Positions 1 through 57,610 of a DNA stretch of 57,610 bases are shown here, in pieces. The position numbers were made by a program, and so were the translations under genes. The notes under the pieces were generated by a model that was not told where the DNA came from, made no database searches, and saw nothing but the letters and a program-made list of their open reading frames with translations. How positions within the stretch are numbered: position 1 is the first letter of the stretch; each line of letters opens with the position of its first letter. This DNA is from Nemertoderma westbladi (lineage: Eukaryota > Animalia > Xenacoelomorpha). The stretch is from NCBI GenBank assembly GCA_032718475.1, contig JAUCBJ010008763.1, positions 1 through 57,610 of the forward strand. The letters are read 5' to 3'.

Positions 1-613
1 CATACCTATGACCAGTCCACTGATTCAATATGAATATGATTGTAACACTCAAGTAGGCATAGTATACTCAGTGGCAGTAGCTTGCTAGCTAGCTAGCTAA
101 CTAAGCATCGCTGCTCACGAGTGAGCTACAATAGCGCATCTGTTACTTATGAGTGTGCGTATGTGCAGCAGGCAACGCTAAGCTCGGTGAGAATAGATTA
201 GGGCTATGTGCTGGTATTCATAGTCAAAGACGATGCCCTCCTATCTGTTACTAGTCTGTATACCGGTACATATTATTAAAACATCAGCTATGCATCTCCC
301 TACATTCAGAATAGAACAACGAACAGAGCAATCGCTAACTAATCCGCATGGGAAAGGTTTATGTTGTGCATTTTGTTAACTATGAGAATTTTGTAATCTA
401 AACATCTGCGGCCCTCTACAAAAATATATATAAACTCAATTTTTCTAACAGTGAACTATAATTTTGTTTCCCTACCGTAAAATAAAAAAATAAATACCGG
501 TATAGACTAGGCCTAACTTATCTTCATATTTGAAAAAAAAAAAAAAAAACTAACCTCAACAAACTTCAGTTCCGACAATCCTTCTATCAATCAACCAACA
601 TCCAACATCCAAG

Positions 614-967
614 ATGGCATTTTCTTTCATTGAAAATAGCGGCGACTGTTTATTAAAATTTGATGTTGATGGAGACAACCTTTATTTTACATCATTAAAT
701 GTAACTGAATTACATTTAAAAAATAACAACGGTGAAATAACAATAATGATTAAAAATAAAACCAGCGGCAGCCAAGGTCACCAAACCACATTGACGACCA
801 ATAAAAACTTCAATTTAAACGTTAGAGTCCAACCTGGAGAAGCGCATCAGATAAGTCTGGACAATTATAGTAGGGGAGAGAACTGGGATGAACATGAAGA
901 TATAGCAGCAGCTCCAGTTCCAACACCAACTCTACTACTTCCATCTGATCTGAGAATACGTCAGTAG
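614..967 (+). CDS. Hypothetical 117-aa protein, probable Polinton accessory gene
   Basis: Intronless ORF preceded by an A/C-rich leader and followed by AATAAA near 1115. No recognised domain. Confidence 0.5.
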   Translation: MAFSFIENSGDCLLKFDVDGDNLYFTSLNVTELHLKNNNGEITIMIKNKTSGSQGHQTTLTTNKNFNLNVRVQPGEAHQISLDNYSRGENWDEHEDIAAAPVPTPTLLLPSDLRIRQ

Positions 968-1906
968 ACTCGTACAGCAAGTAGACTCATAGGCCTATAT
1001 AATTAGTGACGTCTGTTAGGTAGAGGGTTAATGTGTGTTACCGGTATCAGTAGGTTTTTGTATTGTATTGTATATTTTATATTTTATATCTAATTAAAAA
1101 AAAAGCGAATACATAATAAATAAACTAACTATGTTTTATAGGCCTATAGGCCTACAACATGAAGTGAATGAATGAACTTGGGCGCGGTGAATTTTATATA
1201 TTGCTAGCCACACCTATTGTATCAATGTGCTAGGCGGCTTTCAGTTGAGGAGTAGTGATTAGGCCTATATGCCTAACCGAATGAAGGTGCGCCTAGTGTG
1301 AGTTCTAAAGGTTAACCGTAAACCATATTGGGTCAACATTCGAAAAAGGGGGCCGCATAAAGTTAACTATAGCTGTATAGGCTTACCTATGCAACAGTAG
1401 TAGCCCACAGTAATGTAGATTAGACCAATTAAAGTTGTAAACAGAAAATTGGAAGCATTCAAGTGTAATAGCGTAATCCTTAAATCAAAGAAAGCTGCAT
1501 GCCCTTGCTCTATCCAAGTATACAGTTACAAGAGTGCTACAGTGCCGGTACCAGTAGGCCTATTGTTAGGTGGGCCCCTCTAATGCTGCATTCACGAACC
1601 CCCATGTCGAGTTAATTTAATTTTATTATTTAGTAAGTAACGCTAAAGCGCTGTGGGTGCCATTCTACCGTTCTACAGTTTAGCGTTGTTGCTATATGAC
1701 TGTATGTGTGTAAAGTCAGCTACTGGTAGTTAAACTCTGATACAACAGCCGGCTACCGGTAGGTACGGTGTGTTTGTGAGTGTAAACTTAAGCCCTACAC
1801 CTTCAGTCAAACTGAGATATAAAAAAATAGATTTTAATGTTTTTATTATTTTTATTGACATTAAAACAATTATATTATCCCATCACATTACATGCTTAGA
1901 GTAAAC

Positions 1907-2510
1907 CTACTGTACGAGTACATCTTCCACCGCAGTTATTTCTTTCTGTTTATCATCAGTGTCAGTTAAACGCTTTCTCACGAAAAATCGTTTCAATTCA
2001 AACCTGCCGACTCGTTTTGCAGAGCAGTACCGCAGACAGTTATCCCTTGTGTTTAAGTGGAAAGCACATTTATCTTCTACTGTAGTAAATTGATCGTGGA
2101 AGTGACATGGAGTTAAATAGTTGTAATATCGCTGATATATCCCCAATTTCTCCATCGAATTTGGTGCGAGAACATCACGTTGGGAAACTAATATTGCCTG
2201 CTTCATCAACCCAAATACATGTATATTTTTTTTATATTTTAAATGTCTCTTCATGTACTTTTTAAAGTCATCTTGCGAAATGTCACCGTAATCCCTAGGT
2301 AAATGCGAAGTCATGTCTCATAAATTGTTTACCTGGGCTTTATCTAATGCTGATAACTTAATATTAGGTGGACCTTTAATTAAAAACGTCTTTACATTAG
2401 TTTTGGTGTAATTAGAATCGAATATAGCAAATTCTTTAAATACTACTGGATATTCCTTATTGTCTATCGTATAATATTGAAAATCAACAAAAATAATATT
2501 ATCTATTTTA
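1907..2510 (-). pseudogene. Polinton DEDD-exonuclease-like protein with an in-frame TGA
   Basis: The frame upstream of ORF 1907-2314 reads IIFVDFQYY...FKEFAIFD...FLIKGP...NNL*DMTSH, resembling the DxQxF..KExA small Polinton nuclease-like proteins. It has a C-terminal Cys/His cluster. Confidence 0.55.
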
Positions 2511-2537
2511 TCTGATAAACAAAAGTTAAATGATTAA

Positions 2538-2990
2538 TTACAACGCTTGTTGGTTTATTTTATAATAATTAACAAGCCATTTGTATAATATTATTTCATT
2601 TATTTCCACATTATTTGTAAACGCTCTCATTGGATAGTTTGTGTGAATTCGATTTACCAAGTAATAAAGACAGTATAATCCACATGTGGTCCTCCTGGGG
2701 TCTTGAAATTGTTTCCGGGTAGTACGCCATCTTGCTGAATTTTTCTCAAGCCATTTTTCAATACATCTGTTTGGATATTTTGGTCCAAACGAATTAAATA
2801 ATTCAGCCTCATTATCTCGTATATATATAGCTATCCAATGAACCCCGGGTAGATGCTCTTTATCGGTGTTTACTATTAACCCATAATCTCTCCGCTTATT
2901 ATTATCTAATTTAGGTAATTTGTTAGATAGAAACGCTCCCAAATAGTGACCACCCACTGGAAACATATCAAGGTCCTCTGTAGATAACAT
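2538..2990 (-). CDS. Adenain-like cysteine maturation protease (Polinton PRO)
   Basis: Motifs IVNTD..LPGVHW, FNSFG (the usual catalytic Asp is Asn here) and Q..TTCGLYC. Confidence 0.93.
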   Translation of the reverse strand: MLSTEDLDMFPVGGHYLGAFLSNKLPKLDNNKRRDYGLIVNTDKEHLPGVHWIAIYIRDNEAELFNSFGPKYPNRCIEKWLEKNSARWRTTRKQFQDPRRTTCGLYCLYYLVNRIHTNYPMRAFTNNVEINEIILYKWLVNYYKINQQAL

Positions 2991-2992
2991 AC

Positions 2993-4252
2993 TTAATCGA
3001 TATGTATTTCTTTCCTGCTATTTAAACTTAATGATTGATCATAAATATTAAAAACGATTACATTTATGGTCTCAACCAATGGTTCGGCAAATCTTAATTT
3101 TAATTGGCCGTTAGTATATATCGATGGTTGCGGATCTCTAACATAGCCGTCGGCGGTTAGGTCCCAGGATATGAGTGGGCAATTACCTAAGTAGGTTTCA
3201 TGGTCTATATTATTACCTCCATAACCGTAAATATATGTATTAATGTTTTTCATTAATTGAGTATACTCAAAAATGTATGTTCCATCTGTAAAATTAGGCT
3301 CGTATATTACACCACCTACTGGAAGACCGTCTACAATCAGTTCCGCGCGTCTAAGGTTAAAATGTTCAAATTTCAAGGGGTTACTAATTAATTCTCCCGA
3401 ATATGCATTATTTGTTATAAAACCGATAATAACTAATTTGGGTTTTTTACCATCAAATATGTTTGTTTGGGTGTAATTTGTGGTTTGAGCGGGAATAGTA
3501 AATGTTGTAACCTCCTTTTTTTGGAATTGATATTCAATATCGTAACTCTCTAAACCTTTTAGGTGACTGCTTTCTATTACTGGATTAACCTCCATTCTAG
3601 GGATTAGGATCTTTACTTCATCTAATTCTAACCGAAGATTTGTTACAGCGTTTGCGTTTGGAGTGATTTTAAAAATAAACGAATTTGATACTTTTCTAAA
3701 ATACATTCTTAAATCATACCCGGGTTGTATTATTTTAGTTTCAGTATCAAAATCAATTGTCAATCCACTTACAAATTGCATTTGTTTACTAAAGGCATCG
3801 CCAATAGGATGCGCGCCGGGATTAATTTCATTTCCGTGTTCGGATAAAGGCTGATGAAAGCCACCCGCCCCCAGTAGCCCATTTTTAGATTCGTATGTTG
3901 TAAATAGTAAATTGGATAAGTACGACTTGTAGAAATAATGGTTATTGCTATTTTCAACCTGCTTCTCATTAAGGTCTATTTTAATATCACTCCACATAGT
4001 CCCAGAAGGGTAATTCAACATATAAATATGGGAGTTTTCAAGTCATCTATCCCACCGTACAGTACATTTTGTAATTAATAACGCATCTTGCAGTTTCGTA
4101 TAGAATTCATTGGATCTTGGTACAAGGAACGTGACTTCCCTAGACTCACTTCTGAGATTGGATACTGGGTAAATTGTTTCATAATGCTTTGCTTTAAATT
4201 CAGTCTGTATTGGCTGTGTAGAAAATAAATCTAATTCCTTAATAATTGACAT
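2993..4252 (-). pseudogene. Major capsid protein (double jelly-roll, PY/hexon-like) with one in-frame TGA at 4043-4045
   Basis: N-terminal KELDLFSTQPIQT, then Y.YKSYL..LL, PKLVIIGF, YSG...NPLKF and WDLTAD. ORFs 4043-4252 and 2993-4021 are in the same frame (77 codons apart). Confidence 0.9.
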
Positions 4253-4254
4253 TA

Positions 4255-4790
4255 TTAAAAAATACTTTTTTCGCAGTGTTTAAGTTTGTCTTTTATTTTT
4301 CTATTTTTACTACGACGATGATGTATGTTCATAGACATTGGCCTAGTAGGTCGCTTTAAATCTCTATAAACTTTTTCTACAACAGATCTTGTTGATGGTT
4401 TCATTTTATTTAATGCTTTATTAATAACCGTATTAGCCTGCTGATGTAAGACCCGCTTACCTTTTGGTATTACGTGTTGTCTCATAAATTTTGTGGTAAA
4501 TGGTAAAGCTTTTTGTAACACTTTTTTTGCTAATGGCTTACCAAATTTTTTCAATGTAGATAAAGCGTCTGTAAATATACCTTCCCCGTGTTGATTTGTT
4601 CGCAACATACCTCTACGATAACGTTGAAAACGACGTTGTTTTAAGTTTGGACCAAATGCACCAATTTGTTGTCCGTAAGGGTCAATATATGAACCACCTC
4701 GAAAAACAGGAACTTGCGTCGAGCCTCTTGTACTTCTACCACCTTTAAAAACAGCAAGATTAGAGTCTGCACCACCATATTGAGGTTTAT
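4255..4790 (-). CDS. Basic core / membrane-active virion protein (QxGxG class), native start apparently lost
   Basis: The frame is open from about 4790: KPQYGG..VFKGG..PVFRGG..QHGEGIF, followed by an amphipathic Lys-rich helix. GG and GxG sites resemble adenain cleavage sites. Confidence 0.7.
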
Positions 4791-5639
4791 TAACTTAAGT
4801 GTTATAACAGTGCGACCACCGCTGAAATTAATTAATTCACCTTGACCGTCACGTAAAGTAATTAAGATTGTTTTTAGTTTTTTATTCAACAACGGGTAAT
4901 AGCAAATGCTCTCGTATTCGTGATTAATATATTTTCGATTTAATTGTGTTAAAGGACAGGTTCTTAAGAGCGGAGCTAAAGCGTCACCAACAAATGAGCT
5001 CTTAATAATATCTGTATATATGAAGATTGTATCTTTATTACGAGTAATATTCGTGGGAGCCAGAAAATCTAAAATCCCAATTTCCGAAATTTTTGGTCCA
5101 CTATAATTTAAAATTAATATCGGCTGTTCTATATTGCTTAATTCATCCACTGTAGTGGTACTGTATATATCCCAATTCAGAATACTCGGATGATTCTGAT
5201 CCAATAACGGTTTTAAGCCTAGAATTTGAATTAAATCACCGCGTAGACTTAATTGTATTTTTTTCAACTTTTTAGGAAATTTAAATTTAATTCTAGAATT
5301 ATTTGTATTAAAAATGAATTCGAAATCTCTATATTTCGCTTCAGAATTAAACAGTTTATTTATATCATCAATAATGACTTGAATAGAGCTATGCATACCA
5401 GGAAATAAACTGTATAATTTGGCATCTTTTGCATCTACCCCGATTGAGAGCGAGATTTGAGTTTGCAGAGTAATATTACTGTATGTTGCTTGGTATTGTA
5501 TCTCGGCGAGTCCAATTTTAGCGTTTGGACCAATATATAATTCTTCGGCTAAATCAACAGTAAACTCGCTAGGGTTATTATTGGGGTAAGTGTTTAATGA
5601 GCTATCTGAAAGTAGAGTGATATATGTATCTACAGCCAT
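4641..5639 (-). CDS. Minor capsid protein (penton, PX)
   Basis: YITLLSDSS..YPNN.PSEF, IGLAEIQY, IFIYTDII, VGD..APLLR and LRD..GELINF.GGRTVITL. The last ~50 aa are read-through into the next gene. Confidence 0.9.
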   Translation of the reverse strand: MAVDTYITLLSDSSLNTYPNNNPSEFTVDLAEELYIGPNAKIGLAEIQYQATYSNITLQTQISLSIGVDAKDAKLYSLFPGMHSSIQVIIDDINKLFNSEAKYRDFEFIFNTNNSRIKFKFPKKLKKIQLSLRGDLIQILGLKPLLDQNHPSILNWDIYSTTTVDELSNIEQPILILNYSGPKISEIGILDFLAPTNITRNKDTIFIYTDIIKSSFVGDALAPLLRTCPLTQLNRKYINHEYESICYYPLLNKKLKTILITLRDGQGELINFSGGRTVITLKLINLNMVVQTLILLFLKVVEVQEARRKFLFFEVVHILTLTDNKLVHLVQT

Positions 5640-5899
5640 TATTATTATTATTTAAGCTCTCTCTACTTGACTCCTTTGTACATACAGTACAGTACAGTAC
5701 GGTATAATGTTAAATTATAGACATCTGTGACCACGTTCATTCCCGTTTCTACAGTATATGCGAGGGATCAATATTTTACTGGCTTTATTTAAAGCAAATG
5801 AACTATAGTATAGTAATATCATTCGAGTTAATATTGATTGATTAATTAATTACGGACATATGTGACCAAAATGAATTAATATACAGTATAAACCTAAAC

Positions 5900-6993
5900 T
5901 TATTGAATATGCTGTACCCACGACTGTTTCTTGGATCCGATGAATCGGACTAAATATTCTTTTTTCCCATTGCGTACACGTTCTTTAAGTTTGCCAATAT
6001 TTTTGTCAATCGGAAGATAAATATTACTATTCGGGTGGACCTTTTGGAGTTCGTATGAATAAAATGAGCCATTTATTATAGCTCCAGCGCTGTCCTTAAT
6101 ATTGAACATTACCGCTGGTACTCTATCCAATCTGACCCGATGAATAATAAATAATTCACGTGTCCATTGTTCTCGATAGCCTTTAGCAAAAGCAGTACGA
6201 GCGATAGATAATCGTACTGTATCTCCAACTTTAAATTTTATTTTCTTGTGATTAATCTGTCTATATTTCCCATATAATCTATTCATTAATTCAGTTTCAT
6301 TAAATTTATTAACTTCAATGGGTGTCATTTGTATTGTCCTATGATATGACCTATTATAAGCATAAATGAGCTTCGGTAAAATTTTTATCCAAACATTATT
6401 TCCCCGTTGCGTTTTTTTTTTTAATTTTGAAAATCTTTGTTTTTAATGTTCTATTGAATCTCTCGACAATAGCCGCCTTATTCACAGAATATATTACATA
6501 ATACTGTATACCAATAGTATCTAAATATTTCCTTACAGATTTATTTAGAAACTCAGACCCTTGATCAGTTGCGATTCTGTTTGGTTTTCCTTTCTGGAAT
6601 ATTTTTTGCAATATACTAATAATTTCAATACCCTTTTTTGTTTTCATACCATAGGCAAAAGCAAGCCAGCTAAAGGCATCAATATATGTTAATATATAGT
6701 TATAATTATTATTTTGCGATTTATATTGCTGCATATTCACCAGATCTATCATATATACATCTTTTAAGCCTCCCGTAAATATTTTAGATATTGGATAATG
6801 ATGTCTACGTGGTGCGTGAAGGGAGTATGTCTTTTGCCAACTCAACCATTTCTGGGCTTGAGCTAGTTTGATGTTTGCGGCTTTTGCTAATTTTGCGATA
6901 CTTGCAAAACCCGCAGGGGATGAAGGATCTAAATAAATTCTTAACAGTTTTTTCAAAGCTTCGGCTTAAAATCGGTTTCATCTTGCGTGGCAT
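5900..6993 (-). pseudogene. Retroviral-like (c-INT) integrase with C-terminal chromo-like domain, frameshifted
   Basis: YLDPSSPAGF and DDE motifs IDL / TDQGSEF / VERFNRTLK. A frameshift at the A-run near 6412-6422 resumes as WIKILPKL..YN..HRTI.MTP, FKVGD.VR, G.FY..EL, YLVRF. Confidence 0.92.
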
Positions 6994-7217
6994 CTTTTTG
7001 ACAACTGCAAGTAATATGTATATTCAAATCTCTTATAAAGGGCATCACCGTAAAAACAACTGAAATTTTTTTATTATTTTTTTTGAAGTTGATGTATTAA
7101 AGGGTTTTCTTTTTGTAGTATTTACTCTAGGTATATCTTGAGGTTTTAAATCAGTAGCTAACGGTTTACTCGATACTAAATATAATTTTCTAAATGTTAC
7201 TCCTGTTTTAACCATTA

Positions 7218-7601
7218 TTACCGTCCACGGTTAATTTTTTTCGCAATAGCCGCTCCAGCGGCGGTGGCACCAGCACTCGCGGCGAGTTTCACACCAATGC
7301 CAAGTAAGGGTATTAGAAACGGTAGTATGCCTCCAGATTGATTGCTTAACTTTTTTCTGTAACTTGATATATTTTTTGTTTTACGGTTGAGTGATTTCAA
7401 TACCTTTTTATAGCGGCGAATATTTCTAAATGAATGAGGGGTCAATTGTACGTTACCTTTTAGAACATTTAATGCAGTATTTACAATGAGCCGTATTAAT
7501 TTGTTACTCGCGGTATGGTTAATAAAATAAGTTCTTTGTTGAGGGGTAGCGCTGCGTAGAAATTCCAGTTCGTTACGATATTTCTGCACAAGTCTATTCA
7601 T
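7218..7601 (-). CDS. Conserved basic Polinton core protein (NVLKGNV..QxGG.LP class)
   Basis: ALNVLKGNVQL, a Lys/Arg-rich middle, then QSGG/ILPFLIPLL hydrophobic tail after a probable protease site. Confidence 0.8.
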   Translation of the reverse strand: MNRLVQKYRNELEFLRSATPQQRTYFINHTASNKLIRLIVNTALNVLKGNVQLTPHSFRNIRRYKKVLKSLNRKTKNISSYRKKLSNQSGGILPFLIPLLGIGVKLAASAGATAAGAAIAKKINRGR

Positions 7602-7736
7602 TGTTGCAACATTATTGAAAATTGTTACAAAATATTAATTATTTATTATTATTATTATTATTATTATTTTCGCTACGTTTATAGTCAATGTAATTTTAAT
7701 GTAACAATTTTGATTATGAAATATATCCGATCTAAA

Positions 7737-9878
7737 TCATAAATTTTCGGGTGTTTCCTGTCGTAAATCAATTAAGAAATGCGAAAATGGTTCAATAGTC
7801 GCATCTTGATAGGAATCTACTAAAAATTTGGTCTGCCCTGGTAACATCTGCTTCGCGAAATTTAAAACCGATAAACTGTCTCGCGGATTTTTCATTAATA
7901 CTAAAGTATGGCTATTAATTGATCTTGTGCGGTTATGCTTCCCACCGTAAAACATGTTTTGCGTTATAAAACAAATAAATATATTGGAATGATGAGCTAC
8001 CTTAGTAAACAATACAGTTAAAGCTGTACTGGACTCAGTTTCTGTTAATAAATCATCTATAATTAATAAATCTCGACTATTCACTAAACTATCTATATTT
8101 TCTGGCAAACCTTTGTAAAGGTGAGTAATACCAGGAATAGTTGGGGGATTGCTCCCGTAACAATACAATACTCGCAAGGGGGCTTCGTTGAAACAACCAT
8201 TCTTGTGTTTAATTAACCCTATTAGTACCGGGCTATAAAATGTTGTACAAATACCGGGAGGGGGTCATATTGACCCCCCCATCTAAAATCTACAAATATT
8301 TACGAAAATGTCTGATTTTTTGTTTGTACGTAGGTATCACTTGTCTGGATCCGACCGAAAAAAAAAATTTCGAAAAAAATGTACTGGGGTGGTTATATTG
8401 CAGCACCAAAATTACAAGTAGTGCACAATTTTCACCAAATTTAAAAGTTACATTTTCGGCTAATTATTTTTCAATACAGGTTTTCTGGGGTGCAAAATAC
8501 ATTGGAAAATATTAAAAAATGATATGATTACTATAAATGGCTGTTTAGTCCTCTCTGCGTAGGAAAAAAATGAAAAAAACAAGTAACCAGCACTTTTCAG
8601 TTAGAACACAAAATATTTAATTCACTTATACGATGCTATAAATTCACATTTTCAGGTTTTCGAGGGCGCTGATTCTAATGGAATACATTTCTAATATGCC
8701 AGATCATTGCTACTTGTATTTTTCGGCGTTTTTTGGCAAATTTTGGTGCTAGCACCAAATTTCGTACCCATCAGAAAAAAGTACAAGTTTGCGATGTCCA
8801 GTGCTGTTTTTATTGATTCCATCGGATTCAGGACCCTCATAAACCCGTATAACGCAAGAAACAAGGTGATACTATCTACTTATCAATTTGCATATTTTCC
8901 AAAATTTGGTGCTGGCACAACAATTTTCACCCACCGGCGAAAAATACCATTTTGAGAACTCTTATGAAATTTTTACTGATTCCATTGAATTCAGAACCAT
9001 CACAAACCCATATAACGCAAGAAACAAGGTGACACAATCAATTGATATATTTGATGGTTTTCAAAATTTGGTGCTAGCACCACATTTTGCACCCACATCC
9101 GAAAAATACAAGTTTGAGATGTCTAGTTCGATAATTATATTTTCCATTGAATTCAGAACAGCCATAAACCTCTAAAACCCAAGAAATAAGTTGTCACAAG
9201 CAATTTTATCTATTGAATGGATTTTCAAAATTTCGTGCTTGCACCAAAATTTGCACACAGCACCGAAAAATACAAGTTTGATACGCTTGGTGCAACTCGT
9301 ATATATTTCATCGAATTCAGAACCCCAAAAATCCCCAATTGCGTAAAAAACAAGTTTCAAACAATCAATTTACAAAATTGACTTATTTCAAAATTTGGTG
9401 CTGGCACCAAAATTTGGCACCCACCGAAAAAAACAAGTTTGAAATTTCTAAATCAATTTATATGAATTCCATCAAATTTCTAACACCAAAAAACCGGTGT
9501 AAATAATAAATAGAGATGTTACAATTCATATTTAATGAAATGTAATTTTCAAAAAACGTCTCAAAAAAAGTGCCAAAAGTAGGGTTAAAAAATGGTGCTA
9601 TAACTCGAAAAGTACCCAATATTTTTGAAAACGGTTTTCACTACTAGGAAGACAATAGATTTTTAGGAAAAGTCATAAAATTTCAGATTCCCAACTGCGT
9701 TTGTTTCAGATTTATAATAAAAAAACCACGGGAGGGGTCATATTGACCCCCCCCCCGGGTTTAATAGGGTTAAATTGCTAACAAATGTTGACTTTCCAGA
9801 ACCAGATGGGCCAGAAATTATCATACTCGTTCCCATTTGAAAGTTTAAATTATATGGACCTGAATTAAAGTCAGCCAT
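7737..9878 (-). pseudogene. A32/FtsK-like packaging ATPase interrupted by a piggyBac-type insertion
   Basis: 9878-9770 encodes MADF..ISGPSGSGKSTFVSNL (Walker A). Removing 8217-9773 joins in frame to IKHK..RVLYCYG..LLIIDDL (Walker B)..ITQNMF..KNPRD. There is a premature TGA before FRSDIF. Confidence 0.93.
8217..9769. mobile_element. Non-autonomous piggyBac-type transposon
   Basis: TTAA duplicated at 8213-8216 and 9770-9773. Ends are CCCTATTA / TAATAGGG, with subterminal GGGGTCATATTGACCCC at both ends and internal ~163-bp repeats. No transposase. Confidence 0.9.
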
Positions 9879-9953
9879 TTATTATTATTATTAAGATATA
9901 TCAACAATACAATATAATATAATATAAATATCAATAAACCATCACCATTACTA

Positions 9954-11336
9954 CAGTCGGGGTCTCAAAGTGCATCTGTTCTTTGAGATTTTCTCAAAGT
10001 TTTTCTAAAAGTATCTAAAAGTCATTACATTACTCCCAACGGCCGCTTTGAATTCTTGTCGACACTTTTAGTTGGGAATCTCAAAGTGATTTCCTGCTTT
10101 TAGGCACTTTGAATTCTTTGAGAAATGCCACTTTGAGGTAGTTTGCGGCACTTTGAATTCTTTGAGAAAATAAACTCCGAGGTATTCCTGATTGACAGCA
10201 CGTGGTAAGTTAACAGATTCAGAGGCATTCTCGGGGAACAATATCATGCGGGTAACAATGTGATACTTGTGGGCTGGCCAGTTGTTGCCTAGAAGCTATT
10301 CCCATTAATTTATCACATTGAGGTTCCTGAGGTCATTACGGGATGGGTTTTCGGTCGCAAGTACAAAATTTACGGCGCCCTTTGACAAGCAGTTTCTCTG
10401 TGTATACGCAGTTTCATTATAATGACCTGAAGAAGCCCGGTTGGGAGAAAGTTATAATAACTTTTGTTATTCATTTCATTAGTCACCTGAGGTCAAACCG
10501 TTCTACCTTGACTGTTTAATATGATAACTACGGTGACGAGAGGGCGAGAATTCATTTTTAAAAACTAAGAAAGGCTTTCAACTTTCAAGTAAGATAGAAC
10601 AAGGAAGATACAACACTCTTGTTTTGTTTTAACTTAATAGAGATATTAAAATATCACCTGCCCCTGGCGTTTCTATTTGAGCATATTTTAAATGTTTGCC
10701 TGATATTCAATTGATGTGTACCGCCTTCTGGCAAAGCGGCACCCAGGTTAAGCTATCAATCACAGCTACGGACGGCGACCTTCAAACAAACAGGTGCAGA
10801 GCCGGAAAGAACTGTCGTGCTTTGCTTGGCTTGTGGTACCATGATTACATAATAGATTTTGGCAGACTGGGCGGTCGCTCTGACCATATGCATTGCGCAC
10901 CAACAATGCCTAAAACATCTATGGGAACAGCCAATTAGTGAGCTCCAATCATTTCTCTTTATAACGAATAAATAATTCAATAAAAATTTATACTACAGTA
11001 ACAAATTATTTGTTACTGCAGAAAAAGACAATTTTTTATTACTGCAGTACGTTTAATTCTTACTTTCAGTAACAAATATTTATTACTGCAGTATTTTTGG
11101 AGGCATTTTTATTGTTTCATAGAGGTTTTTATTACTTATATTTTAACGTTTAGTCAAAGTCAATATACCCCATACCATAGCCAGCTTCAGGCAGGACTGT
11201 ATGAAATGACTGACTGTACTACTTTGAAATCTTTGAGGACACTTTGTCATTTTCTTGGACCACTTTTAGAACTTTGAGACACTTTTAGTTCTTTGAGAAT
11301 TTCTCAAAGAACAGATGCACTTTGAGACCCCGACTG
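9954..11336. mobile_element. Non-autonomous Tc1/mariner-type transposon
   Basis: TA on both sides and a ~46-bp TIR CAGTCGGGGTCTCAAAGTGCATCTGTTCTTTGAGA. No transposase ORF. Confidence 0.88.
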
Positions 11337-11480
11337 TATGTATATAACAATAATTGATGCAACTACAATATTAGAGTACTGTATATTTAATTAACATATG
11401 ACACAACTACAGTATGTGACACTCGCTGCAACAAAAAGTGCTATTTCCAATTATAGTATAGACTCATTTTCAATGTAATT

Positions 11481-11930
11481 TCAAGCATGGTGAGCATCTT
11501 TATACGCGAAATAATGATAGGTAACATTGGCGGTTTGGAAATCACTTCCCGAGAATTTCACGCTAATGATTTTTTTATGTTCGCTGCTAAAAAAATAAGG
11601 AATATAGTAGCAACACCGTCGTACTACATTTCTATAAAAAATATTCTCCAATATTGTAAATAAATCTCCTGGATCATTACTTTCCGCAGAAATATAAGTT
11701 ATATTTCGAAGCTCTTTCCAATAATAGGGTTGGTATCTTGCCAACTTTATATTAAACTTAGATATGGGTGCGCGACAAATAGGACAAATTTTAGAACAAT
11801 AATTATTCATTTCGGAATATTGTACAATACATTGTACGCAAGTTGCATGTTTATTTTCACATTTATAATAATCTCGATGTTGCAATAACTTAGAATAGCA
11901 AACTGGACATTTTTCATTTAAAATATCCAT
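11481..11930 (-). CDS. C3HC4 RING-finger protein (putative viral E3 ligase)
   Basis: CPVC..CENKHATCVQC..CPICR. Intronless and inside the Polinton. Confidence 0.85.
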   Translation of the reverse strand: MDILNEKCPVCYSKLLQHRDYYKCENKHATCVQCIVQYSEMNNYCSKICPICRAPISKFNIKLARYQPYYWKELRNITYISAESNDPGDLFTILENIFYRNVVRRCCYYIPYFFSSEHKKIISVKFSGSDFQTANVTYHYFAYKDAHHA

Positions 11931-12117
11931 TTTCCAAATTTTAAAGTAAATTGAAAATAATTACCTCAATACACAACAACAAACAAATCTGTTATACTGT
12001 ATATACAATTACTACTACAATTTTCGATTATTTAAAATTTGATGTTTTTTTTTTCATAATTAAAAACATCAAAATTTTATAAATAATCATAAAATATTTA
12101 TAATATAGCGGGAAAAG

Positions 12118-12565
12118 TCAAGAATCAATGATATTATCAACATATTCAACATTATCTGTTGATTCTTCAGTTTCGACAAAGGATTCTTTTGAAATCATTA
12201 CAATAAAGAAAGACATAATTTCGTAGGGGCTATGCCGATTTAGCCGTATTTCAAACTTTTCACCAGCTTCGTTGTATTGTGTAATAACAATTAACCCCTC
12301 TATCATGGATAATAGTAAGATATTGACTTGCTTTGACTGCCTCATGCTCAACTTTCAGGTTGTAATCTAAGAGATGAATACTATTATCAGAAGCATCAAT
12401 ATCAATGGAGCTTAAAACTTTCCTGGCTTTTTCAGAAAACTCAATTTTATATTTATCATCTCCCCGACGGTAAATTGTATAATCAATAACAATATAGGCT
12501 TCACCATCTTCTGCAAAAAATGAATGCCTTACTATTGGCATAACCATATCGGAATCAGAAGACAT
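12118..12565 (-). pseudogene. Hypothetical Polinton accessory protein, frameshifted, with acidic tail
   Basis: Overlapping ORFs 12260-12565 and 12118-12351 appear to join near 12280. AATAATG start context and an upstream TATA-like run. Confidence 0.5.
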
Positions 12566-13149
12566 TATTTAATTTATTTTATTGTAAATCAAACAAACAA
12601 AGTAAAAACTTTTAAACTAAAACCATTACAAATGATTAATTGTGATTAAAGCAAGAGATTATATATAAGATATTTTCAAAAATAATACAGGTCTTAAACT
12701 GAGAAATAGCCTAAATTCGGTTTATTGATTGGTTGATTAGCCGGTAGGGAACTACTGTATAATCAAAAATTATTTGGTTCTGCGTAATAATAATAATAAT
12801 CACTAATGCTCGTATACGCGTAGCTGGAACGTGGCGGAATTTCATGTATCATACTGACTGGTTGGTTGGTTTGTTGGTTTGGCGACAGCAGTCGAGGAGT
12901 TGGCAATCGATATAATATAATATATAATATGCGTGATGCGTGTAGATGGCCACGTCGTCGTTGTCGTCACCATATACAGTATACAGTGGTGGTGGTGGTA
13001 ACGTGGCGAAAAGGTGAATAACATTAGGGTTAGTTAGTCAGTAGTCGAGTAAGGCGGTCATCGCGAGGTTAGGCTACGCTACGATTGGTTGATGGCAACT
13101 GCCGATGGTGACATATGGCGCGCACCGCAATTTAGCACCGGAATTTGGC

Positions 13150-13230
13150 ATTTTTTAAAGGCCTCCGAATGGAATGCCCATAGCCCAAGCTAGGGAGGAC
13201 TATGGTGGGGACACTTCTTCTCCTACTACT
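13150..13230 (-). repeat. Polinton terminus / outer part of the TIR; predicted 6-bp TSD CACATC
   Basis: The minus strand begins AGTAGTAGGAGAAG after a non-coding, more GC-rich subterminal region. The partner TIR is not in the window, so TIR length is unknown. Confidence 0.7.
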
Positions 13231-13446
13231 CACATCTAACAAGATTATGCAGGTCTTTATAATTGGGGCTTTGTTTTGTAGTCACCGCGCAGTGTCCGCG
13301 AATTATACATTGTAAAAAAATATTTAATAAAAATTTATTATAAAAAAAAATATTATTGAAATTAATTTCCGAAATTAACATCCCGAAATTAATTTATGGA
13401 TGTCCATTAACTAGTTATTTCATTACGATTCTGATTGGTTGATAGA

Positions 13447-13551
13447 TTAATTTCGGGACGTCCATAAATTAATTTCGGGACGTCCATAAGTTAATTTCGG
13501 GACGTCCATAAGTTAATTTCGGGTCGTCCATATAGTTAATTTCGGGACGTA
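13447..13551. repeat. 22-bp minisatellite TTAATTTCGGGACGTCCATA(A/G), about 5 copies
   Basis: Directly visible tandem copies, with related inverted copies at 13360-13410. Confidence 0.85.
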
Positions 13552-13811
13552 CAGATTATTATACTCCTCCTTTAACGAAGCCCCATTCAACTCCTTTTAT
13601 AAGACTGTGTACTCTATCAATGCCTCAGTGGGCGGACTCCAGTACTGCAAGGCTCAGCGCCGATTTAACAATCTGTCAATAATAAAAATGAAAGCGAGCC
13701 GACATTTAGTCAGATCCACCAAATCGATGGCCAAGGAGACAGACTGTCTGGATTTAGCTGATTCGAGTTAAATCGCTTCGCCAAAACGACCAAGTAGCCC
13801 ATAGGAATACA

Positions 13812-13886
13812 CTACATTTTTTTTGGTGATTTTGGTCATTTTGGCCGCCAAAACGACCAAGTTAATGTTTATTGGGATTGGGACTG
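13812..13886. mobile_element. Right end (TIR) of a TA-targeting CAGTCCC transposon
   Basis: Reverse complement of 52025-52100; ends GGGACTG followed by TA. Confidence 0.75.
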
Positions 13887-14208
13887 TATCTGTAGTGGAG
13901 ATTGCCTTGTTTACAGATTTCACCCACTCTTTGTTCTCATTGTATTGTGTTATCACACCGTATTTCCAGCTTCAGTCAGTCAATTATTATCACTCTGTAA
14001 TATTATTGGTTCCCAATTGGCTATCGCACATCTATACGTAGCTAGGAGACATACATCTTTTTGTGGTGGTTAGTTCCAAGTGTTAGTTTTTAGTGCAGTT
14101 ACTGTTTTCCAGTTTACTGTTCAGATTACATTTCACGTATTTATCACACATTATGTTTCTTTACTTTATCATTATGGTGACCACTGACCACTCATGGTTC
14201 ACCATAAT

Positions 14209-14631
14209 GGCACTGGTTCGATATGGGTAGGCCTACCGAGTTTTTTTTTATATTTGTAACTATATTACTGTTCTAGAACACACTGTATACACTATACACT
14301 GTATTGGTACCCCCTTTATATCTTTATTTATTTGGTTAGGTTTGGGTTACAGTGATTAGGTTATGTTGATTGGGTTACGGTGATTTGGCTAAGTTGAACT
14401 AGTTGGCCGGGGGGACGCGCTTCGTGCGTACTCGCTTCGCTCGCCCGGCCAATTAGGGGTAGGGTAAGATTTTGGTTAGGGTTAGAGTTCAACTCGCCCA
14501 TTTACCAAATGTGCTTTGTATTATTAATACATTGTGTTCTAGAACAGTACGGTAATATAGTAACAAATAAACAATTGTAAAATGTAACAAAAAAAATCAG
14601 AAATCTCCATACCCATATCGAACCAGTACCC
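14209..14631. mobile_element. MITE with GG termini and 8-bp TSD (Merlin/MuDR-like)
   Basis: ACCATAAT at 14201-14208 and 14632-14639, with ~80-bp imperfect inverted arms (GGCACTGGTTCGATATGGGTA). The second copy (26452-47170) is split by the BEL element. Confidence 0.75.
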
Positions 14632-14640
14632 ACCATAATA

Positions 14641-15162
14641 TCAAAGCAAACTATTTTCTTCCTCTATGGTTAACATCAATACGGGGGTTACCAAACCGGT
14701 ATACAGGTCAATGGTATTTAACCTTCCTGCAAAGTTGTGAGCAAGGGGCTTTGTTGTCCACATTGGCCTTACAGTTAGAAGGTAGGTCGATATATGGTCG
14801 CAATTACACGCGGTTAAATTGTACCTAACCGGTACCCCTACCAATCGTGACAGCCTGTGAAATACTTTGCTTAAGTTTATGTCGCCACGCCGCATGTTGA
14901 ACTGTCTCATGAATGTTGTGTCAATACACAACGGACAAGGATTTTGAAGGAAAGCTTGGGTTGCTGGTCGGATTAGAACCTTGGGTGAAAGTTCACCACT
15001 ATCCATCTGTAGCTCTATAAGGTCTGATGTAGGTTCGTGTTCACGGTTTAGCAACACAGCCGTATGAAAATATTTTTTGCTTCGATTATTAGGAAGAGTC
15101 CAAAATCCAGTTGGAGTCGTTTGCCTTTCAAAAACGACCTTAGCTCCGGTAAGATAGTCTTT
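14641..15162 (-). pseudogene. H-box/NC (LRAT/PLAAT-like permuted NlpC/P60) gene, 5'-truncated copy
   Basis: YFHTAV..YNLTACNCDHISTYLLT. Matches 47215-48009 up to ~15162, where RTE sequence begins. Confidence 0.7.
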
Positions 15163-17800
15163 TTGGCGACTCGCCCTCGCGTCAGCAGATGATAGTGGCA
15201 ATGGTGGAATTGGTCTATTGATGAATCCAACTGCACATGCAGCATTGGACAAAATAGACCAAATCTCAAACCGCATCATCCGTTGCCACTTCTCATGTTC
15301 TGGAAGACTGGCTAAGAAGTTTCCTAAGGTGGTTCTGATTGTGTGCTACTCTCCAACTAGTGTTGCCCCTGTAGAGGAGGTGGAAAATTTCTACCACAAT
15401 CTACAAGCAACAACTGATGGAGTGGATCAGCATGCATTCTTAACATTCCTGGGAGACTTTAATGCAAGTCTGCATCAATCACCTACATCGCCATGGGTCT
15501 ATAGCAATAGTGTTAACCGAAATTCTGTCCATCTTCAGGATTTTATCTCTGGAAATGGATTGTTTTCGGCTGGAACCCAGTTCAAGAAGCGAACTGGAAA
15601 GCTATGGACTCATAGTGGACCCAGTGGTCACAAGTCCCAGATAGACCATATTCTGTTTCGTAGGAAATACAGGAGCTCTATACAAGACTGTAATGCATTT
15701 ACACTTCGACCCTTCTCCAGTGATCACCGCCTTATTGTGGCCAAGGTAAGACTTAGTCTGCGTGCTAGCAGAACAACGAAATCTGCCTTGCCACGGCATG
15801 ACTGATCCTCTCTGTTGCAACAGCCAAGTGTGAGATCCAGCTTCACACTACAGCTGAGCAACAGGTATGAGGCTCTTGCCTCTGAGGCGGCAGATCACTG
15901 TGAGGGCTATACTGCCTTTACAGAAGCAGTTAAGTTAGCAGCTGCAGAAACAGTTCCTGTATACCCTCGAAACAGGAAAAGGGCCCCCTGGACTGACAAC
16001 AAAATTCAGAAGTGCCGAAATGACCTTCATAAGGCACAGAAAGAGTCCCGACTCAAACAGACTACAGCGGCCAAGAATGCAGTTAAAGCTGCATCTAGGT
16101 CCCTGAACAGGCAGTACTCTGTTAATCTACAGGAGCTAATAAACCAACAGGTTGATGCCATCAATGATGCTGACGACAGCAGGCAATCATCCCAGGCATG
16201 GAAATCGATCAATCTGCTTACTGGGCGGAAAAGCCAACCAACCACCAAGGTTAAGGCTGAATCACCAGCCGATCGCCTCAACGGTTGGAAAGCCCACTTT
16301 GAAAAGCTCCTCAATAATGACAGGGTTTTGCCTGATAACTTTATAGAAGTAAAAGTGTCTGAGTCTGTACTCCCAGATATTCCCATTGGCGATATCTCCT
16401 TTGCAGAAGTGAAGGCTGCTGCAAAGAGCATTAAGACCAATCGTGCCAGTGGAGTAGATGGTGTTCCCCCTGAGGTCTTTATAAAATACCTGAGTGTTTA
16501 AAGCTCATCTATCCCATCATAGTAGACATGTACCGTACAACAAGAGTCCCACAAGAAATGAAAACAAATAAGTTGGTGCCAGTTCCCAAGAAGGGCAACC
16601 TAACACTCTATGGTTCTTTTCGGGGAATCTCATTGATCTCGATTGCTGCAAAACTATACAATAGAATTCTATTAAATCGCATCAGGGATCCCATTGAGAG
16701 ACTGCTCCGTGGAAATCAGAATGGGTTCCGTAAAGGTCGTGGGACCATGGAGCCCATTTTGGCACTTAGAAGGATAATTGAAGAGTTATCAAAAAAGAAA
16801 GACAGGCATCTGGCTGTTATCTTTGTTGACTTCTTCAAGGCCTTTGATTCAGTCTCTCGCAAACGTATGTTTAGCATACTTTCATTATATGGGATTCCTG
16901 ATGAAATTATTGCAGCATTCAGATCAGTATACGATGGTTAGACATTTGTGTCTACTGTTGACGGTGACACAGAACCATTTGAAGTGTTATGGGGCGTCCT
17001 CCAGGGAGACACACTTGCACCATTCTTGTTCATAATTGATGTTGACTATGTTCTACGCATGTCCTTAGATCATCATAATGATGATGGGGTGATGATAACT
17101 CCACCTACTGGCTCCAGAAGTCGAGGAAATCCTGCCAAGTACCTAACAGATCTAGACTTTGCTGATGACTTAGGAGTACTCTCAGAATCACTGAGGGAGC
17201 CCAACGGCTCCTCAGCTCATTAGAACATGCTGCTTCTAGTGTTGGTCTTTTTATTAACTCCAGAAATACCAAAATTTTGACAGTTAACTTTGAAAGTCCT
17301 CAGCAAGTCTCTGATCGGATGAGCATAAGCTCAAAAGATGGTATGCTTGAGCATGTGGATGACTTCTGTTACCTGGGATCATGGATCCGGAAGTCAGGTG
17401 AGGACCTTCGAATACGTAAGGGAAAGGCATGGGCAGCCTAGAATAGGCTTTCCAGGATTTGGAAGTCACCGAGAATTAATCGGAAACTTAAGGTCCGGTT
17501 ATTTATAGCAGCAGTAGTTCCAGTACTCCTCTATGGGAGTCCAAGCTGGGCTCTAACTGCTGAGGACACCACATCTCTGGATGGCAAGTTCAATGCACAC
17601 ATCTCCAACCAGACACTATATAACATTGGAGGTGTCTCATTGGTTCCCCCAAGCTTGACAATAGAACAAAATCGCCTCTGCTTTGCAGGACATTGCTTTC
17701 GCCGTGAGGACCAGCCAGTGCATAATCTTGTACTTTGGCAGCCTCATGGAGTGAATAAGCATGGTGGACAGCCCATGACTTTCTTGAGGATTATTAAGCC
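15163..17800 (+). mobile_element. Decayed RTE-clade LINE (APE endonuclease + RT)
   Basis: CYSPT, GDFNA, QIDHIL, SDH, RGISL, QNGFRKGR, FVDF.KAFDS, GVLQGDTLAPFLF, DFADD. Several stops and frameshifts. Confidence 0.9.
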
Positions 17801-17869
17801 GGCACAGCATTCTTAAAAATGCAGCTGCAATGCATCATGCCGATCCTAGTAGTATTGACAGCTGTTCAC

Positions 17870-19850
17870 GTAAAACAACGCACATTTAACTACTGGAAGC
17901 GATATCCTGCTCAGCGGCCTTACCAGAGATACATATCGGCTCCAAACGAAGCAACCAGTGTATGTAGGAACGCAAAGCGGAATTTTGAAAGGAATATTGC
18001 CATAAGCTGGAAGATAGCCCTAAAAAGGTTTTGGTCTTATGTAAATAAAAACCGATAATCGAAATCACAAATAGAGAAGGACCTCTTAAAGATGCTAATA
18101 ACAAGAAGGTAGATTCCGACCAAGGTATGGCTGATTTACTCAATGAAACATCTGCAAGTTACTTCACAAAGGACAATAGTCCTACAGCCGCACCTCCACC
18201 CTTTCCCTAGATTGCCCCATAATTGACTCTAAGTATATACTCCAGTATATACTATAAGTGAAAACGTCTTGAAAACCCTCAGTGAGCAAAACCCGAATAA
18301 ATCACCAGGCCCCGACTAAGTATCTGCCATGGTGGTTCACGAACTAGCAAGTGTTATCGCATCTCCTGTCCAAATAATCCTTCAAAGTTCATTCGACACT
18401 GGAATTATACCTGATGACTGGTTGACTGCAGATATAACCCCTATTCCGAAAAAACCACCGAATCCGAATCGAAACAATTACCGCCCCATTTCCCTGACAT
18501 GTATCATAGCTAAATGGTGTGAGAAGCTCATCCGTTCACCACTGTAACATTATTTTGAACTGAACAACTTGTTTGACTGCTCGCAATACGGGGGACGCCA
18601 TGGGAGGCCAACTAACAGTCCAGCAACTATTGGATGTCTTAGATAACATAAGTAACGCATTGGATGACCCTAATGTAGAAGGCTGTGATGTCATATATTT
18701 GGACTTGAAACGGGTATATGACTCTGTCTCCATTCGTTTACTATTACACAAATTGTACGCATATGGTGTACGAGGAAAACTGTTACGGTGGATAAAAAAC
18801 TTTCTTAGTAACAGAACTCAAAGTGTTGTTATTAATGGTAAAGGTAAATCTAGTAAATACATACCATTAGAAAGTGGCCTACCCCAAGTAACAGTGCTGG
18901 GTAGGCCTACCTTATTGTTCATAGTCTTCGATAATGATGCTCTGTCTGTTATTGAATCCTTGTGCAGCCTGTTTGTTGACGAACAAAAGTTATACAGACA
19001 CATTACTGTAGTTCCGCCAGAGATGTTTCCATTTTACAGAATGACCTTAATGCATTGAGTACTTGGGCCAATGATTGGAAACTTACCTAATGTGGACAAG
19101 TGCAAAGTGGTTATCAAAGTACTCATCAAGTGCAGAGTACTGATTCCCCCCCCCCCCCCCCCGAATACTACCGAGATGGTAATAAACTAGAAATTGTCCC
19201 CCAATGCAAGAACCTCGGTGTCACATTTTCAAACACATTATTATATTCTTCCCACAGTTCTAATATCTGCGCCTCTGCTTCAAGTGTGCTGGCTGTAATG
19301 AGGATAAATTTCACATATGGAGCCACAAATGTTTATACTGTAGGGCCTAGTGCTATACAAGTCGATTTTACGCCCTATCCTTGATTGAGTACCCCACTCC
19401 AATTTGGTCGTCTAATCTCCGTTCCGATATAGATAAAATAGAACGCATCCAACATCGTGCTACTAAACTGGTTCCATCCTTACGGAACCTTCCGTATCAA
19501 GAGCGTCAGGAGAGGCTTAAACTCCCGACGTTAATATACACACGAATCCGTGGCGACCTCATCACAGTGTCGAACTAACCCATGGCAAGGCGGCGTTCGA
19601 TTGGAAACAACTATTTTGCTTGTTAGAGGAAACTCCCTAAAGCTACACAAACAGGCCCTCAATAAGAAATTGCTGGTTTGTAAAAACTCATTTGCAAACC
19701 GAGTGGTAAACGTCTGGAACCGGTTAACCAACGATGTCGTAACCGCGACCATCGTGAATGCTTTTAAAATAGGGCTCGATTGCTTCATGCCAAATATTAT
19801 GAACATTTAGGACGACACTCCCGCACGTCAAGATAACAGCGTTTTATTTT
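17870..19850 (+). mobile_element. Decayed CR1-type LINE RT fragment
   Basis: FWSYV, KSPGPD, NYRPISLTC, DVIYLD, SGLPQ..VLG, IERIQHRATK, RGDLI, F.NRVVN.WN.L. Confidence 0.88.
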
Positions 19851-20318
19851 CAGACGACAGATCTTCTTTTTAATTCAGAAACTATATCATAACCCTTGGC
19901 ACATACCTATATTATATCTTAATTTTTATCGAATTTCATTCATATTTATTTCCACATCTATGATTTTTATACATCTATGATTTTTGTAAATATAATTAAA
20001 GCATTATTACATAATAATTTTATTTAATTTTTTTTCCCGTCTTTAAAATGCAATTGCGTAACTTGGCAGAATCTCCGAATAGTGCAATGAATTTAGAAAT
20101 ATACTGTCAATTTCATGATTACGTCACATACGTCATATATTACCTGCAATCTTAACCGATGCATTTTATCATAATGTTGTAATAATATAGGCCCCTTATT
20201 CAATTATTGTTTCTGGCCCTACAATTTTTTCAAGCGCCAATATGCATTATTTTTAAACTACAGGTACTGTATGTAATTTGTAACTTGTGCTTTCTCCCAT
20301 GTTCGAGGCATATATTTC

Positions 20319-20940
20319 TTATTGTGGGGCGAGACACGTAGTCGGCGAGCCTTGGCATACGGTTCACATAGGGCAAATGGGGCATGTCCGTCTGTCTGTC
20401 TGTCTGTCTGTCTGTCTGGTAAATGTTTGAACGCGAATATCTCGGCATCGCTGGTTCGGAATTGAACCAAACTTAGTAGGTAAGTAGTAGAGAGAAAGTT
20501 TAGAAAGTTTGCAAAGTTTGGTGAAAAATCATGCAGTCTGACGTCAGCTACGACAGATTATGTGGTTTTTAGAAAATGTTAAATTTCTCGGGAAGGCCTC
20601 ATTTTTCTGAGCTGAAATTGTGGTGGCCTGTAGAGAATCATGAAGTCTATCTTTTACGAAATTGAAAAGTTAAGACATTTAATTGGGGATTCGCTAGAGA
20701 CTCAGAAGTAATGACATAGGCCTACCGGTACGGTACTGCTGTACAGTGCTGCACTGGTAAGTACGAAATTGCAGAATAACAATTTGACACCACCTAGCGG
20801 ATTAACATATGATTGTATATCGAATGAATACATTTATAGCATGGGATATGGGGTCCAAACTAGACATGCCCCATTTGCTCTATATGAACCGTATGCCAAG
20901 GCTTGCCGACTACGTGCTGCGCGAAGTCCCCACGAACGTG
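20319..20940. mobile_element. DINE-1/HINE-like (Helentron-associated) non-autonomous element
   Basis: ~65-bp inverted repeats (20324-20389 and 20865-20933) and a (GTCT)n microsatellite right after the left arm, followed by an AACGCG..ATCTC..CCAAACTT core. Confidence 0.6.
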
Positions 20941-21000
20941 TTACTTATGGTATAAACTTAATATTTTTTTTATCGAATTTTATCTTTAATCAATTAGAGA

Positions 21001-21345
21001 TTGAGCGCCCGACTTAACTCCATAAACAGCGACGTAGCGGGCTGTTGGCTATTCGGTCCTGGCTTCCTCCCTCGGGTTGAAGCGCAAAACTCCCAGTTTA
21101 GGATCTCCATCGCGGTCCGCCTGGGCTGTAAGTTGACTGCACCCAACTGCTGCTCCCGGTGTGGTAGCCACGTTGAGTTTGACGGTCTGCACGGCCTGTC
21201 GTGTAAGAGTAGCGCAGGCCGACATCCCAGACACACCATGCTCAACGACATTATGAAGCATTCTCTGGCCAGCTGCGGAGTGCCGTCCCTCCTAGAACCA
21301 CCGGGTCTGCAGAGACGGCAGCAGCAAACGGGTTGACGGGGTGAC
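21001..21345 (+). pseudogene. C-terminal fragment of an RLE-type (CRE-like) non-LTR retrotransposon
   Basis: FRISIAVRLG..CSRCG..HGLSC..RH..LND..EPPGL, then frameshifted KRVDG (zinc knuckle plus PD-like nuclease start). Confidence 0.75.
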
Positions 21346-21349
21346 CCTC

Positions 21350-22050
21350 CCCAGCAAAGTCACATCCTTCGAAATTGCTACTAATATGCTGCTAATTTGA
21401 TCGAAATAAATTTTCTTCGAAATTATCAGCATTTTCGCCGTCTAAATTGTCTGATAATTCAGTCTACAATTCGTAGGATAAATTATCCTTCTAAACGAAG
21501 GATAAATTCGAAGACTATTCGAAGATTCTGAAGATTTAGCTAGTTTTTAGCCGGCAAATAGAAGGATAAATATGCCTACTATTCGCCGGATAAATTATCC
21601 TTCTAAACGAAGGATAAATTTGTAGACTTTTCGAAGGGTGGATGAATTGATAATTTTTATCCTTCGTTTAGAAGGATAATTTATGCTGCTATTCGAAGGA
21701 TAAATTATCCTTCTAAATGAAGGCTAAATTTGTAGACTTTTCGAAGGGTGGATGAACAGATGAATTTATAGTTTTTATCCTGCGTTTAGAATGATAATTT
21801 ATGCTACTATTCGAAGGATAAATTACCTTATATTCGAAGGATAAATTACCTTCTAAACGAAGGATAAATTTGTAGACTTTTCGAAGGTTGGATCATTTAG
21901 CTTAGTTTTGTTTAGTTATGCATAGTTACAGTATGTTATGTTTTATCCGGCAAATACTGAGAGTAAAATAATAATTATATACTGTAGTTATGCCTACTAA
22001 TAATCCGAATATTTTTTTATCTGGGGACCATATTTAGCAGTAAATTAGTA
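21350..22050. mobile_element. CCCAG-ended (EnSpm/CACTA-like) non-autonomous element with internal GAAGGATAAATT repeats
   Basis: Starts CCCAGCAAAG and has many direct and inverted copies of TTCGAAGGATAAATTATCCTTCTAAAC. The right end is not resolved. Confidence 0.45.
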
Positions 22051-24329
22051 CAAAGTTATCAGTTCTTTAGAATTGTCGATTATATAATAATATATCATCT
22101 GAAGCAAAGAAAATTGATCTATATTATATCCAGTGCCATTTATATTGTTTTATGAAATAAATCCATTAATTACTGTGTGATGCTGTGTCTGTCCTTAAAG
22201 GTGCGGTAATCCATGTATCCAGAGTCTGCAGGTCTGAGTGTATGGCAGAGCTAGAGGTAAAGCCGATGTCCAGTCCATACTGCCCTACAGTATGTCACTG
22301 TCAGAATGTCAGACACCTAACGAGACTACAGTATCTGACTACAGTATGTCTTTCAGGCAGTCAGGGAAATCCTGGGGACAAACAAAGCACATATTTTTTC
22401 AGTATTAATACCTAATACGTGTACTATATCCGAAACTGAAAGTTTTAAAAAATGTACCTTTTATACTACAGTATAACGATACAGAAACTATTTACTCTAC
22501 TGCTCTATACTGTATAAAATTTATTCTTAATTAATAATTATTTTTAATCTTTTGTTTAATATACAAATTTTAATACAGTATTTAACATTTTAATATTCAG
22601 ATATTTTCTTGCTATCATGCACCCCGGTCAGCCTGTACAATCAGCGCGTCGCACATCAGCACATGTACACATGTAACTAACAGTACAACATATCGTAGGG
22701 CAGTTGGAAGTTCCGTACCTGCTGACCCGTACTGTATTTTTTCGTTGGAATACATATACTGCAGCACACTGTACACTTCACACACTGCACACTGTTAACA
22801 CTGGACCCACGACCTCCAAGAGATGTGAATTCAATGCAACCACTACACCAAGGTCTCTTTGATTAAGAAAATGAATTAAATAATTATTGAATGCTTTTAA
22901 ATTTAATGTTGTAATTTAGTGTCGTAATTCAAAAACATGATACCACCCCACCCCCCCTTCCCTAACTTTTATACAAATTTTAATGAATAGATGATATGAA
23001 ACAGAGTTACAGTAGTTTCACCTCCCTCATCCGTAGTAACTGAGACAGAATTTGTATTTTTGCTTTTTATTCTTTAGCAACAAGCGTTTGAAAAAAGTGT
23101 CACCGGCGGCGATATCATCACCAGTCCCATCTCAGTTATTCAACCTTATATTAATTTGTTGGTTCTGATGGAAAGCTGACCATGCAACGATTCCAAATAT
23201 GAAAAAATGGAAATTTAGAAAATACAGTTGCTGAGATATGGGCTTTCGAATGTTGAATGTTTTTTCACGGCGCAAGGCTATTTTTATATTTAATAAATAA
23301 ACCATGTTCTAGAACATGATGTAAAAACGTAACTAGGGGGTGTTCGATAAAGTATGTCACGCACTAGGGGGGGGGGGGGGGGGGGGGGGGGTGTCGACTT
23401 TTGTGACGGTTACGGCGATGTTCTAGGCTTTAATGTTAGATAAATTATAAATTTTTATACTACAGTACTGTATTATACTATTTAAACTATTAAATTTCTT
23501 AGTGTTTTAATTTAATATTTGTTTATAATAAAAAGTCTTTATAATTCAAAAAATAATAATTCTCTTTAGTTGAAGTGGGATCTTATAACATCATTTAATA
23601 CATTTTGAATTTATGAATTGTCAAAAACTAGTTGAAATTTTCTTGTACTGTAGAGTTTTTTTTTCACCATCGAATTTTAACCATCCGCTCCCAATTTTTT
23701 TCATCTCTTTTTTTTTAACCATTTGAACTTCATTTTTGAGATTTTTGCAATATTTTGCGACATATTGTCATATTTTGCCATGTTTTTAACCAAATCTTTA
23801 AGTTTTTAACCATTTTGTCAAAATTAAAGGCTTGTTTATTTCTTTAACCATTAACCATCGGGCCAGAATCTTTACTAAATGGTTTAAAAAAAACTCTACA
23901 GTAGTTTGACAATTTTTGTCAGTCTGGTAATTATATTGGACAGACCATTTGGATTGGTGCAACTCTACAATCAATGAAACTACATTATTTACGTATGAAC
24001 TTCCAACCATATTGCGCTCATATACAGTAGAGTCTGAACATGTGAACAATTTTCAGGAAATTGGTATACATCCATTCTTAAGCGAAAAATTTTGTGAAAT
24101 TTGGTGACAATAATTTGTGATAAGTTAGTGTAAAAAAAGTAGTTGAAATTTTACTGTAGTTTGACATTTTTTGTCAGTCTGGTAAAAGCAACGTTGAAGC
24201 AGTAAGAGCAATTTGGAGTTAGCATGACACAGGGATTTTCAATTCAATGGAGTTGAAACTTATTTTGAATCAGCCACATCAGAAGGGGATGCAGAAAAAG
24301 AGCCAAAAACATACCAAAATCGGTCTGAC

Positions 24330-25922
24330 GCTGAAAGCGAATTTTCTATATCTCAGCGGCCAAAAAGGCCGCTGAAAGCGAATTTTCTATATCTCGGCGG
24401 CTAAAAAGGCCGCTAAAAGCGAATTTTCTATATCTCGGCGGCTAAAAAGGCCGCTGAAAGCGAATTTTATATGTCTCGGCGGCTAAAAAGGCCGCTGAAA
24501 GCGAATTTTATATGTCTCGGCGGCTAAAAAGGCCGCTGAAAGCGAATTTTATATGTCTCGGCGGCTAAAAAGGCCGCTAAAAGCGAATTTTCTATATCTC
24601 GGCGGCTAAAAAGGCCGCTCAAAGCGAATTTTATATGTCTCGGCGGCTAAAAAGGCCGCTGAAAGCGAATTTTATATGTCTCGGCGGCTAAAAAGGCCGC
24701 TGAAAGCGAATTTTCTATATCTCAGCGGCCAAAAAGGCCGCTGAAAGCGAATTTTCTATATCTCGGCGGCTAAAAAGGCCGCTAAAAGCGAATTTTCTAT
24801 ATCTCGGCGGCTAAAAAGGCCGCTGAAAGCGAATTTTATATGTCTCAGCGGCTAAAAAGGCCGCTGAAAGCGAATTTTATATGTCTCGGCGGCTAAAAAG
24901 GCCGCTGAAAGCGAATTTTATATGTCTCGGCGGCTAAAAAGGCCGCTGAAAGCGAATTTTCTATATCTCAGCGGCTAAAAAGGCCGCTGAAAGCGAATTT
25001 TCTATATCTCGGCGGCTAAAAAGGCAGTTGAAAGCGAATTTTCTATATCTCGGCGGCTAAAAAGGCAGTTGAAAGCGAATTTTCTATATCTCGGCGGCTA
25101 AAAAGGCAGTTGAAAGCGAATTTTCTATATCTCGGCGGATAAAAAGGCCGCTGAAAGCGAATTTTCTATATCTCGGCGGCTAAAAAGGCCGCTGAAAGCG
25201 AATTTTCTATATCTCGGCGGCTAAAAAGGCAGTTGAAAGCGAATTTTCTATATCTCGGCGGCTAAAAAGGCAGTTGAAAGCGAATTTTCTATATCTCGCC
25301 GGCTAAAAAGGCCGCTGAAAGCGAATTTTATATGTCTCGGCAGCTAAAAAGGCCGCTGAAAGCGAATTTTATATGTCTCGGCGGCTAAAAATGCCGCTGA
25401 AAGCGAATTTTATATGTCTCGGCGGCTAAAAATGCCGCTGAAAGCGAATTTTATATGTCTCGGCGGCTAAAAAGGCCGCTGAAAGCGAATTTTCTATATC
25501 TTGGCGGCTAAAAAGGCCGCTGAAAGCGAATTTTCTATATCTCGGCGGCTAAAAAGGCAGTTGAAAGCGAATTTTCTATATCTCGGCGGCTAAAAAGGCA
25601 GTTGAAAGCGAATTTTCTATATCTCGGCGGCTAAAAAGGCAGTTGAAAGCGAATTTTCTATATCTCGGCGGCTAAAAAGGCCGCTGAAAGCGAATTTTCT
25701 ATATCTCGGCGGCTAAAAAGGCCGCTGAAAGCTAATTTTCTATATCTCGGCGGCTAAAAAGGCAGTTGAAAGCGAATTTTCTATATCTCGGCGGCTAAAA
25801 AGGCAGTTGAAAGCGAATTTTCTATATCTCGGCGGCTAAAAAGGCAGTTGAAAGCGAATTTTCTATATCTCGGCGGCTAAAAAGGCAGTTGAAAGCGAAT
25901 TTTGTACGTCTCGGCGGCTAAA
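24330..25922. repeat. 41-bp satellite array, about 39 copies
   Basis: Unit GCTGAAAGCGAATTTTCTATATCTCGGCGGCTAAAAAGGCC, with no spacers. Confidence 0.97.
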
Positions 25923-26755
25923 ATTTTTTATCTCTTGGATGGACGAATGACAATTTGTTTGCTAAAGAGAGATTTTAGAAAGTCCAATTTTTGTCAGAAC
26001 CATATTTGTTAACTCACAAACATACAGTACCTGACCAAACAAAATCAATTAGTTTTCATTTAATTCCATTTAATTTAATTTAATTCAAAGCGAAATATAA
26101 ATCATATGACAGCCAAGACTTTACTAACATATCTGTAGTGGAGATTGCCTTGTTTACAGATTTCGCCCACTCTTTGTTCTCATTGTATTGTGTTATCACA
26201 CCGTATTTCCAGCTTCAGTCAGTCAATTATTATCACTCTGTAATATTATTGGTTCCCAATTGGCTATCGCACATCTATACGTAGCTAGGAGACATACATA
26301 TTTTTGTGGTGGTTAGTTCCAAGTGTTAGTTTTTAGTGCAGTTACTGTTTTCCAGTTTACTGTTCAGATTACATTTCACGTATTTATCACACATTATGTT
26401 TCTTTACTTTATCGTTATGGTGACCACTGACCACTCATGGTTCACCATAATGGCACTGGTTCGATATGGGTAGGCCTACCGAGTTTTTTTTTATATTTGT
26501 AACTATATTACTGTTCTAGAACACACTGTATACACTATACACTGTATTGGTACCCCCTTTATATCTTTATTTATTTGGTTAGGTTTGGGTTACAGTGATT
26601 AGGTTATGTTGATTGGGTTACGGTGATTTGGCTAAGTTGAACAAGTTGGCCGGGGGGACGCGCTTCGTGCGTACTCGCTTCTCTCGCCCGGCCAATTAGG
26701 GGTAGGGTAAGATTTTGGTTAGGGTTAGAGTTCAACTCGCCCATTTACCAAATGT

Positions 26756-27899
26756 TGTAAAGGCTTTTGCGTAATTAGCCGGTTATTTTACCCGTAAAGT
26801 ACTCTGTAGTTGGTTTAACAGGCATAAAAGGCCGTGTCCTTGCTGTACTGGTGTTTTAGAGGACATAAAAGCCATTTCTTCTGTATGTGTACTTTAGCGG
26901 ACATAATCCGCAGTTTTATGACGCAATGCGCCAAATCCTCTGTAAACAGTGTGGCTGCCATGGCGACGGCTAACAGCTGATATTGCCACATAGAACATCT
27001 CTTTGTTCTTTGTTCTCTCTTTGTTCGGTCGACCAATCAGAGCGTTTTTTTGCCTCTGTGTTGGAGATTTTATATAGAAACTAGGGAAGTGAGTCAGTAT
27101 GTGATTTTTGTCCACAGCCTACAACACCGGCGTGGAACCTCCGTGTTTCAGTCTTTAGTTCAATATTAGTAGGCTTAATTATAGAACGTATATCCGTTAT
27201 CATACTTAACTAACCATTCATACCTTAAACTTTGTACTGCTATTTACTGTCGGTTATTCATTATATTTGTTGATGGAATATTATATTCGGAATACTGATA
27301 AACAATCAGACACCCCAATCTTCTTGATATACTAAAGGTTAGAGAGACCGGATACATATAACGATTGCGACTTACATTAAGTGGTTTGAAGTGAATCTAA
27401 TGCTATTTTATAGGCCCTACACGTATTGTCTGTTGTTCTCCTTATATGTGACTAAAATTAGTGAAGGTCGGCAGATTAGTGTGCAGCATTGTGCAGTATT
27501 GTGTATGATTGTGATTGATAACGAAGCATCTCCTAAAGAATGCGCCATATACGTGAATCTATAGCCATCCCGTTGTGTATAGTTTAAGTCATAACTCTGT
27601 TTATATATTTAAAGCGCCACGTCCTAAAGGAACTGTTAATATTTCCCGAAAGTGAATAATATTTGTCAGAGATTATATATATTACGATCAGTCGAATAAT
27701 ACAGTAGGCCTACCCCGCAATACGGTTAGGCTTCCGAATCCAGTCTCCTGGGTATATCCAGCGGGTGAATGATCGCGCATAGACTGGATTCGGATAATGT
27801 AGTGTATGAAATACTTGTTATAGGCTAAAGACTATTTATCATCTAAAAAGACATCCAAATTTGGCAGGTTAAACTGCTAAAGTTCTGAAAGCGCGAACA
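26756..27899 (+). repeat. 5' LTR of BEL element 1
   Basis: TGTAAAGG...GCGCGAACA; about 10 substitutions versus 45903-47046 counted by eye. Confidence 0.96.
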
Positions 27900-27920
27900 A
27901 TAATGGATATACCTTCTGTA
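27900..27920 (+). promoter_or_regulatory. Non-tRNA primer-binding site candidate, complementary to 27180-27200
   Basis: ATAATGGATATACCTTCTGTA pairs with TATAGAACGTATATCCGTTAT (2 G-U pairs, 1 mismatch). The pairing covaries in element 2. Confidence 0.65.
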
Positions 27921-28180
27921 TTGCAGTAGGCAATAAAGCTGAAGTACCGGCAACCGGTACCCAGTAGGCCTGACTACCTAACCACCCGGACCGGTACCTA
28001 CAGCAGTACAGGTACAGCAGTATTATTCGATTTTGATAATTATATACCGGTAGGCCTTAATAATTAATCAGGGACGGCCGCCCTGGTTTTTTATTGAGAT
28101 TTTACTTATTTCTGTCAAGTTTTATTTATTTGTAGGCTAATATTGAGCAGAAGGTGTGTAAGCCTGCTCAGATTGTACAG

Positions 28181-28755
28181 ACAATTTGTAGGCTAGACTG
28201 TTGTCTGACTGTTGTTAAGTCTGAACGGATTGCAGTGTGTGTAGAGCATCTGTCCGATAAAGTGCTAGTTAGGAACGTAGGGGCTTCAAGTGCTGTGAGG
28301 TAAACCCCCTTTGAAAGAATAAGTCGTACTACTAGGTTAGAACGCATACTAACTAATCATTTCGGAGTCTGCATATACTGTAGTTTATTTAGGCTTGATA
28401 GTAGTCTGCCAGCGTTCGGTCTGTACTTTGTTTGTGTAGTCTATACAGGTAGCGTATAATTATTATTTAGATAATTTGTAGGCTGGATAGTTGTCTGGCT
28501 GTTGTTAGGTCTGAGGAAATTTCGGTGTGTGTAGAGTGTATGTCCGATAAAGTGCCAGTTGGGAACGTAGGGGCTTCCAGTGCTGTGTGGTAAACCCCCT
28601 CTGAAAGAATAAGTCGTACTACTAGGTTAGAACGCATACTAACTAACCATTTCGGAGTCTGCATATACCGTAGTTTGTTTAGGCTTGATAGTAGTCTGTC
28701 AGTATTTGGTCTGCATCTTGTTTGAGTAGTCTGTACGCGTAGCGTAATATTTATT
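28181..28755 (+). repeat. ~290-bp tandem duplication in the BEL 5' leader
   Basis: Two diverged copies starting near 28181 and 28471; single copy in element 2 (~54195-54475). Confidence 0.85.
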
Positions 28756-30080
28756 ATTCAGAGTTTATGCGATTATTCGCAACATTCATTCCCCAAGTTT
28801 ATTCCTACAGTAATTGTGCTTGTTATACATACCGTTATAGTTAAACTAACCCCGGTACTACATCAGGGCTGCTCGGCGTAGGTAAAGACTGGAGATTTTG
28901 TGCTTCGGTCACTCCGGCAGATACCGTGGTTCTTTTAGCTGTTCAAGTATTTTAACTACTAATTATTTGTTGTATAAGTACTTGTACCTAATTTAGGGTT
29001 TAGTGTACAGTGCTTTCCGAAGGCAATTAGTGTGTAGGCAGTATATTTGTGTTGTAAAGTGGTTAATAGGCACGTTGGTTCTGGTAGACCGCGGTAATTA
29101 ACTTCTAGGTAGGAACACTCCGTGATACATAACGTAGTACTTATAGCGATACGGCTATAAGTCGTCAGACGGTGGTATTTTTCTATCTGGACAACGCAGT
29201 ATATTTACTACTACTTATTATTTTCAAATACTGTAGTACTCTGTCCGTTGTAATAACCAGATTTCTAACCCTTTGTTAGGCTGGTTAGTAGACTTCTTGT
29301 AAAATTACCCTAAAAAATTCGTACTTGTAAATTTTTGTGTTTATTTAGAGATTGTAATCTCACCCCGAATTGTACGTAATTTGTAGTATTAAGTAACTTA
29401 GGTAAATTAGAATTATTTGTTTTAGTGTCCAACAAGTAGCACTTCACTGAGAGCGCACAGCTTCTGTGTAGTGACTCCCCCAGAAATAATAACATTTATT
29501 TCAAATATTGACAAAACCCATTAAACGGGTATATATATATTATAAATCAACTCAAAGATTTATAAATAGTAGGCCTGCCATACAACAATTAGGTCTAAAT
29601 ATCAGTTGGACTACTGCTTAAATAACGGTAATAAAGTAAGTTAAAGTAACCAAGTAACCCCTGAAATTTCAGAAATTCAGTTATTCTAAAATAACTGACA
29701 TACCGGTATTTACAATAGGCTTATTATATTTATTTCTATAAATTTTAGGCTGAAATTATACCGGTATTCTGTAATTAATTCTAGTTAATAATTATACTTA
29801 TATATACTATAAGTGTAAGCTGCATACCGGTATTCACGATAGGCCTATTATATATTTATATATATTTGTGCTGAAATTACCTACCGGTATTCTGTGACAA
29901 ACCTAGTCTGTAATAATACTTATATACTATAAGCATACCGGTATTCTAATATATTATATATATATCACGCTACACTGAGTAGCAGTATCGGTAATTAATT
30001 ACTAGGCTAACAGTGATACTGAATTACTAGACTTGCTTAAACTGTAATAGAGCAGTAGGCATTGAACTGTACAAACAAAC

Positions 30081-33000
30081 ATGTCTGACACTAAGCAAAA
30101 CCTGTCGGACAGCCTCCTAGATACAACCATCTGTGACCCAGACAGGAGTGTGGAACGTGAGAGACCGAAGTTCAATTCACCTCCTACTGTAAGAAAGATC
30201 ATCCCTCCAGTAGTAATATCAGACCCTAGGCTGGTCCAACACCGTAGGTCTATCATAGGCACTCGAGCTCAGGTCAAGCGGGACCAAGAAGCAGCGGAAC
30301 CGCAACAACCCGCGAGCCAAGAACTTATTTCTCAACGGCCCGACAGCTCCAGTAGTGCGGATACTGTAGAGCTGACACCCGAGCACGGAGCAAAGATGAC
30401 AGATGCGGTTTATTCGGACCCCCTTCTCATCCTTCCTGCAGCCGTACTCACTAGGTTATTGATTGTGGTGGAAGAACACCAGATCGATTGGGCGAGAAAT
30501 AAGCGATCGACTAAAGATAGTTATGCGGGATACACAAGGGAAGAACTGAAGTCTATTGTCGAGTCGCAATGGAACTTCCCCGGACCCGGACTCCCGTTTG
30601 ATTTATCAGAAGCTGCCTGGGAAGACATACACAGGATGGGAGTAACCAAGGAAACCATCGATCCAGCTGTGTGGAAGAGGTCCGCAGCCGGATACGCACA
30701 GGGATTCTTCAGCTCTATGGAGCGATTAAAAGAACAACTGTTTCAACAACCCCAAGGACCTCAAGAGCAGGGACAGCTGCTTTATCAAGTTAGAGAAAGA
30801 ATTCTATGAATCAGGCTAATCTTATCGGCCTTTGAGGAGGCTTCTAAAAGAAGACAAGACACGTCGTTGCAAGTTGCCGTAAAGACTTGGTTTCAACGGG
30901 TGAGTCTCCAGGTTCAAGGAACGGCTCAGTGGAAAGTTCAACTAGATGAGCGCTCAACCCATGGAGAATCAACAGACGCTACTTTTTCCCAAGTGGAAAG
31001 TGAAGCGACGGCAGAGAAACCGCATAAGAGGGATGCCATTGACATCTATCTGTCAGACTATCAACGTTTTTTAGGTGATGAAGAGTTGAGGAGAAGGCTA
31101 GATGGACTTAGCCCTAATAGTGAAGGAACCCAGCGTGTGTTGGACGCCATCGATGTGGATATGAGAGCTGCGAACCAAGCTAAATTTGATGAACAACTCC
31201 GCATCACTAGAGTCCAAGAAGAACAAGTGAAGAAAAAACGTATAGAAGACAGAAAGGCAGCAGCAGTGGCAGCAGCAGTGGCAGCTGCAGAAGCAGAAAG
31301 AAAAGCGGCAGTGGCAGCGGCAGAGGCAGAAGCGGAAAGAAAAGTGGCAGCGGCAGCGGCCGAAGCGGAAAGAAAGGCGGCAGTGACAGCGGCAGAGGCA
31401 GTAGCAGAAGCAGAACGGAGAGCTTCTGAAGAAACCACCCAATTAGAATTGGAAAACATTCAGGAGAATCAAGACTGCATAAATAAACAGTTAACAGCTA
31501 GTAATATGCAGATGATGAGTCGATCTACTCCCAAAAGACAGGGATATACATCATCTGAGGAAGGCGATACCACCGATACTGAAGGCAGAGGAAATAGATC
31601 TCGTCTAAGCAGACGTAGAAGAACATCCCACCGTCAGAAATTGCCTGATCTGCCCCCAGCTGTTAGAAGGCAACTAAATAACACAAACTTAGGTAGTATA
31701 GAACCCACAGACCAAATAATTAACATAGAAAGACTCCCTACTATAGTAGATGAGCCTGAAATAATTAGGCCTGTTCTCGAAGCAACTCCTTCGGTGATAG
31801 AGACACCTGTACTCCCTGAACCTACCTCTAAATTCCCTCTGCACAGCACAAAGCTACCTGTGCCCCACAGAATCACCCCTGAAATTGTTCATGTCCTGGA
31901 CTCCAAGCGAAATATTCATGACTTGTCGCCCATTGTCCCTCGTCCGCCCGCTACAACGTTGGCGCCTCCCGCTTCGGCGGTCGAGTGGGTGGATGAGAGA
32001 CGATGGGGGATGGATCTCCTGCTCGGGCAGATGCAGGAGACCGTTCAGCAATTCAAGGGCACAGTAAGGGAAAGTAGGTTAGAGTTGCAAGAAGTGCAGC
32101 AAAGTATCGCGTTAGAACGCGATAAATTAGTAAATACACAAAGGGGTATACCACCAACCCCGGTAACAATGTGTCAACCTGTTAGGTCTGAAGTATTTCA
32201 TGCGCAAGGTGTGGTGCCTACACGCATATATACTGCTAGCGAAGTGGAAACTCCTATAGTGAACCCTATTAAGGTTAATTATAGACCTGTTGATAATGAT
32301 ATTCCCTATAGACCTGATCATAATCCGAGAAATTTATATACCGATAACTCGATAGTAAATAACACGATGGCCCAAGAAAGTTTTACGCGTCAAATGGCTA
32401 GAACCGAAGCACGTCAAGCGGTAAAGGTGGGAGAGATAGTCAAGTTCAATGGAGATGAGATGAAATGGTTACCTTTTAATGAATATTACAAAGATAACAT
32501 ACAGAACTCTGTGCTATCTAATGGAGAGAAACTTAGATTCCTCATCGAGTGCTTGGAAGGATCTCCCAAGTTAATGGCGTTAAAGTTTATTGGACATCCA
32601 GACGGATTAAGACAAGTTTGGGATACACTAAACATCAGGTATGGTAATAGGAATAACATAGCTGGGTATTTGTATGCAAAGTTGGTAGCGCCCCGAAAGT
32701 TTATTAGCAGCGGGATTATAGAGTTTTCCGATGAGATTCAGGAGATCTGCAGACAATTAGATTGGCTAGGTAAGTCTCATGAGTATCAGAGTGCTATGGT
32801 TATTAGAGCAGTGGCTTCTACTTTACCGAAGGGTGGAGTAGGTACACGCTGGGACAAGAAAGTGTTATATATGATGGAACAACAACAACGAGACCCTACC
32901 ATGGCTGATCTCATGTCATTCTTGGATGGCGAAGTGAAATTACAGCTCATAAAGCAGTCCAGAGAGAAGACACCGGAAAACAAGGTAAGTGAGAAACACG

Positions 33001-36000
33001 TCTCTAGGAGAAAGGTGACACCAGTGTGTTATACAGACGACAGCGAAAGCCAGACTTCTCAAGGAGAGGATAGCGGGAAAGACACTGAAAGATCTTATTA
33101 TGTCAATAAAACGCCTAAAGAACAGGTAAATAAATTCAAGTCTCAAACCAATGACAGGAGAGAACAGGTAAGAAAAACTCCTCCTACGTCTCCCAAGAGA
33201 ATTCAGGTGAGAAAGCCCGAAGAAAGAACGAGTGTGCACACTGTTATTCAAAATAAGGTAAGTAACATCAAACCGAAATGTGCGCTATGTGACGGGACCC
33301 ACCGTTTGAATATGTGTGATGAATTCCTGAAGAAATCATTAGCGGAGAGACGGGAAGTCATGTGGGATAAGCGGTTGTGTTATAATTGCCTCAGACAAGG
33401 ACACCAACGGCGAACCTGTTACTCTGACACAAGGTGTGCAAAGTGCGGTGCAAAACATCATATCTTGTTGCACACTGAATTTGAGCGAAACAGCCAGAGT
33501 CAGGTAAGTGATTCCGAACTACATGTCCAATTCAGTGATGTGAACGACACTGACCAAAGTTCTGAGATGGAAGGATTCTATACAGATGAATTCTCCGACG
33601 AAGGTGAATCCTGTTACATGATAAATACCGCAGTGTATCGAGCACTTACATATGAAAAAGACACAGACAGCGACCTCACCCTAACTACTTCTGATCGACA
33701 ACCATCTTGGAAAGCGCCACCTTCCAATGTAGGAATCCGAGAATTTCCTGTAGTACAGGTAAGGGTCCACGGACCTAAAAGGAGTTATGTAGTGAACGCC
33801 CTCCTTGACTCCGGTAGTACAGGAACATTCATCGATAAAGAACTAGACGAAGACATCTTTGCTGGACAACCCAAGTTCCGAACTAAGCTAAACATGTCAG
33901 GAATTATGCAGGTTTGGAAATCTACAGTAATAGCGGATTATTATGTAGGTGCGTTGTCCACCCCCCAGGATGAACTAGGAGAACATAGTATAAGGTCAGT
34001 AAAAATGGTAGCAATAAAGAACTTCGCTACCACCCAAGTGGAACCTTATAACTGGGATGAGGACGATTTCACCCAGCAGCTAGAAATACCTAGATTCAAC
34101 ACCGATTACCCTGGAGTGCAAATACTCATCGGTCAAAACGCGCATGAAGCGCTCGAGACATTGGAGAAACGGCCCGCTCAACCGCAACCACTACAAGCTT
34201 ATGCGGGAAGAACTAGAGTGGGTTGGTACTTTACTGGCCCTTCCCGTAGAACTCTCATGGAAAGATTACGGAAAGACCAGGTATGTCAAGTGAGAGAATG
34301 GGAAGTCGAGGGCAGTGAGTTAGATGATCTAACTGAGGGAACACCATACTCCTCAGATAATGACGATGTCCACCAACTTTTCGATGAGGAGAATACCATC
34401 GATCTCCTTAAGGAAAACGAGACTTGGCAAAACCAAGTGAACTTATGTCAGCTCCTTCTTCCATCAGAACGAGACGACTATAACGAAGAACTTAATGACG
34501 TCATTGAACGATATAATGCCAAGACTCGGGATGAACATGCCGTACGATTCTTTACTCAAGAGGCTGTAGAGCCCAATTCCTACGATAAGGCCCTATCGGT
34601 AGAGGAAGAAAGAGCCAAGCAGATCCAAGAGACAACTACACGTTTTCTTAAAGATCAAGGTAGATATGAGATCGGTCTACCTTTCCGAAAGCGAGAACCA
34701 AAGTTCGTAAACAACAGACCCTTGGCGGAGAAAAGAATTGCTCAACTACATTGACGCCTTACGGCAAATTCTTTAGCTAAAGAAATGTATCAAACGCAGT
34801 TGAAGAAATTTATTAGCAAGGGATATGCGGAGCTAGTACCGGAAGAAACACCTATAACTGAGAGAACGTATTATTTAACTCACCATTATGTTCCCAAACC
34901 CGGTAAACCCCATGAAGTATGAGTGGTGTTTGACGGCTCCGCCCTCTATATGGGCCAATCCCTTAATTCTGAATTGTTACCCAGACCCAACTTACTCCAA
35001 TCCTTGTTGGGAATACTCTTAAGATTAAGACAATATTCAATTGCTTTCGCCTCAGATATAGAAGGCATGTTCTTACAAGTCAAGGCGCCTGATAGGGATC
35101 GAGACAGCCTACGATTTCTGTGGTGGCCTGAAGGAGACCTCAACCAGAAACCGGTGGAGTACTGGATGACCATCCAGGCTTTTGGGATAATCTCGAGCCC
35201 TTCAAATGCCTGTTCCGTGGTGCGCACCACTGCGGATGACAACCGAGACGCCTTCTCTAAAGAGATGATTGACAACATCAAGCGAGATATATACATGGAC
35301 GACAATCTAAAGTCCCTTCCATCAGTCGAAGAAGCCATTGATGTCGCTAAAGGAACGGTAGAGTGCTTAAAAAGAGGTGGATTTCGATTAACTAAATTCA
35401 CCAGCAACTCCCGTGAGTTTCTGGAGTCGATCCCGGTAGAAGATCGAGGAGCGAAAGACCTGGATCTAATAAAAGATGATCTCCCAGAAACTAAGACCCT
35501 TGGTTTGAAATGGGACACCGAAAGAGATATCCTGTTTTTCCAACTAAAACAGCGAGATAATCCAGTTCGGACTAAACGGATTTGTTTAAGTATCCTGAGC
35601 ACTTATTTCGATCCATTGGGATTTATTAGCCCAGTTATATTGATTGCTCGGAGTTTAGTACAACAAATGTGGCTTGAAAACCACTCATGGGACGATCCAC
35701 TTAAGGGAGAATTATTAAAGAAGTGGATGAAATGGGAAGATTCTCTACCAGCCATCGAGAACTTTATAATTTCCCGTTCATATTTTGGTCATGTTCTCCC
35801 TACGTATTCCTATCAACTCCATGTGTTTGGAGACGCCAGCGATATGGGAATAGGTATAGTAGCCTACCTAAGGGTGGAAACTCCGGATGGAATCAAAGTC
35901 GCCTTGGTTACTTCTAAGGCATTGATAAACAATAAGTTGAAAGTTCCTCGAGCGGAGTTAAAAGCGGCTCTATACGCTACAGCCATCGGCCGGAATGTAA

Positions 36001-38170
36001 CAGAACAGATCGACTATCCACTGGAGAAAACTGTCTATTGGACCGACGCTTTACTCGTGTTGGAGTATATAACCAATGAAGTCTGTCAGTTCAGCGTCTT
36101 CGTTACCAACAGAGTAGCCATTATACTCAGTCGCACAACGATGGATCAATGGAGACATTGCCCCGGAACGATTAATCCAGCAGACATCGCCTCCAGGGGA
36201 GCAACTCCACAAGAACTGGTAGACACTCCAGACTGGTTAGGTGGACCCGACTTCCTCTACAAAGAAGAAGAAGAATGGCCTGGCCTCCTCATCTTACTAC
36301 AGCAGAGATTAGACAGGCCAAGGGAGCGGAGAAAGTCAAACCTAAAACTCGGGCGAGTAAATCGAAGTTATTCAAACCCATGGTAGATCTGTCTGTACTA
36401 CATATTTCCGGAGACGACGCTTTGGATCAGAAACCCACAGCCACAAATAAACTTGTTGTGGAAATCCGTGAGAAGGATTGGAAATCTGGAATACCAGACG
36501 TCTCGCAAGGACTCTCACCTCTTCTGCAGAGAGCGATACATCACTACAGTTCCTGGAATCGGCTCTGTAAGGCCGTTACATATTTAAAGAGATGTTTTCA
36601 CCATCAATACTCCGGGATGAAGGCCAAAGGTGATACCGCTCCAATAACATCAGTGCAGGTCCATGTTATTAAAGATCTTCCCAAATATAAGATACCCGAC
36701 AGGTTTCTGAAGGAGAAGATCAGTTATCAGGAGCATGAAGAAACCAACAAGCAGATGCTGAGACTCCTGCAATGCTATTAGGATTCCGATAAGTATTTCC
36801 TGTTGTTGAGAAATCCACAGATGCGCTTAAGGGATCGTTTCTCTAGCACAATGATAGATGGGTTGATACGTGTTGGAGGAAGATTAACGAATGCTCCACT
36901 ATCCTTTGACACTAAGTTTCCCATACTCATTAGAAATCTTGAAATACAAGTCAAGATGATTGTAGACATTCACAGCAAACTTTATCATGCTGGTAGGGAA
37001 CGAGTTCTTAGCGAAATTCGAACTCGCTATTATTTTTATAAACCCCGTAGAGCTCTGAACCAAGTTCTTAGGAACTGCATACCCTGTAGGAAAGCATTCA
37101 GTAGGCCTTTAACACAGCGAGAGGCAGAATTACCTAGGGAACGAGTAAGCTTCTATGAACCACCCTTTACTAATACCGGTGTGGATTTATTTGGTCCCAT
37201 TGAAGTATATCGTGCTAGGACTATAGTCAAGAGATGGTGTGTCATCTTTGTTTGTATGACTTGTAGAGCTATCCATCTCGACATGGTGAACGATTTATCT
37301 ACCAACAGCTTTCTACTAAGCTTACGACGACAGATCGCTCGCTTTGGCACTAGTAACACGATGAGATCTGATAAGGGAACAAACTTCATTGGTGCCAACA
37401 ATGAAATCAAAGCTTACGTCAAAGATTGGAACCAAAGACAGGTGGACGATCAGCTACGAGTAACAGCGTCTAGCTGGACCTTCAACCCCGCCGACGCCCC
37501 TTGGTGGGGAGGAAGTTGGGAGAGATTAATAAGAAGTGTGAAGACAGCATTTCACTTTATAGTGCCTTGCCGCGCGTATCTCACCGACGAACTTTTGCGG
37601 ACGTTAATGGAGGAAATCGCCGCCTATCTCAACGAGAGACCACTTATGCCAGTCTCATCGAGTCCCGATTCCCTGGAAGCGCTAACACCCGCGCATTTCC
37701 TACTAAAGAAACCTGTAGCCATGCTCCCACAATCGGAAATCACAGACGGAGACGAATTCTGTCGGCAAACTTGGCAACTCATGCAGTTGTTATCCCGTCG
37801 TTTCGCTGACCATTTCGAAAAACATTATCTGCCCACGCTACAACTTCGAACTAAGTGGTTTGCGCAGCAAGAAAACGTCAGCGCTGGAGACATGGTTCTT
37901 ATTGTGGATGTAGATCTTCCACGTAAGCGGTGGCAGACAGGTCGTATCATCGAGACTCACATCTCGGATGACGGTTTGGTGCGATCGGTAGAACTCGTCG
38001 TCATGCGACGTAACTTCAAGAAACCGGGAATCGTCTTTGAGACACAGCAACTCAATCGCCCAGTTGGTCGTTTATGTTTACTGGAAAGAGACAGAGAACT
38101 CTCCGGAAACTATGGGAGGCAAGATAGATACTCTTCCCACGACCACCTCCCTAATCCAACCAACATCTAG
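30081..38170 (+). pseudogene. BEL/Pao gag-pol polyprotein, disrupted
   Basis: Gag core FNGD..W..F, three Cys/His knuckles, protease ALLDSGS, RT YMDD, RNase H FGDAS / WTD / NPADIASRG, integrase GVDLFGP / SDKGTNF / GGSWERLI. Stops at 30807 and 34752; frameshifts near 36290 and 36780. Confidence 0.96.
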
Positions 38171-38829
38171 GGACTCCCCAGCTTAGTAGCATATGGAGTG
38201 GGTGTGTGACCATATTATTTTATATTCTTATTATTTTATATTTATGTATGTATTATTATGTAATTTTATTATAATCGTTTTATTTAATTTTATTTAGTAG
38301 CATGTTATTTTAGCGATTATTTAGTAGATTAGTGCAATATATTCGCGTTTATTACGTAATTACTTATATTATATATTTAGTGCGACGGCGAGAAACAATT
38401 CTTTTTCTCTTTCCTTGCTGCCCGTATTACATTACGAATACGTAACTACAGTAAGATGAAATGTCCGTACTTATTAAAGTACAATAAAGCCACTACTATA
38501 TTCAAGTATTATTGGTAGGCAGAGTATTAGGAATGCAAAGTTCAGATCCTCGTGTCTCAGCTAAACCAAGCTCTGGGTAGACCTTGGAAACGACTTGCCT
38601 CTTCACACTGACATTGCTTCGTGCGATATTGCTCTCATACCGTATATTAGATAATACATATAGTAGCGTGATGTCCCTTTAACAGTAGCGTATAACGCAA
38701 AATAAATCTGTTAAACCCTTTGACCATCTGCAATTCTAGTCGATTAAGATATCGCGGCACCCACCGATATACTTGAAAGACAAAATTCTAGAATCAGTGG
38801 TTAACGTCCCCAGGCAAGTTCTGGAATAA

Positions 38830-39212
38830 GGGGCCGTCCAAGTATGACGTCAGCACTTTCGGGTGGGGAGGGGGGTTGGGAAAATCTGATGACGTGCTGA
38901 TGAGGGGAGGGGAGGGGGTCAGCCAAAATCTGACGTCAGCATGTTCATTTATAGGTGCTAGAAGAGATATAGCAGAAGAGTAATTAGCTTGCCTATTTTA
39001 ATTGTTCGAAGCCCCAGAAGGCCCGTAGCACAACCTTCTGTTTCAGTTACCAGTCACCATGTTTCAGTGATTAGCACGCGAACATTTTTTTTAATCTGAT
39101 TTAGGGGAGGGGGGGTGTCAACGCCTATCCACTATCTGATGACATCTGATTTAGGGGAGGGAGGGGGTCAACATTTTGGAGAAAAGTGCAGACGTCATAC
39201 TTGGACGGCCCC
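38830..39212. mobile_element. PIF/Harbinger-type MITE
   Basis: TAA TSD and TIR GGGGCCGTCCAAGTATGACGTC; G-rich interior. Confidence 0.88.
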
Positions 39213-39350
39213 TAAACTGGTGCCCATCCTAAATATTAATTATTAATATTTACAAAATCTGTCAAATATCAGATCCTTTAAAATTCTAGTCGATTAAGAT
39301 ATCGTAGCACTTACCGATACTCTTAAAAAGACAAAATTCCTAGAATCAAG

Positions 39351-39953
39351 GATAATGATATTACAACGCTCTATCACCATCTGGAAAAGCTGCAGGACGA
39401 TAATGAGAACTCAGAACAATATTCGAAAAATTACAACCTTCTCTTCCATGGGATTTCTAACGATAAAGCTGCAGTGGATATCGCTCTTAAATCTGCTGGT
39501 ATTTCCCCATCGGACATAGATATAATGCACCGAATGCCGCCACCAAGATCTGTTGGTAGATTTGCTGATACCAGATCGTCGGCAGCTCGATCGCGCCCCC
39601 TTATCGTAAGATTCATTTCCCGAGAAAAACGTCTATCGGTTATTAAGATGAAAGAAAAACTCCCCAATAATGTATACTTAACTGAGCATCTCACAGCGCG
39701 TCGATCCGGTCTCCTACGTTCTCTAAAACAACTCAAGAAATCAAAGTTGATTCACTCAGCATTCTCTCGCAATGGTTCTATCCTCTGTAAAATAAAACCT
39801 GACGATTCGACACGCACTATTCGATCCTCTTCTGATATTGATGATATTCGAGGGAGAGTTGCCGGAACCAAGATGAACGTCACCGTAGGAGTTAATGATT
39901 CTACAAATCTTATCAATGAGTCCATTCTTTCTACCACCAGCAACTGCGACTAA
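39351..39953 (+). CDS. LINE ORF1 C-terminal part (RRM-like)
   Basis: EQYSKNYNLLFHGI, IDIMHRM, RPLIVRF, VYLTEHLT; the 5' end is missing. Confidence 0.85.
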   Translation, partial: DNDITTLYHHLEKLQDDNENSEQYSKNYNLLFHGISNDKAAVDIALKSAGISPSDIDIMHRMPPPRSVGRFADTRSSAARSRPLIVRFISREKRLSVIKMKEKLPNNVYLTEHLTARRSGLLRSLKQLKKSKLIHSAFSRNGSILCKIKPDDSTRTIRSSSDIDDIRGRVAGTKMNVTVGVNDSTNLINESILSTTSNCD

Positions 39954-40135
39954 CGTAAATCTTCGCCTGCTCGCCTAATAAACCTCAAATTACCATGCAA
40001 ACTCGGTACCGGTTCCGTGTAGGTTATCTGAAATTTTTTAGTACACAGTAGTACAGTGCAGTACTTCGAACTATTGGGATTTTATTTTGACATTGCCTTT
40101 GCCATTATTTTATATTAAATTCCAAAATATATTAT

Positions 40136-43100
40136 ATGCCAGTCAATGACCCTCGTACATCCTGCCATTTCTGCTTTTCAAAATTTAATAAAAAAGATAG
40201 TAAAATAGTATGCGATATCTGTAAGAATTCTTACCACCAGCAATGCGGTTCTAATATTACTACTCCATTATTGAATTTATCTCATATTTACTGTTTATTC
40301 TGTTACAATGATATTTTTCCTTTTAATACTATTCCGCCCGATGACTATGATATTTTTGAAAGCAATGACATTGATATTTTATTACCCGAAAATTATATGG
40401 ACTCTAATAGCACTTTTAAAAATATTGACCCGGACCAAAATTTAAATAATATAAAAACAAATTGTCAGTATTATAATGAACAAAATTTTAATAACAAGTT
40501 TGATTCTAAAAATACAAATTTTTCAGTGTTTCATGTAAACTGTAGAAGCCTAAACAAAAATCTAGCGCCTACCTCTGACTTCCTATCATTACTAACCCTA
40601 AATTTCGACATACTAACTTTTACAGAAACATTTATTACAGATGAGACGGATCTATCTTACTTACACATTGACGGCTACTCAACCCCACTTATTACAAACC
40701 GAAAATATGGGCTAAAAAACCGAGGGGGGACTGCCATTTACCTTAAGAACGGAATTGACTTTACTGAACGGACTGACATAACTATACCGAACTGTGAATC
40801 TACTTGGGTTACTATAAACAGAAATTCAAATAATAATCACTCCAAAAGACAAATATTAATTGGAACTATTTACCACCCAGACTCGTGCAATACTAACGAT
40901 TTCATAGATAATTTCAATTCGGTTTTAGCTTCGATCAATCAAAATACAACTGACATAATAATAACCGGCGACATGAATATAGATTTATTGAAACGCTCTA
41001 ACCACGCCAATAACTATATACAAACTATAGAATCAAATGGATTTGAACAAATAATAGACAAAGCAACTAGAATTACACCATACTCCCGAACTTTAATAGA
41101 CCATATATCAACTAATATTAACAATAAAACAGTATCATCTGGAGTTTTCCAAAGCCAACAAGGATCAACTGATCACTTAGCCACTTTTGCAATCATACAA
41201 AATTATTCCTGCCACTTTACGCAACAAGAAATGAAATATGTATATGATTACTCCAAATATAACAAAAATAAATTTATTTCAGACATAAAAGATATTAATA
41301 ACTGGACATATAACAAAACAACAGTACCCATAGAAAAACAATTCGAAATATTTTACTCTGATTTTCAAAATATAACCAATAAACACTTGCCAAGAAAGAT
41401 CCTAGAAAAAAAAGAAATTCCTAAAAAACCTTGGATGACTCCCGCGTTAGTACAATCAACAATCAAGAAAAATGACCTATATGCAAATCTAATTACTAAC
41501 CCTACATGCGAAAAAGAACAGTTTTATAAACAATACCGCAATAAACTAACAACAACTCTTAGAAAGGCTGAAAAAAACTACTACCACTCAGAATTCGAGA
41601 AACACAAAACAAATACAAAAAAAACATGGCAAACAATAAACAAAGCACTAAATAAGTCAAATAACTTGAATACTCCAAAAAAAATTAGCATATCAACAAC
41701 AGTAGGAACCATAAATAAAACTCTCCCAAAAGAAATTGCCAATGTACTTAACCAACACTTCGCTAATATAGGTCCAGAACTAGCAGAGACAATTCCGAGA
41801 AGTAACCGTAACCCAACTAGATTCATAAACCACCGTAAGTCAAACTCATTCTACCTATCAGATACAACGCAAACTGAAATACTATATTACCTACTAGACC
41901 TAGACAACAACTGCTCTACTAATGACCTATTCCCCATACAACTAGTTAAAACTGCAGCACACGACCTATCACCTCACTTAACTTACTTAATTAACAAATC
42001 AATTAATAATGGAATTTTCCCAAAAGTACTAAAACAAGCAAAAATTACCCCAGTCTACAAAACAGGCGACCCTACAGATAAAAACAACTACAGACCAATA
42101 TCGGTCTTGCCGCTATTTAGCAAACTCTACGAACGTATAATTAATACCCAACTCATAACCTACTTAGAAAAATACTCAATTCTATCTCACTGCCAATACG
42201 GTTTTAGGAAACGTTCTACTACAACAGACGCTATACTTACAATCACAGAAAGACTACTTGAATCTCTTGACCATCACGAATCATCATGCCTAATTTCTAT
42301 AGATTTAAAAAAGGCTTTTGATACCCTGAACCATAGCATCCTCTTAAAAAAATTAAACTGTTACGGTATCAGAGGTCTTCCGCTCCAACTATTCACAAGC
42401 TTCCTCAATGATCGCTCACACACAGTTGTTATAAACCATACACACTCCGACCCTCTTACCCCACATTGTGGTACCCCACAAGGTGCTATCTTAAGTGCTA
42501 CTCTATTTTTATTGTATATAAATGACTTACCGAACTGCACAAATTTACATACTACTCTTTTTGCCGATGATACTAACATACTGTACAGTCACACCCACAA
42601 GGACACACTAATTACAAAAGTAAATAATGAACTCTCGAAAATTGATCAATGGCTCACTGACAACAAACTATCCCTCAATCTTAAAAAAACCGAATATCTC
42701 ATATTTTCAAATTCAAATACTACTATCACTCAAAAAATAAAAATAAATAATGTTAATATCAAACAAACAAATGAAACAAAATTTTTGGGCATCTGGATAG
42801 ACAATAAATTATCTTGGAAATATCACTGCTCCTACATACTGAAGAAAATTTCGAAATCCTGCGGAATATTTTTTAAACTTCGCCATATCTTGCCATTAAA
42901 TATACTAAAAATGATTTTCTATGCACTGATACACCCATATATTCAATATGGTATAATATTATGGGGAAACACGCACCATAAATACATATACCCACTCAGA
43001 GTAAAAATAAATAAAATAATTCGTGCAATAACATTTAATCATTACCAAGCTCATTCAAACCCAATCTATAAATTTCTGGAAATATTACCAATAGAAAAGT

Positions 43101-43390
43101 TACATATATTGGAAACATCAAAATTAATGTGGGAAATAAAAAACTCAAAAAAACAATCTTTTATCACGTCACTTTTCTCCCTCCCCTCTACTATACATAA
43201 GTACACTACAAGATCCGTCACATCAATGAACTATTACATACCACGTACAAGACTGGTTCTAACACAAAGATCACTCAAATATCACGGTACTTTGATATGG
43301 AATTCACTTCCCCTGAAAATAAAAGAAAGTAAAACTAAGAAAGCACTTACCCAAAATCTCAAAAAGTCATTGCTAAGCGATCTAACTTAA
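40136..43390 (+). CDS. LINE ORF2: PHD-like finger, APE endonuclease and reverse transcriptase (1084 aa, uninterrupted)
   Basis: CxxC..CxxC..HxxC..CxxC; HVNCRSL, TET, GDMNID, IDHI, TDH; NYRPIS, QYGFR, DLKKAFD, GTPQGAIL, FADDT. Confidence 0.96.
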   Translation: MPVNDPRTSCHFCFSKFNKKDSKIVCDICKNSYHQQCGSNITTPLLNLSHIYCLFCYNDIFPFNTIPPDDYDIFESNDIDILLPENYMDSNSTFKNIDPDQNLNNIKTNCQYYNEQNFNNKFDSKNTNFSVFHVNCRSLNKNLAPTSDFLSLLTLNFDILTFTETFITDETDLSYLHIDGYSTPLITNRKYGLKNRGGTAIYLKNGIDFTERTDITIPNCESTWVTINRNSNNNHSKRQILIGTIYHPDSCNTNDFIDNFNSVLASINQNTTDIIITGDMNIDLLKRSNHANNYIQTIESNGFEQIIDKATRITPYSRTLIDHISTNINNKTVSSGVFQSQQGSTDHLATFAIIQNYSCHFTQQEMKYVYDYSKYNKNKFISDIKDINNWTYNKTTVPIEKQFEIFYSDFQNITNKHLPRKILEKKEIPKKPWMTPALVQSTIKKNDLYANLITNPTCEKEQFYKQYRNKLTTTLRKAEKNYYHSEFEKHKTNTKKTWQTINKALNKSNNLNTPKKISISTTVGTINKTLPKEIANVLNQHFANIGPELAETIPRSNRNPTRFINHRKSNSFYLSDTTQTEILYYLLDLDNNCSTNDLFPIQLVKTAAHDLSPHLTYLINKSINNGIFPKVLKQAKITPVYKTGDPTDKNNYRPISVLPLFSKLYERIINTQLITYLEKYSILSHCQYGFRKRSTTTDAILTITERLLESLDHHESSCLISIDLKKAFDTLNHSILLKKLNCYGIRGLPLQLFTSFLNDRSHTVVINHTHSDPLTPHCGTPQGAILSATLFLLYINDLPNCTNLHTTLFADDTNILYSHTHKDTLITKVNNELSKIDQWLTDNKLSLNLKKTEYLIFSNSNTTITQKIKINNVNIKQTNETKFLGIWIDNKLSWKYHCSYILKKISKSCGIFFKLRHILPLNILKMIFYALIHPYIQYGIILWGNTHHKYIYPLRVKINKIIRAITFNHYQAHSNPIYKFLEILPIEKLHILETSKLMWEIKNSKKQSFITSLFSLPSTIHKYTTRSVTSMNYYIPRTRLVLTQRSLKYHGTLIWNSLPLKIKESKTKKALTQNLKKSLLSDLT

Positions 43391-44304
43391 AATAGAATAA
43401 AACTTAAAATAAATAAGTCCTAGAATAGTATTAGGCCCGATCATCTATTAAACTCATTAAATAAATTTTTATCTATTAATAATCGTATATCACATCGCAT
43501 TAACTGGATATTTCAAATTTTTTTAAAATCTCAAAATGTAATTTAAATATATTAAAATCAGCAGATTGTACGAATTAAATTGATTGATATGTAATATTTA
43601 CAACAAAACGCTCGCCACGGCAACAGGGAACTATACTAGCTTTGCTACTGTTTCCTGTTTCTCATAAATACTACAATACTGTAAACAAATATTGGAACTC
43701 CAAACCTAGCACCGATCCATATAATCAAAATAACAATAAAACCCCAATTACGCACTGTACCTAAACTGGTGATGGGTTTATAATACTGAGAGCGTGTATT
43801 ATGATAACGAAACAAATAAATGAACCCTTAAGGGTTCCTTTGATTGATTGATTGATTGAATAGCATAGGGAATAAATAGCGCACTGCTAGTATCCAAGGA
43901 TACATAATAACAACGTGACATTCTGGAAGGCACTTGACTAACGGACAAATGACCCGAATGTGTGATAGAATGTGTACCATTTGTGACAGTTACGTGGAAT
44001 TTGTGCGTTTGTAGGTGAATGTTACTACTAAGGTGTGTTTACAGTAGCGAGTCGCAATTGTGAAAGTAGCCCTAACTCTCCAGTAAGAACCTGAAGTATA
44101 TCTAAGCCTTTGGGACAGACAGTGGAGTGACTTGTGCCAGTTATCGTTGTCGTTGTGTAGCTACATCGTTGGCGAAAGCACAGCGACGACGGTACATCGG
44201 CGCTGAGGATCTTGCACTGTCCGGGGGCAAAAGAGGGGTAGGCAGCGACGCCCACTAGCCTAAATATAAACTCATTATAATATTGATAAACTCATATAGC
44301 AGAT

Positions 44305-45126
44305 ATGACTAAGTTGATAGAAGATGATCTTTGTATCAGGGAGCGATATACTCTACCTTTACAAGCGTTTGTTGATAGCTTGATACGCAGCGACGCTGGT
44401 CCAACTACTACAGAGGACAATGGTCGTTATATCGAACCGCCGATGTCCCAGGAGCAACTTACGCGTGAATTGGACTATCGAAAATTCACTGCTCGCTATA
44501 CGCATCGTAATGGTACGCTTATGGACTTCTTAACTACTGGTCATCCTATCGACCTACACGATACGAACGATATAGACACCAAAAGGGAAATGGTTTTATT
44601 TAAATATCATACCCAGCGGAAGCGGAACGATAAACTGAGACTCGAACACGAAAATTCTATTCGAAACCGACTCGAAAGTGCAGATGTTGAAGAGCCGGAT
44701 AAACGCAGCGACTTCACCAAATACCTGGAATTCTTGAGAGAAACCTATCTCGATATTACCAGTCAACAGAATCTAGAAACTCGATATCCTCAAGGTATAC
44801 ATCATGACCGCATGGTAGAACTCAAACGGCTCTATTCCACTATGATGTATCTTACCGCCGATCGACCTCTACCTATTGTACCGGATAGCTTCGAACGGAT
44901 GGAAGAATATTGTAAGCTGGAGAAAGATCACTCGCGTTTCCCCTACAAGACGTGCGTTTTTGGTATTATTGCGATGAATGCCCAAGACCCAACCAACAAA
45001 CGGAAAGACATAAACATCCGCGGAGACATTGCTTTAAACACGGTTTTACTCGCTATATTTACAGGAGTTTCGAGCGAAACTTGTTCGATGTATCACCTAC
45101 GCCCGTTCGACTCAGACGATCCTTAA
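44305..45126 (+). CDS. Unknown 273-aa accessory ORF in the BEL 3' region
   Basis: Open frame between pol and the 3' LTR, preceded by TATAAA near 44265. No signal peptide or recognisable domain. Confidence 0.6.
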   Translation: MTKLIEDDLCIRERYTLPLQAFVDSLIRSDAGPTTTEDNGRYIEPPMSQEQLTRELDYRKFTARYTHRNGTLMDFLTTGHPIDLHDTNDIDTKREMVLFKYHTQRKRNDKLRLEHENSIRNRLESADVEEPDKRSDFTKYLEFLRETYLDITSQQNLETRYPQGIHHDRMVELKRLYSTMMYLTADRPLPIVPDSFERMEEYCKLEKDHSRFPYKTCVFGIIAMNAQDPTNKRKDINIRGDIALNTVLLAIFTGVSSETCSMYHLRPFDSDDP

Positions 45127-45902
45127 ATAAACCAATGATCAGAGTTTCGGAATACTCGATCAGATCTCCTCATTCCCTAGTGAGACCTCAGACTCTTGAT
45201 CCTATTAGTATGACGGATCCTCCTGAGCTGTATTCACTGTTCAAAGATCTAGTGTTACCCTAACAATTAATCGGTAACACTCCGGCAGTGAGCTCTAGTT
45301 AGCCGCCCATCTTACCTAGCCGTATTGGGACGCGGACACCTAATATCGCCATTCAACCGTATAGTCGTCCCAGTTTAACGCGATACAACCCTTCATCAAG
45401 GTGTAGGAGAGCGTTGTACGAAACGAGTTAAACGCTATTCTACAAAGATCAGAAAGGAAACCTGCGTTTGTTCAGATAAACGTAAGTTGTAATAGCAGGT
45501 CCAAGCGGTAAACAAAGTAAATTTATCTCAGTTCGATCGGGAAATCCAGAATCTCTAAGAAGTTATCGAACTTGGACGACCCTATTCTCTGCGAGAGTTT
45601 TTGGATGAACGTATCCAGCTACGAGCGGAGGAAAATCAGCTCGAGGAGAAGCATATCGAAACGGCGGATACCCCGACCATAATCCTACACCTTCTGATGC
45701 AATCATATTGCACCCTTCACCCAGGATTTATAGCCCTCCTAGTAAAGTGGCTCCCCCCAAAGAGAAAAGGACTCTTGTTAGCCTCAAAAAACTGCGTAAA
45801 CGCCGTCCTTGCAAGAAAGACTAACTGTTTAGAGTATTTTTATATTTTAGAAACTGTGATTTGTTATATTTTATAGACTTAAATCCCATTTTCTGGGAGC
45901 GG

Positions 45903-47046
45903 TGTAAAGGCTTTTGCGTAATTAGCCGGTTATTTTACCCGTAAAGTACTCTGTAGTTGGTTTAACAGGCATAAAAGGCCGTGTCCTTGCTGTACTGGTG
46001 TTTTAGAGGACATAAAAGCCATTTCTTCTGTATGTGTACTTTAGCGGACATAATCCGCAGTTTTATGACGCAATGCGCCAAATCCTCTGTAAACAGTGTG
46101 GCTGCCATGGCGACGGCTAACAGCTGATATTGCCACGTAGAACATCTCTTTGTTCTTTGTTCTCTCTTTGTTCGGTCGACCAATCAGAGCGTTTTTTTGC
46201 CTCTGTGTTGGAGATTTTATATAGAAACTAGGGAAGTGAGTCAGTATGTGATTTTTGTCCACAGCCTACAACACCGGCGTGGAACCTCCGTGTTTCAGTC
46301 TCTAGTTCAACATTAGTAGGCTTAATTATAGAACGTATATCCGTTATCATACTTAACTAACCATTCATACCTTAAACTTTGTACTGCTATTTACTGTCGG
46401 TTATTCATTATATTTGTTGATGGAATATTATATTCGGAATACTGATAAACAATCAGACACCCCAATCTTCTTGATATACTAAAGGTTAGAGAGACCGGAT
46501 ACATATAACGATTGCAACTTACATTAAGTGGTTTGAAGTGAATCTAATGCTATTTTATAGGCCCTACACGTATTGTCTGTTGTTCTCCTTATATGTGACT
46601 AAAATTAGTGAAGGTCGGCAGATTAGTGTGCAGCATTGTGCAGTATTGTGTATGATTGTGATTGATAACGAAGCATCTCCTAAAGAATGCGCCATATATG
46701 TGAATCTATAGCCATCCCGTTGTGTATAGTTTAAGTCATAACTCTGTTTATATATTTAAAGCGCCACGTCCTAAAGGAACTGTTAATATTTCCCGAAAGT
46801 GAATAATATTTGTCAGAGATTATATATATTACGATCAGTCGAATAATACAGTAGGCCTACCCCACAATACGGTTAGGCTTCCGAATCCAGTCTCCCGGGT
46901 ATATCCAGCGGGTGAATGATCGCGCATAGACTGGATTCGGCTAATGTAGTGTATCAAATACTTGTTATAGGCTAAAGACTATTTATCATCTAAAAAGACA
47001 TCCAAATTTGGCAGGTTAAACTGCTAAAGGTCTGAAAGCGCGAACA
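45903..47046 (+). repeat. 3' LTR of BEL element 1, preceded by a short purine tract GGGAGCGG
   Basis: Direct repeat of 26756-27899. Confidence 0.96.
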
Positions 47047-47214
47047 AATGTGCTTGGTATTATTAATACATTGTGTTCTAGAACAGTACGGTAATATAGT
47101 AACAAATAAACAATTGTAAAATGTAACAAAAAAAATCAGAAATCTCCATACCCATATCGAACCAGTACCCACCATAATATCAAAGCAAACTATTTTCTTC
47201 CTCTATGGTTAACA

Positions 47215-48009
47215 TCAATACGGGGTTACCAAACCGGCATACAGGTCAATGGTATTTAACCTTCGTGCAAAGTTGTGAGCAAGGGGCATTGTTGTCCACA
47301 TTGGCCTTCCAGTTAGAAGGTAGGTCGATATATGGTCGCGGTTACACGCGGTTAAATTGTACCTAACCGGTACCCCGACCAATCGTGACAGCCTGTAAAA
47401 TACTTTGCTTAAGTTTATGTCGCCATGCCGCCTGTTGAACTGTCTCATGAATGTTGTGTCAATACACAACGGACAAGGATTTTGAAGGAAAGCTTGGGTT
47501 GCTGGTCGGATTAGAACCTTGGGTGAAAGTTCACCACTATCCAGCTGTAGCTCTATAAGGTCTGATGTGGGTTCGTGTTCACGGTTTAGCAACACAGCCG
47601 TATGAAAATATTTTTTGCTTCCATTATTAGGAAGAGTCCAAAATCCAGTTGGAGTCGTTTGCCTTTCAAAAACGACCTTAGCTCCGGTAAGATAGTCTTT
47701 TAGTAAATTAAATTCTTCAAACGTGTCGGATATGTTCGGTGCAATGTAGCTAGCTTCAATGACGGCATATCTTTCTTCCAAATTAAAGATGGGATGACGA
47801 TGTCCATCTGTTTGCATTTGTTGACCTCCATAATGGTGCCGAACTGCTCGACGAAACTCATTGAGAAGTTTTCTTCTTGTCAATCCGGGCAGACCTAAGA
47901 ATATGCCAATAGGCCCATCATCCAATATTGTCTCAAATTCAATTTCATCATCGCTCTCTTGGTAAAAGTTTGCAACCAAAAACCTCAGTGAATCTTGGAC
48001 ACTATTCAT
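47215..48009 (-). CDS. H-box/NC (LRAT/PLAAT-like) protein with catalytic Cys replaced by Arg
   Basis: YFHTAV..YNLTACNRDHISTYLLTG (NCDH in copy 1). A 1-bp deletion shortens the C-terminus. Intronless. Confidence 0.7.
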   Translation of the reverse strand: MNSVQDSLRFLVANFYQESDDEIEFETILDDGPIGIFLGLPGLTRRKLLNEFRRAVRHHYGGQQMQTDGHRHPIFNLEERYAVIEASYIAPNISDTFEEFNLLKDYLTGAKVVFERQTTPTGFWTLPNNGSKKYFHTAVLLNREHEPTSDLIELQLDSGELSPKVLIRPATQAFLQNPCPLCIDTTFMRQFNRRHGDINLSKVFYRLSRLVGVPVRYNLTACNRDHISTYLLTGRPMWTTMPLAHNFARRLNTIDLYAGLVTPY

Positions 48010-49036
48010 TATTTTACGATAGAATGTAATTCAATTTACTAAGAATTTTTATTTGAATGTCGAATGATTGTCACTAATTAATTTGAGCTAATAATTATAT
48101 GTAATTCTGTTGCCATCGTAACACAATTTATTGTAAAAGGAGTCGACCTCAACATGGGAGATTATTAAACACGTGGGAGATTATTAAATTTTTATACTAT
48201 TATACTATTTAAACTATTAAATTTCTTAGTGTTTTAATTTAATATTTGTTTATAATAAAAAGTCTTTATAATTCAAAAAATAATAATTCTCTTTAGTTGA
48301 AGTGGGATCTTATAACATCATTTAATACATTTTGAATTTATGAATTGTCAAAAACTAGTTGAAATTTTCTTGTACTGTAGAGTTTTTTTTTCACCATCGA
48401 ATTTTAACCATCCGCTCCCAATTTTTTTCATCTCTTTTTTTTTTAACCATTTGAACTTCATTTTTGAGATTTTTGCAATATTTTGCGACATATTGTCATA
48501 TTTTGCCATGTTTTTAACCAAATCTTTAAGTTTTTAACCATTTTGTCAAAATTAAAGGCTTCTTTATTTCTTTAACCATTAACCATCGGGTCAGAATCTT
48601 TACTAAATGGTTTAAAAAAACTCTACAGTAGTTTGACAATTTTTGTCAGTCTGGTAATTATATTGGACAGACCATTTGGATTGGTGCAACTCTACAATCA
48701 ATGAAACTACATTATTTACGTATGAACTTCCAACCATATTGCGCTCATATACAGTAGAGTCTGAACATGTGAACAATTTTCAGGAAATTGGTATCCATCC
48801 ATTCTTAAGCGAAAAATTTTGTGAAATTTGGTGACAATAATTTGTGATAAGTTAGTGTAAAAAAAGTAGTTGAAATTTTACTGTAGTTTGACATTTTTTG
48901 TCAGTCTGGTAAAACCAACGTTGAAGCAGTAAGAGCAATTTGGAGTTAGCATGACACAGGGATTTTCAATTCAATGGAGTTGAAACTTATTTTGAATCAG
49001 CCACATCAGAAGGGGATGCAGAAAAAGTGCCAAAAA

Positions 49037-51838
49037 CTTACCAAAATCGGTCTGACGCTGAAAGCGAATTTTCTATATCTCAGCGGCCAAAAAGGCCGCT
49101 GAAAGCGAATTTTCTATATCTCGGCGGCTAAAAAGGCCGCTGAAAGCGAATTTTCTATATCTCGGCGGCTAAAAAGGCCGCTGAAAGCGAATTTTCTATA
49201 TCTCGGCGGCTAAAAAGGCAGCTGAAAGCGAATTTTCTATATCTCGGCGGCTAAAAAGGCAGCTGAAAGCGAATTTTCTATATCTCGGCGGCTAAAAAGG
49301 CCGCTGAAAGCGAATTTTCTATATCTCGGCGGCTAAAAAGGCCGCTGAAAGCGAATTTTCTATATCTCGGCGGCTAAAAAGGCCGCTGAAAGCGAATTTT
49401 CTATATCTCGGCGGCTAAAAAGGCCGCTGAAAGCGAATTTTATATGTCTCGGCGGCTAAAAAGGCCGCTGAAAGCGAATTTTATATGTCTCGGCGGCTAA
49501 AAAGGCCGCTGAAAGCGAATTTTCTATATCTCGGCAGCTAAAAAGGCCGCTGAAAGCGAATTTTCTATATCTCGGCGGCTAAAAAGGCAGTTGAAAGCGA
49601 ATTTTCTATATCTCGGCGGCTAAAAAGGCAGTTGAAAGCGAATTTTCTATATCTCGGCGGCTAAAAAGGCAGTTGAAAGCGAATTTTCTATATCTCGGCG
49701 GCTAAAAAGGCCGCTGAAAGCGAATTTTATATGTCTCGGCGGCTAAAAAGGCCGCTGAAAGCGAATTTTATATGTCTCGGCGGCTAAAAAGGCAGTTGAA
49801 AGCGAATTTTCTATATCTCGGCGGCTAAAAAGGCAGTTGAAAGCGAATTTTCTATATCTCGGCGGATAAAAATGCCGCTGAAAGCGAATTTTATATGTCT
49901 CGGCGGCTAAAAAGGCCGCTGAAAGCGAATTTTCTATATCTTGGCGGCTAAAAAGGCCGCTGAAAGCGAATTTTCTATATCTCAGCGGCTAAAAAGGCAG
50001 TTGAAAGCGAATTTTCTATATCTCGGCGGCTAAAAAGGCAGTTGAAAGCAAATTTTCTATATCTCGGCGGCTAAAAAGGCAGTTGAAAGCGAATTTTCTA
50101 TATCTCGGCGGCTAAAAAGGCCGCTGAAAGCGAATTTTCTATATCTCGGCAGCTAAAAAGGCCGCTGAAAGCGAATTTTCTATATCTCGGCGGCTAAAAA
50201 GGCCGCTGAAAGCGAATTTTCTATATCTCGGCGGCTAAAAAGGCCGCTGAAAGCGAATTTTCTATATCTCGGCGGCTAAAAAGGCAGTTGAAAGCGAATT
50301 TTCTATATCTCGGCGGCTAAAAAGGCAGTTGAAAGCGAATTTTCTATATCTCGGCGGCTAAAAAGGCAGTTGAAAGCGAATTTTCTATATCTCGGCGGCT
50401 AAAAAGGCAGTTGAAAGCGAATTTTCTATATCTCGGCGGCTAAAAAGGCCGCTGAAAGCGAATTTTATATGTCTCGGCGGCTAAAAAGGCAGTTGAAAGC
50501 GAATTTTCTATATCTCGGCGGCTAAAAAGGCAGTTGAAACCAAATTTTCTATATCTCGGCGGCTAAAAAGGCCGCTGAAAGCGAATTTTATATATCTCGG
50601 TGGCTACAAAGGCTGCTGAAAGCGAATTTTCTATATCTCGGTGGCTAAAAAGGCCGCTGAAAGCGAATTTTCTATATCTCGGCGGCTAAAAAGGCCGCTG
50701 AAAGCGAATTTTCTATATCTCGGCGGCTAAAAAGGCCGCTGAAAGCGAATTTTCTATATCTCGGCAGCTAAAAAGGCCGCTGAAAGCGAATTTTCTATAT
50801 CTCGGCGGCTAAAAAGGCCGCTGAAAGCGAATTTTCTATATCTCGGTGGCTAAAAAGGCCGCTGAAAGCGAATTTTCTATATCTCGGCGGCTAAAAAGGC
50901 CGCTGAAAGCGAATTTTCTATATCTCGGCAGCTAAAAAGGCCGCTGAAAGCGAATTTTCTATATCTCGGCGGCTAAAAAGGCTGCTGAAAGCGAATTTTC
51001 TATATCTCGGTGGCTAAAAAGGCCGCTGAAAGCGAATTTTCTATATCTCGGCGGCTAAAAAGGCAGTTGAAAGCGAATTTTCTATATCTCGGCGGCTAAA
51101 AAGGCAGTTGAAAGCGAATTTTCTATATCTCGGCGGCTAAAAAGGCAGTTGAAAGCGAATTTTCTATATCTCGGCGGCTAAAAAGGCCGCTGAATGCGAA
51201 TTTTATATGTCTCGGCGGCTAAAAAGGCCGCTGAAAGCGAATTTTATATGTCTCGGCGGCTAAAAGGCCGCTGAAAGCGAATTTTCTATATCTCGGCGGC
51301 TAAAAAGGCAGTTGAAAGCGAATTTTCTATATCTCAGCGGCTAAAAAGGCAGTTGAAAGCGAATTTTCTATATCTCGGCGGCTAAAAAGGCAGTTGAAAG
51401 CGAATTTTCTATATCTCGGCGGATAAAAAGGCAGTTGAAAGCGAATTTTCTATATCTCGGCGGATAAAAAGGCCGCTGAAAGCGAATTTTCTATATCTCG
51501 GAGGCTAAAAAGGCAGTTGAAAGCGAATTTTCTATATCTCGGCGGCTAAAACGGCAGTTGAAAGCGAATTTTCTATATCTCGGCGGCTAAAAATGCCGCT
51601 GAAAGCGAATTTTCTATATCTCGGAGGCTAAAAAGGCAGTTGAAAGCGAATTTTCTATATCTCGGCGGCTAAAACGGCAGTTGAAAGCGAATTTTCTATA
51701 TCTCGGCGGCTAAAAAGGCAGTTGAAAGCGAATTTTCTATATCTCGGCGGCTAAAACGGCAGTTGAAAGCGAATTTTCTATATCTCGGCGGCTAAAAAGG
51801 CAGTTGAAATCGAATTTTGTACGTCTCGGCGGCTAAAA
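49037..51838. repeat. 41-bp satellite array, about 68 copies
   Basis: Same unit and same flanks as 24330-25922. Confidence 0.97.
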
Positions 51839-52024
51839 TTTTTTATGTCTTGGTTGGACGAATGACAATTTGTTTGCTAAAGAGAGATTTTAGAAAGTCC
51901 AATTTTTTTTGTCAGAACCATATTTGTTAACTCACAAACCTACAGTACCTGACCAAACAAAATCAATTAGTTTTCATTTAATTACATTTAATTTAATTTA
52001 ATTCAAAGCGAAATATAAATCATA

Positions 52025-52100
52025 CAGTCCCAATCCCAATAAACATTAACTTGGTCATTTTGGCGGCCAAAACGACCAAAACGGCCAAATATAAAATGCG
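52025..52100. mobile_element. Left end (TIR) of a TA-targeting CAGTCCC transposon
   Basis: TA followed by CAGTCCCAATCCCAATAAACATTAACTTGGTC; inverted match to 13812-13886. Confidence 0.75.
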
Positions 52101-52636
52101 GCATTCATGAAAGGAACTTCTGAGTCAAGTTGGCTTGTCAATCACAGCCAGTGAATAGAGGCTGAGTGTAAGTAAAGCCCAGGATGTTGGCAGATAGAAA
52201 AAGGCTTCGATTTGCGGACATTCCCTCCCAACCCCCCCCCCCCCCCCCCCCCCCGGACAGTACCCTTCCGTTCGAGTAGGACACTACTGTTTTAATAATT
52301 TCGCACGTTTATTTTTCATTTTGTAAGGTAAACATAGAACATTTTTATTTTAAATATTTTCTTGACCCTTTATTAACCTCGCTCGCACACGGTAAATATA
52401 ATGCCTCGAGAATTAATAGTGAAAACATTTTAACGTTTTTTCCCATGTAATAAATAATTATTGTGTTTTATCTGTGTATCTGTGTTGAATATAATGAATA
52501 TATTGACAATTAATTTCGCTGGAGTTAATTAGAAGTTCGATGGATTTAATATATATATATATAGTAAGGTCATGTGTGAATCATACTTGGGCATATATGG
52601 TGAGTGTGCATGGGGGGGGGGGGGGGGGGGGGGGGG

Positions 52637-55600
52637 TGTAAAAGCTTTTGTGGGATAACTGATACGTTTGCCTTTGCTGGCCAGTTCCCCCCCAGTCGCT
52701 AGAATACTCTCAAAGGGATTTATAACTAAAATAGTGCAAGCTACCAGCTTATTGGCTGATGTGCTGTACGGAGATATCTGGGCTCAGTTTAATCGGCCAA
52801 CTAGCTTAGAGAGGTTGCCTTAGCCTTGCTGTCCGTATCGGCCAATAGAATTTGAGTGGGCGTTGATTTCGACCTATCCCAGAGCTACTGAACTGAATTT
52901 CCTATCTGTATGCTCATCCTCTGTGTTGGACGGGAGCTTCGGGGAATAAGGGTGGTTGGTATCCTCGTATAGTCTAGTAGTCATATGATTTTATATGATT
53001 CTGTTGTTGTGTTCCCATTTTTCGCCATAACACCGGCTTTTTGGGAAGAACTCTAGTAAAACTGCTTAAATTATCGAAAGTATAAACTGTTACCCTACCG
53101 ATCAATCTAATCAATCAACCTACCTATTAATCATATTGTTTGTACTGTTATTTACCGTCAGTTATTAATTGTATCTATTTGTTGATGGAAATATTGCTCT
53201 TTGGAGAATACTGATAAATCACCCAAATTTCCCAATTTTCTTGATACACTACAGGTTAGAGAGACAGGCTATATATAACAATTGCGATTTATATTAATGT
53301 GGTGTGTATTGAATCTAATGTTATTTAGCAGACCCTACATGAGTCAATTGCTGCTCTCTTTATGTGTGATCAAATTTACTGACGGTCGGCAGAATAGTGT
53401 GCATGATTGTGATTGGTAACAAAGCATTTCCTAAAGAATGCGCTTTATACTTTAATCATAAGCAGTATCGTTGCGTTTAGTATAAGTCCTAGTTCTGTTT
53501 AAATAGATAGAGCGCCACGTCCTAAAGGAACTGTTAATATTTCCCGAAAGCCAATAATATCTGTCAGAAATTAATTATTAACGATCTATCGAATAATACA
53601 GTAAGTTTACACTGCAACCTTACACTGCAATAATAAAATTTAAGCAGCCGAATTCAGCCTCCCGGGTGTAGATCCATCGGGTGAATGATCGCACATGGGC
53701 TGACTTCGGGTAATGTTTTGTTTATTAGCATAAAATATTGTCGTGTGCTAAAGGTGTTTTAATTAACTAAAAGACATATAAATTTTGGCAGGTTAAACTG
53801 CTAAAAGTCTTCAAAAGCGCGAACAGTAACAGTTTATTATCTTATTGCAGTAGGCAATAAGGTTGCCAAATACCGTAGTGACCGGTAAACCTGAACCGGT
53901 ACTTCTGTAGGTCAGTAGGCCCAACTGCTAGAACCGGTACTGCTGTAGGTCCGTAGGTCCAACTGCAAGAACCGGTACTTCTGCAGGTCTGTAGGCCCAA
54001 CTGTCCTAACCGGTACTGCTGTATAAGTACATTAGTATTATTCGATTTTGATTATTGTATACCGGTAGGTCTTAATACTTAATCAGGGACTGCAGCCCTG
54101 AATTTTTATTGAGATTCTACTTATTTCTGTCGGTTTTATTTACTAGTAAGCTAATATTGAACAGAAGGCGTGTGACCCTGCTCAGATTGTTCAGATAATT
54201 GTAGGCTGAGCTGCTGTCTGACTGTTGTTGAGTTTGGAGAGATTACGGCGTGTGTAGAGTTTGTCTGATAAAGTGCCGTTAGTAAGTTGGGGCAGCCATA
54301 TGCAGTAAGGTCAATCCCCTCTTAAAGAATAAGTCGTACTACCGTGTTAGAACGCATACTAACTAACAGTTTCAGAATCTGCACATACTGTAGTTTGTTT
54401 AGGCTTGATAGTAGTCTGCCAGCGTTTGGTTTGTATTTTGTTTGAGTATTCTGTACGGGTAGCGTAATATTTATTATTCAGAGTTTATGCGATTATTCGC
54501 AACATTCATGTCCCCAAGTTTATTCCTACAGTAATTGTGCTTGTTATACATACCGTTATAGTTAAACTAACCCCGGTACTACATCAGGGCTGCTCGGCGT
54601 AGGTAAAGACTGGAGATTTTGTGCTTCGGTCACTCCAGCAGATGCCGTGGTTCTTTTAACTGTTCAAGTATATTTAACTACTGATTATTTGTTATACCGG
54701 TACTTGTACCTAATTTAGGGTTTAGTGTACAGTGCTTTCCGAAGTAATTAGTGTGGGCAGTATATTTGTGTTATAAAGTGGTTGATAGGCACATTCGTTA
54801 GCTCTATTAGCTTCTGGGTAGGAACAATCCGTGATACATAACGTAGTACCTATAGCGATACGGTTATAGGTCGTCAGGCGGTGGTATTTTCCTATCTGGA
54901 CAGTGCAATATATTTACTACTACTTATTATTCAAATACCGTAGTACCCTGTCCGTTGTAATAACCAGAATTCTAACCCTTTGTTAGGCTGGTTTGTAGAC
55001 TTCCTGTAAAATTACCCTAAAAATTCGTACGTAATATTTTTGTTGTGTTTAATTAGAGAATTAATCTCACCCATATCGTAAGTAATTTGTAGTATTAAGT
55101 AACTTAGGTAAATTAGAATTATCAGTTTTAGTGTCTTAATAAGTAACACTTCACTGAGAGCGCACAGCTTCTGTGTGGTGACTCCCCCAGAAATAATAAC
55201 ATTTATTTCAAATATTGACAGAACCCCTTTTAAACGGGTATATATCTATTATAAATCAACTCAAACGATTTATAAATAGTAGGCCTGCCATACAACAACT
55301 AGGTCTCACTGTCAGTTGGACTACTGCTTAAATAACGGTAATAAAGTAAGTTAAAGTAACTAAGTAACCCTAAAATATTCAGGAACTCAATTATTCTAAA
55401 AATAATTGACATACCGGTACTTACCATAGGCTTATTATATTTATTTCTATAAATTTGAGCTGAAATCATACCGGTACTCTGTAATTAATTCTAGTTCATA
55501 ATTATACTTATATACTATAAGTGTAAGCTGTATACCGGTATTCACGATAGGCCTATTATATATTTATATATATCTGTGCTAAATTTATATACCGGTACTC

Positions 55601-57610
55601 TGTGACAAACCTAGTTTATAATACTTATATATATTATAAGCATACCGGTATTCTAATATATTGTATATATATCACGTTATACTGAGTAACGGTACCGGTA
55701 ATAAATCGCTAGGCTTGCGGTCATACTGAATTACCAGACTTGCTTTAACTGAAACTATAGTAGTAGACATTCAACTGTATAGCTAAACATGTCTGACACT
55801 CAGCAAAACCTGTCAGACAGTCTGATCGATACAACTATCTGTGATTCAGATAGGAGTGTGGAGCGAATAAGAAAGGAGTTCGGCTCACCTCCTACTGCAA
55901 AAAAGGTCATCCCTCCAGTAGTATCAGACCCTAGGCTAGTCCTCCATAGGTCCATCATAGGCACTCGGGCACAGGTAAAACGGAACCAAGAGGCAGTTGT
56001 CCCATCGCAGCAACATCTTGGTCAAGAACCTACTTCCCAGCGACCCGATAGCTCCAGCAGTTCGGATACTGTAGAGCTGACTCCCGAACATGGAGTGCAG
56101 ATGGCTGATACGGTCTACTCGGACCCCCTTCTTACTCTTCCTGCTGCAGTGCTAACTACTATATTCATTGCAGTGGAGGAACATCAAGCCGACTGGGCGA
56201 AGAATAAGCGAGCGACCCAAGATAATTACGCGGGATACGCCAGGGAAGAATTGATATCTATTGTCGAGTCACAATGGAACTTTCCCGGACTCGGACTTCC
56301 GTTGGATCTGTCCGAGGCTACTTGGGAAGATATACACAGGATGGGAGTGGCTAAAGATACAATGGATCCAGCTGTTTGGAAGAGGTCGGCAGCAGGATAT
56401 GTGCAGGGATTCTTCGGATCCTTGGATCGATTGGAAGATCAACTGTTTCGACAACCTCAAGGACCTCAAGAGCAAGAAGAGCTGCTATATTAAATACGCA
56501 AAAGAACCCTACGCATTCGACTAATCCTCTCAGCCTTTGAGGAAACTTCCAAAAGAAGACAGGACACGTCGCTGCAGGTTGCTGTCAAAACTTGGTTACA
56601 TCGGGTAGATCTCAAAGTACAGGAAACGGCCCAGTGGAAATCCCAGCTGGCTGAGAGATCAACCTGTGAAGAACAAACTGATGTCACCCTTTCTCAAGCG
56701 GAAAGCGAAGAGACCGCCGAGAAACCGCGAACTAGAGACGCTATCGACATTTATTTATCCGACTATCAGCGATTCCTAGGAGACGAAGAGTTGAGGAGAC
56801 GGCTGTCTGGACTTTCCCCTAATAGTGAAGGAACCAAGCTTGTGTTGGACTCAATCGATGCCGAAATGTTAGCTGCAAACCAAGCTGAATGTGATGAAAA
56901 ACTCCGCCTCACTAGAGTCCGAGAAGAACAAGTAAAGAAAGAACTGATAGAGAGAAGAAAGGTAGCAGCAGCAGCGACGGCGGAAGCAGAAGCAGAAAGA
57001 AAAGAAGCAGAAGCCGAAAGAAAGGCAAAAGCGGCAGAAGCAGAAGCCGAAAGAAAGGCAAAAGCGGCAGAAGCAGAAGCCGAAAGAAAGGCAAAAGAAA
57101 AGAAGCAGAAGCCGAAAGAAAGGCAAAAGCGGCAGAAGCAGAAGCCGAAAGAAAGGCAAAAGCGGCAGAAGCAGAAGCCGAAAGAAAGGCAAAAGCAGCA
57201 GAAGCAGAAGCCGAAAGAAAGGCAAAAGCGGCAGAAGCAGAAGCAGAAAGAAAAGAAGCAGAAGCCGAAAGAAAGGCAACAGTGGCAGAAGCAGAACGGA
57301 GAGCGTCTGAGGAGACTATCCAATTGGAGTTGGAAAATCTGCAAGAGACGCAGGACAGTATAAATAAACAGTTTACTGCTAATCAGATGCAGATGATGAG
57401 AAAATCTACTCCCAAGCGCCAGGGATACACATCCTCGGAGGAAGGCGATACTACCGATCCTGAAGGCGGAGGAAATAGATCTCATCTAAGTAGGCGTAGA
57501 AAAACATCTTACCGTCGCAAATTGCCTGATTTGCCCCCAGCTGTTAGAAGACAGCTAGCTAGCACAGACTTGAGTAGTATAGAACCTACGGCCCAAAGTA
57601 TTAAGTTCGA
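52637..57610 (+). mobile_element. Second BEL/Pao element (related subfamily), 5' part
   Basis: LTR TGTAAAAG..GCGCGAACA at 52637-53825, following a poly-G run. Leader and gag are homologous to element 1. Confidence 0.93.
55789..57610 (+). pseudogene. BEL gag N-terminal region, disrupted
   Basis: Homologous to 30081 onward. In-frame TAA at 56491 (CAA in element 1) and a frameshift inside a 33-bp AEAEAERKAKA repeat. Confidence 0.9.

Follow-up and report, generated by a model that had tools for sequence, protein, structure and literature searches.

A BEL/Pao retrotransposon family of Nemertoderma westbladi that probably primes reverse transcription with a strand of its own LTR RNA

The window, by which is meant the whole stretch of DNA analysed, comprises 57,610 nt from Nemertoderma westbladi (assembly GCA_032718475.1, contig JAUCBJ010008763.1), and contains two related LTR retrotransposons, both on the forward strand, as are the LTR, primer-region, PPT and gag–pol features given for them below. 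Element 1 (26756–47046) is complete but broken. Its LTRs, at 26756–27899 and 45903–47046, are 1144 bp each, have TG...CA termini and differ at 10 positions (99.1 % identity). They are flanked by copies of an AATGT target site duplication (TSD; 26751–26755 and 47047–47051), and the uninterrupted target is found in an empty-site paralogue at approximately 14490–14530; the LTR ends were set from these features (two LTR copies, TSD and empty site), without use of the pairing described below. A TATA-like box followed by an Inr-like TCAGT (27071–27098), lying some 90–117 nt upstream of the candidate primer strand and present in element 1 only, may be the promoter. GATAAA at 27297–27302, which is kept in both elements, may act as a weak polyadenylation signal, and AATAAA is absent from the element 1 LTR. 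Downstream are a gag-protease region (30066–34754) with a match to DUF1759, interrupted by a stop at 30807–30809; the RT–RNase H segment of a broken pol (34923–36386), which matches Pfam Peptidase_A17 and contains a YMDD motif; and an integrase segment (36782–38170) with Integrase_H2C2 and DUF5641, the Pfam matches occurring in that order. A short purine-rich tract at 45895–45902, just 5′ of the 3′ LTR, is a candidate polypurine tract (PPT). The coding region is disrupted by stops, and element 1 also carries two nested elements, a LINE (39327–43860) with an open 1099-aa ORF2 encoding endonuclease and RT, and a MITE (38829–39213) whose terminal inverted repeats are 31 bp long. A 278-aa ORF (44290–45126) lies downstream of the integrase and ahead of the 3′ LTR, for which no Pfam match, homologue or clear membrane segment was found, and which is therefore not considered env-like.

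Element 2 begins at 52637 and extends past the end of the window, such that only its 5′ part is included, and its 3′ LTR and the second copy of any TSD would lie outside. Its 5′ LTR (52637–53825) is 1189 bp, of which the first 400 nt or so do not align to element 1 (48–56 % identity), with the remainder being 66–86 % identical per 100 nt. Its gag (55783–57610) is broken and ends at the window edge; four-fold degenerate sites within gag are 62 % identical (80/130) between the two elements. A leader of 2.2 kb separates LTR and gag (27900–30080 in element 1, 53826–55790 in element 2), and harbours 290-bp tandem repeats and splice-acceptor-like tracts. One stretch of it, 28756–30055, displays 82–100 % identity between the two copies, which is above that of the coding region and points to a recent recombination event or to strong constraint. 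Two G homopolymers, each exactly 25 nt long, occur in the window, at 23367–23391 and 52612–52636; the second adjoins the 5′ side of the element 2 LTR in the manner of a PPT, yet it is a leader and gag that follow this LTR.

With regard to classification, the closest proteins are BEL/Pao polyproteins of cnidarians, echinoderms, molluscs, amphioxus, tunicates and fish (38–45 % identity). By its LTRs, TSD, gag–RT/RH–IN domain order and protein identity, element 1 is a BEL/Pao (Belpaoviridae) retrotransposon. The 18-nt primer-binding site (PBS) for host tRNA-Arg or tRNA-Gly is absent from elements 1 and 2, as it is from all 12 near relatives with fixed LTR boundaries (see below), and despite this the protein evidence keeps the family within BEL/Pao. 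Nor does element 1 belong with the Tf1/sushi group, as its pol is of BEL/Pao type and not that of a Ty3/gypsy chromovirus. Two trees, built with unnamed relatives only, agree on a well-supported branch that separates element 1 and the non-tRNA elements from the three TGG-PBS elements included. On the non-tRNA side, the position of element 1 is unstable, being sister to the self-complementary group in one tree (support 0.85) and nested near locus L018 in the other (96.5). From host range, we would guess at an affinity to the Sailor (Sinbad/Sparrow/Surcouf) or Suzu clades.

The first-pass annotation had reported that the sequence following each 5′ LTR pairs with a site inside that same LTR, and this pairing was reproduced in full. 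In element 1, 27900–27920 pairs with 27180–27200 through 13 bp (one G–U), one mismatch and a further 7 bp (one G–U); the candidate self-primer strand is thus the 13 nt of 27188–27200, complementary to the PBS-position sequence at 27900–27912, with 27180–27186 contributing the 7 bp beyond the mismatch. In element 2, the PBS-position sequence at 53826–53837 is a perfect 12-bp complement of 53082–53093, a site that aligns to, and is homologous with, the element 1 strand. In both elements pairing begins at the first base past the LTR-terminal CA. Compared without gaps, the PBS-position sequences of the two elements disagree at 7 of 12 bases, with the changes being matched in the partner strands; with one gap allowed, the differences resolve into three compensatory substitutions, one G–U/G–C change and a matched one-base indel. 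Duplex energies are −14.2 and −12.6 kcal/mol for the own pairs of elements 1 and 2, respectively, as opposed to −2.7 and −2.5 kcal/mol for the crossed pairs, so that each PBS fits only its own strand. The chance of such an anchored helix occurring anywhere in the LTR is 5.0 × 10−4 for element 1 (at most one G–U) and 1.9 × 10−4 for element 2, and only 1 of 100 internal decoys reaches 12 bp in the latter. A second, 10-bp complement in element 1 (27751–27760) is not conserved and is equalled by 2 of 100 decoys. It is apparent from these observations that the LTR–PBS pairing is real and not a product of chance.

For comparison, 110 loci with related RT were collected, 16 of which have LTR ends fixed by two LTR copies; the other 94, with no usable second LTR or with repeats that are not the LTR of the element, were left out of the boundary-fixed counts. 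Ten of the 12 boundary-fixed relatives of non-tRNA type possess a self-complement of 10–12 bp lying 0–4 nt from the LTR end. In eight of these (L004, L009, L018, L022, L024, L050, L089 and L090) a perfect match of 10–12 bp forms across a predicted GT..AG junction, and in the other two, L081 and the 3′ LTR of L030, it is a contiguous 11 bp. L010 and L087 have no hit of at least 10 bp, the latter showing one mismatch by eye. No more than 1 of 100 internal decoys was as good in each of the positive boundary-fixed relatives, and when close kin (L022/L024 and L089/L090) are merged, about eight of ten families are positive. By contrast, none of the four TGG-PBS controls (L100, L103, L105 and L109) is positive, none of them exceeding six contiguous pairs or matching across a junction. 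Scanned blind, the 33 loci that extend 300 nt or more upstream of gag gave a similar picture, with a complement of at least 11 bp in 15 of them (12 across a junction, 3 contiguous), as against 3 of 264 shuffled sequences; three further loci reached 10 bp, and 15, including three of tRNA type, had none. Judged by its signature in sequence, self-priming is predicted to be clade-wide, the signature being present in many relatives and missing from those with a tRNA PBS. At the DNA level, the LTRs of elements 1 and 2 show no similarity to any of the 110 loci (best E-value 0.31), no relatives were found among the viral contigs scanned, and an exact pattern of the 22-nt core had no matches in metagenome contigs.

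Near relatives without a TGG PBS contain GT..AG intron-like stretches in the LTR, splicing there being a prediction from the GT..AG signals. Such a stretch, of approximately 70–450 nt, is seen in the 5′ LTR of L004, L009, L014, L018, L024, L029, L037, L043, L050, L080, L088, L089 and L090, and its removal would give the exact PBS complement. No other feature of the clade is as striking as this intron-like stretch, which the family of elements 1 and 2 lacks. No junction-spanning helix was found for either element (148 junctions considered in element 1 and 101 in element 2), and the complement is contiguous in both, such that a spliced primer was rejected for this family. In L030, the 5′ LTR (1–326) shows an acceptor and an intron-like stretch at a point that is already joined in the 3′ LTR (approximately 6500–7103); identity between these LTRs is only 88 %, and their difference may reflect either intron loss or an assembly mix. 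Thirty of the loci, L081–L110, are animal-type BEL/Pao elements in prokaryotic genome bins, evidently through host contamination. The distance from primer strand to PBS also differs, with 699 nt in element 1 and 732 nt in element 2 compared to 45–222 nt in 16 relatives, making it 3–16 times longer in the former. The best reading of these patterns is that elements 1 and 2 represent a form that lacks the intron and has a spacer of unusual length.

Taken together, it is probable that this family primes minus-strand DNA synthesis with a strand of its own LTR RNA, in the manner of Tf1, rather than with a host tRNA, and very probable that the primer is element-derived in one form or another. The central claim of the first-pass annotation, that the transcript primes itself, is hence supported, and extends well beyond the two copies from which it was drawn, whilst the RNA-catalysed or branched routes that it also offered found no support (see below). 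The process would begin with transcription from a start at or upstream of 27188, with the primer strand then folding back over approximately 700 nt onto the PBS. The RNA would be cut just 3′ of the paired strand, between 27200 and 27201, and by analogy to Tf1 the most likely agent is the RNase H of the RT that the element encodes. RT could then extend the new 3′-OH through U5, with the copy in the 3′ LTR serving to restore the sequence that lies 5′ of the cut. Most relatives would have such a primer only once the LTR intron had been spliced out.

An unlikely variant of this scheme is that the element RNA acts in trans or from its 3′ end, with a small RNA, a short transcript of the LTR, the co-packaged second genome or the strand from the 3′ LTR annealing to the PBS. 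The strand is indeed present in both LTRs, with an identical copy in the 3′ LTR of element 1, and several relatives have AATAAA or ATTAAA 1–16 nt past the primer end, which would place the strand near the RNA 3′ end as well. Folding predictions bear on this in both directions. The cis helix has to span 700 nt, and although its probability is 0.99 in both elements if the folded RNA begins at the primer strand, it falls to 0.0 in element 1 when the RNA is extended to 28200 (forcing the helix then costs 16–17 kcal/mol) and to 0.0–0.26 in element 2 once further sequence is added on either the 5′ or the 3′ side; prediction at such range is unreliable, yet the window-dependent loss counts against the cis helix. 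The favouring of cis folding for an RNA that starts at the strand speaks for priming within one molecule, as does the Tf1 precedent, for which PMC7175516 describes a fold formed inside the RNA itself. Moreover, were the intron of the relatives to be inherited via the 3′ copy, that copy would have to stay unspliced.

Less likely again is that the helix is structural or regulatory, with priming by a tRNA, a tRNA fragment or some other host RNA. In favour of this, the ICTV account of Belpaoviridae, which regards their replication as poorly understood, has them primed by host tRNA-Arg or tRNA-Gly at a PBS of 18 nt (PMC8742986). The present family conforms to that account in its LTRs (within the 0.2–1.2 kb range), PR–RT–RH–IN order, PPT and animal-type relatives (PMC8742986), but not in the PBS, there being no tRNA PBS here and TGG-type PBSs in four more distant BEL elements. 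The first-pass annotation had held that no TGG-type PBS follows either LTR, and this is correct for element 2, which has CAG there, but needs amending for element 1, where a TGG (27904–27906) sits four bases past the LTR. As a tRNA PBS this TGG was rejected, since it is not accompanied by the GG at PBS positions 15–16 that all tRNA-type PBSs among the loci share. Cer7 of C. elegans, a BEL-like element, reportedly encodes its own tRNA-like primer; that primer is a tRNA-like gene, whereas ARAGORN finds no tRNA in the window and only two among the 110 loci.

Also against host-RNA priming is the variety of the PBSs themselves. Eighteen were compared, those of elements 1 and 2 and of 16 positive relatives (one per close group, with a weaker hit, of 10 bp, used for L056), and all 18 are distinct, with a mean identity of 38 % at positions 3–11. 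Only the start is common to the set, with G in 17 of 18 and T in 18 of 18, in an alignment where three rows were set in register on GT, and two were moved by one base with the helix becoming one pair longer. As the 18 PBSs all differ except for these first two bases, a single external primer is argued against, and the shared GT also ties elements 1 and 2 to the group of their relatives. The pairing, furthermore, begins at the LTR boundary and tracks the predicted splice junctions of the relatives. On this comparison, an external tRNA primer for elements 1 and 2 appears unlikely.

Sequencing-run contigs bear on the pairing in both directions. Contigs from five runs reveal a high-copy and varied family, of which many copies share a block (27166–27201) that ends one base past the pairing strand and gives way to a variable, C/A-rich linker, a boundary that speaks for self-priming. 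Summed contig depth drops approximately five- to sixfold in the first bin past 27201 (runs X1 and X3) and more than 40-fold by 27210, and the loose contig ends beyond 27201 differ among copies, depth not being a measure of copy number. At PBS position 27904, a T>A variant accounts for about 39 % of the contig depth in both X1 and X3, and none of the listed variants is the corresponding partner change at 27196, albeit that clipping near the block end may hide one. Depth halves over 27190–27197, as clipping at a variant would produce, but the partner change itself is not seen. These variant data at 27904/27196 therefore lean against strict pairing and, in lacking a visible partner change, are compatible with a host-RNA primer.

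With self-priming by a folded-back LTR strand as the preferred reading, there is still the matter of how the RNA would be cut. The spacer between the paired strands, i.e. the rest of R plus U5 (27201–27899, 699 nt), might itself cleave the RNA at 27200/27201 as a ribozyme, leaving a 3′-OH, or might support a retron-like 2′ branch. The spacer is 70–86 % identical per 100 nt between the elements, which exceeds the 62 % of gag four-fold sites, and contains a 40-nt block (27613–27652) that is identical in both. Three short helices are common to the two spacers, one of which, a conserved stem at 27734–27793, has 12 shared pairs and two compensatory changes; an invariant hairpin at 27860–27881 lies by the LTR 3′ end, near the PBS. 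Tf1 is said to have a U5 stem–loop next to the PBS in its self-priming structure.

Set against a catalytic spacer, substitutions preserve the predicted pairs at the rate expected by chance over the spacer as a whole (24/58 against 23.2 expected, and 17/45 against 18.1), although with two sequences this is a weak test. Folding energies are not unusual (z of −1.3 and −1.1), and a search of Rfam, including hammerhead and group I/II families, gave only sub-threshold hits and no credible match to the spacer. The relatives, moreover, keep the signature with spacers of 45–222 nt and no DNA similarity to this one, and recombination may account for the conservation, given the 82–100 % identity in the leader. 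The stem at 27734–27793 was considered as domain 5 of a group II intron and rejected, for its geometry differs, the triad is lost and covariation is at chance level outside the stem. As to branching, retrons prime from a 2′-OH beside an a1/a2 stem, in which a long-range stem brings two remote segments of the RNA together where priming occurs. Unlike in retrons, the 3′ end of the upstream strand is here in register for ordinary 3′-OH extension and the RT is of BEL/Pao type, and no evidence for a branch was found in elements 1 and 2. An RNA-catalysed or branched cut is thus very improbable, and the same must be said of the fuller proposition in which a large BEL/Pao clade of marine animals and fish has abandoned tRNA priming and self-primes, mostly with spliceosome-built primers, whilst the conserved 700-nt RNA of the present family cuts itself at 27200/27201 to leave a 3′-OH; were that so, the self-cutting spacer would represent a large ribozyme of a new kind, housed within an LTR. 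Lastly, it is scarcely credible that the pairing is a coincidence or a by-product of local duplication, for although a 10-bp complement does arise by chance in element 1 and the strand is A/T-rich, two subfamilies that have diverged share the anchor and show matched changes, and relatives bear the signature far more often than shuffled sequences do.

Among known systems, the closest parallel is Tf1 of S. pombe, whose RNA anneals to the PBS by its 5′-terminal 11 nt and is cleaved by RNase H at the nt 11/12 junction (PMC7175516), along with Tj1 of S. japonicus, which is self-primed from a Tf1-like, LTR-derived strand (available text of PMC4600332). That self-priming is known for Tf1/sushi elements, as the first-pass annotation stated, holds true, but the range is wider: according to PMC6317226, it has been described not only for Tf1/sushi but also for Tcn1, and has been proposed for the TAR/Houba elements of Ty1/copia. 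As these sources present them, Tf1/Tf2, Tj1, the Tf1/sushi group and Tcn1 resemble elements 1 and 2 in having no tRNA PBS and a short LTR-derived strand complementary to an LTR-adjacent PBS. In Tf1 and Tj1, on the same partial texts, cutting 3′ of this strand gives the primer, a cut that we infer for elements 1 and 2. The differences are that Tf1 is a Ty3/gypsy element with the first 11 nt as primer, whereas the present family is of the BEL/Pao superfamily, has a spacer of approximately 700 nt and a transcript that would start at or upstream of its primer strand, and that most BEL/Pao relatives, unlike the Tf1 group as there described, would need splicing to build their primer. The TAR lineage (Houba, Osr-1) is similar in that self-priming was predicted from sequence, but belongs to plant Ty1/copia, with no splice-junction primer described in the accessible parts of PMC6317226.

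For BEL/Pao itself, neither self-priming nor a splice-built primer was found in the searchable literature, that is, in the texts, partly available, that lie outside subscription journals, Repbase and supplements; the first-pass annotation's remark that it knew of no precedent is in keeping with this. The available text of one BEL/Pao paper (PMC8220671) mentions the PBS only generically, and the term is unused in those of four others (PMC554778, PMC3118150, PMC6238403 and PMC8556966). Self-priming of the whole clade, if true, would make BEL/Pao the third LTR superfamily with this mode of initiation, a point of relevance to the proposal that tRNA priming was preceded by hairpin priming (PMC3601003). 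Splicing that assembles a primer for reverse transcription is a step absent from the searchable portions of these papers, and, if true, would tie retrotransposition to host splicing control. Self-priming, if true, would also explain why PBS-based annotation may fail on such elements.

Elsewhere in the window, fragments on the minus strand at 2538–8264 match an integrase core and an adenovirus-type protease, consistent with a decayed Polinton/Maverick. A duplicated element of 2.5 kb (95.7 % identical between copies) harbours arrays of a 41-bp repeat at 24329–25923 and 49056–51838.

Follow-up and report, generated by a model that had tools for sequence, protein, structure and literature searches.

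Between the putative priming segment of a retrotransposon in Nemertoderma westbladi and the end of its 5' LTR lie about 700 nt (27201-27899), and the question is what this stretch does. A preliminary description proposed a conserved, structured RNA domain in R-U5 enclosed by the priming helix, possibly a ribozyme that generates the primer end. The window analyzed here is a contig of 57,610 nucleotides (JAUCBJ010008763.1), and all positions refer to it. We reach a different reading, which we hold at roughly even chances: the 700 nt would comprise a primer-locking RNA switch and 3'-end processing signals, and not one folded enzyme. The labels R and U5 for parts of the LTR are putative throughout.

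Two related BEL/Pao elements in the window

The region belongs to the first of two related elements, whose parts are as follows.

26756-27899, plus strand: 5' LTR of BEL/Pao element 1, TG...CA, 1144 bp, repeated at 45903-47046 with 99.1% identity
45903-47046, plus strand: 3' LTR of element 1, which carries a second copy of the primer and anti-primer described below and has no PBS after it
30081-38170, plus strand: gag-pol of element 1, several ORFs broken by stops and frame changes, with BEL/Pao domains
52638-53837, plus strand: 5' LTR (52638-53825) and PBS (53826-53837) of element 2, with the primer at 53082-53093

Element 1 is a member of BEL/Pao (Belpaoviridae), with Pao-type gag-PR-RT-RH-IN domains between its LTRs. 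The Pfam families DUF1759, Peptidase_A17, Integrase_H2C2, and DUF5641 follow one another in this order. The polyprotein is not that of a Ty3/gypsy chromovirus (the Tf1/sushi group), since its families are Pao-specific and no chromodomain match was found in element 1. The RNase H was assigned by acidic motifs that we take to be diagnostic, and a PDB search gave no match. The top protein homologues match at 37-42%, and in the tree element 1 occupies a long branch without a close relative. Its two LTRs differ at 10 of 1144 nt, and a 5-bp target site duplication flanks it. An uninterrupted paralogue of the target sequence (13887-15163) represents the empty site, with the insertion point at about 14506-14512. 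Element 2 starts at 52638 and is cut off by the window end. Among the public contigs of one organism (10228 contigs), these elements form a large, varied family.

Several other features were observed in the window. An in-frame stop (30807-30809), which may reflect either decay or readthrough, parts a 242-aa ORF from a 1295-aa gag-protease ORF in the same frame. A LINE with a short ORF and a 1084-aa RING-APE-RT ORF is nested within element 1 at 39327-43390, and an extra ORF of 273 aa without a Pfam match lies between the integrase and the 3' LTR (44305-45126). Arrays of a 41-bp minisatellite are found at 24329-25923 and 49056-51838 (39 and 68 copies), both in a segment duplicated at 96% identity. 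No tRNA gene was found in the window.

Pairing of the primer-binding site with the LTR

27188-27200, plus strand: putative self-primer, 13 bp (one G-U) with the PBS, putative cut at 27200/27201
27900-27912, plus strand: primer-binding site of non-tRNA type, not beginning with TGG and directly adjoining the LTR end
27071-27078, plus strand: TATA-like box preceding the primer by 117 nt, with a putative start site near 27100

No tRNA-type PBS beginning with TGG follows either 5' LTR. The PBS is complementary to the element's own LTR, as in Tf1-type elements, and this complementarity is kept despite sequence change between the two elements. The 13 bp in element 1 were reached by 0/300 shuffles, and the 12 bp between 53826-53837 and 53082-53093 in element 2 by 2/300. 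The cognate duplexes have energies of -13.7 and -12.6 kcal/mol, as against -1.5 and -2.5 kcal/mol for the cross-element ones (the element 1 slice being off by one base). The loop between primer and PBS measures 699-732 nt in the two elements. A primer built by splicing was also considered for both and rejected, the best spliced match being only 4-5 nt.

The position of the primer should be noted. A weaker TATA-like box is found in element 2, 114 nt upstream of its primer, and a TATAAA occurs there just upstream of the primer end. Judged from these boxes, transcription would start near 27100 in element 1, and the primer would be internal, about 90 nt into the RNA. Such a start puts the primer inside R, so that each RNA would carry it twice, and the timing of the cut must then be controlled.

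A second partner of the primer inside the LTR

27516-27523, plus strand: anti-primer arm I, pairing with 27195-27202 and spanning the putative cut site
27526-27543, plus strand: CTAAAG-loop hairpin, third arm of the anti-primer three-way junction
27547-27554, plus strand: anti-primer arm III, pairing with 27186-27193
53415-53421 and 53444-53453, plus strand: anti-primer arms of element 2

The primer zone has a second predicted partner, a split anti-primer located at homologous positions in elements 1 and 2. Arm I consists of eight Watson-Crick pairs in element 1 and seven in element 2, two of them compensatory. Arm III has eight in element 1 and 10 in element 2, with two compensatory pairs and a matched insertion. 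Differences in the primer zone between the elements are matched in the anti-primer in 5/6 cases, and all 6/6 differences in the 39-nt module 27516-27554 keep the structure; element 2 loses one terminal pair of the anti-primer. The hairpin 27526-27543 gains a pair in element 2 through the letter at 27530, which is the common variant of the family. The sole change in this module in the 3' LTR of element 1 leaves a G-U pair in arm III. The family variants at 27523, 27904, and 27723 would break pairs unless their partners have changed, the partner places being thinly covered or at an edge.

The 16 and 17 Watson-Crick pairs of the split anti-primer were reached by 5/1000 and 1/1000 dinucleotide shuffles; the pairing was spotted post hoc in a pair table and this test was designed afterwards. 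When the primers are swapped, their pairing with the anti-primer falls to background (893/1000 and 611/1000 shuffles). The covariation analysis as a whole compares two divergent copies, elements 1 and 2. We consider it highly probable that the pairings of the primer with the PBS and with the anti-primer are real.

The junction and the primer:PBS helix are mutually exclusive, both using the primer zone 27186-27202. In the predicted ensemble of the element 1 5' RNA, the primer:PBS helix has a probability of 0.93, and in an LTR-only RNA the junction has one of 0.97-0.99. For element 2 the model prefers the junction also when the RNA includes the PBS, with probabilities of 0.94 for arm III, 0.36 for arm I, and 0.0 for primer:PBS, suggesting that the PBS state needs help. 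The constrained ensemble energies of the two states lie 2 and 5 kcal/mol apart, of about 220. A primer with two partners whose letters change in step with it probably indicates a switch that hides the primer, rather than a large ribozyme.

Conservation of the region

Identity between the two elements rises from 51% in U3 and 62% at four-fold sites of gag to 79% in 27230-27899 and 91% in the leader. The R-U5 identity (513/649) exceeds that at four-fold gag sites (80/130, p 4e-5) and is below that of the leader (1317/1444, p 8e-14). The reported conservation of R-U5 thus holds relative to synonymous sites, which argues for constraint, and does not hold relative to the leader. It should be noted that the neutral baseline is the gag of a possibly mosaic pair (U3 51%, leader 91%), so that recombination could inflate the apparent constraint. 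The LTRs do begin with an unalignable part, as described before, which extends over about 430-470 bp instead of about 370 bp and shows 50.6% identity against 38-45% for shuffled sequence.

The region is non-coding. A coding role was ruled out by frame-breaking indels and by the lack of a long ORF common to both elements, the longest open stretch being 73 codons.

The 2-kb leader itself (28600-30065 compared with element 2) is far above gag synonymous sites at 91% identity and contains a 126-nt identical run. Several windows of common structure were found in 29080-30160 (alignment z -3 to -4.4). Such likeness might stem from recombination in the recent past or from the leader being another conserved RNA domain.

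Folding of the 700-nt region

The idea of a single structured domain of about 700 nt is not borne out by folding. Over the whole region, folding is unexceptional (z -0.9 and -1.8 for elements 1 and 2). Only 27720-27945 is more stable than shuffles (z -3.4 and -4.1; 0/200 shuffles each); the 5' 520 nt (27200-27720) are not (z +2.95 and -0.23). Folding of the alignment gives the same division, with z +1.0 and SCI 0.46 for 27228-27720 and z -5.4 and SCI 0.67 for 27720-27899. The helices common to both elements number 20, as against 20-23 in a column-shuffle null. Strongly covarying helices number four, as against null means of 1.3-1.6, a count reached by 5/150 and 14/150 shuffles. With two sequences the power to detect tertiary folds is small, and an unknown tertiary fold is compatible with these numbers. 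The long-range helices 27210/27342, 27275/27645, 27328/27483, and 27369/27590 were rejected as not above the null, with a predicted probability of 0.

The Infernal search against Rfam that had been suggested as a check gave no match in either element down to E 5-10; the sub-threshold matches were snoR117 (E 0.28, outside the region), CRISPR-DR14 (E 3), and RT-5 (E 9.9). What stands of the proposal of a functional cis-acting RNA is its link to priming, through the primer:PBS helix, the anti-primer junction, and the 13-bp stem described next, and not its extent as one domain.

The 13-bp stem and the LTR end

27717-27725, plus strand: likely poly(A) signal position, AATAAA in element 2 (at 53632) and degenerate in element 1
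27734-27793, plus strand: 13-bp stem (27734-27746/27781-27793) closing a conserved branched loop
27860-27881, plus strand: hairpin of 8 bp close to the LTR end, with the same sequence in elements 1 and 2 and a U5-IR-like position

The 13-bp stem had been described with two compensatory pairs in element 2, and both were found. In addition, element 2 has one one-sided change (U-A to U-G) and one broken pair. The 12 pairs of element 1 that are also formed in element 2 have probabilities of 0.84-1.0. The stem has the likely poly(A) signal on one side and a GU-rich tract on the other, a position suggesting that it takes part in 3'-end formation and that R is long, as far as sequence can tell. The AATAAA at 53632 is the sole one in the element 2 LTR and follows the primer at a distance of about 540 nt; neither AATAAA nor ATTAAA occurs in the element 1 LTR. 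The LTR-end hairpin has pair probabilities of 0.6-1.0 in both elements.

The segment 27717-27725 can also pair with the leader at 27916-27924, a weakly predicted helix (probability 0.03 and 0.0) with one compensatory pair between the elements. A conserved leader hairpin just past the PBS (27916-27935) competes with it. In the folding model, the pairing could silence the 5' poly(A) site, its predicted probability being low.

The invariant block and the CTAAAG repeats

27613-27652, plus strand: 40-nt invariant block, 40/40 identical, a candidate protein-binding RNA or DNA element

The block reported as about 40 nt long and identical in both elements is exactly 40 nt long. A run of this length has a chance of 0.004-0.017 at 77-80% identity and of 0.13 at 85%. 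Among the family variants listed, 0/52 places fall in the block, which is weak evidence as the variant tables are incomplete: one lists 40 of 232 entries, and several of its common variants are absent from the other. A 22-nt pattern taken from it had 0 matches in metagenome contigs. The first letters of the block have a glmS-like look, which found no support from Rfam or motifs.

As for the motif CTAAAG, which had been said to recur in hairpin loops, only the two quoted copies tend to lie in such loops in both elements, the second hairpin being weak (helix probability 0.3-0.6); those at 27825 and 27877 are predicted to be partly paired. The five copies in element 1 compare with 2/500 shuffles in which any hexamer with at least two G/C reaches five, and the three in element 2 are unremarkable post hoc (429/500). 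The shorter CTAAA is enriched, with seven copies in element 1 and five in element 2 (0/1000 and 8/1000 shuffles). For the block and the CTAAA repeats, the most likely role would be to bind protein, for packaging or 3' UTR control, which is a default guess; the earlier suggestion of a packaging or RT-recruitment structure may apply to the block and the CTAAAG loops. About 500 nt of the region are conserved without a stable predicted fold, and the proposed switch gives no account of them.

Priming signatures in other BEL/Pao loci

We fetched 80 metagenomic BEL/Pao loci and counted the 10 families with a repeat-defined LTR end, leaving out the rest, including L123 and L178, in which the match itself had served to place the LTR end. 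In 8/10, a perfect complement of 11-15 nt to the own PBS was found in the LTR, contiguous in three and present in five only across a predicted intron. The other 2/10 have TGG-type sites, which we take to be of the tRNA type, and no such complement. In the five splice-dependent cases (L126, L153, L151/L152, L166, and L176), the complement appears only after removal of a GT..AG intron of 76-186 nt in the LTR, with 0/150 shuffles each; the LTR end of L126 was moved 10 nt by the analyst, and the donor of L152 needed a relaxed rule. In L190 an intron acceptor is found in the 5' copy, and the 3' copy is intron-less.

Between primer and LTR end these relatives have 77-175 nt, indicating that the priming signature does not need 700 nt. 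None of the 80 loci resembles the region in sequence (best E values of 0.38 in blastn and 2.7 in nhmmer). An internal anti-primer was supported at p<0.05 in 2/10, by a test that missed elements 1 and 2 themselves (p 0.41 and 0.14), and none was found in L133 and L200. Near-copies of the PBS that can pair with the primer lie inside the LTR of L166, between primer and LTR end (p 0.002), and of L190 (10 bp, probability about 1.0). It is possible that these are simpler anti-primers. Scanning 1717 ACA sites for contiguous complements gave background-like matches only, a 14-nt pattern had only chance matches in viral contigs, and no relatives turned up when viral contigs were scanned at the protein level.

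A possible mechanism and its alternatives

In the switch that we favor, newly made RNA would hold its primer in the three-way junction, which would keep both the 5' primer copy and the copy at the 3' end from early priming or cutting. Once the RNA is in the particle, the 5' copy would be placed on the PBS with Gag as chaperone, and the element's RT/RNase H would then cut at 27200/27201, by analogy with Tf1. Synthesis of minus-strand DNA would run through the 700 nt. Through the 13-bp stem, the poly(A) signal would come to lie beside the GU-rich tract, and the LTR-end hairpin would be the equivalent of the U5-IR. If true, the covarying junction is a concrete, testable answer to the timing of the cut and names the exact helices, so that the original idea of a 700-nt domain is narrowed to a few of them.

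Other readings should be weighed against this switch. The junction might instead be the place of the cut itself, made there by RT/RNase H or a host nuclease before the primer moves to the PBS. Arm I covers the putative cut and reaches 1-2 pairs past it in both elements, and one conserved unpaired C joins arms I and III into a near-continuous duplex; however, the Tf1 cut comes after primer:PBS pairing, according to the available text of PMC7175516, and several relatives have no internal partner. We regard such a cut as unlikely. More doubtful still is a role in packaging, dimerization, or as a 3' UTR or enhancer alone, in which Gag or host factors recognize the conserved blocks, whether as RNA or as DNA, and the anti-primer helices do no more than close a structural domain. 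It would suit the absence of a stable predicted fold in the best-conserved block, the enrichment of CTAAA in both elements, and the presence of the region at both RNA ends if R is long, but it leaves unexplained why the helix partner is precisely the primer, excluding the PBS. If the elements are simply related by descent with exchanged U3, the conservation is ordinary and the helices are due to chance. The leader is indeed more alike than the region, the general helix count is at the null, and the available part of PMC3601003 describes LTRs that vary but keep their poly(A) and end motifs. Against this stand the three-way compensation among primer, PBS, and anti-primer, the failure of cross-pairing, and the stem z-scores of -3.4 and -4.1, and we judge descent alone to be very improbable.

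The two remaining alternatives concern how the primer end is made. A ribozyme in this role, as proposed at the outset, is disfavored by the lack of an Rfam match and of a hammerhead core and by the short loops of the relatives. The hammerhead core motif consists of CUGANGA and GAAA around a three-way junction, and neither element contains it on either strand. The upstream product of a small ribozyme ends in a 2',3'-cyclic phosphate, which reverse transcriptase cannot extend directly; this wrong end chemistry counts against a small ribozyme as the primer maker. A large ribozyme of an undescribed class would use arms I and III to guide the substrate, and a core in 27230-27720 would cut 27200/27201 without protein, leaving a 3'-OH primer that then moves to the PBS. 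The non-coding region conserved above synonymous sites, the invariant 40-nt block, the guide-like helices over the cut, and possible crossing helices in both elements (e.g., 27275/27645 and 27369/27590) are compatible with it, but the crossing helices are no commoner than in shuffles, with predicted probability 0, neither element has an Rfam match or a plus-strand group II 5' motif, and in the relatives, which have no sequence in common with the region, loops of 77-175 nt go with the same priming signature. We therefore find such an enzyme improbable, if somewhat less so than descent alone. The least credible possibility is that the primer is the transcript 3' end, formed by processing at 27200 in the 3' LTR, with all 700 nt being U5. 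The TATAAA just upstream of the primer end in element 2 could be read in this way, but AATAAA and ATTAAA are both missing from the element 1 LTR, the single AATAAA of the element 2 LTR is ~540 nt downstream of the primer, and the anti-primer, lying downstream of the RNA end, would be missing from the 3' copy.

Comparison with known systems

Large ribozymes that leave a 3'-OH, namely group I, group II, RNase P, and lariat-capping ribozymes, hold the bases beside the cut with short guide helices. Element 1 differs from these in that there is no U-G pair at the cut and no GUGYG after it, and its guide arms are simply antiparallel.

The closest likeness in priming is to Tf1, Tf2, and Tj1 of the Tf1/sushi group of Ty3/gypsy, in which, as here, the PBS is complementary to the own LTR and no tRNA is used (available text of PMC7175516, PMC4600332, and PMC5341516). 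Priming requires cleavage where the primer helix ends, and in Tf1 this cut is made by RT/RNase H (PMC7175516 and PMC5341516, as far as available). The Tf1 primer is nt 1-11 of the RNA, whereas that of element 1 would lie ~90 nt inside, judging from the TATA-like box. The Tf1 group belongs to Ty3/gypsy, whereas the elements here are BEL/Pao and enclose a loop of 699-732 nt. A covarying internal anti-primer, predicted in the elements here, is not mentioned for Tf1 in the available portions of PMC7175516, PMC4600332, and PMC5341516. A likeness of another kind is found in the 5' RNA switch of Ty1, where an intramolecular partner also masks the priming sequence before packaging (PMC9503155, available part). 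In Ty1 it is the PBS that is masked, through pairing with CYC5, until Gag loads an external tRNA, according to the same part of that source; here it would be the cis primer, in a three-way junction.

The ICTV profile of Belpaoviridae (PMC8742986) agrees with element 1 in domain order, Pfam families, an LTR within 0.2-1.2 kb, and a 5-bp TSD. It differs in that a host tRNA primes at an 18-nt PBS, which element 1 lacks; the same profile describes BEL/Pao replication as poorly understood and tRNA-primed. Self-priming is listed for Tf1/sushi, Tcn1, and some copia groups in the available text of PMC6317226 and PMC4600332, and the main text of PMC3118150 contains neither "PBS" nor "primer". Neither self-priming or splice-built primers nor an anti-primer in BEL/Pao were found in the literature searched, a scope outside which most subscription papers, Repbase, and supplements fell. 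On sequence grounds, the elements would thus function like Tf1-type self-priming elements within BEL/Pao, the new feature being the covarying anti-primer. If true, the switch gives exact helices to probe in a family that has been described as tRNA-primed (PMC8742986).
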